A stretch of 45,228 bases of DNA from a virus (Duplodnaviria; Caudoviricetes), in IMG/VR virus record IMGVR_UViG_3300043473_000123, positions 1-45,228 of that record. One strand, written 5' to 3'. The position numbers and the translations under genes were made by a program. Numbering within the stretch: the first letter of the stretch is position 1; each line of letters begins with the position of its first letter. Shown here in pieces: positions 1 to 45,228 of the stretch. The notes under the pieces were generated by a model. It was not told where the DNA came from, did no database searches, and saw only the letters and a list, made by a program, of their open reading frames with translations.

Positions 1-127
1 CCGCGCGAGGCGACGCCGCCTCTGCCGTCGCAGGGCGACGGCGGCGCCGCCCCGCGCTCCCGAACCACCAAAGAACCGGAGGTCAATTCCGACGACCTCA
101 TAACCCCGGAGCAGAAAGCGGCCGGCC
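1..127. repeat. Terminal direct repeat, copy 1 (circular assembly overlap)
   Basis: Bases 1-127 are identical to 45102-45228. Confidence 0.95.
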
Positions 128-210
128 TCGCCGAGCTACATCGGATGCTCGACGAGGCCGACCGCAAACGTGCCGCCAGTCTCAACGGGCACGCGGGGGG
201 CGGCTCATGA
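1..210 (+). CDS. 3' end of the replication initiator-like gene (wraps from 44631)
   Basis: In-frame continuation PREATPPLPSQG...HAGGGS*; ATGA overlap with next gene. Confidence 0.7.
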   Translation, partial: PREATPPLPSQGDGGAAPRSRTTKEPEVNSDDLITPEQKAAGLAELHRMLDEADRKRAASLNGHAGGGS

Positions 211-542
211 GCTTCAGCTATGCCAAACTCACCGAACCCCAGAAGTGGCAGTGGCACGCCGAGGTCTACGCCCTGCGCCGTGTCATGCTCGCCGTGCCGA
301 ACGATGTCCACACCTCGCCCTGTGACACAAAGGGCGAGTGGTACGATGAGGATGCCGTCGCACGCGCCGAAGCGGTACTGCGCGCTAAAGTCGCCGCGCA
401 ATCCCAACGCTGCCAAGCCGACACCGCCGCCCGCAACGCGCTCCGCTACGGCGAGGCGGAGCAGTGGCGCAAGTCGGTTGAGCCGGCCGATGTCCCGGGA
501 TTCCGCCGGCCAGGCTTACAACAGCCCGAGGCCGCCGAATGA
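207..542 (+). CDS. Hypothetical protein
   Basis: ATGA-coupled to both neighbours. Confidence 0.6.
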   Translation: MSFSYAKLTEPQKWQWHAEVYALRRVMLAVPNDVHTSPCDTKGEWYDEDAVARAEAVLRAKVAAQSQRCQADTAARNALRYGEAEQWRKSVEPADVPGFRRPGLQQPEAAE

Positions 543-760
543 GCCAGCCCCATCGGACATGGTCGCCCGAAGCCCTCGCCCTCTTCGCCGAGTACGCACC
601 GCTCCGCGAGCCACACCGGCCGCTCGAATGCAACGACGGCGAGCCGTGCTGGGTGCGCGATGGCCCGCCCAGCATTACCCGCCACGGCCCGGCGAGCCAC
701 TGCTCCGGATGCGCCGGCCGACCCCGAAATTACCTCGGCAGGCGAGCGGTTCGGCGATGA
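539..760 (+). CDS. Hypothetical Cys-containing protein
   Basis: ATGA overlap; C-x5-C and CSGC motifs. Confidence 0.5.
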   Translation: MSQPHRTWSPEALALFAEYAPLREPHRPLECNDGEPCWVRDGPPSITRHGPASHCSGCAGRPRNYLGRRAVRR

Positions 761-875
761 GCGACGCGATGTCGATTTAACCCCTTTCGCGTATTGCGCG
801 GTTTTGTTAGGGTTTTTTGATATGCTAGCGGGGGCCAGTCCCCGGCAGGCGCAGCAGGTCGCGGCGCAAGCCTGG

Positions 876-1343
876 ATGAGGCCGTCACAAAGGCCAGAAA
901 TCCGCCTCTGGACGGTCGAGGAAGTACGGGAGAGATTGGCCGATGCCGGCGATACGCTCAGACGTTTGCCCAAGCCCCCCGGGCTCGAGCGCAGCCTGCA
1001 AGCGGCCTGGCCGGATATGCTGCGGGACTGGCTGGCCTATGGCTGGGACCGTACCCAGGTCAAGCGAGCCGCCCCCTCCCCGCAAGCGATCACCCGACTC
1101 GACGAGGTCTTAGCGTGGATGCATCTCCTAAGCCCGAGCCAGCGTATGGTGCTGTGGGCCAGGGAAGCGGAGCACATGACCTGGCGCAGGATCGGCTATT
1201 GCGATCACGCGACCAATCACGGCAAGGGCCGCGGCATCCGCCAGCTCCAAAACATCAAGCGGGACGCGGAAGCCAGAATCCTCAGCCGGCTGAACGGCAC
1301 ACCGGCCCGAATGCGATTGATGTTCCCTGGGGGAGACTCGTGA
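876..1343 (+). CDS. DUF6362-like putative late-gene transcription regulator (start uncertain)
   Basis: WTVEEVRERLADAGDTLRRLP...WPDM...PSPQAITRLDEVLAW motif, C-terminal HTH-like segment, Q-like position before the packaging genes. Confidence 0.65.
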   Translation: MRPSQRPEIRLWTVEEVRERLADAGDTLRRLPKPPGLERSLQAAWPDMLRDWLAYGWDRTQVKRAAPSPQAITRLDEVLAWMHLLSPSQRMVLWAREAEHMTWRRIGYCDHATNHGKGRGIRQLQNIKRDAEARILSRLNGTPARMRLMFPGGDS

Positions 1344-1800
1344 TCCGCGACGAGGGTAGGCGGGAATGGGTGAGATTGGATTTTGTCGATCCGAACGGGG
1401 TCATTGCCAGTGTCAGGGTCGGCCGGGAGTGGCTGGCGCCATATGCCCGCAGCCTCTTGGATGCGGCGATCAGGAATCCATGAAGGGGGGATGGCCGATG
1501 GACCGCTACGACGCTTGGCAATTGAATCCACTCCTGCCCCATATCCGGCGCGCCGCCGGTATCGACCCCGATGGCCCGCTCTTGGTGCCGATGCAGCGGC
1601 GGCAGCCTTACGAGCAAGTTGTGCAAGCGGCGCACCATCTGGCCCGGGACGTGGCGCGCGATCGGATGCTGTGTCGGGCGATCCGGGTTGGCGATTAGAA
1701 GCCCGTAGAAGCCCGTAGAGCGATGGGAAGAGCTTTGGGTGCTCCGATGCCTGAAAACCGTTTCCATGCCCTCTACGGCGTTCCTAAGGGATCTATGGCC

Positions 1801-2001
1801 CTATGTGTCTTCGAGGTCGTCTTCCAAAGCCAAGCAGGCCAGCGCCACGACGCGCGGGATCGGGGCCGCCCGGTCGGTGCCGCGCTTATGGCCGGTTTCG
1901 TAGTCGGCCAGTTGCGACACCGAGATTCCCAACGCAACCGCGGCAGCCTGTTGCGTGTAGCCCAGGCGGGCGCGCCAGGCCTTCAGGTCGGGGCCAGTCA
2001 C
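1801..2001 (-). CDS. XRE-family HTH regulator (cassette A)
   Basis: TGPDLKAWRARLGYTQQAAAVALGISVSQLADYETG; GTGA overlap with upstream gene. Confidence 0.8.
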   Translation of the reverse strand: MTGPDLKAWRARLGYTQQAAAVALGISVSQLADYETGHKRGTDRAAPIPRVVALACLALEDDLEDT

Positions 2002-2330
2002 TCGGTAATCTTTCCAAGGTTCAGCCAATTGCGCGGAAATGGCCGCATCGCCGATAGCCGCTTGTCCAGATCCGCATCACTCCGCGGCGGGTTCTCTTGC
2101 CACCACTTCGCCCACGGCAGCTCGAACAGATCTGCTATGGCCGCCGCCTCCGTCGCGCCACGACCCATGATGTCGTCCGTTGCGTTGTACGGTGAATAAA
2201 ACTCCTCGAATACCGCGAACCACGTCGCATCCGACAAATCCTGCGGGTTCAGCGCCGCTGCCCGATCGGCCGCAGTCCGCTCGTAAGTTGTCACTAAATA
2301 ACCGTTCACTTTGTCAATTCGCTTGGTCAC
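1998..2330 (-). CDS. Hypothetical protein
   Basis: Coupled ORF in the minus-strand cassette. Confidence 0.55.
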   Translation of the reverse strand: MTKRIDKVNGYLVTTYERTAADRAAALNPQDLSDATWFAVFEEFYSPYNATDDIMGRGATEAAAIADLFELPWAKWWQENPPRSDADLDKRLSAMRPFPRNWLNLGKITE

Positions 2331-2557
2331 GGCAGTGCCCCGATCTTTGCGGCGACGCGCAGCAACAGCCACAGCGCCGGCAGCAACAATGCGGCCACTG
2401 TTGCCACCATCCATTTCAGCACGGTCAAATCGGTGCGGATGGTTGCTAACTGAGTGTCATATCCAGCCGCCTCGGCGGCGGCCTCATCGGCCTTCTGGGG
2501 GTCCGCGCCGGCGCTCAGCAGCGCGTCGCGGAGCGCTCCTAACTGGAGGGCCATTAT
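2327..2557 (-). CDS. Small coiled-coil protein with C-terminal TM helix
   Basis: LGALRDALLSAGADPQKADEAA...IRTDLTVLKWMVATVAALLLPALWLLL. Confidence 0.65.
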   Translation of the reverse strand: MMALQLGALRDALLSAGADPQKADEAAAEAAGYDTQLATIRTDLTVLKWMVATVAALLLPALWLLLRVAAKIGALP

Positions 2558-2736
2558 GCGGCTATCCGTTTGTGGTAGAGCGTCCACTGCTTGGCCAACC
2601 GAGCGGCAATGGCGCGAGTGCGGACCGTGCCGCGCTTCAGCGTGATTGTCGGCAGCTCGTGACCGAACGAGTAGACGTGGTATTCAAAACCGTCAGCGGT
2701 CTTGGCGGTGTTCCAGGTGACGATGCGCTGGGTCAT
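2554..2736 (-). CDS. Hypothetical protein, first gene of cassette A
   Basis: GGAGA RBS upstream; ATGA overlap downstream. Confidence 0.6.
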   Translation of the reverse strand: MTQRIVTWNTAKTADGFEYHVYSFGHELPTITLKRGTVRTRAIAARLAKQWTLYHKRIAA

Positions 2737-2764
2737 GTGCTTGTCTCCGGTTTCGATGAATAGA

Positions 2765-2816
2765 GATATATGCGCTCAGCGCATCGAGGTCAAGGGATAA
2801 ATGCGCTGGGCGCAGA
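2765..2816 (-). promoter_or_regulatory. Sigma70-like promoter (TTGACC-N17-TATATC) with palindromic operators ATGCGC-N3-GCGCA
   Basis: atgcgctcagcgcat at 2770-2784 inside the spacer; atgcgctgggcgcag at 2802-2816. Confidence 0.6.
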
Positions 2817-2832
2817 AATATGCGGAGCGGGC

Positions 2833-3399
2833 ATGGTGGCGCGCCGGCAGGTAGCCGAAGCGCTGCACCGCCGGCCACGCGGGGGCAGACCCGATACCGG
2901 GCCGGTCTATACCGATGAGATTGCCGAAGAGATCTGTGACAGGTTGGCGGCAGGTGAGCCGCTCGCGAGTATCTGCCGCGATGCGCATATGCCTGATGAG
3001 AAAGCCGTAAGAAAATGGGTGCAAACTCGCGCCGAGACCTTTGGTCCGATGTACGCACGCGCGAGAGATATTGGATATGACAGTATTGCCGAGCGAATAC
3101 TTGAGCTGGGCGAAGACCGGGCAGAGTGTATCGGTCCTGATGGCTACATCGACAACGGTGAGATCCAGCGCCTGCGGCTGCTGAGTGACAATCGGAAGTG
3201 GCTGCTTAGCAAGATGCAGCCCAAGCGCTACGGCGATAAGGTCACCCAGGAGATCACCGGCGAGGACGGCGGGGCGTTGATCACCCGCATCGAGCTGGTG
3301 CCGGTTGACCCGAGGCCACGGCCGATGATCGAGCACGATCCTGGTCGTAATGATGGGTTTGATGGCGGGAAGAAGCCATCAAGGGTCAGGAAACGCTAG
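2833..3399 (+). CDS. terS: Terminase small subunit (Sf6 gp1-like)
   Basis: GRP...YTDEIAEEICDRLAAGEPLASICRDAHMP...RLLSDNRKWLLSKMQPKRYGDKV. Confidence 0.85.
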   Translation: MVARRQVAEALHRRPRGGRPDTGPVYTDEIAEEICDRLAAGEPLASICRDAHMPDEKAVRKWVQTRAETFGPMYARARDIGYDSIAERILELGEDRAECIGPDGYIDNGEIQRLRLLSDNRKWLLSKMQPKRYGDKVTQEITGEDGGALITRIELVPVDPRPRPMIEHDPGRNDGFDGGKKPSRVRKR

Positions 3400-3672
3400 G
3401 GTTTCTGCTGATTCTCACTGATATATTACGGAGGGTGCGTCCGTCGAACTCGGATGCTGTCTTCTATACGCGTACGCGCGAGAGGCGTATGAACCGGTCC
3501 AGCCCGGGTCATGAACCCCCGTTCGGCCACGGCCTGGCTCGTCCCATCTCTCGACCCCACCCCCAGGAGACCCCCTAAAAATTGGGTTCCCATCGCGGCT
3601 GCGGTGGCCCCGCCCCACACCGGCGTGTGTGTTGGGTGGCCCGTTTTTATTTTTTAGCTACCCGGAAAAGTT

Positions 3673-4005
3673 TCATTCAACCCTAGCGTTAGTGGGGGCC
3701 ACCGAGGTGTTCATTCGGCGGATTGGCGATACGATCGTTGGCGGATCGGTTGAGAAAGTGAGGAACTCGAAGGCGAGGTGTTCCAGCGGAACCCCGAGGG
3801 CGCCGGCGATTTTCCACAGGTTGTATGGTTCGGGGTAGCTGGTACCAAGGAGGTAATCGCTGATTCTTTGGCGGTTGCGGGCGACGCTGTAGCCGCGGTT
3901 ATCGGTGATGCTGCCCCAAACGCGGCGGGCAAGCTCTGAGTTGTTGATTCCGGCCTGTTGCATGCAGGCCTTCAGAGTCTTAGCGAAAAATTCGTATTGA
4001 GACAT
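3673..4005 (-). CDS. XRE-family HTH protein
   Basis: MQQAGINNSELARRVWG...RISDYLLGTSYPEPYNLWKIAGALGV. Confidence 0.75.
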   Translation of the reverse strand: MSQYEFFAKTLKACMQQAGINNSELARRVWGSITDNRGYSVARNRQRISDYLLGTSYPEPYNLWKIAGALGVPLEHLAFEFLTFSTDPPTIVSPIRRMNTSVAPTNARVE

Positions 4006-4143
4006 CGGAGATCCTCCTAGGCGGCCTTACCTGGCATAGATGAGCATGTGCTTTCCTCCGTTGGAAAGCCTAGTTTCTCCCCACGCCCCACATTTTTTTT
4101 TGCGCTCGGCCGCAGAGTTCGCCTCAACCCTAGGTTACACACG

Positions 4144-4314
4144 ATGAGCGCAGCAATCTGGTTTTGGATCTTTTTTGTTATTAGCCTTGTGTTTAGCGGC
4201 GGCTGGTACTGGCGCAATCAGGCGGTATTGCAGCCGTATGGGCCGTTCAGCCTGATTTTTTTCATACTGATCGGGCTATTGGGGTGGGGTGTGTTTGGCG
4301 CCCCGATCCGGTGA
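4144..4314 (+). CDS. Small two-TM membrane protein (holin-like or cassette anchor)
   Basis: MSAAIWFWIFFVISLVFSGGWYW...FSLIFFILIGLLGWGVFGAPIR. Confidence 0.6.
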   Translation: MSAAIWFWIFFVISLVFSGGWYWRNQAVLQPYGPFSLIFFILIGLLGWGVFGAPIR

Positions 4315-4339
4315 TGGTGGCATGGCAGTGAGGTTACAG

Positions 4340-4696
4340 ATGCGATACCCCGCCTTGGTGTCCGTGCCGTTGTTGCTGTTGGCGCCGTCTTTGTGCCCCG
4401 CCCAGACCGCCTTTCAGCCTGGTGGCAATACGGTGACGCTAAGCGTCACCGGCACCACGGCCCGCGTCCAGGTGCAGCCAGCCGGTGCCGGGCAGCAGAA
4501 TGTGCGCGTATATAACAGCGGTACGGTAGCGGTCTTCCTGTCCTGCGGCGATGTGGCGGTAACGGCAGCCACCGCCACCAGCATGCCGATCGCTCCCGGC
4601 ACGGTGGAGGTGATCGGCTGCGGCCAGCAATATGTGGCCGGGATCAGCGCGGGTACGGCGGCCACGGTGTACCTGACGGCAGGGAGCGGCATCTAA
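4340..4696 (+). CDS. Small beta-rich protein with signal peptide; possible capsid vertex/spike-base protein
   Basis: MRYPALVSVPLLLLAPSLCPA|QTAF; beta-strand pattern with NVRVYNSG and SMPIAPG. Confidence 0.6.
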   Translation: MRYPALVSVPLLLLAPSLCPAQTAFQPGGNTVTLSVTGTTARVQVQPAGAGQQNVRVYNSGTVAVFLSCGDVAVTAATATSMPIAPGTVEVIGCGQQYVAGISAGTAATVYLTAGSGI

Positions 4697-5572
4697 ATGA
4701 AAGGCACAGCCGCCTTTCTCGCCGCTTTGCTGCTGTCGGGGCCGGCCGACGCCTATCTGAAGGCGGGGCCGGCGGGGTACGGGCATTGGCTGCAGGGGGC
4801 GATTGCGCCGTTAGACGGCGGTGGGGCTTTCACCACCCCGGCGGCGGCCTACAGCATGCGCCGGCTGAAATCCACCTACGCCGGGCCGGGGCTAAAGCTG
4901 CGCCGGGCGACGGGCGGTACGCAGGACATAAATTTCCTTGGGTTCAGCGGCTTCACCGGGGCGCCGATCGATACCGCGGCGGCCAACGCCTTTTGCGCCA
5001 GCACCACCTGTTTCATCGACACTTGGTACGACCAGTCGGGCAATGCGCGGCATATGCTGCAGCCGACGGCGGGGAGCCAGCCGCAGTATATCGGGGCGTG
5101 CAAAGGGTCGCTGCCGTGCGCCCAGGAGACGGCCACGGCGCAGAATATGAGCGTGGCGAGCGTCGCGCCGTCGGCAGTCATCAGCCTGAGCGCGGTGGCG
5201 CAGCACGCAGTGCGGCCGGGCGGTTGCGTCTACATATCGGTCAACTTCAGCAATAACCTGTACCAGGACCCGACGACGGATGTGTTGCATCTGCAGGGGA
5301 CTGGCGGGATCAACGCGCCGGCCACCGGCCTTGCCTGGCACAGCCACACGGCGACGACCAACGGGGCGGCGAGCGTGGTCAACATCGACGGCACGGAAAC
5401 CGCCGGCACGGTGAGCGTGGCGGCGGGCGCCGGGCCGCTGTATTTCAGCCCGCAGGCGGCCGGGGCTACCTGTAATAACGCCGAGATGATCTGGTGGGAC
5501 GGGTATGCCCTGACGGGAGCAGAGCGGGCGGCGTTGCAGGCGAATCAGAAGAGCTTCTGGGGTACGCCGTGA
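4697..5572 (+). CDS. Signal-peptide protein with arabinofuranosidase-catalytic/ConA-like domain; possible head fibre or adhesin
   Basis: MKGTAAFLAALLLSGPADA|; AAAYSMRRLKSTYAGP..LRRA and CFIDTWYDQSGNARH motifs. Confidence 0.6.
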   Translation: MKGTAAFLAALLLSGPADAYLKAGPAGYGHWLQGAIAPLDGGGAFTTPAAAYSMRRLKSTYAGPGLKLRRATGGTQDINFLGFSGFTGAPIDTAAANAFCASTTCFIDTWYDQSGNARHMLQPTAGSQPQYIGACKGSLPCAQETATAQNMSVASVAPSAVISLSAVAQHAVRPGGCVYISVNFSNNLYQDPTTDVLHLQGTGGINAPATGLAWHSHTATTNGAASVVNIDGTETAGTVSVAAGAGPLYFSPQAAGATCNNAEMIWWDGYALTGAERAALQANQKSFWGTP

Positions 5573-7068
5573 GGCGCATCGCCATAGCCGCGGCGGCGCT
5601 CTTCCTGTTGCGGGCCGACATGTATCAAGATGCCAGCAACGCGGCGCAGCCGGCGGCGTCGGACAATCTGGGCAAGGCGGCGGGCGGCTATTTCGCGCCG
5701 GCCTATGGTTCCTGCACTTGGGACGCGACGCACGACGTTGGCGCCTGCGTCAACCAAGCGCTGACGGCAGCGGCGGCGGTCGGCGGCACGGTAAGCCTGC
5801 CGCCCGGCACTTACGGCCTCTCCACCAGGATCGTGTGGCCGACCGCGGCCCCGGTCAGGCTGGTTTGCCCGGGCGGCTCGTCGGCAACTCCCGCAACCAT
5901 GCTGAAGTGGATTGGCGCTGCGGCGGGGCGGATGGCGGAGGTCCGCACCGGCACCGGCAGCGTCAAGGGCGCGGCGATCACCGGCTGCGGGTTTAACGGC
6001 AACGGTGGGCTGGCGGCGGACGGTCTTTACCTCGCGAGCGTCTACAACGGGCACTTTGACGATTTGACGTTCACCGGCGGCTTTAGCGGCGGCAACGTCG
6101 TCAACCTGACGGTTGACAGCGTGACCGGCGCCGGCAGTCAGAACAATACCTTCGACAATTTGTACATCGACAACGGCACGAACTTTGGAGCCGGCTATCC
6201 GTACAGCAGCAACCAGTTGCGGCTGGGGGCGTTTATCGACGGCACCGGGGTTCATGGCAACGCGGCGTTCAACCGGGGTAACAACATTTTCATCGGTGGC
6301 AGCGGCGGCACGGGTATCCTATGCGTCGGTTGCGACAATAACTACCTGAGCGGCCGGGTATTCAATAGCGGGACGAGTGTTGACCTGACGGTGGCGGTAT
6401 CCGGCGCAAACATGTTCCCGGCCAGCGGCAATGTGTTGTCGCCGATGCAGTACACCGGCGCGGCGGTGGCCCGCGGCAAGACGACATTCCCGGCCTGCGC
6501 GTCGTACTCGACCTGCACCTATAACAATAACATCGTGATCGACAGCACCAACGCGACGCCGCAGCCAACGGTGGAGACGGGTGCGGATCTGAGTTGGGGC
6601 AGCAACAGCGGCTATCGCTCGAACTTGAGTTTGATCGGCAAGCGCCTGGTGCAGCCCGGTTTGGTGGCGGCGCACGATTATGCGATCTGGGGCGGCTGCA
6701 AGCAGAACGCGGCGCTCTACGGGACGCAGGCGACGACGTATTTGTGCAACAGCGAGAATTCGCCTTACGTCGCATTCGACAGCGTCGGCGGCGATCGGTT
6801 TCAGATCGACAGCTCGGGGTCGGCCGGCGCGCAGAGCCTGCGGTTCCAGCGCATGGCGGGGACCGGGAGTTTCGTTTTCCAGGGTGCCCCGGTCGTCGTT
6901 CCGGTGGTGGCGGTGGCGTCCTTGCCGACCTGCGACGCGACCCGCAAGCACGGGGTCATGTCGGTGTCGGACCAGAACGGCGCACCCACCTATCGCGGCG
7001 CCCTGACCGGCGGCGGCGCGATAGCGGTGCTGGCCTATTGCAACGGCACGAGCTGGGAAGCGCATTGA
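5569..7068 (+). CDS. Signal-peptide tailspike-like beta-helix (pectate-lyase-like) protein
   Basis: GTG start MRRIAIAAAALFLLRA|DMYQD; D-VGACVNQALTAAAAVGGTVSLPPGTY; Gly/Asn-rich; C-terminal VASLPTC...YCNGTSW fibre-tip-like motif. Confidence 0.7.
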   Translation: MRRIAIAAAALFLLRADMYQDASNAAQPAASDNLGKAAGGYFAPAYGSCTWDATHDVGACVNQALTAAAAVGGTVSLPPGTYGLSTRIVWPTAAPVRLVCPGGSSATPATMLKWIGAAAGRMAEVRTGTGSVKGAAITGCGFNGNGGLAADGLYLASVYNGHFDDLTFTGGFSGGNVVNLTVDSVTGAGSQNNTFDNLYIDNGTNFGAGYPYSSNQLRLGAFIDGTGVHGNAAFNRGNNIFIGGSGGTGILCVGCDNNYLSGRVFNSGTSVDLTVAVSGANMFPASGNVLSPMQYTGAAVARGKTTFPACASYSTCTYNNNIVIDSTNATPQPTVETGADLSWGSNSGYRSNLSLIGKRLVQPGLVAAHDYAIWGGCKQNAALYGTQATTYLCNSENSPYVAFDSVGGDRFQIDSSGSAGAQSLRFQRMAGTGSFVFQGAPVVVPVVAVASLPTCDATRKHGVMSVSDQNGAPTYRGALTGGGAIAVLAYCNGTSWEAH

Positions 7069-8093
7069 TGAAGCAGCGCATCCTGATCGCCGCCGGGCTG
7101 TTGCTGGTATCGAGTGCGGTATTGGCCGATATGTTTCAGGACGCCGGCAACGCCAAACTGCCGGACGCCCGGCAGAACCTGGAATTGGGCACGACGCGGT
7201 CGGAGGGGAGCAACCTGCCCAACGCCGATGCGGTGACGCGGTTTTACACCTACAGCAATGCTCCGGGCGACCTCGTCAATTACGGCACCAAGGTGCAGTT
7301 CCAGGTCAATAGCGAGCCGGATGCGGCGGATTACGCAGTGGAGCAGGCGGGAAAATCGGATGGTGACGGGCAGGGGCAGGGCGCGACCCGGCTATGCACG
7401 ACAATCCTCGGCAGCACCGCGAACTGCAATTATATGAGCCTCGGCAAAAACTCTATTCATCTGTTCGGCAATGGCGCCGGGCGTCTCCTGGAGATCGGCT
7501 CGGTGGCGGCGGCGCCGGTCAATGCCTGGCCGAAGCTGTTACCGGGGGACGATGCGACGGCGCGGTTGTGGGTAATGACCGGCGCGACGGTTAACGCGAG
7601 TCTGGAGCTGAAGCCAAAGGGCGCCGGCAGCGTCAATATCGCCTCGACAACGGGAGGCCCGCCGCTATCGCTTATCGGGTCGCCGGGCGGGGCCCAGCCG
7701 GCGGTTATCAGTTCCCCGGCAGCGGGGGTGCAGATCAACGGTCACCGCGCGGTGACGCACACCAATTTGGGGGCGTACACGGTCCCGTCAGAGGAGACCG
7801 GGACGCATTATCACAATACCGGGGCGGTTGGGGCGTCGACGCTGACCTTGCCGCCTGCCGTGGTGACGCCCGGGCTGGGCGGGGTTTATTACTGTTTCTC
7901 GGTGGATGCGGCTTTCAGCGTTGTCGTCAAGGCGGCCGGCACCGACAAGATCGCGATCGGCGCCAGCAATAGCGCGGCTGGCGGCCAGATTTCGGCGACC
8001 CAGCCTTATGCCAGTATCTGCCTTGAAACCCACAAGACCGGGCAATGGTTTGCCACCAGCACGCCGGATAAAAGCCAATGGACGGTGCTGTGA
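7068..8093 (+). CDS. Signal-peptide tail-fibre-like protein
   Basis: MKQRILIAAGLLLVSSAVLA|DMFQDAGNAKLPDARQNLELG; LELKPKGAGSV and TLTLPPA...AAGTDKI fibre-like motifs. Confidence 0.65.
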   Translation: MKQRILIAAGLLLVSSAVLADMFQDAGNAKLPDARQNLELGTTRSEGSNLPNADAVTRFYTYSNAPGDLVNYGTKVQFQVNSEPDAADYAVEQAGKSDGDGQGQGATRLCTTILGSTANCNYMSLGKNSIHLFGNGAGRLLEIGSVAAAPVNAWPKLLPGDDATARLWVMTGATVNASLELKPKGAGSVNIASTTGGPPLSLIGSPGGAQPAVISSPAAGVQINGHRAVTHTNLGAYTVPSEETGTHYHNTGAVGASTLTLPPAVVTPGLGGVYYCFSVDAAFSVVVKAAGTDKIAIGASNSAAGGQISATQPYASICLETHKTGQWFATSTPDKSQWTVL

Positions 8094-9253
8094 TCACCCG
8101 GCGCGCCGTCATCGCCTCGGCGGCGGCGGCTGCGTTGATCCGGCCGCGCCCGCTCCGGGCGGTGACCACAGGAGTAACCCCGGTATTCATCCACTTTGGC
8201 GGCATGGGGTATTCCTTTGACAACCCCAGCCGGCAGAACGCGGTCCACCTGAGCCCGCCACAGTGGCAATTCCGCGCGCCGTTTTTCTGCGACGTGCTCG
8301 GCAATCACCGGCTGAGTTGTCTTGGGGTGCAGTCCGATATGGACATCGAGATCCAGGCGGCGGCCAATGCCGGGATCCAGGCGTTTATGTTTCTCGGCGC
8401 GCCGAAGGCACGCCAGCCTGGGGTCTATAAAGCCTGGGATTACTATAATGCTTCGCCGTATAAATCGTCGTTAAAATGGGCCGGCTATGTCGGGCCGGAG
8501 GATTTTGGCTTCAACCCGTGGTCGAACACGGCCGAGTGGCAGGCCAACTGCAACTATTACGTCAACACCCACTTCAACACGCCGAACTATCTGAAGCTTG
8601 GCGGGCGACCGGTGCTGTTTGTCAGTTGGCATCAGGATACGTTGGCGACCCATTTCGCCGGATCGACAGCGAACTGTATCACTAGTTTCAATTATCTGCG
8701 ATCGCAGGCAGTCGCGGCTGGTGTCGGCAATCCGTATATCGTCGCGATGGGCGACCCATACGGCAGCAACCCAACGTCGCACGAGGCTAAGCCTTGGGTG
8801 ACGGGTGATGCGATCTCTAATTATGTGCCGAACACGGTGCCGACAGCCCTGCCGAACACCGCGGCCGATCTCGATGTTAAGATGCAGGCGTGGTGGGCGG
8901 CGCAGGTGGCGCTCGGCGACAAATATGTTCCCAATGCGCTGATGGGCTGGGATGTGCGGCCGTTGCAGCAACTGCCACAATTCAATTCTCCCCGTATCCC
9001 GTGGAACGGGACTGATCAGTATTTCATCCGCGGCACCAATGCCGAAATTGCTGCCAATCTGCAGCATTGCATCGATTTTATCGGCGCCAACCAGCCAGCT
9101 TGCGACAGTAAAATCATGCTGGTCTACGCCTGGAACGAGTGCAGCGAGGGCGGTACGGCCGGCATCCCGACATTGGGTGACCCGCCGACCGGCAGCCCGC
9201 CGACGACCAACTTGCTCTCGGCGATCAAGCCGGTGCTGACGGCAGCCGCATGA
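8090..9253 (+). CDS. Tat-signal glycoside hydrolase (GH71/GH99-like TIM barrel)
   Basis: MITRRAVIASAAAAALI twin-Arg signal; EIQAAANAGIQAF, PNYLKLGGRPVLFV, GWDVRP, YAWNECSEGG. Confidence 0.75.
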   Translation: MITRRAVIASAAAAALIRPRPLRAVTTGVTPVFIHFGGMGYSFDNPSRQNAVHLSPPQWQFRAPFFCDVLGNHRLSCLGVQSDMDIEIQAAANAGIQAFMFLGAPKARQPGVYKAWDYYNASPYKSSLKWAGYVGPEDFGFNPWSNTAEWQANCNYYVNTHFNTPNYLKLGGRPVLFVSWHQDTLATHFAGSTANCITSFNYLRSQAVAAGVGNPYIVAMGDPYGSNPTSHEAKPWVTGDAISNYVPNTVPTALPNTAADLDVKMQAWWAAQVALGDKYVPNALMGWDVRPLQQLPQFNSPRIPWNGTDQYFIRGTNAEIAANLQHCIDFIGANQPACDSKIMLVYAWNECSEGGTAGIPTLGDPPTGSPPTTNLLSAIKPVLTAAA

Positions 9254-10449
9254 GCGCGATGACCCGAGGTGCAGTGATGGGCCGCGCCGCTGTTTTTCTT
9301 ACCCTGCTGTTGTTGGCCGCATCGGCCCCAAGGGCGCTGTACGCGCAGCAGGTGCCGCACCCGGTCGGCGGGCCTGCCACATCAACGATGGACGAACTGG
9401 CTTCGTGGAACTCGCTTTACGGTAACGCGATCAAGCAAGGTCCGGCCTTTATCACCAACGATACGCCTTCGATCTCGATCGACGGGTCGCCATTGACGGC
9501 GCGGAACACGACGGCTTTTACCGCCAGCCAGATCCTCGACGCGGCTGTTCTTGTGCCTCCCGGGACTGGCGCGAAAAACTATGATGCCTTGCGCGGTATC
9601 ACGTTCGCCCCAGCGGCTACGACGATCAACCTCGTCAGTGGGGTCTCGGCGTATTTGGTGAGCGATGCGGCGACGGTCGGGGTCGGCGGGTTCCCGGCAG
9701 CGGTGGGGTTGTTCGCGGCCGGGGTGGCGCGTGGCAACGGCGCCAAAATCTGGGGCGTCAACACCCTCTTATCTGACACGATGACCGGCGCGGTCAGCGC
9801 CGGCACCGGTAAGGCGCTCAACAACGAGTTCGATTTTAACGTCTCCTCGCCGAATACGACGATCCTCGCCCTTCAGCTTGCTGGCAGCTCGATAGCGCAG
9901 CCATCTGCGGCTTATGGGGTGGTATTGCAACCGCTCGACAGTGGTTATCCTACCGCCGGCACCATCAAGTGGAGTGCCTTCCTTCAGGCCAATCCAGGCG
10001 CAACCAACATCTTTGCTGGGATTGGCCCGAAACAGGTGACCGGAGCAAGTATCGCATCGCAAGATATTATTATGGGGTTTTACGATACTGGTAGTGCTTA
10101 CGGCAATATCGTGTTGAATGGAAGTAGCGCCGGGGGGCTGCAGGTATTCTCGGCCAATTCTTTAGCGCGGGCGGTAACGATTACCGGCGGCGCGGGCCGG
10201 TTTGCCGTGGAAGACGGCGGCGGGTTTACGATCAACAGCAGAATCGTGATGCAAGGGACCGGCGCCAATTTCGGGGTCGGGGCGAATACCGGCTACACCA
10301 CCCAGACTTACGGCAACGCCACGGCGACAACTGCAATCCTCGGCTCGATTATCAGTCTGAATACGTTGCCGACCGTGGCCGGCGGCGGCGGCCTGACCGT
10401 CTGCATAGATGCCAGCGGGGTTTTGTACAAAAAGGCGGCGTGCCCGTGA
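9250..10449 (+). CDS. Signal-peptide fibre/spike-like protein (start may be 9277)
   Basis: MGRAAVFLTLLLLAASAPRALYA|QQ; Gly/Ala/Thr-rich; C-terminal TVCIDASGVLYKKAACP. Confidence 0.6.
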   Translation: MSAMTRGAVMGRAAVFLTLLLLAASAPRALYAQQVPHPVGGPATSTMDELASWNSLYGNAIKQGPAFITNDTPSISIDGSPLTARNTTAFTASQILDAAVLVPPGTGAKNYDALRGITFAPAATTINLVSGVSAYLVSDAATVGVGGFPAAVGLFAAGVARGNGAKIWGVNTLLSDTMTGAVSAGTGKALNNEFDFNVSSPNTTILALQLAGSSIAQPSAAYGVVLQPLDSGYPTAGTIKWSAFLQANPGATNIFAGIGPKQVTGASIASQDIIMGFYDTGSAYGNIVLNGSSAGGLQVFSANSLARAVTITGGAGRFAVEDGGGFTINSRIVMQGTGANFGVGANTGYTTQTYGNATATTAILGSIISLNTLPTVAGGGGLTVCIDASGVLYKKAACP

Positions 10450-10682
10450 GGCTGCTGATCCTGTTGCTGATCCTGCTTGCCGGCCCGGCATTGGCGCAGC
10501 AACCCTCGCCGGAACCCCGGGAGCCGGCGGCGATGCGGGGTGTCGTGCTGGCATTGCAGCAGATGGCGGTCTCGACCGAGCAGTATATATCAGACGTTAC
10601 CCGGCGTTTGGCCGAGAAGGATGCTCAGATTAACGAGCTGACCCAGAAATGCGGCGAGAATTGTAAAACCGGAGGCAAGTGA
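10446..10682 (+). CDS. Small signal-peptide coiled-coil protein (possible fibre chaperone)
   Basis: MRLLILLLILLAGPALA|QQ; RLAEKDAQINELTQKCGENC. Confidence 0.6.
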   Translation: MRLLILLLILLAGPALAQQPSPEPREPAAMRGVVLALQQMAVSTEQYISDVTRRLAEKDAQINELTQKCGENCKTGGK

Positions 10683-10686
10683 TGTT

Positions 10687-11982
10687 ATGACCAGCGGCCA
10701 GATCCAACTGCCGAGAAAACTGGTCGAGGTGTTTAGCGGTGAGGCTCTTTATCGTGGTGCTTACGGCGGAAGAGGAAGTGCCAAATCCCGTAGTTTCGCC
10801 AAGATGGCTGCTGTTTATGGTCTTAGGGCTGCTCAGGCCAAGCAATCGGGGGTTATTGTTTGTGGCAGAGAATTTCAAAACTCGCTTGATGAAAGCAGTA
10901 TGGCGGAGGTTAAACAAGCCATCGAAAGCGAGCCATGGTTGGCTAAGAACTACGAAATCGGTGAGAAATACATTAGAACCAAAGATGGGCGCATTGACTT
11001 TACATTCGTGGGCCTACGGCGAAATATCGAGTCAGTCAAGTCTACTGCACGCATACGCCTTCTATGGGTGGACGAGGCGGAGCCCGTCAGTGAGGTTGCT
11101 TGGCAAAAGGCTATCCCGACAGTTCGCGAGGAGGGTGCGGAAATCTGGATTACCTGGAACCCGGAACGACGCGCGTCGGCGACTAATCAACGATTTAGGA
11201 TTAACCCGCCGCTCGATTCCAAAATTGTAGAGGTAAACTACAAAGACAATCCTTGGTTTCCGAGCGTTCTGGAGCAGATCCGCAAAGAAGATGAGCGGGT
11301 AAGACCGGAGCAATACGCCCATGTTTGGCTCGGCGATTATGCCACGGCGCATGTCGGGGCTTACTTCGCAAGGCATTTGAACGAGGCGCAGGAAGAGGGT
11401 CGGATTTCCAAGGTTATGCGCGATCCTCTCCTTCCGATAAGAGTGTATTGCGATCTTGGAGGAACGGGAGCAAAGAGCGATGCTTTTGCCGCCTGGGTTT
11501 GCCAGTTCGTCAGCCGCGAAGTACGAATCCTGGACTATTACGAGGCTATCGGAGAGCCACTGGCGGTACATATTCAATGGCTACGAGACGGCGGCTGGGG
11601 GAAGGCAGATATCTACCTTCCGCATGATGGTGCAACCCACGATCGGGTCTTCGACGTTTCTTTTGAAAGCTCGTTTCGGCAGGCCGGGTTCAAAGTAGAG
11701 GTGATCCCGAACCAGGGCCGCGGCGCCGCCAAGATGCGGATCGAGGCGGCGCGCAGATTGTTCCCGAGTGTGTGGTTCAACAAGGAGACCACTGAGGCCG
11801 GCCGGGATGCTTTGGGGTGGTATCACGAAAAGAAGAGCGAAGACGTGCGGGATGTCGGGCTGGGGCCGGAGCATGATTGGTCAAGCCATGGCGCCGACGC
11901 CTTTGGTCTTTTAGCGGTCGGTTACGAGACCCCGCAGGGGCGGCCGGTTAAGTTGAAGTACGAAAGATTGGGGATAGTGTGA
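10687..11982 (+). CDS. terL: Terminase large subunit (PBSX/Terminase_3-like)
   Basis: Walker A GGRGSAKS, Walker B LLWVDEAE, TWNP, nuclease motifs DLG and HDWSSHGADAF. Confidence 0.95.
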   Translation: MTSGQIQLPRKLVEVFSGEALYRGAYGGRGSAKSRSFAKMAAVYGLRAAQAKQSGVIVCGREFQNSLDESSMAEVKQAIESEPWLAKNYEIGEKYIRTKDGRIDFTFVGLRRNIESVKSTARIRLLWVDEAEPVSEVAWQKAIPTVREEGAEIWITWNPERRASATNQRFRINPPLDSKIVEVNYKDNPWFPSVLEQIRKEDERVRPEQYAHVWLGDYATAHVGAYFARHLNEAQEEGRISKVMRDPLLPIRVYCDLGGTGAKSDAFAAWVCQFVSREVRILDYYEAIGEPLAVHIQWLRDGGWGKADIYLPHDGATHDRVFDVSFESSFRQAGFKVEVIPNQGRGAAKMRIEAARRLFPSVWFNKETTEAGRDALGWYHEKKSEDVRDVGLGPEHDWSSHGADAFGLLAVGYETPQGRPVKLKYERLGIV

Positions 11983-11983
11983 T

Positions 11984-12181
11984 ATGAGCGCCAGTGATAC
12001 GGCCTTGATGCATAGCCTGATCGAGCGCGTGGAAAAGCTCGAAAGCCAGGTCAAGGAGTTGATGGAAGCTCGTCAGGGCAGGGAATTGCAGCCGGAATTG
12101 TATGGCGAGCAGCCGGACCATACGGCCGAGCGGGAAGCGCGGCGGGGACCGGGAAGGCCGCCGGGATTGACGAGGACATAG
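11984..12181 (+). CDS. Hypothetical protein with AT-hook-like RRGPGRP
   Basis: ORF with RBS directly after terL. Confidence 0.55.
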   Translation: MSASDTALMHSLIERVEKLESQVKELMEARQGRELQPELYGEQPDHTAEREARRGPGRPPGLTRT

Positions 12182-12183
12182 GA

Positions 12184-12372
12184 GTGCCTCTCAGGGACGA
12201 AGCGGTGACATTGGCTCTGGTTGATCTGGCACTGGCCCTGGCTGTCGAGGCGGCGGAGGTATGCGCCTGGTTTGCCGCGGATTTTGAGCCGATCGCGGCG
12301 TTGCGGGCGGCCGGGGAGGCATTTGGCGAAGCGTATGGGCCCTGGTACGAGTTTGGCGAGGCTCCCGAATGA
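12184..12372 (+). CDS. Hypothetical protein
   Basis: Overlaps the portal start (ATGA). Confidence 0.45.
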   Translation: MPLRDEAVTLALVDLALALAVEAAEVCAWFAADFEPIAALRAAGEAFGEAYGPWYEFGEAPE

Positions 12373-14987
12373 GCGACGGTTACACGTTCCGCGGCTCGGC
12401 CTTCTCCGGCGACGATATCCCGGGGGTGCGTACCACCCGTGGTTATCGCGAGAAAGAGAGGGAGCAGATCATCCAGGGGTTGCAGCTCGACGACCTCGAC
12501 GAGGAACGGATCAAAGGCATCATCCAGGGTGAGTTGGAGCAGGCGCTGGGGCAGGATGGCGGTTCACTCTCGAATGACCGCCTGGAGGCCTTGCGTTACT
12601 ACAATGGCGAGCCGTTTGGTAACGAGGTGGCCGACCGCAGCCAAGTGGTCATGCGCACCGTTCTGGAGGCGGTAGAATGGGTTCTACCGGCGTTGATCCG
12701 CATCTTTACCGCCAGCGATAAACTATGCGTCGTCGAACCGCCGCGCCCGGGCATGGAGGATCAGGCCCGTCAAGCCACGGATTATTTGAACTTCATCGCG
12801 ATGAGCGATAACCCTGGCTTTATGATCCTCAGAGACTGGTTTCACGACGCGCTCCTGGAGCGCCTGGGCTGGGTCAAGTACTATTGGGATACGCAAAAGA
12901 CTACCGAAACTCAGTCCTATACCGGTCTGACAAAGGAGCAATACGAAGCCCTTCTCGGCGACGACGAGGACGTTGAGGTCATCAAGCTCGAAACCTATAA
13001 ACAGGACACTGACGAGTTCAATCTGGATCGGCCTTTTGTGCCTCCAGGACTGCCTCCCATGCCTGTCCCACCGCCGTTACCGCCGTTACCAGGGGGTCCG
13101 ATGGGTTCGGGTCCAGGTCCGGGTAGCGCCGGTCCAGGATTTCCTCCAGCGATTCCAACGCCCACTCCAGGGCCTGCAGGGACTCCTGGAGGTATGCCGG
13201 TCGCTCCGGCGCCGGGGCTTCCTCCAGTGCCCGGAATGCCCGCGGCGGGGATGGGGCCGCTTGGGCCACCGCCGCCGCCCTTGCCAGGGCCGCCGCCGCC
13301 TGTTGGGTTGCCTGGTCCTGGGTTTCCGCCACTACCGCCTCCTGAGATCGAATTATACGATTGCACGCTCAGGATAACCCGCGAGCACGGGGTTGTGCGC
13401 ATTCTCAATGTGCCGCCCGAGGAAGTGCTTTTTAGCAAAAGAGCCAAGCGCGGCGACATCCCGTTCTTGGCGCATCGCCGCTCCTGGACCTATAGCGATC
13501 TGATCCAACAGGGCTATGACGAGGAATGCCTTGATCTGGTGCCAATGGACGATAGCAGCGAATCCAATATGGAGCGGACGGAAAGACACCGCGATTCGAT
13601 CGAGTGGCCGGGCGAGGATCGCCGCGATAGTGCTCGCAACATCTGGGTCGAGGAGAATTACTGCCGCTTCAGCATCGATGCCGACACGCCCTCGACCGAG
13701 CTTTACCGGGTGATGACCGCCGGCAACGGTAATGTCATCCTGACCAAGAAGAACAAGCCGGTGGTCGAGTGCGTCGACGAGATCCCGTTTGTCAGTATCT
13801 GTCCGGTGCCGGCAAGCCACAAGCTGGTTGGGCTTAGCCTCGCCGATCTGACAAAAGATATTCAGTTGATCAAAAGCACCTTGATGCGGCAAATGATCGA
13901 CAATGCTTTTCTTAGTAATTGGCCAAGAATTGAAGTAGCCGACGACAGTGTAAACGAAAATTCATATGATGATTTACTTACATTACGTCCGGGTGGAATC
14001 GTAAGAACTAGGCGTCTCGGCGGTATTCAGCCGATGATGATCCCGTTCACTGCCGACAAGACTTTTCCGTTGGTGCAATACCTGGACGAGACCGCGCAGC
14101 TCAGAACCGGGGTATCTAGCCAGGGCCAGATGGTTAGCCCGGATGCATTGAACAACACCGCGGCAGCATCGGTAGCGATGCTGCAGCAGGCAGCGGCGCA
14201 GCGGGTCGAGCTGTTCGCCCGGATCTTCGCGCACGGGGTAGAAGAGCTGATGCGCGGGGTGATGCGGCTGGTCAGGAAGAACCAGCAGCAGGAGCGCATG
14301 ATCCGGGTGACCGGCGGCTGGTTGAATGTCGACCCCAGAGAGTGGCGGCAGGAGATGCCGATCTCGGTGTCGGTAGGATTGGGCACCGGCAACCGTGACC
14401 AGATCCTGCAGCACCTGCTGCAGATTATCCAACTCCAGGGCACCATCGTACAACAGCAGCAAGGCGTGCACGGCCCGCTGGTTTACAGCCAGAATGTCTA
14501 CGATGCCTTAAAGGCACTGCAAGAAAACGCCGGGTTCAAATCGAGCTTCTTTGCCGATCCGAGGCAGGGACCGCCGCCGGGCAGCCCGCCGCCACCACCG
14601 CCGCAGCCCGACCCGAAAGCGGCTGCCGAGGCGGCGAAGATCCAAGCACAGATGCAAACCGAGCAAATGCAGGCGCAGGCCAATGTGCAGGCGATCGGCG
14701 TGAAGGCGCAGGCCGAGCAGCAATTGATGATGGAGAAGGCGCAGGCCGACGCGGCGATCCAGCAGCAGAAGCTGGAGCATGAAAAGGCGATGGGTCTCCT
14801 CAAGGTGCAGCACGAGACCGAGTTGGAGCGCCAGAAGGCGGAGAATGCCTTAGCCGTGGGCATGGCCAAGGTGAAGATCGCCGGCGAAGCCAAGCAGCGC
14901 GAGATCGAGCTGAAATACGCCGCCGGGGCTTACGACCAGCGCCCGGCCGGGCCGCCTAACGGGTCATTCGGCGGGGCGGCCGAGTAA
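12369..14987 (+). CDS. Portal protein (P22-like, long C-terminal barrel) with Pro/Gly-rich insert
   Basis: DRLEALRYYNGEPFGNE..RSQVV, DWFHDALL..GWVKYYW, GLSLAD..KDIQLIKSTLMRQMIDN, VSVGLGTG. Confidence 0.9.
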   Translation: MSDGYTFRGSAFSGDDIPGVRTTRGYREKEREQIIQGLQLDDLDEERIKGIIQGELEQALGQDGGSLSNDRLEALRYYNGEPFGNEVADRSQVVMRTVLEAVEWVLPALIRIFTASDKLCVVEPPRPGMEDQARQATDYLNFIAMSDNPGFMILRDWFHDALLERLGWVKYYWDTQKTTETQSYTGLTKEQYEALLGDDEDVEVIKLETYKQDTDEFNLDRPFVPPGLPPMPVPPPLPPLPGGPMGSGPGPGSAGPGFPPAIPTPTPGPAGTPGGMPVAPAPGLPPVPGMPAAGMGPLGPPPPPLPGPPPPVGLPGPGFPPLPPPEIELYDCTLRITREHGVVRILNVPPEEVLFSKRAKRGDIPFLAHRRSWTYSDLIQQGYDEECLDLVPMDDSSESNMERTERHRDSIEWPGEDRRDSARNIWVEENYCRFSIDADTPSTELYRVMTAGNGNVILTKKNKPVVECVDEIPFVSICPVPASHKLVGLSLADLTKDIQLIKSTLMRQMIDNAFLSNWPRIEVADDSVNENSYDDLLTLRPGGIVRTRRLGGIQPMMIPFTADKTFPLVQYLDETAQLRTGVSSQGQMVSPDALNNTAAASVAMLQQAAAQRVELFARIFAHGVEELMRGVMRLVRKNQQQERMIRVTGGWLNVDPREWRQEMPISVSVGLGTGNRDQILQHLLQIIQLQGTIVQQQQGVHGPLVYSQNVYDALKALQENAGFKSSFFADPRQGPPPGSPPPPPPQPDPKAAAEAAKIQAQMQTEQMQAQANVQAIGVKAQAEQQLMMEKAQADAAIQQQKLEHEKAMGLLKVQHETELERQKAENALAVGMAKVKIAGEAKQREIELKYAAGAYDQRPAGPPNGSFGGAAE

Positions 14988-14992
14988 GGCTG

Positions 14993-16288
14993 ATGGCGGC
15001 GCTTGATTGGCTGCAAAGCCTGCTCGGTGGCGGCCAACACGGTGATCCGAGCACGCCGGCAATGCCGGCGCAGCCGTTGCCGGACGATGCCCTGGTCCGG
15101 CTCCGTGACATGTTGGGGCAGGGCGCCGCCTCGTCGCTCACTGCCGGCGGCGGCGATGTGCAGCCTGGCCTCAACATGCTGGGGCGCGCTGTTGTGGCGC
15201 CGGCATTGGCGGGTGGCGCGGCGCTGGAGGCGACGATGACCGGGCAGCCGGTGTCGGCGGCGGAGATGCTGCAGGCGGCGATGATGGGAATCACCCCGAC
15301 GCCGACGCGACTGCCGGGGGGCGTGCCGAGCGCCACCCCGACCACGATGGAGCGGCTGTGGGCTGACGAGAGCGGTGCGCTCAAGCTGGGCGGCGGGCCG
15401 ATCCGCGCTTTCCACGCCAGCCCTTATGATTTTGAAAAGTTCGACTTGGGCAAGGTCGGCACCGGGCAAGGTGCGCAGTCTTATGGGCACGGCATCTATG
15501 CCGCCGAAAGCCCAGCGGTGAGCGGCAAGGGCGGCCAATACGATCTTGAGTTTACCGCAAAAAACCTTGGCAAATACGATCTGAACCCGGGCGAATTGCA
15601 AATCCATCGGATGTTACGCGCCGACCGCAGTGACATGGATATCTTGGGCGAGTTGGCGAAGGGCGGCGGCTATACCTTTGATGAAGCGATGGCAGCGCTC
15701 GACCGCGTCAAGGCGGCTAAGGCCAAGATCTACGAAGTAGACATCCACGCCGACCCGCAATCGTTTTTGGATCTTGATAAATCGCTTGGAGGGCAACCGC
15801 CGCCGGTTCTGCAGGCGTTACAGGAAATCGGAACACCGCAATCTATGATGTCGTTGAATGCGGATGAAGCGATCAGGCGAGCAGGAGAAAATCCGCTCCG
15901 GGCGGCCGATCTTTTTAATCGAGGTGGCGCACCATTGGAGATGACGCCCGCTGATGTGTCGGCGAGATTACGCGAAGCCGGTATTCCCGGCAGCCGCTAC
16001 CTCGACCAGGGTTCGCGCGGGGCGGCGGTAGATCCGGCCGGCATTCAGCGCAATATCGAGATGATAGAAGGCTATCTACGTGATCCGCGAATGCACCCGA
16101 CGCATCATGCTGGTTGGCAAAAGCGGATTGAAGAATTGCAAGCTGAATTGATTAAGGCCAGACAGCCCGGCACCAGCAACTACGCCATCTTCGACCCCAG
16201 CATCATCGAGATCCTGCGCAAATACGGCATCCTGCCGCCGGTAGCGGCGGGCGGCCTCCTCGCAACGGGCTCCGAGCCGCCGACATGA
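14993..16288 (+). CDS. ADP-ribosyltransferase-like (ART-PolyVal-type) protein
   Basis: AFHASPYDFEKFD..GTGQGAQSYGHGIYAAE; LREAGIPGSRYLD; NYAIFDP. Confidence 0.65.
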   Translation: MAALDWLQSLLGGGQHGDPSTPAMPAQPLPDDALVRLRDMLGQGAASSLTAGGGDVQPGLNMLGRAVVAPALAGGAALEATMTGQPVSAAEMLQAAMMGITPTPTRLPGGVPSATPTTMERLWADESGALKLGGGPIRAFHASPYDFEKFDLGKVGTGQGAQSYGHGIYAAESPAVSGKGGQYDLEFTAKNLGKYDLNPGELQIHRMLRADRSDMDILGELAKGGGYTFDEAMAALDRVKAAKAKIYEVDIHADPQSFLDLDKSLGGQPPPVLQALQEIGTPQSMMSLNADEAIRRAGENPLRAADLFNRGGAPLEMTPADVSARLREAGIPGSRYLDQGSRGAAVDPAGIQRNIEMIEGYLRDPRMHPTHHAGWQKRIEELQAELIKARQPGTSNYAIFDPSIIEILRKYGILPPVAAGGLLATGSEPPT

Positions 16289-16467
16289 GCGTGGTTCCGT
16301 TCAAAAAGCCGCAGCCTAAGAAGCCGCGCATCCGGGTCTGCGACTGCCACAATGAGAGCTTCTGGGTGTACGAGGACGGGCGCATCCAGTGCATGCAGTG
16401 CGACCGGTTCGACGATGGCATACGGGGCGTTTGGTCGTTCGTCGTAGACCAGGATGAGCCCGCCTGA
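16285..16467 (+). CDS. Small zinc-ribbon protein
   Basis: CDC and CMQC motifs. Confidence 0.55.
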   Translation: MSVVPFKKPQPKKPRIRVCDCHNESFWVYEDGRIQCMQCDRFDDGIRGVWSFVVDQDEPA

Positions 16468-16772
16468 TGCTGAGCCGTTGGGCGCGGTTTCTGGCCAAGG
16501 TGGATATCCCGTGGCGGCCGAGCGCGCCGCCGCCGACCGACCGGCAGGAGTTGGGCGAAGAGGCCAGAAGGCTCCTCGACAATCCGGTCCTGCACGAGGC
16601 GATGGACCGGGTCGAGCGGAAGTTGGTCGACACTTGGCGCAACACCGCGCCTGGGGAAGACGAGCAGCGCGAAGCGGCCTACGCGATGTACTGGGCGATG
16701 CAGCAAATCCGCGGTGAATTGCGGATCATGATCGCCAATGCAGGCATGGCGATACGTCAGCGCGCCGAATGA
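16467..16772 (+). CDS. Head-module hypothetical protein
   Basis: GEEARRLLDNPVL...W...REAAY type typical between portal and scaffold. Confidence 0.65.
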   Translation: MLSRWARFLAKVDIPWRPSAPPPTDRQELGEEARRLLDNPVLHEAMDRVERKLVDTWRNTAPGEDEQREAAYAMYWAMQQIRGELRIMIANAGMAIRQRAE

Positions 16773-16954
16773 ACGTCGAGGGTCTGACCAACCGGCAGGT
16801 GTTGGTCCGCGCATTGCGCCGCCTGCTCGATGAGGTCGAGACCGGTCTGGTATCGGCCGAGGCGGTGGAGCGGGCCAAGGAAGCGCTGGGCGAGGTGGTC
16901 CGGAACAAAAAGCCCGAGAGCTTGGCGAAATTGAAGCCGAGCAAAAAAGTCTAA
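16769..16954 (+). CDS. Hypothetical protein
   Basis: ATGA-coupled ORF. Confidence 0.5.
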   Translation: MNVEGLTNRQVLVRALRRLLDEVETGLVSAEAVERAKEALGEVVRNKKPESLAKLKPSKKV

Positions 16955-16973
16955 CTCCCCACAAGGACAAAAC

Positions 16974-18053
16974 ATGAGCGACGCAGCGCCCTCCGCTTTA
17001 GCGGGTGAGGGCCCCGGAAGCATGACCGAAGCACAGGTCATGGAGGGCATTGAAGGCCTGCTCGACGATAAGCCTAAACGCAGACAACCGCCGAGAACGC
17101 TGGAGACCCGGACTTTACCGGGTGCGGAAGCGCTGGCGGAAGAGGAGCAAGGGTCGCAAGACCCGCTGCCGGGACCGGATGATCCGCCCACCCGAGAGGA
17201 AGAGGAGGACGACGCCTACGAACCCGACACCGAGCCCGCGGAAGAGGGCGAGGAGTTGGCCCATCAAGGGATCGAGCCACCGAGTAGTTGGACGAAGCAG
17301 GACCGGGAAGTGTTCGGCACGCTCCCACCCGAAGCCCAGGCAATCATTGCCCGCCGGGACAGCGAGCAGAACGCGGCCTTTAAGCAGAAAACCCAAGAGA
17401 TAGCCGAGCATCGAAAAGCGCTCGAAACGACGTTTCAAACCGTCGAGCAAGAGCGTCAGACTTACGCCCAGAACCTGCGTCAGCTTTTGGCAGTAGCGAT
17501 GCCGGAGGCCGAGCGGTTTAGTCAGGTCGACTGGACCCGTTTGGCGCAGGAGCAGCCAGCCGACTATGTCAGGATGACGGCCGAACGCGATGCCTTACGG
17601 GGTCGCCTCGGTACGATCCAGCAGGAACTGCAGCAAGTCGAGGCGCAAAGCCAACAGGCGCACGCCTATCAATTTGCCCAGATCCGGCAGGCCGAACAAC
17701 AGCGGCTGGTGGAGGCGATCCCGGAATACGGCGACCCCGAGAAGGGGCCGGCAAAGATCGCCAGCGTGCGCAATTGGCTGAGCAAAAAGGGCTTTAACGA
17801 CCAGGAGATCGGCGCGGTGGTGGATCACCGTGTGCTGCTCGTGGTCGAGGAGGCGATGCAGGCGGACCGGATGAAAGAGGTCCGCCAGCAGGCGCAGCAA
17901 AAGCGCAGCAATGGTGGCGTGGTGCAGCCTCCCGGTGCCTCGAGAGCAGGGCCGGATAACCGGGCGGCACAGCGGCGCCAGCAGAAAATGACGGCACTCA
18001 AGCAGTCGGGCAGCGAAAAGGATGCTATCGGCTATCTCATGGAAATCCTCTAA
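16974..18053 (+). CDS. Capsid scaffolding protein
   Basis: Acidic N-terminus, PPSSW, long Gln/Glu coiled coil, directly upstream of the capsid gene. Confidence 0.8.
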   Translation: MSDAAPSALAGEGPGSMTEAQVMEGIEGLLDDKPKRRQPPRTLETRTLPGAEALAEEEQGSQDPLPGPDDPPTREEEEDDAYEPDTEPAEEGEELAHQGIEPPSSWTKQDREVFGTLPPEAQAIIARRDSEQNAAFKQKTQEIAEHRKALETTFQTVEQERQTYAQNLRQLLAVAMPEAERFSQVDWTRLAQEQPADYVRMTAERDALRGRLGTIQQELQQVEAQSQQAHAYQFAQIRQAEQQRLVEAIPEYGDPEKGPAKIASVRNWLSKKGFNDQEIGAVVDHRVLLVVEEAMQADRMKEVRQQAQQKRSNGGVVQPPGASRAGPDNRAAQRRQQKMTALKQSGSEKDAIGYLMEIL

Positions 18054-18077
18054 TCCCTTGATTATACGGAGTTTTCC

Positions 18078-19828
18078 ATGGCGATCATCACAGGAACGGC
18101 TACTACACATGCCGGCGCGCCCGGCTTGCAGGGTCTTAGAGAGGACCTTGCCGAATGGATAAGCAATCTCAGCCCTACAGATACTCCTTTTACGAGTAAT
18201 GTCGGCAGAGGCACCGCCGATGCCGTGTATCACGAGTGGCAGACGGACAGTCTAGCGGCACCAAACACGGCCAACGCGCAGTATCAGGGTGATGATATCG
18301 CGACGTTTACTCCAGCAAGTGTCACCGCACGCTTGGGAAATCGAACTCAAATCTCCCGCAAAGAGGTGATTATTTCGGGAACAGTCGATGCGGTAAATAA
18401 AGCTGGCCGCCGCACCGAACTAGCCTCAATTCATTAGGGGCCTTCCGGGAGCGATCCCGGTCGATACTGGGTGAAATCGGTGGACACCCCTTTGGGGCAA
18501 TACCGAGCCAAGCCGCTGACAAGCGGAAGGTGTAACGACTAGGCGAAAGCCGTAGGGGCCAAGCGGCCTCGAAGCGCCCAGCCCTCCCGCGAGGGAGGTG
18601 AAGAGATAGTCTGGTCTGCACGGCAACGTGCAGCAGTCTCGGCGACCGCAATCCGGGACGCGGCGGGAGTAGCGAACCAGCCGGAACACAACGACCAAAT
18701 GACCAAGCGCGCTAAAGAATTGAAGATCGACATCGAAGCGATCCTTCTTTCCAACCAGGCAAAAGTGGTCGGCGCGGTGGCTGTCGCGCCCAAAGCGGCT
18801 TCCGTGCTTGCGTGGTTGAAAACGAATACCAACCACGTCGGCACCAACCCGACAGGTGACGGGACGGATGCCAGGGTGGACGGTACGCCGCGGGCCTCGA
18901 TCCATTAGGGGCACTTTCGCGGGTGACCGCGATCGATCACCGGGTGAATTGCTGGAACCTCCCGCAAGGGACAATCAGCAGCCAAGCCGCTTCGAGGGGA
19001 GCGGAAGGTTCAACGGCCAGAGGGAAACCTCGTAGGGGCAAGCGCCCCGAAGCGCCCGGCCCCGCCCAAAAGGCGGGTGAAGATATGGTCTGCTCTATGC
19101 GGCAACGTATAGCTGCCGGCGCAAGCCGGCGCGGCAGGAATTAGCGAGCCTGCCGGAACACTAGGTTACGGAAGCGATGTTGAAGTCGGTTTCTGCGAGC
19201 GTGTTCACCAACTCCAGTGAAGACCTCGATGTGCTCATGGTCGGCGGTGCCAATAAAGCCGTCGCATCGGGCTTCGCTGGTGGCGCGCAGAAGACCTACG
19301 ATGTTTCCGACCGCAAGCTGGTTACTACGATAGACGTGTGGGTGGGTGACTCAATGGGGTCCTTGGCGGCGTAAGCTGCCTCGAAGAACTGGGTGAATTC
19401 GGTGAACATCCGGGCGTCCCGGACAATACCGAGCCAAGCCGCGCAAGCGGAAGGTGTAACGACTAGAGCGCAAGCTCGTAGGGCCAAGCGGTCCGAAGCG
19501 CCCAGCCCCCGGAATAAAGCCCGGGGTGATGAGATAGTCTCCTCTGCACGGTAACGTGCAGCAGTCCGTAAGGACGCGACGAGATTAGCGACCTCGTTGG
19601 AAGATTTAGGTCCACACGATCAGGATCATCCCAAACCGCTTTATGCGGCCGAGGGATGCGTTGTTGTTGAACTGGAGCTTGTGGAGCGTTGACTGGCTTC
19701 GTCCAATTCGACAGATGGAATTGGCGAAAACAGGCGATGCGGAGAAGCGTCTACTCATCGGCGAGTATACGTTGGTGTCTAAAAATGAAGCCGGAAATGG
19801 CGGCATTTTCGATCTCACGGCTCCGTAA
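18078..19828 (+). CDS. Major capsid protein (DUF5309/SU10-like), spliced: join(18078-18426,18694-18897,19166-19351,19611-19828), 318 aa
   Basis: GLREDL..ISNLSPTDTPF, HEWQTDSL, RLGNRTQI, KELKIDIE, LAKTGDAEK..GEYTL; removing the three introns restores ELAYQMTK, PRAFTEAML and VGDFHTIRIIPNRF in one frame (957 nt). Confidence 0.92.
18427..18693 (+). ncRNA. Group I intron 1 in capsid gene (267 nt, ORF-less, IA-like with P7.1/P7.2)
   Basis: 5' exon ends in U paired to G in P1 (GCCU|C...GGGGC); P3 CUGGGUG/CGCCCAG; P4 UCGGUG/UACCGA; P7 GACUA/UAGUC; terminal G. Confidence 0.9.
18898..19165 (+). ncRNA. Group I intron 2 in capsid gene (268 nt, ORF-less)
   Basis: GCCU|C...GGGGC P1; P AAUUGCUGGAA, Q AAUCAGCAGC, R UUCAACGGCCAG, S AAGAUAUGGUCU; terminal G. 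Confidence 0.9.
19352..19610 (+). ncRNA. Group I intron 3 in capsid gene (259 nt, ORF-less)
   Basis: GACU|C-AAUG-GGGUC P1 with U.G; core closely similar to intron 1; terminal G. Confidence 0.9.
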
Positions 19829-19842
19829 CGCACATTGAGGAG

Positions 19843-19873
19843 GCCGGCCGGGATTAGCACCTCGGCCGGTTTT
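19843..19873 (+). terminator. Intrinsic terminator after capsid gene
   Basis: gccggccg-ggattagcacct-cggccggt followed by a T-run. Confidence 0.65.
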
Positions 19874-19877
19874 CCGG

Positions 19878-20510
19878 TCAAATAGACGCGCCAATCGCGA
19901 CGTGGTCGGCGAGCCGCATTCGGTTGTTTCTGCTGACGTTCTCGAACTCAGTTAGGCGCCGCAAATTCCACGGCACATGCAAACCGCTGACGCGGTAACC
20001 GTCAAAGGTTATGCCGCGAAACGGGATGATGTGGTCAACGTGCATGCCGGTCGGGCAGTCCTTGTAAGTCTGTAGGAGTTCGGTCGTGTCAACCCAAGGA
20101 GGAGTTGCTTGTAATTTTCGCGCACGGCGTAACGCCGCTTGCGCGGCGCGTATGTCGCGATTATCCCTGCTCCAAGTCTTTGATTGCTCACGATTATAGG
20201 CGCGGGCTTTTTCCAGATTGGCTTGTCGCCACTGGCTCATCTGTTTTCGGCGCTCGGCGCGGGTTTTTTCTGGGTTTTCTTGCCTGTTGCGGTGAGCCCA
20301 CTCGCGATTATACGGCCGGCGCTCAACCTTGGTTTTTAGCTTCCATTCTTTCTTGTAGGCACGGATGCTATCTTTATTTTCCGCAGCGTATTGTTTTTGA
20401 TATTCGATCTTTTGTTCTCTGGTTTCGAGATAACGCAAGCGGTCGTATTCGCTCTTGGCGGCACGACGCTTCGCAAGTCGTTCTTCGGGGGATACAGTGG
20501 AATCAGCCAT
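19878..20510 (-). CDS. Free-standing HNH endonuclease with long charged helical N-terminus
   Basis: RRARKLQATPPW...GMHVDHIIPFRG..VSGLHVPWNLRRLTEFENVSRNNR; GGAG RBS before ATG 20510. Confidence 0.85.
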   Translation of the reverse strand: MADSTVSPEERLAKRRAAKSEYDRLRYLETREQKIEYQKQYAAENKDSIRAYKKEWKLKTKVERRPYNREWAHRNRQENPEKTRAERRKQMSQWRQANLEKARAYNREQSKTWSRDNRDIRAAQAALRRARKLQATPPWVDTTELLQTYKDCPTGMHVDHIIPFRGITFDGYRVSGLHVPWNLRRLTEFENVSRNNRMRLADHVAIGASI

Positions 20511-20599
20511 CCTAGCGCTCCAATCGCTGGCGGTGGTCAGGTGGCGGGCCGGTGCTGATACACCGCTCGCCACCGCACTGTATCAGAAACGCTGACTGA

Positions 20600-20833
20600 A
20601 TGCCGGTACAGGGTGTCGCAGCTGCTCTGGCGATGGTGCTGCTGCACCGGGCCGATGGCGGCGAGGTTATTGTCGCCGTGCCCCAGATCACCAGCCTGCA
20701 CTCGGCGGCCATGTCAGGACCTAAAGTAATGCACCAGACGGCGGGGTGTGTCGTCTGGCTGGCTGATGGGCGGATGTTGACCGTGATGGAGCCGTGCGAG
20801 ACGGTTCGCAAACTTTTGGAACAGGCGAGATGA
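20600..20833 (+). CDS. Hypothetical protein
   Basis: ORF coupled to the next gene. Confidence 0.5.
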   Translation: MPVQGVAAALAMVLLHRADGGEVIVAVPQITSLHSAAMSGPKVMHQTAGCVVWLADGRMLTVMEPCETVRKLLEQAR

Positions 20834-21150
20834 CCGAATATCTGCTCGACCAGGACAAGGCGGCCGGCACCTGGGAGACCTTTGAGTACGACGAGGACAC
20901 TGGCAACATCACGATCCGCAAATATGCCGACGTGCAGCCGGCGCTGGATGTCAATAAGGGTTTCCACCTACACAGCGACGGCAAGGGCAAGGACGCCTGG
21001 CTGGCGGCCCGTATCCCCGACACGATTGCCCTCAAATGGCTGAACGACTACGGCGTCAACGCCTGGCGGGCGGATCACTGGCCACAGGTCAAGCGCCTCC
21101 TTGAAGACCCCGAATGGAAGCATCTGCGACCCACCAGCTTTAGGCTCTGA
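20830..21150 (+). CDS. Head-completion-region hypothetical protein
   Basis: DVQPALD..K, AARIP..ALKW, LEDPEWKHLR pattern typical after podovirus capsid genes. Confidence 0.65.
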   Translation: MTEYLLDQDKAAGTWETFEYDEDTGNITIRKYADVQPALDVNKGFHLHSDGKGKDAWLAARIPDTIALKWLNDYGVNAWRADHWPQVKRLLEDPEWKHLRPTSFRL

Positions 21151-21153
21151 CAG

Positions 21154-22275
21154 ATGGCCTTGGACACCTACGCCGCCTTGAAGACCAGCGTCCTGTCCTG
21201 GCTGGCGCGGCCGGGCGACCCGCTGGTGGAGCCGGCGGTCGATGACATGGTCAAACTGTTTGAGGCCGAAGCAAACCGCAGATTGCGGGTCGGTGCGGCC
21301 GAGAAATACGTCACATTGACCACGATCGGCGGCACCGGCGGCATCGCCTTGCCGAATGACTTCCTGCAAGCGCGGCGCGTTTCCTGCGATGGCTACACTT
21401 TGGCTTATGTCCCGCCCAGCCTCTTGCCAGGTCTCGGCGGCCCGCCGCTCGCCTACACCTTATGGGGTAACACCATCCTGTGGATCGGGCCGCTGCCCGA
21501 CACGGTCTACGACATCGAATTGATCTACCAATCGGGCGTGCCGCCGTTGGCCGGTGGTGACGGGACCAATTGGCTCCTAGACCAGCACCCCGACGCCTAC
21601 CTGTTCGGAACCCTGGCAGAGGCCGAGCTTTACATCGGCCACGATGAGCGGGCGCCGATGTGGCTGCAGCGCCGCGAGGCGGCGTTCGCCTCGATCGAAA
21701 TGAGCGACCGAAAAGCCCGCTGGGGCGGGCCTCTGCAAATCCGGGCGCATGGTATCCAGATCGCGCCGGGCAGTGCCCACGGGGGCGGCACGGTGCCGAC
21801 AATTTCGGGAGGCAATCAAGTGTATGTCGGCACGACCCCGCCCGCTACCGTGAACGAGGGCGATCTGTGGTGGGACTCATCCTCCACCGGCCTCGGCGGC
21901 GGCCAGCTTTATGTCTATTACCTCGACCCGACCGGCGTTCCGGGGCAGTGGGTTGCCGCCACCAACCAGCCAGGGTCCGCAACCGCCGGCATATTGACGC
22001 TGACACCGAGTTCGGGCGACACCATTGTCATCAGCCCCGGCGCGCCTAGTGTCTACATCTCGTCCGGTTCTCTGGCGGCATTGACCGTGCAACTACCGGC
22101 CACCCCGCCGCTCGACAACACGGTGCAGATCTCCTTTGCCCACGACGTAGAGGCGCTGGCGGTGCAAACCAGCACCGGGGGGGCGGTAACGGGTGCCCCG
22201 GACAATGCCTTCGGCCCGGGTGCGGCATTGATCTTCCGCTACGTCCCGCCGGGTGTGTGGATTTACTGGAAATAA
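21154..22275 (+). CDS. Head-tail adaptor with C-terminal fibre-like extension
   Basis: TYAALKTSVLSWLAR...EAEANRRLR, TNWLLDQHPDAYLFGTL; extension TPPATVNEGDLWWDS, GQLYVYY, QWV. Confidence 0.75.
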   Translation: MALDTYAALKTSVLSWLARPGDPLVEPAVDDMVKLFEAEANRRLRVGAAEKYVTLTTIGGTGGIALPNDFLQARRVSCDGYTLAYVPPSLLPGLGGPPLAYTLWGNTILWIGPLPDTVYDIELIYQSGVPPLAGGDGTNWLLDQHPDAYLFGTLAEAELYIGHDERAPMWLQRREAAFASIEMSDRKARWGGPLQIRAHGIQIAPGSAHGGGTVPTISGGNQVYVGTTPPATVNEGDLWWDSSSTGLGGGQLYVYYLDPTGVPGQWVAATNQPGSATAGILTLTPSSGDTIVISPGAPSVYISSGSLAALTVQLPATPPLDNTVQISFAHDVEALAVQTSTGGAVTGAPDNAFGPGAALIFRYVPPGVWIYWK

Positions 22276-22276
22276 A

Positions 22277-22669
22277 ATGAGCTTGGATTTCCCGACCGGA
22301 CCGACGAGTGGCCAGACCCACACAGAGGGGGGGCTGACCTGGCGGTATCTGCCGCCACGATGGATCGCGGCCACGCCGGCGCCGCCGGAACTGTTGCCGC
22401 CGCAGATGCTGGTCGTTACCTCCAGCCAGGTTCTGCCGGCAGGGTTTACCGGCACGGTGTTGGTCGAGGCCGCCGCGTCGTTGACCCTAACCCTGCCACC
22501 AACACCGGTGACTGGCCAGGCGGTGACGGTCAAAGACGCTCTCGGCAATGCCGGTACTTACCCGATCACGGTGGCGGGCACCATCGAGGGCATCACCGAT
22601 ATGACGATCAATTTTGCCTATGGCTGGGTGTCGCTGACCTATAGCGGCATCCAATGGATTCAGACGTGA
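22277..22669 (+). CDS. Small tail/fibre-associated protein
   Basis: LDFPTGPTSGQT..TWRY; LTLTLPPTPVTGQAVTVKD..NAGTYPITV. Confidence 0.6.
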   Translation: MSLDFPTGPTSGQTHTEGGLTWRYLPPRWIAATPAPPELLPPQMLVVTSSQVLPAGFTGTVLVEAAASLTLTLPPTPVTGQAVTVKDALGNAGTYPITVAGTIEGITDMTINFAYGWVSLTYSGIQWIQT

Positions 22670-24264
22670 CTATTGCACCATGGCCCGAATGGTTGCCGGA
22701 TCAAGCCGATTTTGGCTCGGCCGGGTCGCCGGTCATTACCGGCGTCATACCGTTGACCCCAAAATCCTATGGCCCGATGCCATCGGCGGTGCCGTGGTCG
22801 AGCAACACATTGGCGGAACAATGCCGGGGCGCTTACGCAATCAAAAGCCCGGGCGGGCAGGTTTTTACCTTTGCCGGCGACCGGCAGAAACTCTACCGGG
22901 TCCTGCCCACCACCGATGTCCTGGCCGATGTCTCGCGCACTGCCGGCGGGCCGTATGCCACCCCGCCAATTCCTTTAGGCGGCGGTCACTGGAGCATGAC
23001 CTCCTTTGGCAGCCGGATCGTCGCCACCAACGGGGTCGATCCGATCCAGACGATGCTCTTGGGGGAAACCAATTTTGAGGATTTACAGCCTGGCGAGGTC
23101 GGCCCGCCGGTCGTGGCGGCGGCACCGCTCGCCAAGTACGTCGCGACGGTGAAGGATTTCCTCTTTGTCGGAAACACGTCAGACCCGGTAGATGGCCCGG
23201 TTCCTTATAGAATTTGGTGGTCGGCAATCAACAACGTCCAATCGTGGCCCCAGCCTGGAAGCATAGAAGCGCAGCAGGTCATGAGCGACTACCAGGATCT
23301 GCAGCAGACCGATCTCGGCAACGTCACGCAATTGGTTAGCGGCTTCGCGCCGGGCTCAGATGTCGTGATCTTCTGCGAGCGCGGCATCTACACCGCCAGC
23401 TTCACCGGCCCGCCGCTCTTATTCAACTTCCGGGTGGCGCAAGGCGCTTCCGGCACGATGTCGCCGCGCTCGGTGGTGCAGTCTTTCGCGCGTAACAATG
23501 CCGGAGCCATACAGCCTGTGGTTTATGCACTGGGAGGCGATGGGTTCTTTGCCTTTGACGGCAGCACCAGCTTCCCGATCGGCGCACAGAAGTTCGACAG
23601 GTTGTTTTGGCGGGAACTCGACGACGCCTATTTGAGCTATGTGCAGGGCATCAACGACCCGCGCACGCACAGCGTTATCTGGGGGTTTGCCACGGCCGGC
23701 AGCAACGGATTGATCAGCCGCCTCTTAATCTACAACTGGGAACTCGCGCGGGCGTCCTACATCGAATTGGAACCGGCGCAGTATCTGGAATGGCTGACGG
23801 TCTCGATGTACGGCACCTCGTACAATCTCGACAACATTCCCGTCAGCATGGGCGATCTCGACACGCTCTCCCCCAGCTTCGACGACCCCTTCTGGACCGG
23901 CAATCAGGAGAGCCGCCTTAGCATGTTCGACCGCGAACATCGCCTTTCGATCGGCGGCGGGCCGGCTTTTGCGGTGGTGTTGGAAACCGCCGAGATGCAG
24001 CCAAACGAAGGCCGCCGAGCCTGGGTCCGGCTGACCCGGCCGCTCAATGACGGCGGTATCTCGACGATCGCGGTCGGGCACCGCGAGCGGTTGACCGATC
24101 CGGTGATGTGGGAAGCGCCGGTCTCACTCAACCAATTGGGCGAGTGTCCGCAAAGAGCCACCGGAAGATACCTCAGGTTTCGGATGACGATGCCGGCTGG
24201 ACAGGCCTTTACCCACGCGATGGGTATCGACATGCAGCTTATCCCGGAGGGGCAGCGGCGCTAA
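22654..24264 (+). CDS. Tail nozzle/stabilisation protein (P22 gp10-like beta-propeller)
   Basis: EWLPDQ, RIWWSAINN, C-terminal RATGRYLRFRM; position after adaptor. Confidence 0.75.
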   Translation: MDSDVTIAPWPEWLPDQADFGSAGSPVITGVIPLTPKSYGPMPSAVPWSSNTLAEQCRGAYAIKSPGGQVFTFAGDRQKLYRVLPTTDVLADVSRTAGGPYATPPIPLGGGHWSMTSFGSRIVATNGVDPIQTMLLGETNFEDLQPGEVGPPVVAAAPLAKYVATVKDFLFVGNTSDPVDGPVPYRIWWSAINNVQSWPQPGSIEAQQVMSDYQDLQQTDLGNVTQLVSGFAPGSDVVIFCERGIYTASFTGPPLLFNFRVAQGASGTMSPRSVVQSFARNNAGAIQPVVYALGGDGFFAFDGSTSFPIGAQKFDRLFWRELDDAYLSYVQGINDPRTHSVIWGFATAGSNGLISRLLIYNWELARASYIELEPAQYLEWLTVSMYGTSYNLDNIPVSMGDLDTLSPSFDDPFWTGNQESRLSMFDREHRLSIGGGPAFAVVLETAEMQPNEGRRAWVRLTRPLNDGGISTIAVGHRERLTDPVMWEAPVSLNQLGECPQRATGRYLRFRMTMPAGQAFTHAMGIDMQLIPEGQRR

Positions 24265-24479
24265 TGGCGGCGCATAGCCCGCTCACCACCGTAGTCCCGC
24301 CGGTAATGCCGGACCAGCCGCCTCCTGCCTGGCCGCAATGGCTGCGCTCGATGGCGGAAGCGATCAACCTACTGGCCAACCGCCAGAACAACCCGATACC
24401 CGAAGCCGCCGACATTGCAGGACTACAGCAACTGGTGGCGGACCTAAGCACGCGGCTGGAGGCGCTGGAGCGGCGGTGA
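24264..24479 (+). CDS. Small tail-associated protein
   Basis: WLRSMAEAINLL and coiled-coil end; coupled ORF. Confidence 0.55.
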   Translation: MAAHSPLTTVVPPVMPDQPPPAWPQWLRSMAEAINLLANRQNNPIPEAADIAGLQQLVADLSTRLEALERR

Positions 24480-24895
24480 CGGACAGGGTGCATCTACCGC
24501 CGCTCGATGAGATCCTCAACTATTGGCCGCAGATCGAGGCGCATCTGCGCCGTGCTACCGAGCGTACCGGTTGCTACGAGCCGATCGACCTTCTCCGCAT
24601 GGCTTTTGCCGGCGAGGTCGGGATCTGGCTGTGCGAAAGCCGGACCGGGATCGATGCGGCTTTTGTCACCTGGATCAAGCAGTACCCGCGCCGGCGCGTC
24701 CTGGAGATCGCCGCTGGCGGCGGCAACAACATGCAGGATTGGATCGGGCCTTTGCGAGACGCCCTCGACCAGCACGCGCGCGAGACCGGCTGCGCCCACA
24801 TCGCGTCTACTGCCCGGCCGGGATGGTTGCGTGCCTGGGGCGCCAGAGCTACCGGCGACATCCAGATGGTGCGCGGTATAGGAGGCGCTCTGTAA
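24476..24895 (+). CDS. GNAT-like fold virion-assembly protein
   Basis: YPRRRVLEIAAGGG..MQDW..ARETGCAHI...RPGWLR; usual slot before ejection genes. Confidence 0.6.
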   Translation: MTDRVHLPPLDEILNYWPQIEAHLRRATERTGCYEPIDLLRMAFAGEVGIWLCESRTGIDAAFVTWIKQYPRRRVLEIAAGGGNNMQDWIGPLRDALDQHARETGCAHIASTARPGWLRAWGARATGDIQMVRGIGGAL

Positions 24896-26166
24896 TGAAG
24901 GGCTCATCGCAGCCGAGCGGCTACACCAACGTCACTAACCCGAGCCAGGTCGCTCAGCAACCATATCTCAATTTTGGCTACGAGCAGGCCAAAGACCAGT
25001 ACCAGAATACGCCCTATTACCCCGGCAATACGGTCGCGCCGTATTACGCGCCAAACCCCTATCAGGCGCAGGGCTACGAGGCCTTGGCCAATACCGGGCA
25101 GCAATCGGCCAATACCCTGCAACCGGCCGCCAACACGGTCTTCAACGAAGCCGCCACCCGGCAATACGGTGGCCCCGCCAATCCGGCTTACGGCGGCTAC
25201 ATGGGGCTGGCCTACGGCGACAGCTACACGCCGCAGAACTTCGGCAACCTGCAGTCACAGGCTCAGTGGGGCGGGCAGAACTATGCGGGGCAAGTGGCGC
25301 AATACGCCCCCGAGATGCAGGCGCTGGGCCGCGCCGGGGCGCAGAACAGCAACCTCGGCATGTCGCAATTGGGAGCCAGCGCCTCCGGGCAGTATCTGAA
25401 CAGCAACCCGTACCTGAACGCTGCCATCGAGACCGCGCAGCGCCCGACCCAGACGGCTTACCAGACCAGTATCGCGCCGGGGCTCGATGCCGCGGCGGCG
25501 CAGAGCGGGCGCTACGGCTCTGGTGCGCAGGCCGGCATGGCATCCACCGCGCAACAGAACCTGGTGCGAGGGTTGGGCGACATATCGACCAATATGTCGA
25601 ACGCCAATTACGCCCGCGAGAGGCAGGCGCAAGACGCTGCCGCGCAGAATTACGGGCAGATGTACAATACCGGCTTGGGTCTTGGCATGACCGGCTTGCA
25701 GAACGCCGCCGGGCTGCAGAACACCGCCGGCAACCAGTTCTTTGCCGGTCAGCGCGCCGCGCAGGATGCCGCCAACCAATACGCCCAGGCGCAGCAGAGC
25801 GGGCTGGCCGGGTTGTCATCGGGCTTCAACACGCAAAACCAAGCAGCGATGGATGCGATGCGGGCCTTCCCCGGCTTGGCGACAGCCAACCAGCAGGGGG
25901 CACAAGCGCAGATCGCAGCGGGCCAGGGTCTTTCCGGCCTCGATCAGCAGTACCGGCAGTATCAACAGCAACTGATCGACGAAGACATGAAGCGGTACAA
26001 TTACCCGCAGCAGCAATTGCAGAGCTACATGGGCCTGATCGGGAGCCCGGTCCCGGGCTCCACCTCGACGCCGTACTACCGCAACCAGGGCGCTGAGGTC
26101 ATGAGTGGCCTGACCGGCGCGCTCGGGCTCGGCAAGTCGTTGATGGGTGGCTTGAGCAAAATCTGA
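24895..26166 (+). CDS. Ejection/internal virion protein (Gln/Ala/Gly-rich)
   Basis: GQYLNSNPYL, AAQSGRYGSGA, NANYARERQAQ. Confidence 0.65.
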   Translation: MKGSSQPSGYTNVTNPSQVAQQPYLNFGYEQAKDQYQNTPYYPGNTVAPYYAPNPYQAQGYEALANTGQQSANTLQPAANTVFNEAATRQYGGPANPAYGGYMGLAYGDSYTPQNFGNLQSQAQWGGQNYAGQVAQYAPEMQALGRAGAQNSNLGMSQLGASASGQYLNSNPYLNAAIETAQRPTQTAYQTSIAPGLDAAAAQSGRYGSGAQAGMASTAQQNLVRGLGDISTNMSNANYARERQAQDAAAQNYGQMYNTGLGLGMTGLQNAAGLQNTAGNQFFAGQRAAQDAANQYAQAQQSGLAGLSSGFNTQNQAAMDAMRAFPGLATANQQGAQAQIAAGQGLSGLDQQYRQYQQQLIDEDMKRYNYPQQQLQSYMGLIGSPVPGSTSTPYYRNQGAEVMSGLTGALGLGKSLMGGLSKI

Positions 26167-26660
26167 TGCACGAGCCGGAACCGGAAGGGGACATCCGGGC
26201 GCAACTCCGGGCGATGCTCGACCCCGACCACCCGAAGCGCGCGGTTTTTGTTGTGCCGCAGGACCGCGAGCGGGTCGCCCGCCCCGGCCCGAAGGTGTTT
26301 GCCGAGACCCGGCCCGAAGGCACGCTGTTCACCAGATCGGACCAACTCGCCACGAGCTTTCTGTGCGCTCCCTCGGACGAAGCTGGGTTCGATCGGATGA
26401 TGGCCAAGATCCTCGGATTGCCGCAGGACAAGCAGTCGGTGTTCCGCGCCTGCGATGGCCGCCCGATGGCCCGGGCCAAGATCGTTCAGGCCACCGACGC
26501 GGATGGTTGGGTCGTCACCGAAGCTGCCGCCGGGCCGGATCAATTGAAAGAGACCAGCGAAGCCCTGCAAAAACATGTGCCGCCAGGCGGCAGCTTGCGG
26601 GTCATGACCCCGATCGAGGCGCTGGGGCGGCGGATGTTGTTACGAGAGGCGGGTAACTAA
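26166..26660 (+). CDS. Hypothetical protein
   Basis: Coupled ORF in the virion operon. Confidence 0.55.
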   Translation: MHEPEPEGDIRAQLRAMLDPDHPKRAVFVVPQDRERVARPGPKVFAETRPEGTLFTRSDQLATSFLCAPSDEAGFDRMMAKILGLPQDKQSVFRACDGRPMARAKIVQATDADGWVVTEAAAGPDQLKETSEALQKHVPPGGSLRVMTPIEALGRRMLLREAGN

Positions 26661-26662
26661 AG

Positions 26663-27607
26663 ATGGGCGACATCTCGACGTGGAACCCGGTGGACGAGAG
26701 CAACACGATGGCTCCGCCCAACGGATGGCCAGAAAACCAAGCAACTAACACCGTAAACAACTGCGCCCGGGCGATGATGGGCGGGGTGCGGCGATGGTAT
26801 GATACCGTCACCGCGCAGATTGCCTCGATCAACACCTCTCTCGGCACGTTCATGCCGATTACCGGCGGCCTCTTTACCGGCGGAGTCACGGGGCCGGGGT
26901 TTCACAGCAACGGCACGCTGTCGGCCAGCACGAACATCGCCGCCAACGGCAACATCACCGCCGGCGGCAACATCACTGCCAGCGGCACCATCTCCGGGAC
27001 CGGCGGTATCGGCGGCGACACGATCACCGGCAATCACCTGCAATCAAACGGCAATATCGACGCAGCCGGAGACATCAGTTGCAACGATCTCACCGCCACC
27101 GGCAATCTGAGCGCGGCATCGATCGGCTCGACCGGCGCCATTACCGCCGCCGGCGCGGTCTATGGCGGCTTTCTCAGCTCCTCCGGGGCGGCGTCGGTCG
27201 CTACTAATCTCGACGTTGGCGGCAACGGCAGCATTCACGGCGCGCTCGGGGTAGACGGCAACATTGCCTGCGGCTCGTCACTGACCGTCGCCGGCAACAT
27301 CTCCAGCGGCGACATCAACGCTGCCGGCGTCGTCTCGACGCCGTATCTCAAGAGCAACGCCGCTCATCTGGCCGGCACCTTGTTGACTTGGGGCGGCGGC
27401 AATCACGTCAATTTCCGCTGGAACGGCACCTCTCTCGCGTACCGCATCGACGAGGCTACCGAAATACCGGTCACGACCGCCGAGGGCGACATCGTCGAGC
27501 ACACGATCGCCACCACGGAGGTGGTCGAGGAATTACGGCAGATGTTGAGCGAGGTCGAGGCCAGGCTCGCCGCCCTGGAGGGCAGCAGGAGATTAGAGCC
27601 GGCATGA
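26663..27607 (+). CDS. Tail fibre/needle-like protein
   Basis: N-terminal W..N..PPNGWPE...VNN.ARAMM attachment-like domain; G-N-I-T-A beta repeats; C-terminal coiled coil. Confidence 0.7.
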   Translation: MGDISTWNPVDESNTMAPPNGWPENQATNTVNNCARAMMGGVRRWYDTVTAQIASINTSLGTFMPITGGLFTGGVTGPGFHSNGTLSASTNIAANGNITAGGNITASGTISGTGGIGGDTITGNHLQSNGNIDAAGDISCNDLTATGNLSAASIGSTGAITAAGAVYGGFLSSSGAASVATNLDVGGNGSIHGALGVDGNIACGSSLTVAGNISSGDINAAGVVSTPYLKSNAAHLAGTLLTWGGGNHVNFRWNGTSLAYRIDEATEIPVTTAEGDIVEHTIATTEVVEELRQMLSEVEARLAALEGSRRLEPA

Positions 27608-27780
27608 GCGATGGCGGCGACATCAGCGCCCGCGAAGTGCGGATCAGGCAGCGGGCCTACCAATTATGGGAACAAGCCGGCAGGCCCGGTAACGACCACG
27701 AACGGTTCTGGCGTCTGGCGGAACTGGAGATAGACGGGGAAATCGAGCCGGACAACGATCGCACCATCCCAAGGAGATGA
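27604..27780 (+). CDS. DUF2934-family protein
   Basis: RIRQRAYQLWEQAGRP...FWRLAELEI. Confidence 0.8.
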   Translation: MSDGGDISAREVRIRQRAYQLWEQAGRPGNDHERFWRLAELEIDGEIEPDNDRTIPRR

Positions 27781-28310
27781 CCATGTCGGACTACGCAACG
27801 CTACGAGAACTCTATTACGAAGCCCTGCAGATGATCCCGCCGGAAGGCGGGGCTCGCAGCGGTGCCGATGGCAAGATGTCTGAGGCTCTGAGGCGCGACT
27901 TGGAGATGTATAGCAACCGCAACCCCGAGCCCAAGGTTGAGCCCGCCCTGCAACACGCGCGCACGCAGGCCGAGTGGCACAAGGCGCAACAGAACCTAGT
28001 GATCTCGGAAACCCCGCCAGAGCAGCTCGCGCTGGCGCAGGGCGTCTCGGAGGGGGTCGAGGCGTCAAAGCAGCAGGGCGAACAGATGGCGGAGGCGCGG
28101 CAGAAAGAGGCTGCCGACCGGGTCGCGAGCGCCAAGCGCGAATTGGAGGAGATGCGGCAGGGCTCGGGCTCGGCACCACAACCGGATTCCGCCCCCGGTG
28201 TGCCGGCGCCGGTGCAAGGCCAGACCCAGGTAACGCATCCGCCGACGCAGGCCGAACTGCAGGCCAGCCAGCCCAAGGCCGAGCCGAAAAAAGAGAACGG
28301 CAAAAAGTAA
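27777..28310 (+). CDS. Hypothetical hydrophilic protein
   Basis: ORF with AGGAG RBS. Confidence 0.6.
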   Translation: MTMSDYATLRELYYEALQMIPPEGGARSGADGKMSEALRRDLEMYSNRNPEPKVEPALQHARTQAEWHKAQQNLVISETPPEQLALAQGVSEGVEASKQQGEQMAEARQKEAADRVASAKRELEEMRQGSGSAPQPDSAPGVPAPVQGQTQVTHPPTQAELQASQPKAEPKKENGKK

Positions 28311-28322
28311 GGAGACTTACCT

Positions 28323-30968
28323 ATGGCGCTGTCTGACCTGTTCGGGCTGCTCGGTGGCGGCAATTCCGATCCGCTCGACATCTACGGCGATCTGTTCACC
28401 AAGGAGCAGAAAGCCGCCTTGCAGCAGCGCTCGGCTAATGAGGGGCTCCTGCGCATGGCAGGAGCCTTCGGGGCAGCGGCGCAGCCGTCCCGAATGCCAA
28501 CTAGCTTTATGGGGGTCTTGGGGCAAGCCGCCGGGGCGATGGCCGGGCATGGCGACGAGACGGCCAATACTGCGCTGAAGGGCATGGAGGTGGCCGAAAA
28601 GGTGCGGCAATCCCGGCAGGAACGAGCGATCCTGGCCAAAGCCGCGCCGCTGGTAGAAGCCATTACCAGAAAGCTAATCGGAGCCGGTGTTCCAGCAGCG
28701 CAAGCTAGCGAGATCGCCACACAGGTTGCCGGCAGCACAGCGGCTCCACCCGGCCAGACGCCAGCGCCTACAGGTGCTCCTCAGCCTGCGAGTGCTCCGT
28801 ATCTTGGCCCGACTAATGAGGAATTAGGTGCGCCGCCGACTCAGCTTGGTAATAACTTGCCACCACCGCCGGCGGCTCCTGCTGCGCCGGGTGGCGCCCG
28901 CCCCGGTGGGTTGCCGGCCCGCATCGGCATGAGTGGCACTGGCCCCAATGCCGTGATGATCGATCTGGACACCGGGCAGCCGATCCAGTCCTCCCCCGGC
29001 GGGCCAATCACGATGCCGCCAGGAGCGCCGCCTCCCGCCGGGCAGCAAAACACCGGCCTCCTGCCAAAGCCGTTGGATCAGGTGGTAGGCGCGGACGGTC
29101 AGCCATTGCAAGGCCCTGGCATCTTGCCAACCATGAACGCGAGTTACGGGGGTGCGCCGGGCGGCATGCCCCCTTTCCGTCTGGCAACGCCCTCCCCTAC
29201 CGAAAGCGCAACCCCTGGAGCGGATGGGCTTGATGTCGTGCTCCCATCGGGCCCCCGCCTGCAGCGCAGCGACCTGACGAATGTCGCTGCGCCTGCTGGG
29301 GCTTTTGACCAAGCCGTCAATTATCTCCAGAAAGAGCTTGGCTTGCAGCCACATCAAGCCAGAGGGGCCGTCAAGTGGATGCAGAACGTCGAAAGCGGTC
29401 TGGACCCTAATATCGTAAATTCCACGAGCGGCGCTTACGGGATTGGACAGCATCTCGGGTCGCGCAAAACTTCATTGATGCAGAAATACGGGCCAAACCC
29501 TTCGTTTGAGCAGCAGTTGTCTCATATCAAGGACGAGCTGCAAGGCCCGGAGAAGGCGGCGTTAAATTCGCTGCGGAACACCAGTACCGAGAATGAGGCA
29601 TTTCGTACCTGGGGCCGTGATTTCGAGCGGCCGAGCCCGGCCGAGTATGCCAAGGCCACAGGCCAGGATTATGTGATCCCCTCCGGCCGAGGCATCCCGC
29701 GCAGCGCCCTGACCGATGTCGCCGATACCGGTGCGGCGACGGGCAGTGGGGTGATCCCTGGTCTCGGCATCACGCCGGAAGCACTGGCGGGTTTGAATGC
29801 CATGCTCAAAATGGGCGGGTTGAAAAGCGACCCGTTCGGCAGCCTGTTGGAGACTTACTACAAATCGCCGGGGTATCTGGGAGAGAAGACCAGGACGGAA
29901 GAGGTTGCCAGAAAAAAGGCTGGCCTGGAATACGATCCTTTAATTGCAGCACAGACGGAAATTGCTAAGTCAAAAGTAGAGCTTGAGTACAAACCGAAAA
30001 TAGAAGAAGCGGTGCAGAGACTACAAAGCCCGATCCTGAAAGAGCGCGCGCAAGCCCAGGCCGATATCGATCGTTATTCAGAGGAACTGAAGCAAAATAG
30101 GCAGGCCGCCCTTACACCAACAACTGCAACGGTAACGTTTCCTGGCGAAAACATGCCGCGCGAGATACCGATCACTGCGGCGCAGTTACCGGCGTTGGCA
30201 ACCGGCAGGGGCATCCCCGAGCTTGGCATCCCGCCTGGGGCGCGACTTGGGAAGCCGGTGCCGAGTGAGGAGGATAAAGCGGGGATCCAGGCTAGAGGCG
30301 CGGCGCAGACCGAAATGTACAAAGCCGGGCAGAAGGCATTGGACACCGCACACGATGCAGTGCGCGGTGCCAATCAGCGTGCCCCGTACTACGGCAGCAT
30401 GTTGACCGCCATGGAGGGCTTTAAGCCAGGGGCCACGGCGGACATGAAACTCACCGGCATGCAGTATCTGAGAGATCTGGGCGTCATCAAAGGCGACAGC
30501 GTCCCGCAGGGCGAGGCGTTGAGACTGGCGGGTGAGCGGCTGGCGTTCTTGGCGGTGCCGCCAAATCAGGGCAGTTGGTCGAATGTCGAGCGGCAATTGC
30601 TGAAAAGCTCGATCGGCGGGATGTCGATGACGCCGGAAGGATTAACCGACGCGATCAGGATGATGCAGCAGCTTGACGATTACGACCGCAAAGTGTCGGA
30701 AATTCATCGTCAGGTGGCAGACAAAAACCAGGGATTGCCAAATCTCCTGGAGGCGCAGCGACGGGTCGAGGCGTTAGGCCCGCCGCTTACGGCGCAACAG
30801 GAGGCGGCGTTAGAGAGGCTGCGGCAACCCGCCGCCGCCGCACCGGCACCACCGCCGGCTGGGGGCGCCCCCGCGCCATCAGGGGCCATTCAGACACCCT
30901 ACGGCACCGTCAGGCCAATCAGCCCGACCGCACCCGGGACCATCATTCCGATCCCGCCGAGACCTTAA
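28323..30968 (+). CDS. Ejection protein with phage tail-lysozyme (Phage_lysozyme2-like) domain
   Basis: ESGLDP..SGAYGIGQHLGSRK...QQLSHIKDELQG.E...FERP. Confidence 0.75.
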   Translation: MALSDLFGLLGGGNSDPLDIYGDLFTKEQKAALQQRSANEGLLRMAGAFGAAAQPSRMPTSFMGVLGQAAGAMAGHGDETANTALKGMEVAEKVRQSRQERAILAKAAPLVEAITRKLIGAGVPAAQASEIATQVAGSTAAPPGQTPAPTGAPQPASAPYLGPTNEELGAPPTQLGNNLPPPPAAPAAPGGARPGGLPARIGMSGTGPNAVMIDLDTGQPIQSSPGGPITMPPGAPPPAGQQNTGLLPKPLDQVVGADGQPLQGPGILPTMNASYGGAPGGMPPFRLATPSPTESATPGADGLDVVLPSGPRLQRSDLTNVAAPAGAFDQAVNYLQKELGLQPHQARGAVKWMQNVESGLDPNIVNSTSGAYGIGQHLGSRKTSLMQKYGPNPSFEQQLSHIKDELQGPEKAALNSLRNTSTENEAFRTWGRDFERPSPAEYAKATGQDYVIPSGRGIPRSALTDVADTGAATGSGVIPGLGITPEALAGLNAMLKMGGLKSDPFGSLLETYYKSPGYLGEKTRTEEVARKKAGLEYDPLIAAQTEIAKSKVELEYKPKIEEAVQRLQSPILKERAQAQADIDRYSEELKQNRQAALTPTTATVTFPGENMPREIPITAAQLPALATGRGIPELGIPPGARLGKPVPSEEDKAGIQARGAAQTEMYKAGQKALDTAHDAVRGANQRAPYYGSMLTAMEGFKPGATADMKLTGMQYLRDLGVIKGDSVPQGEALRLAGERLAFLAVPPNQGSWSNVERQLLKSSIGGMSMTPEGLTDAIRMMQQLDDYDRKVSEIHRQVADKNQGLPNLLEAQRRVEALGPPLTAQQEAALERLRQPAAAAPAPPPAGGAPAPSGAIQTPYGTVRPISPTAPGTIIPIPPRP

Positions 30969-33173
30969 ATGCCACAATTTGAGCTAGAGACCCGCGACGG
31001 CCAGAAATATCAGGTCGAAGCGGCCGATGTAGAGGCAGCGACTAAAGCCCTGCAATACATCGCCAACCCGCCGCCGCCCGGCGTAATGATCCACGAGCCG
31101 AACCGCAGTTACATCACCGGCGCGCCGGATGCGCCATCGGTCGACACGACCGGCATGGCGCCGGGGATGGGTATGGGTGCCGCCCCCGGCACCAACGCGG
31201 CTCTACCAAACCGCAACCAGGCCGCTGCGGCATTGGCCGCCCGGCGCGATAACCCGATCGCCGACCGGACACTGTTGCCGGCGCTGCAGGGCGGCACGCT
31301 GGGCTATGGCGATGAGTTCGCCTCGCTCGGGGCTGCCTCGCTAGCCGCGCTGCGTGGCCGTCCGTTTGGCGAGACCTACGACCTGGCGCAAGAGGCGCAG
31401 CGGCAGGATCTGGCGCAGGTCCGCCAGGAATATCCAAAAAGCTCGACGGCACTGCAGATCGGCGGCGCGCTGGCTACGGCGCCGCTGGCCGGCGCTCTCG
31501 GGCTTGGCCGATTGGCGGCCGGTGGTGCCCCGCTGGGGGCACGCATCGCCGGCGGTGCCGGTATCGGTGCCGGTTACGGTGCGGTTAGCGGATTTGGTGA
31601 AGGCAGTGGCTTGGAAGACCGGCTTGCCAAAACGGTTCCGGGAGTGGCCACGGGTTTTGTCGTTGGCGGCGCTATCCCGTTGGCCGGCTCGGCGGCACAA
31701 AACCTTACCCGGCGCGGCCTCGACTATCTCAATATCGACCGCAATCTTGGAAATCTCGGAGTGGGTCGGCCGGCCGGCAACACGGTGTTGCGGACCCTGG
31801 AGGCCGACGATGCCTTTACCGGCGCCGGGCGCGCTAGCATTTTGTCGGCCGGGCCGGAAGGCATGCTGGCGGATGCCGGGCCAGCAACCCGAGGCCTCTT
31901 AGATACCGTGATCCAGCGCGGCGGCGGCGGTTCCAGGGCCGCCAGGGAAGCGGTCGAGCAGCGTGGTACGGCCGCCAACCAAACCCTGAACGATGCGCTC
32001 GATGCCGCTCTCGGGCTGCCGCAAGGCGTGCAAACCACGATTCAGGGGATCAACCGTGCCGGGCAAGCCGGCCGGCGAACGGCTTATGACGCGGCTTACA
32101 ATACGCCGATCGACTATTCCGCCCCGGCGGCGCGTGACTTGCAGGATCTGCTGCACCGGGTGCCAGGCGATGTGATCAATACCGCCAACCGACTAATGCA
32201 ATTGGGCGGGCACCAATCGCGCCAGATCCAGGCAACGATCGACAATGCCGGCAATGTGACCTACACCCGCCTGCCGGACGTGCGGCAGATTGATTACATC
32301 ACTCGCGCCATGCGGCAGCTCGCTGAAAGTGGGGAGACCACCGGCGCTCTTGGACGCGCCACCCCGCTCAGCCAGGCCTACAACAACCTAGCCGGCGATG
32401 TGCGGCGCACCACCCGCGATCTGGTGCCGCAATACGGCACTGCGCTGGATACCGCGGCCGACGATATCGGCCGCGTCCAGGCGACCCGTCTCGGCGCCGA
32501 TATCCTGTCGCCGGCGATGACCAGGGACGAGGTGGCGCAGGCATTGGCACGTCACACACCCTCTGCCGCAGAGATGCAGGCGGTGCGGTCGGGCGTCAGG
32601 TCGCATATCGACGACCTGATGGCAAAGACCCGGGCGATTGCCACCGACCCCAATCAGGACGCGCGCGAGGCTGCCGCAGCCTTGCGCTCGCTCAATTCGC
32701 GCGAGGGACGCGACAAGCTCGACATGATCATTACCGATCCCGTAATGCGGCAACAGGTGGCAAACCAACTCGACGAAGCCACCCGCGCAATCACCTTGCG
32801 AGCAGATATGACGGCCAACAGCAAGACCTTTGCTCGTACCGCGCAGAGCCAAGCGACAAAAGAGATGTTGGAGCCGGGACCGCTCGGCGCTGCAGCCCGG
32901 GGGCATCCGGTCAATGCGGTACAACGAGCCGTTCAGGCACTAACCGGCCGCACGCCGGCTTACGATGTCGGGCGAGAAGATGCGATGAACCGGCAGATTG
33001 CCGAGCTTCTCACCGTGGCGCGCGGGCCGCAGGCGCAGGCCCAGCTCGACGCTCTGCGGCGGGCCTATACGGCGGGCCCGCAGAACGCTGCCAGAGCCCA
33101 ACAGACCGGGCAGGTTACCGGCTTGGCCGGGCTGCCGGTGTATCAGGCCTTGAGGGGGTTGCTAGGGTATTAG
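30969..33173 (+). CDS. Large ejection/DNA-transfer protein
   Basis: QGGTLGYGDE, GAGYGAVSGFGEG, NSKTFAR; last gene of the virion operon. Confidence 0.7.
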   Translation: MPQFELETRDGQKYQVEAADVEAATKALQYIANPPPPGVMIHEPNRSYITGAPDAPSVDTTGMAPGMGMGAAPGTNAALPNRNQAAAALAARRDNPIADRTLLPALQGGTLGYGDEFASLGAASLAALRGRPFGETYDLAQEAQRQDLAQVRQEYPKSSTALQIGGALATAPLAGALGLGRLAAGGAPLGARIAGGAGIGAGYGAVSGFGEGSGLEDRLAKTVPGVATGFVVGGAIPLAGSAAQNLTRRGLDYLNIDRNLGNLGVGRPAGNTVLRTLEADDAFTGAGRASILSAGPEGMLADAGPATRGLLDTVIQRGGGGSRAAREAVEQRGTAANQTLNDALDAALGLPQGVQTTIQGINRAGQAGRRTAYDAAYNTPIDYSAPAARDLQDLLHRVPGDVINTANRLMQLGGHQSRQIQATIDNAGNVTYTRLPDVRQIDYITRAMRQLAESGETTGALGRATPLSQAYNNLAGDVRRTTRDLVPQYGTALDTAADDIGRVQATRLGADILSPAMTRDEVAQALARHTPSAAEMQAVRSGVRSHIDDLMAKTRAIATDPNQDAREAAAALRSLNSREGRDKLDMIITDPVMRQQVANQLDEATRAITLRADMTANSKTFARTAQSQATKEMLEPGPLGAAARGHPVNAVQRAVQALTGRTPAYDVGREDAMNRQIAELLTVARGPQAQAQLDALRRAYTAGPQNAARAQQTGQVTGLAGLPVYQALRGLLGY

Positions 33174-33307
33174 CTTAATAGCCCATCTTTTTCAAGTTCC
33201 CGCAACACCAAAAAAGCGGGGAAACCAACGATCAGAACCAGCCAATAATAGCCGGCCAGGAGCATCAGGAACAAAACCGTCAGCACTATGCTTGCAGCCC
33301 ACATCAT
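33170..33307 (-). CDS. 45-aa membrane peptide, candidate superinfection-exclusion protein
   Basis: Manual translation MMWAASIVLTVLFLMLLAGYYWLVLIVGFPAFLVLRELEKDGLLS; convergent with the ejection gene. Confidence 0.5.
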   Translation of the reverse strand: MMWAASIVLTVLFLMLLAGYYWLVLIVGFPAFLVLRELEKDGLLS

Positions 33308-33340
33308 GCTATAATCCTTCTGTCTAAAGCGCCTTCAGGG

Positions 33341-33376
33341 AAAGCCCGGCGGGAATGCACCCCTGCCGGGCTTTTT
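33341..33376. terminator. Likely bidirectional intrinsic terminator
   Basis: aaagcccggc-gggaatgcacccct-gccgggcttttt. Confidence 0.75.
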
Positions 33377-33381
33377 GTCGT

Positions 33382-33582
33382 TTAGGCTCTGCGACGCCAC
33401 GATAATCCGGCAACATTCATCCAGGGCGGCATGTCGCAGAGGCGGATGCGCTGTGGCCCCGGCCAAGGAAACGCGTCAAAGCGGTGGACCTCAATCCACT
33501 CGTCGCGCGGGACTACGCAATATGGCGGGTCCCAGCAGAAATCTCGCCACGGGACCGGCTGTACGTCAGGGACGGTCTTCAT
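33382..33582 (-). CDS. Hypothetical protein
   Basis: Trp/Pro-rich ORF in the leftward operon. Confidence 0.45.
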   Translation of the reverse strand: MKTVPDVQPVPWRDFCWDPPYCVVPRDEWIEVHRFDAFPWPGPQRIRLCDMPPWMNVAGLSWRRRA

Positions 33583-33740
33583 TGCGTCGGCCAGAGCTTG
33601 ACGAGCATCGCAAACCAGTCGTCGGTCATGGCCCCCAATCGCGTTCGTTATCCCATGGGGGCCATATCTTCCACAGCCCTACACCGACGATACCGGCAAG
33701 CGCCAACAGCAGCCAACCCCACCACGGCAATCCCTTTACG

Positions 33741-34514
33741 TCACGCTGCTTCTAGTCCGCCGCTATTGCGCCGGTGCCGGCGATGGAGCAATGCCCCCAG
33801 GCCAAAGAGCCCGCCGCCGAGGATCAGGAGCGAGCTGGGTTCCGGCACCTCGTTGACCGCCACCATCGTCTGGCTGCGACCCGTCAGTTGCGACGGGACA
33901 GCGAGACTGCCGGCGGCAATTGTGCCGGTGGTGAACAGCGTCATGCTGTAGGCGTTGGCGTCGGCAAATGGCACCAGACCCGAGTTGTAGTTGATCGAGT
34001 CGGCGGGACCGACGGCGTTTAAGACGCCGCTATTGGCGAGCTGCGTGCCCGGCGTGTCGGTCGGGCTCTCGCCACCCTGGCCGTTGGCGGTGTCGGCGTA
34101 GAACTGCAAGGTGATCGCGGAACCACCGGCATTGGTCCAGGTGCCGCTGCCGCTATTCGAGATGGAGGTGACCGGGCCGACGAAGTCGGTGCCTCCCACC
34201 GCGATGGTTACGTCGACCGCAGGACCGGTGTTCTCGATTTGGAAACTGGTCGTCGTCAACGTGTTGTTGGTGCCCGTTGTCTGGGTCTGCGCCGATCCCA
34301 GAAAGGTGACGGTGCCGCCGCCGTTCGGCACCACTACCGGCACGACCGTGGTGATCGTGCCGATTGCGAGGTTGCTGTCGCATGCAGTCTGATCGACGCA
34401 CTGGATCAGAGTGCCGCCGATATCGGCCGAGAACTGCAATACAGCGTGGGCCGGCATGGCCAGCGCCGCCCCGCCCAACAGCGCGAGCCCGAATACAGGT
34501 GCGGTGTGTTTCAT
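33741..34514 (-). CDS. PEP-CTERM sorting-domain surface protein
   Basis: Signal MKHTAPVFGLALLGGAALAMPAHA|; Thr/Gly/Ser-rich body; VPEPSSLLILGGGLFGLGALL-HRRHRR. Confidence 0.92.
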   Translation of the reverse strand: MKHTAPVFGLALLGGAALAMPAHAVLQFSADIGGTLIQCVDQTACDSNLAIGTITTVVPVVVPNGGGTVTFLGSAQTQTTGTNNTLTTTSFQIENTGPAVDVTIAVGGTDFVGPVTSISNSGSGTWTNAGGSAITLQFYADTANGQGGESPTDTPGTQLANSGVLNAVGPADSINYNSGLVPFADANAYSMTLFTTGTIAAGSLAVPSQLTGRSQTMVAVNEVPEPSSLLILGGGLFGLGALLHRRHRRNSGGLEAA

Positions 34515-34555
34515 CTGTCTATGGTCCAATGTTAAGGCCCTACGGGCCTTAAAGA

Positions 34556-34572
34556 TGCAAGTCAGCGGCCAG
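34556..34572 (-). promoter_or_regulatory. Sigma-54 promoter of the PEP-CTERM gene
   Basis: CTGGCCGCTGACTTGCA = GG-N10-GC (-24/-12). Confidence 0.7.
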
Positions 34573-34620
34573 CTTACCCTTTGAACAAGATCAATGCCTT
34601 GGCCTTTTGTGCGGCGCGAA

Positions 34621-34663
34621 AAGTGTAAGGCTGGTCGACAGGGTGTAAACCTTTTACCTTACA
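34621..34663. promoter_or_regulatory. Enhancer-like site(s) TGT-N11-ACA upstream of the sigma-54 promoter
   Basis: aagTGTaaggctggtcgACA followed by gTGTAAAccttTTAC. Confidence 0.5.
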
Positions 34664-34857
34664 GGTTTGGCCCGCACCCGCTTCAGTGAGACGACGATCG
34701 CCTCCATCAGGGCAATCTCGCGTTCCGACACACTCACCTTCATCTTGCCTTTCAGCACCAGGCGCGGGTAGACGCGCCGCCGCATCTCGACCTCGCGCTC
34801 GGCACATTTGATCAATTCGTCGATCGTCGGCGCGAAGGCGTCGAGGAACGATGTCAC
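34654..34857 (-). CDS. Phage hypothetical protein
   Basis: IKCAEREVEMRRRVYPRLV..GKM...EIALMEAI. Confidence 0.65.
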   Translation of the reverse strand: MTSFLDAFAPTIDELIKCAEREVEMRRRVYPRLVLKGKMKVSVSEREIALMEAIVVSLKRVRAKPVR

Positions 34858-35108
34858 CCAGACACCCTCACGATGTTGCGCATGACGTACCCCAGCGGCT
34901 CCAATTGCCGCAGCATCGCCAAGGCACCATCCAGCTCAGCGCAGCGCACATCGAGCGGCGCCCCCGAGGAGTGCCGGGTGGTCATCCAGTACAGTACCGG
35001 TGAAGTAGGCGGAGCGCTGTCGGTGACGCGCATGACGCCCTCTTCCAGGGTGGCCGTCTGGCCGGTCGATAGCGTGATCGGGTTGTCGGTCATTGCGGCC
35101 TCCATCAT
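34854..35108 (-). CDS. Hypothetical protein
   Basis: Coupled ORF in the leftward operon. Confidence 0.5.
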   Translation of the reverse strand: MMEAAMTDNPITLSTGQTATLEEGVMRVTDSAPPTSPVLYWMTTRHSSGAPLDVRCAELDGALAMLRQLEPLGYVMRNIVRVSG

Positions 35109-35403
35109 ATCGCCAGCGCCAGGCTGAGCCCGACCAGCAGCAGGCCGAGCAGGAATGCTTCGAGGCGCGAGGTCATCGCCGCCGCCACTCTGCGCGACTC
35201 AACATGCTACCCAACATCGCAACATCGTTCGGACTTGCCCGCCTACGTTCGCATGGGTCAGCCGCACTGCACAAACCTTTGAATACCATGGGGTTGCGGT
35301 CAACTGCGAACCGCTGCGGGCGCGGTTGATAAGGAGACAGCCTCCGCCAACCTTCCTTATATTACAATTGGTTAGAGAACTCATTCCCCGCCTATCCAAC
35401 TCT

Positions 35404-35622
35404 CTACCCCACGTCAACACGCGGCTCGGCGCGGCTTTCTGCGGTCTCTTGCGAACGGTCAAGCAGGTCATTGTAGGAGCTGATGACGATCAGCCGCCGC
35501 CCACAAATCCGCACCGAGCGCAGGTCTCCCGCCTTGATAAGCTCGTAGATGCTCGTCTTACCGAGGCCGGATATGCGCTTGAACTGCGCGACCGTCGCGG
35601 TCAGCGGCGCGTCGGGCTTCAT
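35404..35622 (-). CDS. Excisionase/HTH_17-like DNA-binding protein
   Basis: TVAQFKRISGLGKTSIYELIKAGDLRSVRICGRRLI. Confidence 0.8.
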   Translation of the reverse strand: MKPDAPLTATVAQFKRISGLGKTSIYELIKAGDLRSVRICGRRLIVISSYNDLLDRSQETAESRAEPRVDVG

Positions 35623-35704
35623 GGCCCCACCAAAATCCACATCCACGCGACCAGCACCAGCGCGCACAGCGTCGCCAGCGGCAGCCATAGCAGGTCGGTA
35701 GCCA

Positions 35705-35908
35705 TCAGCCGCGGTTCTCCGGCCCAAACCAGCGCCAAGCAAGAACCCCACAGATAATTATTGCCAAACATATGAATGCGTTAGCTACGAAGTCCTGAAC
35801 GGCAGAGAAATGCCTCATGGCCGCTGAAAGCTCTCTAAGCTCACTGATGGCCGAAATATCTTGCTGGGATATCGATTGAAGGACGGCGGTGCCGTCGCCG
35901 ATTGTCAT
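35705..35908 (-). CDS. Small membrane protein
   Basis: C-terminal TM ANAFICLAIIICGVLAWRWF. Confidence 0.5.
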   Translation of the reverse strand: MTIGDGTAVLQSISQQDISAISELRELSAAMRHFSAVQDFVANAFICLAIIICGVLAWRWFGPENRG

Positions 35909-36144
35909 AACTCCCACCCCATCCGGCGGGCCGTGGCGTGAAGCTCATCGCGCCAGTCGGTATAGGCGATGACGAGCAACATGCCAGAGCTTGCCCCCGC
36001 CATTAGCGCCTTCCATGCGTCGTCTTGAATGCCGAACCATACCCCGAAGGCCAGCGAGAAGAGGCTGCCGGCGAAGTCGCGTAGAATGCCAGCGGATGGC
36101 CGCAGCCGCGGTTCGGGCAAGTCGTCGATGGGCTGGCGGGGCAT
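35905..36144 (-). CDS. Two-TM membrane protein, first gene of the leftward early operon
   Basis: FAGSLFSLAFGVWFG and ALMAGASSGMLLVIAY. Confidence 0.55.
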   Translation of the reverse strand: MPRQPIDDLPEPRLRPSAGILRDFAGSLFSLAFGVWFGIQDDAWKALMAGASSGMLLVIAYTDWRDELHATARRMGWEL

Positions 36145-36178
36145 GGCGGCGGGTTCCCATCGGGGCGGCGATGGGGCA

Positions 36179-36230
36179 ATAGTAAGCCTTCCTTACGCCC
36201 TGTCAACAAGGCAAAGTAAGATTTTCTTAC
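36179..36230 (-). promoter_or_regulatory. PL-like promoter (TTGACA-N16-TACTAT) with two GTAAG-N5-CTTAC operators
   Basis: Palindromes at 36182-36196 and 36216-36230 flank the -35 at 36201-36206. Confidence 0.8.
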
Positions 36231-36326
36231 ACAAGCTGCTGCTAAAATGCCGACGCCGGCCAGAGTGGGTCTGACCGGCGCCTGAACCGGGTGGGTGGCA
36301 CCCGGCGTAGAGGAGGGCCATCGGTG

Positions 36327-36401
36327 ATGAAGCACCGCAAGCCCCGACTGCGGATTATCGTGATCCTGATCCTAAAGATCAAGATCGCGCGCATCCGCTA
36401 G
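36327..36401 (+). CDS. 24-aa basic/hydrophobic peptide MKHRKPRLRIIVILILKIKIARIR
   Basis: AGAGGAGG RBS upstream, hairpin downstream. Confidence 0.45.
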   Translation: MKHRKPRLRIIVILILKIKIARIR

Positions 36402-36443
36402 CCGGCGGGCGCTCGGCCTCACGGTCGGGCGCCTCTCCTCCCT

Positions 36444-36806
36444 TTATGCCCGTGTCCCGGCGCGGCGTTCGTTTCCATCGTCGTTCACGAGCCGGCGCGC
36501 CAGGCTGTCTGCGAGTAAAATGACAACCGCTTGATCACCTTCAGGCAAGGTCCGGAATGTATCGATCAATCGGCTTTCAAGCGGCGATTCCCTAACGTGC
36601 GGGTCGCCCTCTCCGGTGATCAGCCAACGCAAGCCGCACTGCAGAAGATCGGCGAGTGCGCGTAATCGTTTCCCGCGCGGCGTGGTGCCGCCTTTCTTTT
36701 CCCATTGCTGCACCGCTTCACGAGAAATCCCAAAATGATGGCCGACCTGCTCTTGGGTTAGGCCTAGGTGCTCGCGCCGCTCTCTGATTCTTCCCGCCAT
36801 CGTCAT
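36444..36806 (-). CDS. CI-like repressor (XRE HTH, no S24 peptidase domain)
   Basis: RIRERREHLGLTQEQVGHHFGISREAVQQWE...WLITGEG; divergent from the Cro-like gene. Confidence 0.85.
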   Translation of the reverse strand: MTMAGRIRERREHLGLTQEQVGHHFGISREAVQQWEKKGGTTPRGKRLRALADLLQCGLRWLITGEGDPHVRESPLESRLIDTFRTLPEGDQAVVILLADSLARRLVNDDGNERRAGTRA

Positions 36807-36817
36807 GGCGGGAAGGT

Positions 36818-36894
36818 GGAAGCGATGCTTACGCCATCCCACGGAAGAATGCGTAAGAGTGCCCTTGACGGGGGAGGTAAGCAGAACTTACTTT
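36818..36894 (+). promoter_or_regulatory. OR-like operators and PR-like promoter (TTGACG-N18-TACTTT)
   Basis: GTAAGcagaaCTTAC at 36877-36891; GGAAGcgatgCTTAC at 36818-36832; half-site at 36853. Confidence 0.75.
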
Positions 36895-36903
36895 TCCTTC
36901 CGC

Positions 36904-37152
36904 ATGGCGCGCGATCAAAATCTTCTCGACGCAATCCGCCTTGCTGGTGGCGCCAGCAAGGTTGGGGAAGCTCTTGGCATCTCGCGTGAGGCCGTTCAGC
37001 AATGGAGGCGGTGCCCGGCAGAGCGCGTCATCCAGCTTGAGCGGCTGATCGAAAGACAAATCACCAGACATAAACTTCGGCCGGATCTTTATCCCGCCGA
37101 CACCGAAGACTTCCCTCCTTTCGGTTCCGCCTTCGCCACGTCCCGAACTTGA
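36904..37152 (+). CDS. Cro/YdaS-like repressor
   Basis: AIRLAGGASKVGEALGISREAVQQWRRCPAERV...LRPDLY; recognition helix ISREAVQQW identical to that of the CI-like protein. Confidence 0.85.
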   Translation: MARDQNLLDAIRLAGGASKVGEALGISREAVQQWRRCPAERVIQLERLIERQITRHKLRPDLYPADTEDFPPFGSAFATSRT

Positions 37153-37170
37153 CGTGAGAGGCGGCCCGAA

Positions 37171-37584
37171 ATGTCGGAAATCGCATCCAAGAAATCAGAA
37201 ATGACGTTCACCGCCGAAGCCGTCCGGGCCGAGATGCGGCAGCACGTCAGCGCCATCGCGGCCCTGGCGCCGGAGGATAGCCGCAAGGCGGCCCTAACCT
37301 TCGCCGCCAAGCTCCTGCGGTTGCCGGTCGGCCGGGTGAAGTGCCTCTTCTACGGTGAAGCCCGCAGAATCGACGCTCACGAAGCCGACCAGGTGCGGGC
37401 CTACGTTCAGGCAGCTCAACAGCTCATCGATTCAAGGGCGGCTTATGAGAAGCAGCGGGCTGAGTTTGTGGCGTCTGACCTGCGTCTGGATCGCCTGGTT
37501 CCGCGCCCATTGGTATCGGATGAAGTTTCAGCGGCTGCTGAAGCGACAATCGCCCAAAAGCCCCCGCTGAAAGCCGCCGGTTGA
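37171..37584 (+). CDS. CII-position hypothetical DNA-binding protein
   Basis: RVKCLFYGEARRIDAHE; follows cro. Confidence 0.6.
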   Translation: MSEIASKKSEMTFTAEAVRAEMRQHVSAIAALAPEDSRKAALTFAAKLLRLPVGRVKCLFYGEARRIDAHEADQVRAYVQAAQQLIDSRAAYEKQRAEFVASDLRLDRLVPRPLVSDEVSAAAEATIAQKPPLKAAG

Positions 37585-37832
37585 TGGCCGCCGCACCCGA
37601 GACGTTCTGGACCGCGGAGCGCGCCGCCGAACTCACCGCATTGATCGCCCGGGACTTCAGCTATCGGGTGATCGCCGAGCGTCTCGGCTCCACCAAGAAC
37701 GCGGTCATCAGCAAGGCGAAGCGCCTCGGGATCAGGCGGGTTGAAGGGCCGACACCCCGAACCCTCCACGACCGGATGGACGCCGAGCATGCCCGCATGG
37801 ATGCGGTGCTGGCCGAGCGCGCGGCCGGATGA
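37584..37832 (+). CDS. GcrA-like protein (N-terminal HTH only)
   Basis: WTAERAAELTAL...SYRVIAERLGSTKNAVISKAKRLG. Confidence 0.75.
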   Translation: MAAAPETFWTAERAAELTALIARDFSYRVIAERLGSTKNAVISKAKRLGIRRVEGPTPRTLHDRMDAEHARMDAVLAERAAG

Positions 37833-38380
37833 CCGGCCGCACCCCCGCCTGCGAAGACTCCGCCGCCATCGGCGCGCGGCTGCGCGAATTGCAGGCCGAG
37901 CGCATCGCGATGCTCGCCGGCTGCAACTGCCCGAGCAGCGTGCGCGGCGAAAAGCTGCACGTCCCAAGTTGCCCGCTGCGGGCGCCGCCGCAGGCAGCGC
38001 TCGCGCTCGCCGTCGCGATGGAGCGGCTGCGGGCGCGGGCGCGACTGCGCTCGTGCACCTGCGCTCCGAGTGAGGCGCCGCGGCCATGCCCGCATCGATA
38101 CGCACTGTCCGAATGCTGGAGCGCGGCCAACTCATCCGGACCGGACGGGCTCGCAACCCGTGGCAGCAGGCTTCGCCCATCATCGCGTGAGGCAAGCCCC
38201 GGCGAGGATACCGCTGAGGCGCTGCGGGTGCCGCCGGTGCCGTCGCAGATGGTGCTGGCGACGGAAGCCCTGTGGCGAGCGCGGGCGCGGCTGCGCACAC
38301 GGGACGCGGCCGAGCGCTACGTCGAGCACATCGAGCGCGCCATCGCCCAAAAATACGCGAGGCACCGGGTGCTGTCATGA
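37829..38380 (+). CDS. Hypothetical Cys-rich protein
   Basis: Coupled ORF with CNC...H..SCP and CTC..CPH..C. Confidence 0.5.
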   Translation: MTGRTPACEDSAAIGARLRELQAERIAMLAGCNCPSSVRGEKLHVPSCPLRAPPQAALALAVAMERLRARARLRSCTCAPSEAPRPCPHRYALSECWSAANSSGPDGLATRGSRLRPSSREASPGEDTAEALRVPPVPSQMVLATEALWRARARLRTRDAAERYVEHIERAIAQKYARHRVLS

Positions 38381-39027
38381 CGACGCTCGCCGTCCTTACC
38401 GCGCCGACACGCGAGGGCATCAGCCCGGCGCTCTATGACGCGATGTGCCGCGCCATCGACGCCGCCTACGCGGTCGATGAGGTCAAGGATATCCGCGACA
38501 AAGCCAGGGCATTCGAGGTCTACGCGCGGATGGCGCAGAACGTCGAGGCCGAGAGCCGCGCTTGCGAGATACGGCTACGCTCCGAGCGCAAAGCCGGCGC
38601 GCTGCTAAAGGCAATGGCGAAGGCGAAGGCAGGACGCCCGCCAAATAATCCCTCGGCCGACACGAGCAATTCTCGCGGCGCGCCGACGCTGGCCGAGCTT
38701 GGTGTCTCCCACGATCAGTCGTCGCAGTGGCAGCGGCTCGCCGACGTACCCGAAGAACAATTTGAGCAAGCGCTCTCCGACTACATCCACAAGCCGAGCA
38801 CCGCTGGCATCATAGCCGCCGCGACGCCACCGAAGCCCGAGACAGTCCCGGTTGCGGCTGAAGCGCTCTGGCTATGGGGACGCCTCCAAGACTTCGAGCG
38901 CGACGGATTGCTCGACCGCGCGCCGGCTGACGTGCTTCTGACACTCACACCAAAAATGCTCGATCAGGTTCACCGCCTCGCGCCTCGCGTGGCCGCTTGG
39001 CTCGGGCAAATCGGGAGATCGCCATGA
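38377..39027 (+). CDS. Phage hypothetical protein
   Basis: YDAMCRAI..VDEVKDIRDKA..EIRLRSERKAG, PTLAELGVSHDQSSQWQRLA. Confidence 0.7.
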   Translation: MTTLAVLTAPTREGISPALYDAMCRAIDAAYAVDEVKDIRDKARAFEVYARMAQNVEAESRACEIRLRSERKAGALLKAMAKAKAGRPPNNPSADTSNSRGAPTLAELGVSHDQSSQWQRLADVPEEQFEQALSDYIHKPSTAGIIAAATPPKPETVPVAAEALWLWGRLQDFERDGLLDRAPADVLLTLTPKMLDQVHRLAPRVAAWLGQIGRSP

Positions 39028-39467
39028 CCGAGGAGCGCCGTCTTGCCGAGATTATCCAGCGCATCATCGACTCGCGCGGCGACGCTGTTTCGATCAGTCC
39101 GACGTGGGTTGCTGCGGAGGCGATGCAGGAACTCGACCCCGACCGGGTTGCGCCGATGCTCGTTCACGCAGGATGCAATCTGCACCTACGGCAACTCTCC
39201 CGCGCGAGGTTACGCCATAGGTACGAGCCCGACGACGACAAAGCCGGCGACGAGCATGATTTATTTCCGGGCTTGCAGCGGCGCTATCCAACGGCCCGCT
39301 CCGTTCGCGCCGACGAGCCGGAATATGTCCTGCTCGAACACCTGACATTCGCCGACATCGGATTCAACGTAGCGCGCCTGCGAGCCGAGGCCGGCGCGAA
39401 GCTGGCGCACGCCGACGCATTAAAAGCCTACGGCGACGAGCGCTCGGAGCCGGATGCAGCCGAGTGA
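39024..39467 (+). CDS. Hypothetical protein
   Basis: Coupled ORF; DLFPGLQRRYP. Confidence 0.6.
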   Translation: MTEERRLAEIIQRIIDSRGDAVSISPTWVAAEAMQELDPDRVAPMLVHAGCNLHLRQLSRARLRHRYEPDDDKAGDEHDLFPGLQRRYPTARSVRADEPEYVLLEHLTFADIGFNVARLRAEAGAKLAHADALKAYGDERSEPDAAE

Positions 39468-40006
39468 TAATCGCCGGCTGCGACCCCGGCGCCGACGGCG
39501 CGCTCGTCTTCCTCGACGCAGAGACATCCCGCGTCGTCGCGTGCGTCGACATGCCGATGTCAGGCGGCGAATTGCGGGTCCGCGAACTGTGCCTCGACGT
39601 GCTGGCCGCCCTCGACGAGCGTCGCTGCGCCCATCTGTGGATCGAGCGCCAGGCGCCTTTTGCCGGCGGCGCCCGACGCATCGGTGCGTCCAGCGCATTC
39701 AATCTTGGCCAGCGTTACATGGCGATTAAGGCCATCGCCGCCTGCCACGGCTGGCCATACGAAATCGTCAGCGCCGCCAAGTGGAAATCGCACTACCGCA
39801 TCGCGGCGGCAAAAGCATTGGCCATCCACACGGCCGGGCAGCTTATGCCGGAGGATGCCGGCTGGTGGACCGCGCGCCGCGGCCATTGCACCCGCGCCCG
39901 CGCCATCGGCCGCGCGGAAGCTGCGCTGATCGGCCTCTATGGAATCCGCTCGATCCAGGCAGGTGCGACCGCGCTCGCTGCCGCCGCAGCGGGGGCGGCA
40001 GCATGA
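39464..40006 (+). CDS. RuvC-like Holliday junction resolvase
   Basis: IIAGCDPGADGAL, WIER, SAFNLG, AKWK, GRAEAALIG. Confidence 0.85.
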   Translation: MIIAGCDPGADGALVFLDAETSRVVACVDMPMSGGELRVRELCLDVLAALDERRCAHLWIERQAPFAGGARRIGASSAFNLGQRYMAIKAIAACHGWPYEIVSAAKWKSHYRIAAAKALAIHTAGQLMPEDAGWWTARRGHCTRARAIGRAEAALIGLYGIRSIQAGATALAAAAAGAAA

Positions 40007-40148
40007 GCGCCGACCGCGAAAAACTCATATGCATGGCGACGGATGCCTTCCGGCTTTGCGTCGGGCTGCCGCCGCGAAACTTCACACCTTCAGAGATTGC
40101 CGCGTTCATTGCGAACCGGGTCAGCGACGGCGAGGAGAGCGCGCCGCC

Positions 40149-40367
40149 ATGAGCGCCGAGCGCGACCTCGCCGAGGCGATCCACCACGAGATCATCTCGC
40201 CCGAGCGTGTCGATGCTGCTGTCGCGACGTGGCAGCAGAACCCGCAACTCGACGACCGCACCCGCATGTGGATCGTGCTCGCGAACGCATCCGGCCTGTC
40301 GCTCGACGCCGTGCTCGCCCGCCGGCAGAGCGAGGCCGCCCGCGCCGGGCCGTGGGACGAGCCATGA
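40149..40367 (+). CDS. Hypothetical protein
   Basis: ATGA-coupled chain (40003-40152, 40149-40367, 40364-40690). Confidence 0.5.
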   Translation: MSAERDLAEAIHHEIISPERVDAAVATWQQNPQLDDRTRMWIVLANASGLSLDAVLARRQSEAARAGPWDEP

Positions 40368-40690
40368 GCAAGCCAACCCGCGAGGAAATCCTCTGGGTGA
40401 TGCGCGAGCGTGTCGCGCATCTGCTGATCCACCGCGGTCGCGGGCGGATTGCCGCTCGCATCCACGAACTGGAGTGCATGCGTGCCGCGCTGCGGTTGCT
40501 TGAAGCGGCCTGGCCGCGGGAGGGCGCCCTCGATCAATGTCGTTTAGTCGCCGATGCGGATGGCGAGCTGTATTGCGCCACACATAAATCTCTTTTGTGC
40601 GCCCGCGGGCCGTGGGAGGGCGGGCACCACTTCCAGGAAGAAGACGGCTACCCCGGCAGCCTGCTGCCGCCAAAGCCGGGCGAGCCATGA
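40364..40690 (+). CDS. Hypothetical protein
   Basis: ATGA-coupled ORF MSKPTREEILWV... Confidence 0.5.
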   Translation: MSKPTREEILWVMRERVAHLLIHRGRGRIAARIHELECMRAALRLLEAAWPREGALDQCRLVADADGELYCATHKSLLCARGPWEGGHHFQEEDGYPGSLLPPKPGEP

Positions 40691-40774
40691 GCGGCCCCGG
40701 GATGCTCGCCACCCTCCTGCTCGGCGCGATGTTGCTCACGGCCGCCATGCTGCACTGGGCGGGTACATGACCGC

Positions 40775-40954
40775 CTACTGTGCCGCCGCTTCCTGCCCCA
40801 GCAGGGCCAGTGCTGCCGGCACCCAAGGCGGCACCGCACGGTGGCCCATCACCCAGCGGTTCACCGTACCGGGCAAAATGCCGAAGCGGGCCGCAAAGGC
40901 CCGCTGCTCTAGGCCCAGCGCCGCCAGCGCCGCGCGAAACTCAGGCCCGGTCAT
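40775..40954 (-). CDS. Small XRE-like HTH regulator (cassette B), 59 aa
   Basis: Manual translation MTGPEFRAALAALGLEQRAFAARFGILPGTVNRWVMGHRAVPPWVPAALALL; absent from the ORF track. Confidence 0.75.
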   Translation of the reverse strand: MTGPEFRAALAALGLEQRAFAARFGILPGTVNRWVMGHRAVPPWVPAALALLGQEAAAQ

Positions 40955-41145
40955 GTGTGAAACAGCACAAAGCGGCCGATGGCAATGCCGACCGCTACGG
41001 CAGCGGAAATCCCGATCAGCAATTGCACCACAAATTTCCGGTTCTCCATCCGGATCTCCTGCCGCAAGCGCTCAATCTGCGTGGTCATCAGATCAATCCT
41101 CAGTTGCCGCTCTTCGTCGTCGCGGTCAGTCACCCGTTGTTCCAC
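40951..41145 (-). CDS. Small coiled-coil protein with C-terminal TM helix
   Basis: QLRIDLMTTQIERLRQEIRMENRKFVVQLLIGISAAVAVGIAIG. Confidence 0.65.
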   Translation of the reverse strand: MEQRVTDRDDEERQLRIDLMTTQIERLRQEIRMENRKFVVQLLIGISAAVAVGIAIGRFVLFHT

Positions 41146-41450
41146 TCTTTCGGGCAGTCGGCTTGCAGCAGTTCCAGCGTGTCTTCAATGTCGAGGCCAA
41201 TCGCGTCGGACAATTCGTCAACCTCTCCTGCGTCCCGGTAGTTGTATGGCTCGACATCGGTGAACAGCGAGCCAACCCAGCCGCCGCCAACCGAGAACGC
41301 CCGGCCGTCTGTCAGGACTACGCGGCCATTGAGCCAACCGCTAATCGCGGTGTTCTCGGGGGAGCGCAATGGCTCATGCGCTGCGGTGTATTCGTACTGC
41401 GTCTCGGCGATCAACCGCCGCGCCGCCGCCATCTCGATGTTTGTTGCCAT
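41130..41450 (-). CDS. Hypothetical acidic protein, first gene of cassette B
   Basis: AGGAGA RBS upstream. Confidence 0.6.
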   Translation of the reverse strand: MATNIEMAAARRLIAETQYEYTAAHEPLRSPENTAISGWLNGRVVLTDGRAFSVGGGWVGSLFTDVEPYNYRDAGEVDELSDAIGLDIEDTLELLQADCPKEWNNG

Positions 41451-41477
41451 GTGCGTGTCTCCTGGTGTGGTGATCGA

Positions 41478-41531
41478 GACTTAGCCATTGGCACATCGGA
41501 TTGCAAGAGAGAAAATGCGCCAATGGCGCAT
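41478..41531 (-). promoter_or_regulatory. Promoter (TTGCAA-N17-TAAGTC) with palindromes GCCA-N-TGGC
   Basis: gccattggc in the spacer; atgcgccaatggcgcat at 41515-41531. Confidence 0.55.
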
Positions 41532-41548
41532 ATAGCGGTGCTGGCGCC

Positions 41549-42481
41549 ATGAGCGAGCCGGCGCGCGAGGTTCGCGAGATTGTCTCTACCGGGGCGTGGC
41601 TCGATTGGCGTCGCGAGGACATCACCGCATCGCGCTTGCCCGCTCTTTTCGGGCTCAACCCCTATCTCTCCCGCGAGCAGCTCGCCGACATCATGCGCGG
41701 CAGCACGGGCGCCGGCACCGGCAGCGTGCCCGACAGCCCCGCCATGCGCCGCGGCAGAATCCTAGAACCCGCCGTTGCCGCCGCGCTCGCCGAGGAGCGG
41801 CCCGAACTGCCGCCGCTGGTCAAGGCGACCACCTATCACCGCGTGCCGGAATGGCGGCTCGGATGCACGCCGGACTATTGGTGCGGCGACGAGGGGCTCG
41901 TCCAGTGCAAGACGGTATCGCCGCAGCAGTGGCAAGCGTGGCACGGCAAGGTGCCGACCGGGTACGTGATACAGACGCTGTGCGAGATGATGGTCACAGG
42001 CCGCCGCTGGGGCCTCCTGGCGGTGCTCGAAGTCTCCCCGTCATATCCGTTGCACATCGCGGCAGTGCCCCGCCACGAGAAGGCCGAACGCAGCATATTG
42101 AATGCTGTCGCCGCTTGGTGGCGCGCCTTCGACGCAGGCGAACTCCCCGGCACCGCAGCCGGCGCCGCCGAGCTTGAGGCGGCCTTCGACGACGGAAGCT
42201 GGATAGATCTTTCCGCCGACAACGCGCTCCCCGGCATCCTCGACGAGCGCGCTGCGCTGAAGGCGACAACCAGCGACGCCGAGCGGCGGCTGAAAGAACT
42301 CGATTACGAAATCAAAAACCGGATGGGCCGGGCAAGCCGTGGCTGGCTGCCCGGATGGGACATCAGCTTTGGTACCCAGCATCGGCGCGAGGTCTTAATT
42401 CCCGCCAAAGATATGCGGGTCCTGCGCGTCCGCGCTGCCCGTGCCGTCAGCGAGGGCGGCGGCGAGGAGGGCGCGGCGTGA
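41549..42481 (+). CDS. YqaJ/lambda-exonuclease family nuclease
   Basis: WLDWRREDITAS, MRRGRILEP, LGCTPD, LVQCKT, YVIQ. Confidence 0.85.
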   Translation: MSEPAREVREIVSTGAWLDWRREDITASRLPALFGLNPYLSREQLADIMRGSTGAGTGSVPDSPAMRRGRILEPAVAAALAEERPELPPLVKATTYHRVPEWRLGCTPDYWCGDEGLVQCKTVSPQQWQAWHGKVPTGYVIQTLCEMMVTGRRWGLLAVLEVSPSYPLHIAAVPRHEKAERSILNAVAAWWRAFDAGELPGTAAGAAELEAAFDDGSWIDLSADNALPGILDERAALKATTSDAERRLKELDYEIKNRMGRASRGWLPGWDISFGTQHRREVLIPAKDMRVLRVRAARAVSEGGGEEGAA

Positions 42482-42675
42482 GCGGCGCCCAACGCCAACT
42501 GCGCGATGCGGCGCGCGACTTGATCCGGCTCGCCGAGCGCTGCCCGGATCTCTTCCGGCGCGTCCTGCCGCTCAGCGACGAGGACATGACGACGCTGATC
42601 GAGATTGCCGATTTCACGGATGAGGAATCCACCGATGCCGAGTGACGTTGTGCCGATCCGCCAGGGCGGCGACAC

Positions 42676-43134
42676 ATGACACCCGAGAGCTTTGCTGACC
42701 GGATCATGCCAATCCCGTTCTCGGGGTGCTGGATCTGGATGGGTTCGGTAGCTGACAAGCGCGGCTATGGGCTGGTCTACCGCAGCGACAACAAGACCCG
42801 CACCGGAGCACACCGCTATTCGTGGGAGCTGCATCACGGTGAAATTCCTGCCGGCATGCGCGTCTGTCACAAGTGCGATATCCCTTCGTGCGTCAACCCC
42901 GATCATCTGTTTCTTGGCACCGATGTCGATAACATTCAGGACGCCATAACCAAAGGCCGCGCTAATTTCGGCCGCCATCACCGCGACAAAACGCATTGCC
43001 CACAAGGGCATGAATACACGGGACAAAACCTGATTTTGTATCAGGGGAGGCGGTACTGCCGGGCTTGCGGCAGGAAGCAAAACAGCTACGCAAACCAGAG
43101 GGCACGCAATGCCAGACGCTCACATTCCTGCTAA
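42676..43134 (+). CDS. HNH endonuclease (HNH_3-like) with C-terminal Zn-binding domain
   Basis: SGCWIWMG..GYG..AHRYSWELHHG..VCHKCDIPSCVNPDHLFLGT..NIQD; KTHCPQGH..YCRAC. Confidence 0.9.
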   Translation: MTPESFADRIMPIPFSGCWIWMGSVADKRGYGLVYRSDNKTRTGAHRYSWELHHGEIPAGMRVCHKCDIPSCVNPDHLFLGTDVDNIQDAITKGRANFGRHHRDKTHCPQGHEYTGQNLILYQGRRYCRACGRKQNSYANQRARNARRSHSC

Positions 43135-44122
43135 CACATCCGGCGGCGATATACTTGAGCAAGTCATCATTAAAGGTGATTTGGCGAAGCTGACGCCGCA
43201 GGAACGTGTTGCTTTCTATAAAGCCACCTGCGATAGCGTCGGCCTAAACCCGCTCACCCGGCCCCTCGAGTTCATCACACTGTCGGGCCGCCTGGTGCTG
43301 TACGCACGCCGCGACGCCGCCGATCAGCTCCGTAAAATCAACGGCATATCCGTGGAAGTCATCAGCCAAAAGGTGGATGGCGACATGCTGACGGTCCACG
43401 TCCGGGCGCGTGACAAGTCAGGCCGCAGCGACGAGGATTTTGGTGTCGTCAGCATCGCCGGCCTGCGTGGCGAAGCGCGTGCCAACGCGACGCTGAAATG
43501 CATCACAAAGGCAAAGCGACGGGTCACGCTCTCTATCGCCGGGCTGGGTTTTTTGGATGAAACGGAAGTCGATGACATCCCGGCCCGTGAGCGCTCCGCA
43601 GCACCATCCGACACCACCGCCGAGCTCGACCAGTTCGCTGCCGTCACAGGTGAAGCGGAGCCGCCGGAGGAATACGATCTGCGCGCTGAAGGGCACGACG
43701 CCGCAGAGCGCGGAACAGAGCTGTTGCGCGCATGGTATCGCCCGCTGTCACCCGATGAACGCAAGCAAGTGGCACCCTATCTGGAAGAACTCAAAGCCAT
43801 TGCCGCCACCGCTGACGACCCGTTCGGGTTGCCGCCACTCGCACCACCAGAACAGCAACAGGCAGAGCCCCCGAACACTCGGCCTAATGCTGGGCCGGCG
43901 CCGGGTCCATTCCCCTCCGACGCCGGCCAACCCTTTGCAGAAGGCGATGTTTTCAGCCAACTCAACCACGAAGCGCGCGCTGCCACAAAGGAGGGCGTTG
44001 TCGCATTCCGCGCCTGGTGGAAGACCGTCCGGCCCGCCGACAAAGACCTGATCCGGCACTTCCAACCGGATTACGAGAAGCTCGCTGCCGACGCCGACGC
44101 GCAGCGGGGGCTCGCCTTGTGA
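43109..44122 (+). CDS. ssDNA-annealing recombinase (Bet/RecT-like)
   Basis: GDLAKLTPQERVAFY..C..GLNPLT.P, LYA, ANATLKCITKAKRRVTLSIAGLGFLDETE; next to the exonuclease. Confidence 0.75.
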   Translation: MPDAHIPANTSGGDILEQVIIKGDLAKLTPQERVAFYKATCDSVGLNPLTRPLEFITLSGRLVLYARRDAADQLRKINGISVEVISQKVDGDMLTVHVRARDKSGRSDEDFGVVSIAGLRGEARANATLKCITKAKRRVTLSIAGLGFLDETEVDDIPARERSAAPSDTTAELDQFAAVTGEAEPPEEYDLRAEGHDAAERGTELLRAWYRPLSPDERKQVAPYLEELKAIAATADDPFGLPPLAPPEQQQAEPPNTRPNAGPAPGPFPSDAGQPFAEGDVFSQLNHEARAATKEGVVAFRAWWKTVRPADKDLIRHFQPDYEKLAADADAQRGLAL

Positions 44123-44451
44123 CCCCGCAGTCCATCAGGATGCGCATGCATTGCATTGATGCCCGCGTGGAGATCGGCAATGACACAGCAGCATTGACGG
44201 GATGCGACCACGTAATCGTAGACATCCATTGTCATCAGGAACGGCAGGCATTCATGTCGCTTGCCATCGGCCTTCGCCACTACGCTGACGATGCTATAGC
44301 CACCAGCCACGACTTGGGGGCGATACTGACACTGGATTTCACGCAACAGGAAGCTGATGCATTCCTGCGCACGCTTCAACGGCTGACGGGACTTGCGCGC
44401 TGGCACATGGCCCACCCGGCACCCGCATACAGCCGGCAGGATTGCGCGTGA
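44119..44451 (+). CDS. Hypothetical protein
   Basis: GTGA-coupled ORF. Confidence 0.45.
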   Translation: MTPQSIRMRMHCIDARVEIGNDTAALTGCDHVIVDIHCHQERQAFMSLAIGLRHYADDAIATSHDLGAILTLDFTQQEADAFLRTLQRLTGLARWHMAHPAPAYSRQDCA

Positions 44452-44627
44452 CCTGGGCCGAAGCGCTGCGCCACGCGGATGTGCAAATCGCGCTGTGGCA
44501 GCGCGATGGCATCGGCCCGGCGGAGGCGATGGTGGCACTGCACAACGAGGTGCCGGGGCGCTGGCAACAGGTGCGGGAACAACTGGCGGCGTGGGTAATG
44601 CTGCACCGGGACAGATGGGAGGATTGA
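44448..44627 (+). CDS. Hypothetical protein
   Basis: GTGA-coupled ORF before the replication gene. Confidence 0.45.
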   Translation: MTWAEALRHADVQIALWQRDGIGPAEAMVALHNEVPGRWQQVREQLAAWVMLHRDRWED

Positions 44628-44630
44628 ACC

Positions 44631-45228
44631 GTGAGAACCAAGGTTCGGCACATAGACCTCCACCCGGATGAGTTCCTCGCCGCCGTGGCCGGCGAGATGT
44701 CGCCGGCCGAGCTTGGCGTCTATTGGATGGTCTGCCTGCTTTGCTATGCCCGCGGCGGAAACATCGCCGACGACGCGAATTGGATCAGAGCCAAATTCCG
44801 CCCAGGTAGAGGAAATCAGGTCGTCGGCGACATCCTGAAGGGGTTGATCGCCAGCGGCAGAGTGGTCCGAGATGGGGACGAGATAGGCGTCAGACGTGTG
44901 TCAGATGAGCTTGAGATAGCCCTGAGACGCATCCGAGATGCGCACGAGAACGGTGCCAGAGGGGGTCGCAAATCCAACAATACCAACGGCGTAGGAAAAC
45001 CCACCCCTTTTTCGAGCGAAAACCTACGCGCGCGTAACCACCAACCATCAGGTAAGGAAGAAAGATTTAGCCATAAAGAGCTAAATCTTTCTGTCCTTAC
45101 CCCGCGCGAGGCGACGCCGCCTCTGCCGTCGCAGGGCGACGGCGGCGCCGCCCCGCGCTCCCGAACCACCAAAGAACCGGAGGTCAATTCCGACGACCTC
45201 ATAACCCCGGAGCAGAAAGCGGCCGGCC
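44631..45228 (+). CDS. Replication initiator-like protein (DUF1376/YdaU-like N-terminus); spans the join, 44631-45101 + 1-210, about 226 aa
   Basis: Manual translation MRTKVRHIDLHPDEFLAAVAGEMSPAELGVYWMVCLLCY...ENGARGGRKS; frame stays open across the overlap to TGA at 208-210; absent from the ORF track. Confidence 0.7.
   Translation, partial: MRTKVRHIDLHPDEFLAAVAGEMSPAELGVYWMVCLLCYARGGNIADDANWIRAKFRPGRGNQVVGDILKGLIASGRVVRDGDEIGVRRVSDELEIALRRIRDAHENGARGGRKSNNTNGVGKPTPFSSENLRARNHQPSGKEERFSHKELNLSVLTPREATPPLPSQGDGGAAPRSRTTKEPEVNSDDLITPEQKAAG
45102..45228. repeat. Terminal direct repeat, copy 2
   Basis: Identical to 1-127; 127 nt equals a common assembler k-mer length. Confidence 0.95.

Follow-up and report, generated by a model that had tools for sequence, protein, structure and literature searches.

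The 45,228-nt window analysed here is the complete genome of an uncultured podovirus-type phage with 72 called genes, and a cassette of seven consecutive + strand genes (4340-10682) probably encodes a receptor-binding kit, that is, appendages which, judging by their sequences, would be exported, disulfide-bonded and docked onto virions at lysis. The likely roles within this kit are head spike for g1 and g2, tailspike and fibres for g3, g4 and g6, and enzyme for g5. The genes start at 4340, 4697, 5569 (GTG), 7068, 8090 (GTG), 9277 (or 9250) and 10446 (GTG), and are flanked by terS (2770-3399) on one side and terL (10687-11982) on the other. A preliminary description of this DNA had proposed a run of seven translationally coupled genes behind a two-TM peptide, and the arrangement was borne out: the junctions from g1 to g7 abut or overlap, with gaps of 0, -4, -1, -4, -4 (with the 9250 start) and -4 nt, with 25 nt between g0 and g1 and 4 nt between g7 and terL. 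Placement between terS and terL did not hold as a general feature, the location not being conserved across relatives. The features are as follows, with their basis in brackets.

4144..4314, +: g0, two-TM peptide of 56 aa, a holin candidate judging by its shape alone (sequence)
4340..4696, +: g1, predicted head-spike base; ~21-aa signal and single jelly roll, one Cys pair, C69/C94 (homologues, model, Rcc01079-type base in the same slot of two relatives)
4697..5572, +: g2, predicted head fibre; 19-aa signal, AbfB/ConA-like domain, 6 Cys (Pfam PF09206, 4e-11 over 84 aa; phrog_10356 'virion structural protein')
5569..7068, +: g3, tailspike-like beta-helix protein with a 16-aa signal, a DMYQD plug and 12 Cys; Cys-flanked module at the C-terminus (model, Foldseek, homologues)
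7068..8093, +: g4, fibre-like; signal, DMFQD plug, beta-rich C-terminal domain with Cys pair (homologues)
8090..9253, +: g5, protein with a Tat-like twin-Arg start and 7 Cys; weak resemblance to WbsX glycoside hydrolases (sub-threshold PF14307 match, E 4e-4)
9277..10449 (alternative start 9250), +: g6, fibre-like; signal, QQVP plug, C-terminal Cys-pair module (homologues)
10446..10682, +: g7, small predicted-export protein ending CxxxC, downstream of the fibre genes (heuristic, homologues)
21154..22275, +: head-tail adaptor, SU10 type, no signal; GDLWWD domain and Cys-free C-terminal domain (adC), the latter a predicted fibre socket (family matches, co-occurrence)
22277..22669, +: signal-less stub; MxLDFP peptide and gp9/XD1-like terminal domain, the latter a predicted fibre socket (PDB 7rej, E 6e-9; phrog_972)

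Export of the cassette proteins is predicted from their N-termini and well supported by conservation. An n/h/c-region heuristic, used in place of SignalP, flagged signals in 8/72 genes, namely the seven cassette genes and one encoding a PEP-CTERM protein. The heuristic is permissive for hydrophobic proteins, flagging 10/48 internal windows in g1 and 5/8 in g7 (0-2 % in g2-g6), and conservation is therefore the stronger test. By this heuristic, g1-g4, g6 and g7 display a basic n-region, a hydrophobic h-region and small residues at -3/-1. A signal was flagged in 109/120 g1 homologues, with divergent signal sequences, and relatives combine variable signals with conserved residues right after the cleavage site. 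The Tat twin-Arg consensus includes Phe; the g5 motif, located before the h-region, is without this residue and g5 has no NCBIfam Tat match, whilst the twin-Arg pair itself was kept in 6/6 g5 homologues. The six Sec-like starts and one twin-Arg start initially proposed were all flagged by the heuristic (7/7). It is highly improbable that Ala/Leu-rich, high-GC sequence or wrongly called starts merely mimic signals: the heuristic was the sole detector and, besides many internal g1 and g7 windows, flagged 4 % of unrelated genes across 15 genomes (29/725), but core virion and packaging genes in the same genomes were flagged in 1/118 cases as against seven in a row here, overlapping stop codons fix the starts, and signal-less homologues in the g1 family are shorter by ~20 aa. 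As the seven genes start with predicted export signals, the parts likely fold outside the cytoplasm.

Residue -1 of the N-terminal DM[YF]xD proteins was Ala in 41 and Gly in 1 (42/42), and among g2 homologues it was Ala in 43/47 and Pro in 4/47. These residues bear on a quite unlikely alternative, whereby the N-termini stay uncleaved and anchor the appendages in the inner membrane, either for assembly there or until particles arrive. The Pro cases would suit anchors, as would the strong hydrophobicity of some h-regions (mean 4.0 in g7) and the short g3 signal, but the prevalence of Ala or Gly at -1, the onset of conservation directly after this residue and even cysteine counts, which point to an oxidising compartment, all speak against anchoring. 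In mature parts the count was even and non-zero for 31/32 cassette proteins; core proteins comprised 27 with even counts, 44 with odd counts and 34 with none. Predicted disulfide pairing is well supported by conservation, and the paired cysteines noted in the preliminary description stand for the cassette generally, g5 with its 7 Cys being the exception among the seven. Within the g1 family, 6/17 signal-bearing relatives had no cysteine at all, and the covariation of signal and cysteines (10/17 vs 11/125, raw p 6e-6) came down to one supported pair, and hence to an unpowered comparison, when corrected for kinship.

The RcGTA head spike consists of a base, Rcc01079, and a fibre, Rcc01080 (PDB 6TB9; PMC7296036), the fibre being described there with an N-terminal docking peptide formed by an (I/L-G) repeat starting at residue 2. 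The cassette is similar in pairing a small gene for a modelled jelly roll with a downstream fibre of sugar-binding type, the N-terminal peptide of which would attach to the base. It differs in that g1 belongs to another family, g2 starts with YLKAGP and lacks the (I/L-G) repeat, and both proteins have a signal peptide and paired cysteines. The N-terminal peptide of g2 is conserved, reading YLKAGP..GHW here and RMHAP..GHR in relatives. An all-beta model (pLDDT 93) agrees with the small beta-sandwich claimed for g1 and reads as a single jelly roll, and a PDB fold search returned Z 6-8 to many jelly rolls, including 6q5u_O (Z 6.6, rmsd 4.2, 86 aligned), with 6TB9 not listed; the g1 profile had no match among PDB sequences. 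By sequence g1 is not an Rcc01079 homologue, hhalign having yielded no match to an Rcc01079-type profile. The g1 family comprises 2809 clusters, and 125/142 analysed representatives are signal-less, those signal-less loci that were examined adjoining terminase or capsid genes. A tree of the 142 representatives was poorly resolved, with a single signal-bearing clade weakly rejected (AU p 0.024 on 60/142 rows).

Gene g1 was found upstream of g2 in 43/47 g2 matches, a count whose filter left out relatives L226 and L228, where the gene preceding g2 is small, Cys-rich and of a third type. The other four matches comprised two edge fragments and relatives L222 and L225, in which a different signal-bearing base occupies the g1 slot. 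This base is a true Rcc01079 homologue, with matches to Rcc01079 itself (0.002) and to the 'Spike Base Protein' of PDB 8cjz (2e-6), and the accompanying g2 homologues begin QGVGFGLG or QGLGSGLGL, an RcGTA-type Gly-Leu docking peptide. In siphoviruses G010 and G014, g1-g2-g3 were located downstream of the capsid gene. The ConA/arabinofuranosidase-like reading of g2 was upheld for the AbfB/ConA-like domain and not for a full GH54 catalytic domain, since profile positions 11-91 of 315 alone match GH54 arabinofuranosidase B.

The g3 model is a right-handed parallel beta-helix (monomer, pLDDT 83), and Foldseek matches to AlgE4 (3e-7), GVE2 ORF18 (3e-6) and several tailspikes agree with the beta-helix tailspike fold first suggested, one common to secreted enzymes too. 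PDB sequence searches with g3, g5 and adC gave no match, nor did family profile searches with g4. Gene g5 came next after g4 in the relatives seen. Its earlier 'glycosidase' label is retained as a weak WbsX resemblance at a sub-threshold score (20.5 bits against a Pfam cut-off of 25.1).

Candidate sockets for the fibres are provided by the signal-less adaptor and stub. The profile match of the stub C-terminus covers 7rej 100-168 (E 6e-9), with long tail fibre proximal subunits also matched, and falls in XD1 of CBA120 TSP4 (residues 80-178 by the boundaries in PMC8825819); these boundaries also led us to reject an XD2 reading of the match. Signal-less stubs with gp9/XD1-like ends co-occur with signal-bearing fibres, and QQVP genes immediately follow an XD1-type stub in 9/16 cases. 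In L195 (86 % identity in the adaptor), L207 and G004, the adaptor/stub genes are separated from the nozzle by a signal-bearing QQVP fibre. Among near-complete genomes, the adC domain was present in 11/12 that encode a DMYQD protein and in 0/3 that do not, and the complete genomes found via adC both carry DMYQD proteins; DMYQD genes immediately follow adC in 2/48 cases only. Counterexamples were the complete genome G014, with a DMYQD protein and no adC, and G001, with a stub and no QQVP fibre. Long signal-less FP-type fibres were carried by G006 and G007. The g3 beta-helix, short conserved N-terminal peptides and XD1-like stub domain recall TSP4 (PMC8825819) and the Klebsiella KP32 branching domain with its conserved peptide (PMC13352976). 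In contrast to both, the cassette peptide would become accessible only once the signal has been removed, and the stub matches XD1, which PMC8825819 describes as a spacer, not XD2/XD3. Glycan-binding domains share the XD1 fold according to the same source, and the stubs may therefore bind sugar.

In the mechanism we propose, Sec would export six cassette proteins and Tat g5, and the parts would acquire their fold and their disulfides in the host periplasm, where signal peptidase I would uncover short conserved N-terminal docking peptides. The g1 protein would oligomerise on capsid vertices and hold g2 via its peptide, as in RcGTA, DMYQD- and QQVP-type fibres would plug into the terminal domains of adaptor and stub, and g5 may hang on the g4 tip. 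The exported pool and the cytoplasm-built virions would meet once the inner membrane fails. The preliminary description had offered either docking on virions or a complex exported by the cell; on evidence drawn from sequence we infer docking, because the g1 slot swaps with an Rcc01079-type base together with its docking peptide and because close relatives have signal-bearing fibres in the tail module. It is possible, though considerably less probable, that the proteins are exported yet never join virions, acting as repurposed spike parts at the infected-cell surface or outside (adhesin, capsule/biofilm depolymerase, receptor mask or egress aid). The genome encodes temperate-type regulators and also the PEP-CTERM surface protein, by which it does deliver proteins to the host surface; family profile searches found no endolysin, holin or spanin family in it, which counts against a meeting at lysis. 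The RcGTA tailspike TspA degrades biofilm and is loosely attached (bioRxiv 2026.07.19.739414), and Bdellovibrio MAT fibres, as described in PMC10769870, are phage-fibre-like trimeric adhesins with signal peptides. The latter differ in that they are chromosomally encoded and cell-associated, have a conserved domain of 130 aa behind the signal and lack a capsid-type base. Against a surface role, no membrane, lipoprotein or PEP-CTERM anchor was seen on any of the seven proteins, the docking peptide is retained along with its capsid-type base, and the genes are located in late head or tail modules of podo- and siphoviruses.

Assembly of tailed-phage particles is regarded as entirely cytoplasmic. 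On balance we lean towards a second, extracytoplasmic morphogenesis branch in many soil tailed phages, whereby head spikes and fibres would leave by Sec or Tat, be locked by disulfides, have their docking peptides uncovered by signal peptidase and, on release, attach to capsid vertices and tail sockets. This route would serve unrelated spike-base families, in podo- and siphoviruses, and would have been gained more than once. Such an export-then-dock branch, of which no account was found in the literature searched, would revise the view of wholly cytoplasmic assembly and explain phage use of disulfide-stabilised receptor-binding parts, and phage 'CAZyme' genes with signals, where interpreted as auxiliary metabolic genes, may then encode parts of the virion. 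This reading lends itself to direct tests through the predicted mature N-termini and the peptide-socket pairs. As a possible precedent, the available part of the HFTV1 turret structure paper yielded no mention of 'signal peptide'. Burkholderia phage Bcep781 gp49 (AF543311.2) carries the database annotation 'possible tail fiber; possible signal peptide domain' and has a Sec-like N-terminus and 15 Cys, one within the signal, but is a single protein that matches none of the modules here.

Sequence searches found the cassette in no cultured phage; among these phages, g1 matched solely a signal-less Microcystis phage gene, g2 matched by its AbfB-like piece alone and g4 had no match. A GTDB search returned one contig-edge fragment, so no host was assignable, and an Atlas search returned viral clusters and weak leads, nothing more. 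Family profile searches gave no match for g0, and a homologue (86 %) occupies the same place in relative L032. A signal-less fibre-like gene is also present in the genome, at 26663.

The seven consecutive genes g1-g7 (4340-10682, + strand; together the cassette) lie at the positions given in the preliminary description, with neighbours that abut or overlap. Export signals were called with a purpose-written heuristic scoring n-, h- and c-regions, which is permissive inside g1 and g7. It was positive in 8/72 called genes, namely the cassette and a PEP-CTERM gene; the background across 15 genomes was 1/118 core virion genes and 29/725 others.

Signal-positive genes of the window
4340, + strand, g1, predicted jelly roll
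4697, + strand, g2, AbfB/ConA-like
5569, + strand, g3, predicted beta-helix
7068, + strand, g4
8090, + strand, g5, twin-Arg signal
9277, + strand, g6
10446, + strand, g7
33741-34514, - strand, PEP-CTERM protein of the phage, carrying a signal peptide and two cysteines

Conservation is a better test of the signals than the heuristic, and the export signals proposed in the preliminary description were upheld in homologues. Among 120 g1 homologues, 109 were flagged with little sequence common to their signals, the mature core began at a fixed Phe, and C69 and C94 were conserved in 99 % and 94 %, respectively. Homologues of g5 carried the twin Arg and the mature start TTGV in 6/6 cases. The DM[YF]xD motif was N-terminal in 42/44 matches, preceded by Ala (41) or Gly (1), and the cysteine count was even in all 44; in 47 g2 N-termini picked by motif, residue -1 was Ala in 43 and Pro in four. 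Even, non-zero numbers of mature cysteines were found in 31/32 cassette proteins, compared with 27 even, 44 odd and 34 without cysteine among core proteins, although the rows behind the signal, motif and cysteine counts are related and the counts are not independent. Dismissing the signals as an artefact fits poorly and is very improbable; the N-termini as uncleaved anchors is also a poor fit, and unlikely.

The reading that we consider most likely, with modest confidence, is that cassette proteins would be exported, have their signals cleaved, form disulfides and then dock onto virions at lysis. The main rival, clearly less probable, is that they are exported to the host surface or medium and never join virions; the PEP-CTERM gene indicates that such a route exists in this phage, and Bdellovibrio MAT fibres (PMC10769870) are another example.

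Matches of g2 were to part of AbfB and to a PHROG family annotated 'virion structural protein'. For docking at the head, among the g2 matches listed, g1 preceded g2 in 43/47, the exceptions being two edge fragments and the relatives' loci L222 and L225. In these two loci the g1 slot was occupied by a signal-bearing two-Cys protein whose profile matched PDB 8cjz 'Spike Base Protein' (2e-6) and RcGTA Rcc01079 (0.002), and the mature part of the g2 homologue opened with QGVGFGLG or QGLGSGLGL, comparable to the RcGTA fibre peptide (PMC7296036). Judged from sequence, base family and g2 peptide switch together, which suggests that g1 and the N-terminal RMHAP/KAGP peptide of g2 and its homologues are an equivalent base-peptide pair. 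Profile comparison of g1 with Rcc01079 detected no homology, so the likeness is one of role ('works like') and not of membership, g1 belonging to another sequence family. Rcc01079-type genes in viral contigs were mostly signal-less (6/76 rows flagged by our script). In the siphovirus genomes G010 and G014, the g1-g2-g3 block followed the capsid gene. The gene before the g2 homologue in L226 (12713-14811) and L228 (13217-14523) was of a third type, small, Cys-rich and signal-like, and the L226 homologue had a different mature start again (QCLGFQC), possibly a third base-peptide pair. In another podovirus group (L244-L247), signal-bearing Rcc01079-type bases directly followed terL, some with no adjacent fibre gene.

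The g1 model is a single jelly roll (pLDDT 93). Its fold search of BFVD returned 70 uncharacterized phage matches; against PDB folds Z was no higher than 8, with viral vertex proteins among many other matches. The profile search gave 2809 clusters, from whose best hits 142 rows were kept after removal of long fusions and four broken rows. Signals were present in 17/142, and signal-less loci adjoined terminase or capsid genes, often beside a fibre gene. The family tree is weak, with 12 changes on the best tree; in a 60-row subset, grouping the signal-bearing rows in one clade was weakly rejected (AU p 0.024).

Of the remaining proteins, g3 is modelled as a beta-helix, a fold common to tailspikes and secreted enzymes. 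Together with g4 and g6 it is mosaic, combining swappable N-terminal 'plug' peptides (DMYQD, QQVP) with Cys-paired C-terminal modules. The WbsX match of g5 was below threshold and g7 had no family match. The Cys-flanked module that closes exported g3 also forms the end of a 932-aa signal-less FP-type fibre in relative G006 (14612-17410), which shows that modules pass between exported and cytoplasmic fibres.

At the tail, neither the adaptor (21154) nor the 130-aa stub (22277) has a signal, and each terminates in a small Cys-free domain that no receptor domain follows. The stub domain matches long-tail-fibre proximal subunits and CBA120 TSP4 residues 100-168, the XD1 region, termed a spacer related to glycan-binding folds in PMC8825819. 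Whereas XD1 is a spacer in TSP4, its counterpart is terminal in the stub, which would leave its distal face free. A QQVP fibre gene directly followed an XD1-type domain in 9/16 distinct cases, and the order in L195, L207 and G004 was adaptor, stub(s), signal-bearing fibre and nozzle. The adaptor C-terminal domain was present in 11/12 near-complete genomes with a DMYQD protein versus 0/3 without, all found through g1. Five records found through this domain all lacked g1; the DMYQD protein was present in both complete records and one partial, and absent from two partial ones. The pairing of domain and plug was broken in G014 and G001. G014, which has no stub, carries a relic QQVP fibre gene (L140, near 12566) in which a stop comes 11 residues after the signal. 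In Klebsiella podophages it is established that a peptide docks onto a branching domain (PMC13352976). We predict that the adaptor and stub domains are fibre sockets, a weaker reading than that of the head spike.

The papers listed by the literature searches, which covered few subscription papers and no supplements, include none on exported virion appendages of tailed phages. According to a preprint (10.64898/2026.09.13.751334), P22 tailspike lacks a signal peptide, presumably because export is not required; the database annotation of Bcep781 gp49 mentions a possible signal peptide. Related literature includes 10.64898/2026.07.19.739414 and 10.1101/2024.12.09.627619. The components belong to known kinds, and an export-then-dock route appears not to have been described before.

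The window (45,228 nt) spans an entire phage record, and its initial bases occur again at 45101, which fits an assembly that is circular and complete. Its terS is of Sf6 type, terL is Terminase_3, and portal, capsid and adaptor are SU10-type, the portals of the nearest cultured relatives being ~40 % identical. The phage carries cI/cro-like, excisionase-like and GcrA genes, the last pointing to an alphaproteobacterial host. No integrase family was found in the window, and no endolysin, holin or spanin family among called genes and the 24/89 extra ORFs scanned. The PEP-CTERM gene has homologues in G002 and the siphovirus G010 (92 % in the latter). A 77-aa gene (20600-20833) with two cysteines and a hydrophobic, often signal-flagged N-terminus had no family match and is kept at varying positions in podo- and siphovirus relatives. 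The major capsid gene (18078-19828) is interrupted by three group I introns, with an endonuclease-like ORF nearby:

18417-18633, group I intron (Rfam RF00028 match)
18888-19112, group I intron (Rfam RF00028 match)
19342-19561, group I intron (Rfam RF00028 match)
19878-20573, - strand, endonuclease-like ORF near the split capsid gene

Split capsid and terL genes also occur in several relatives.
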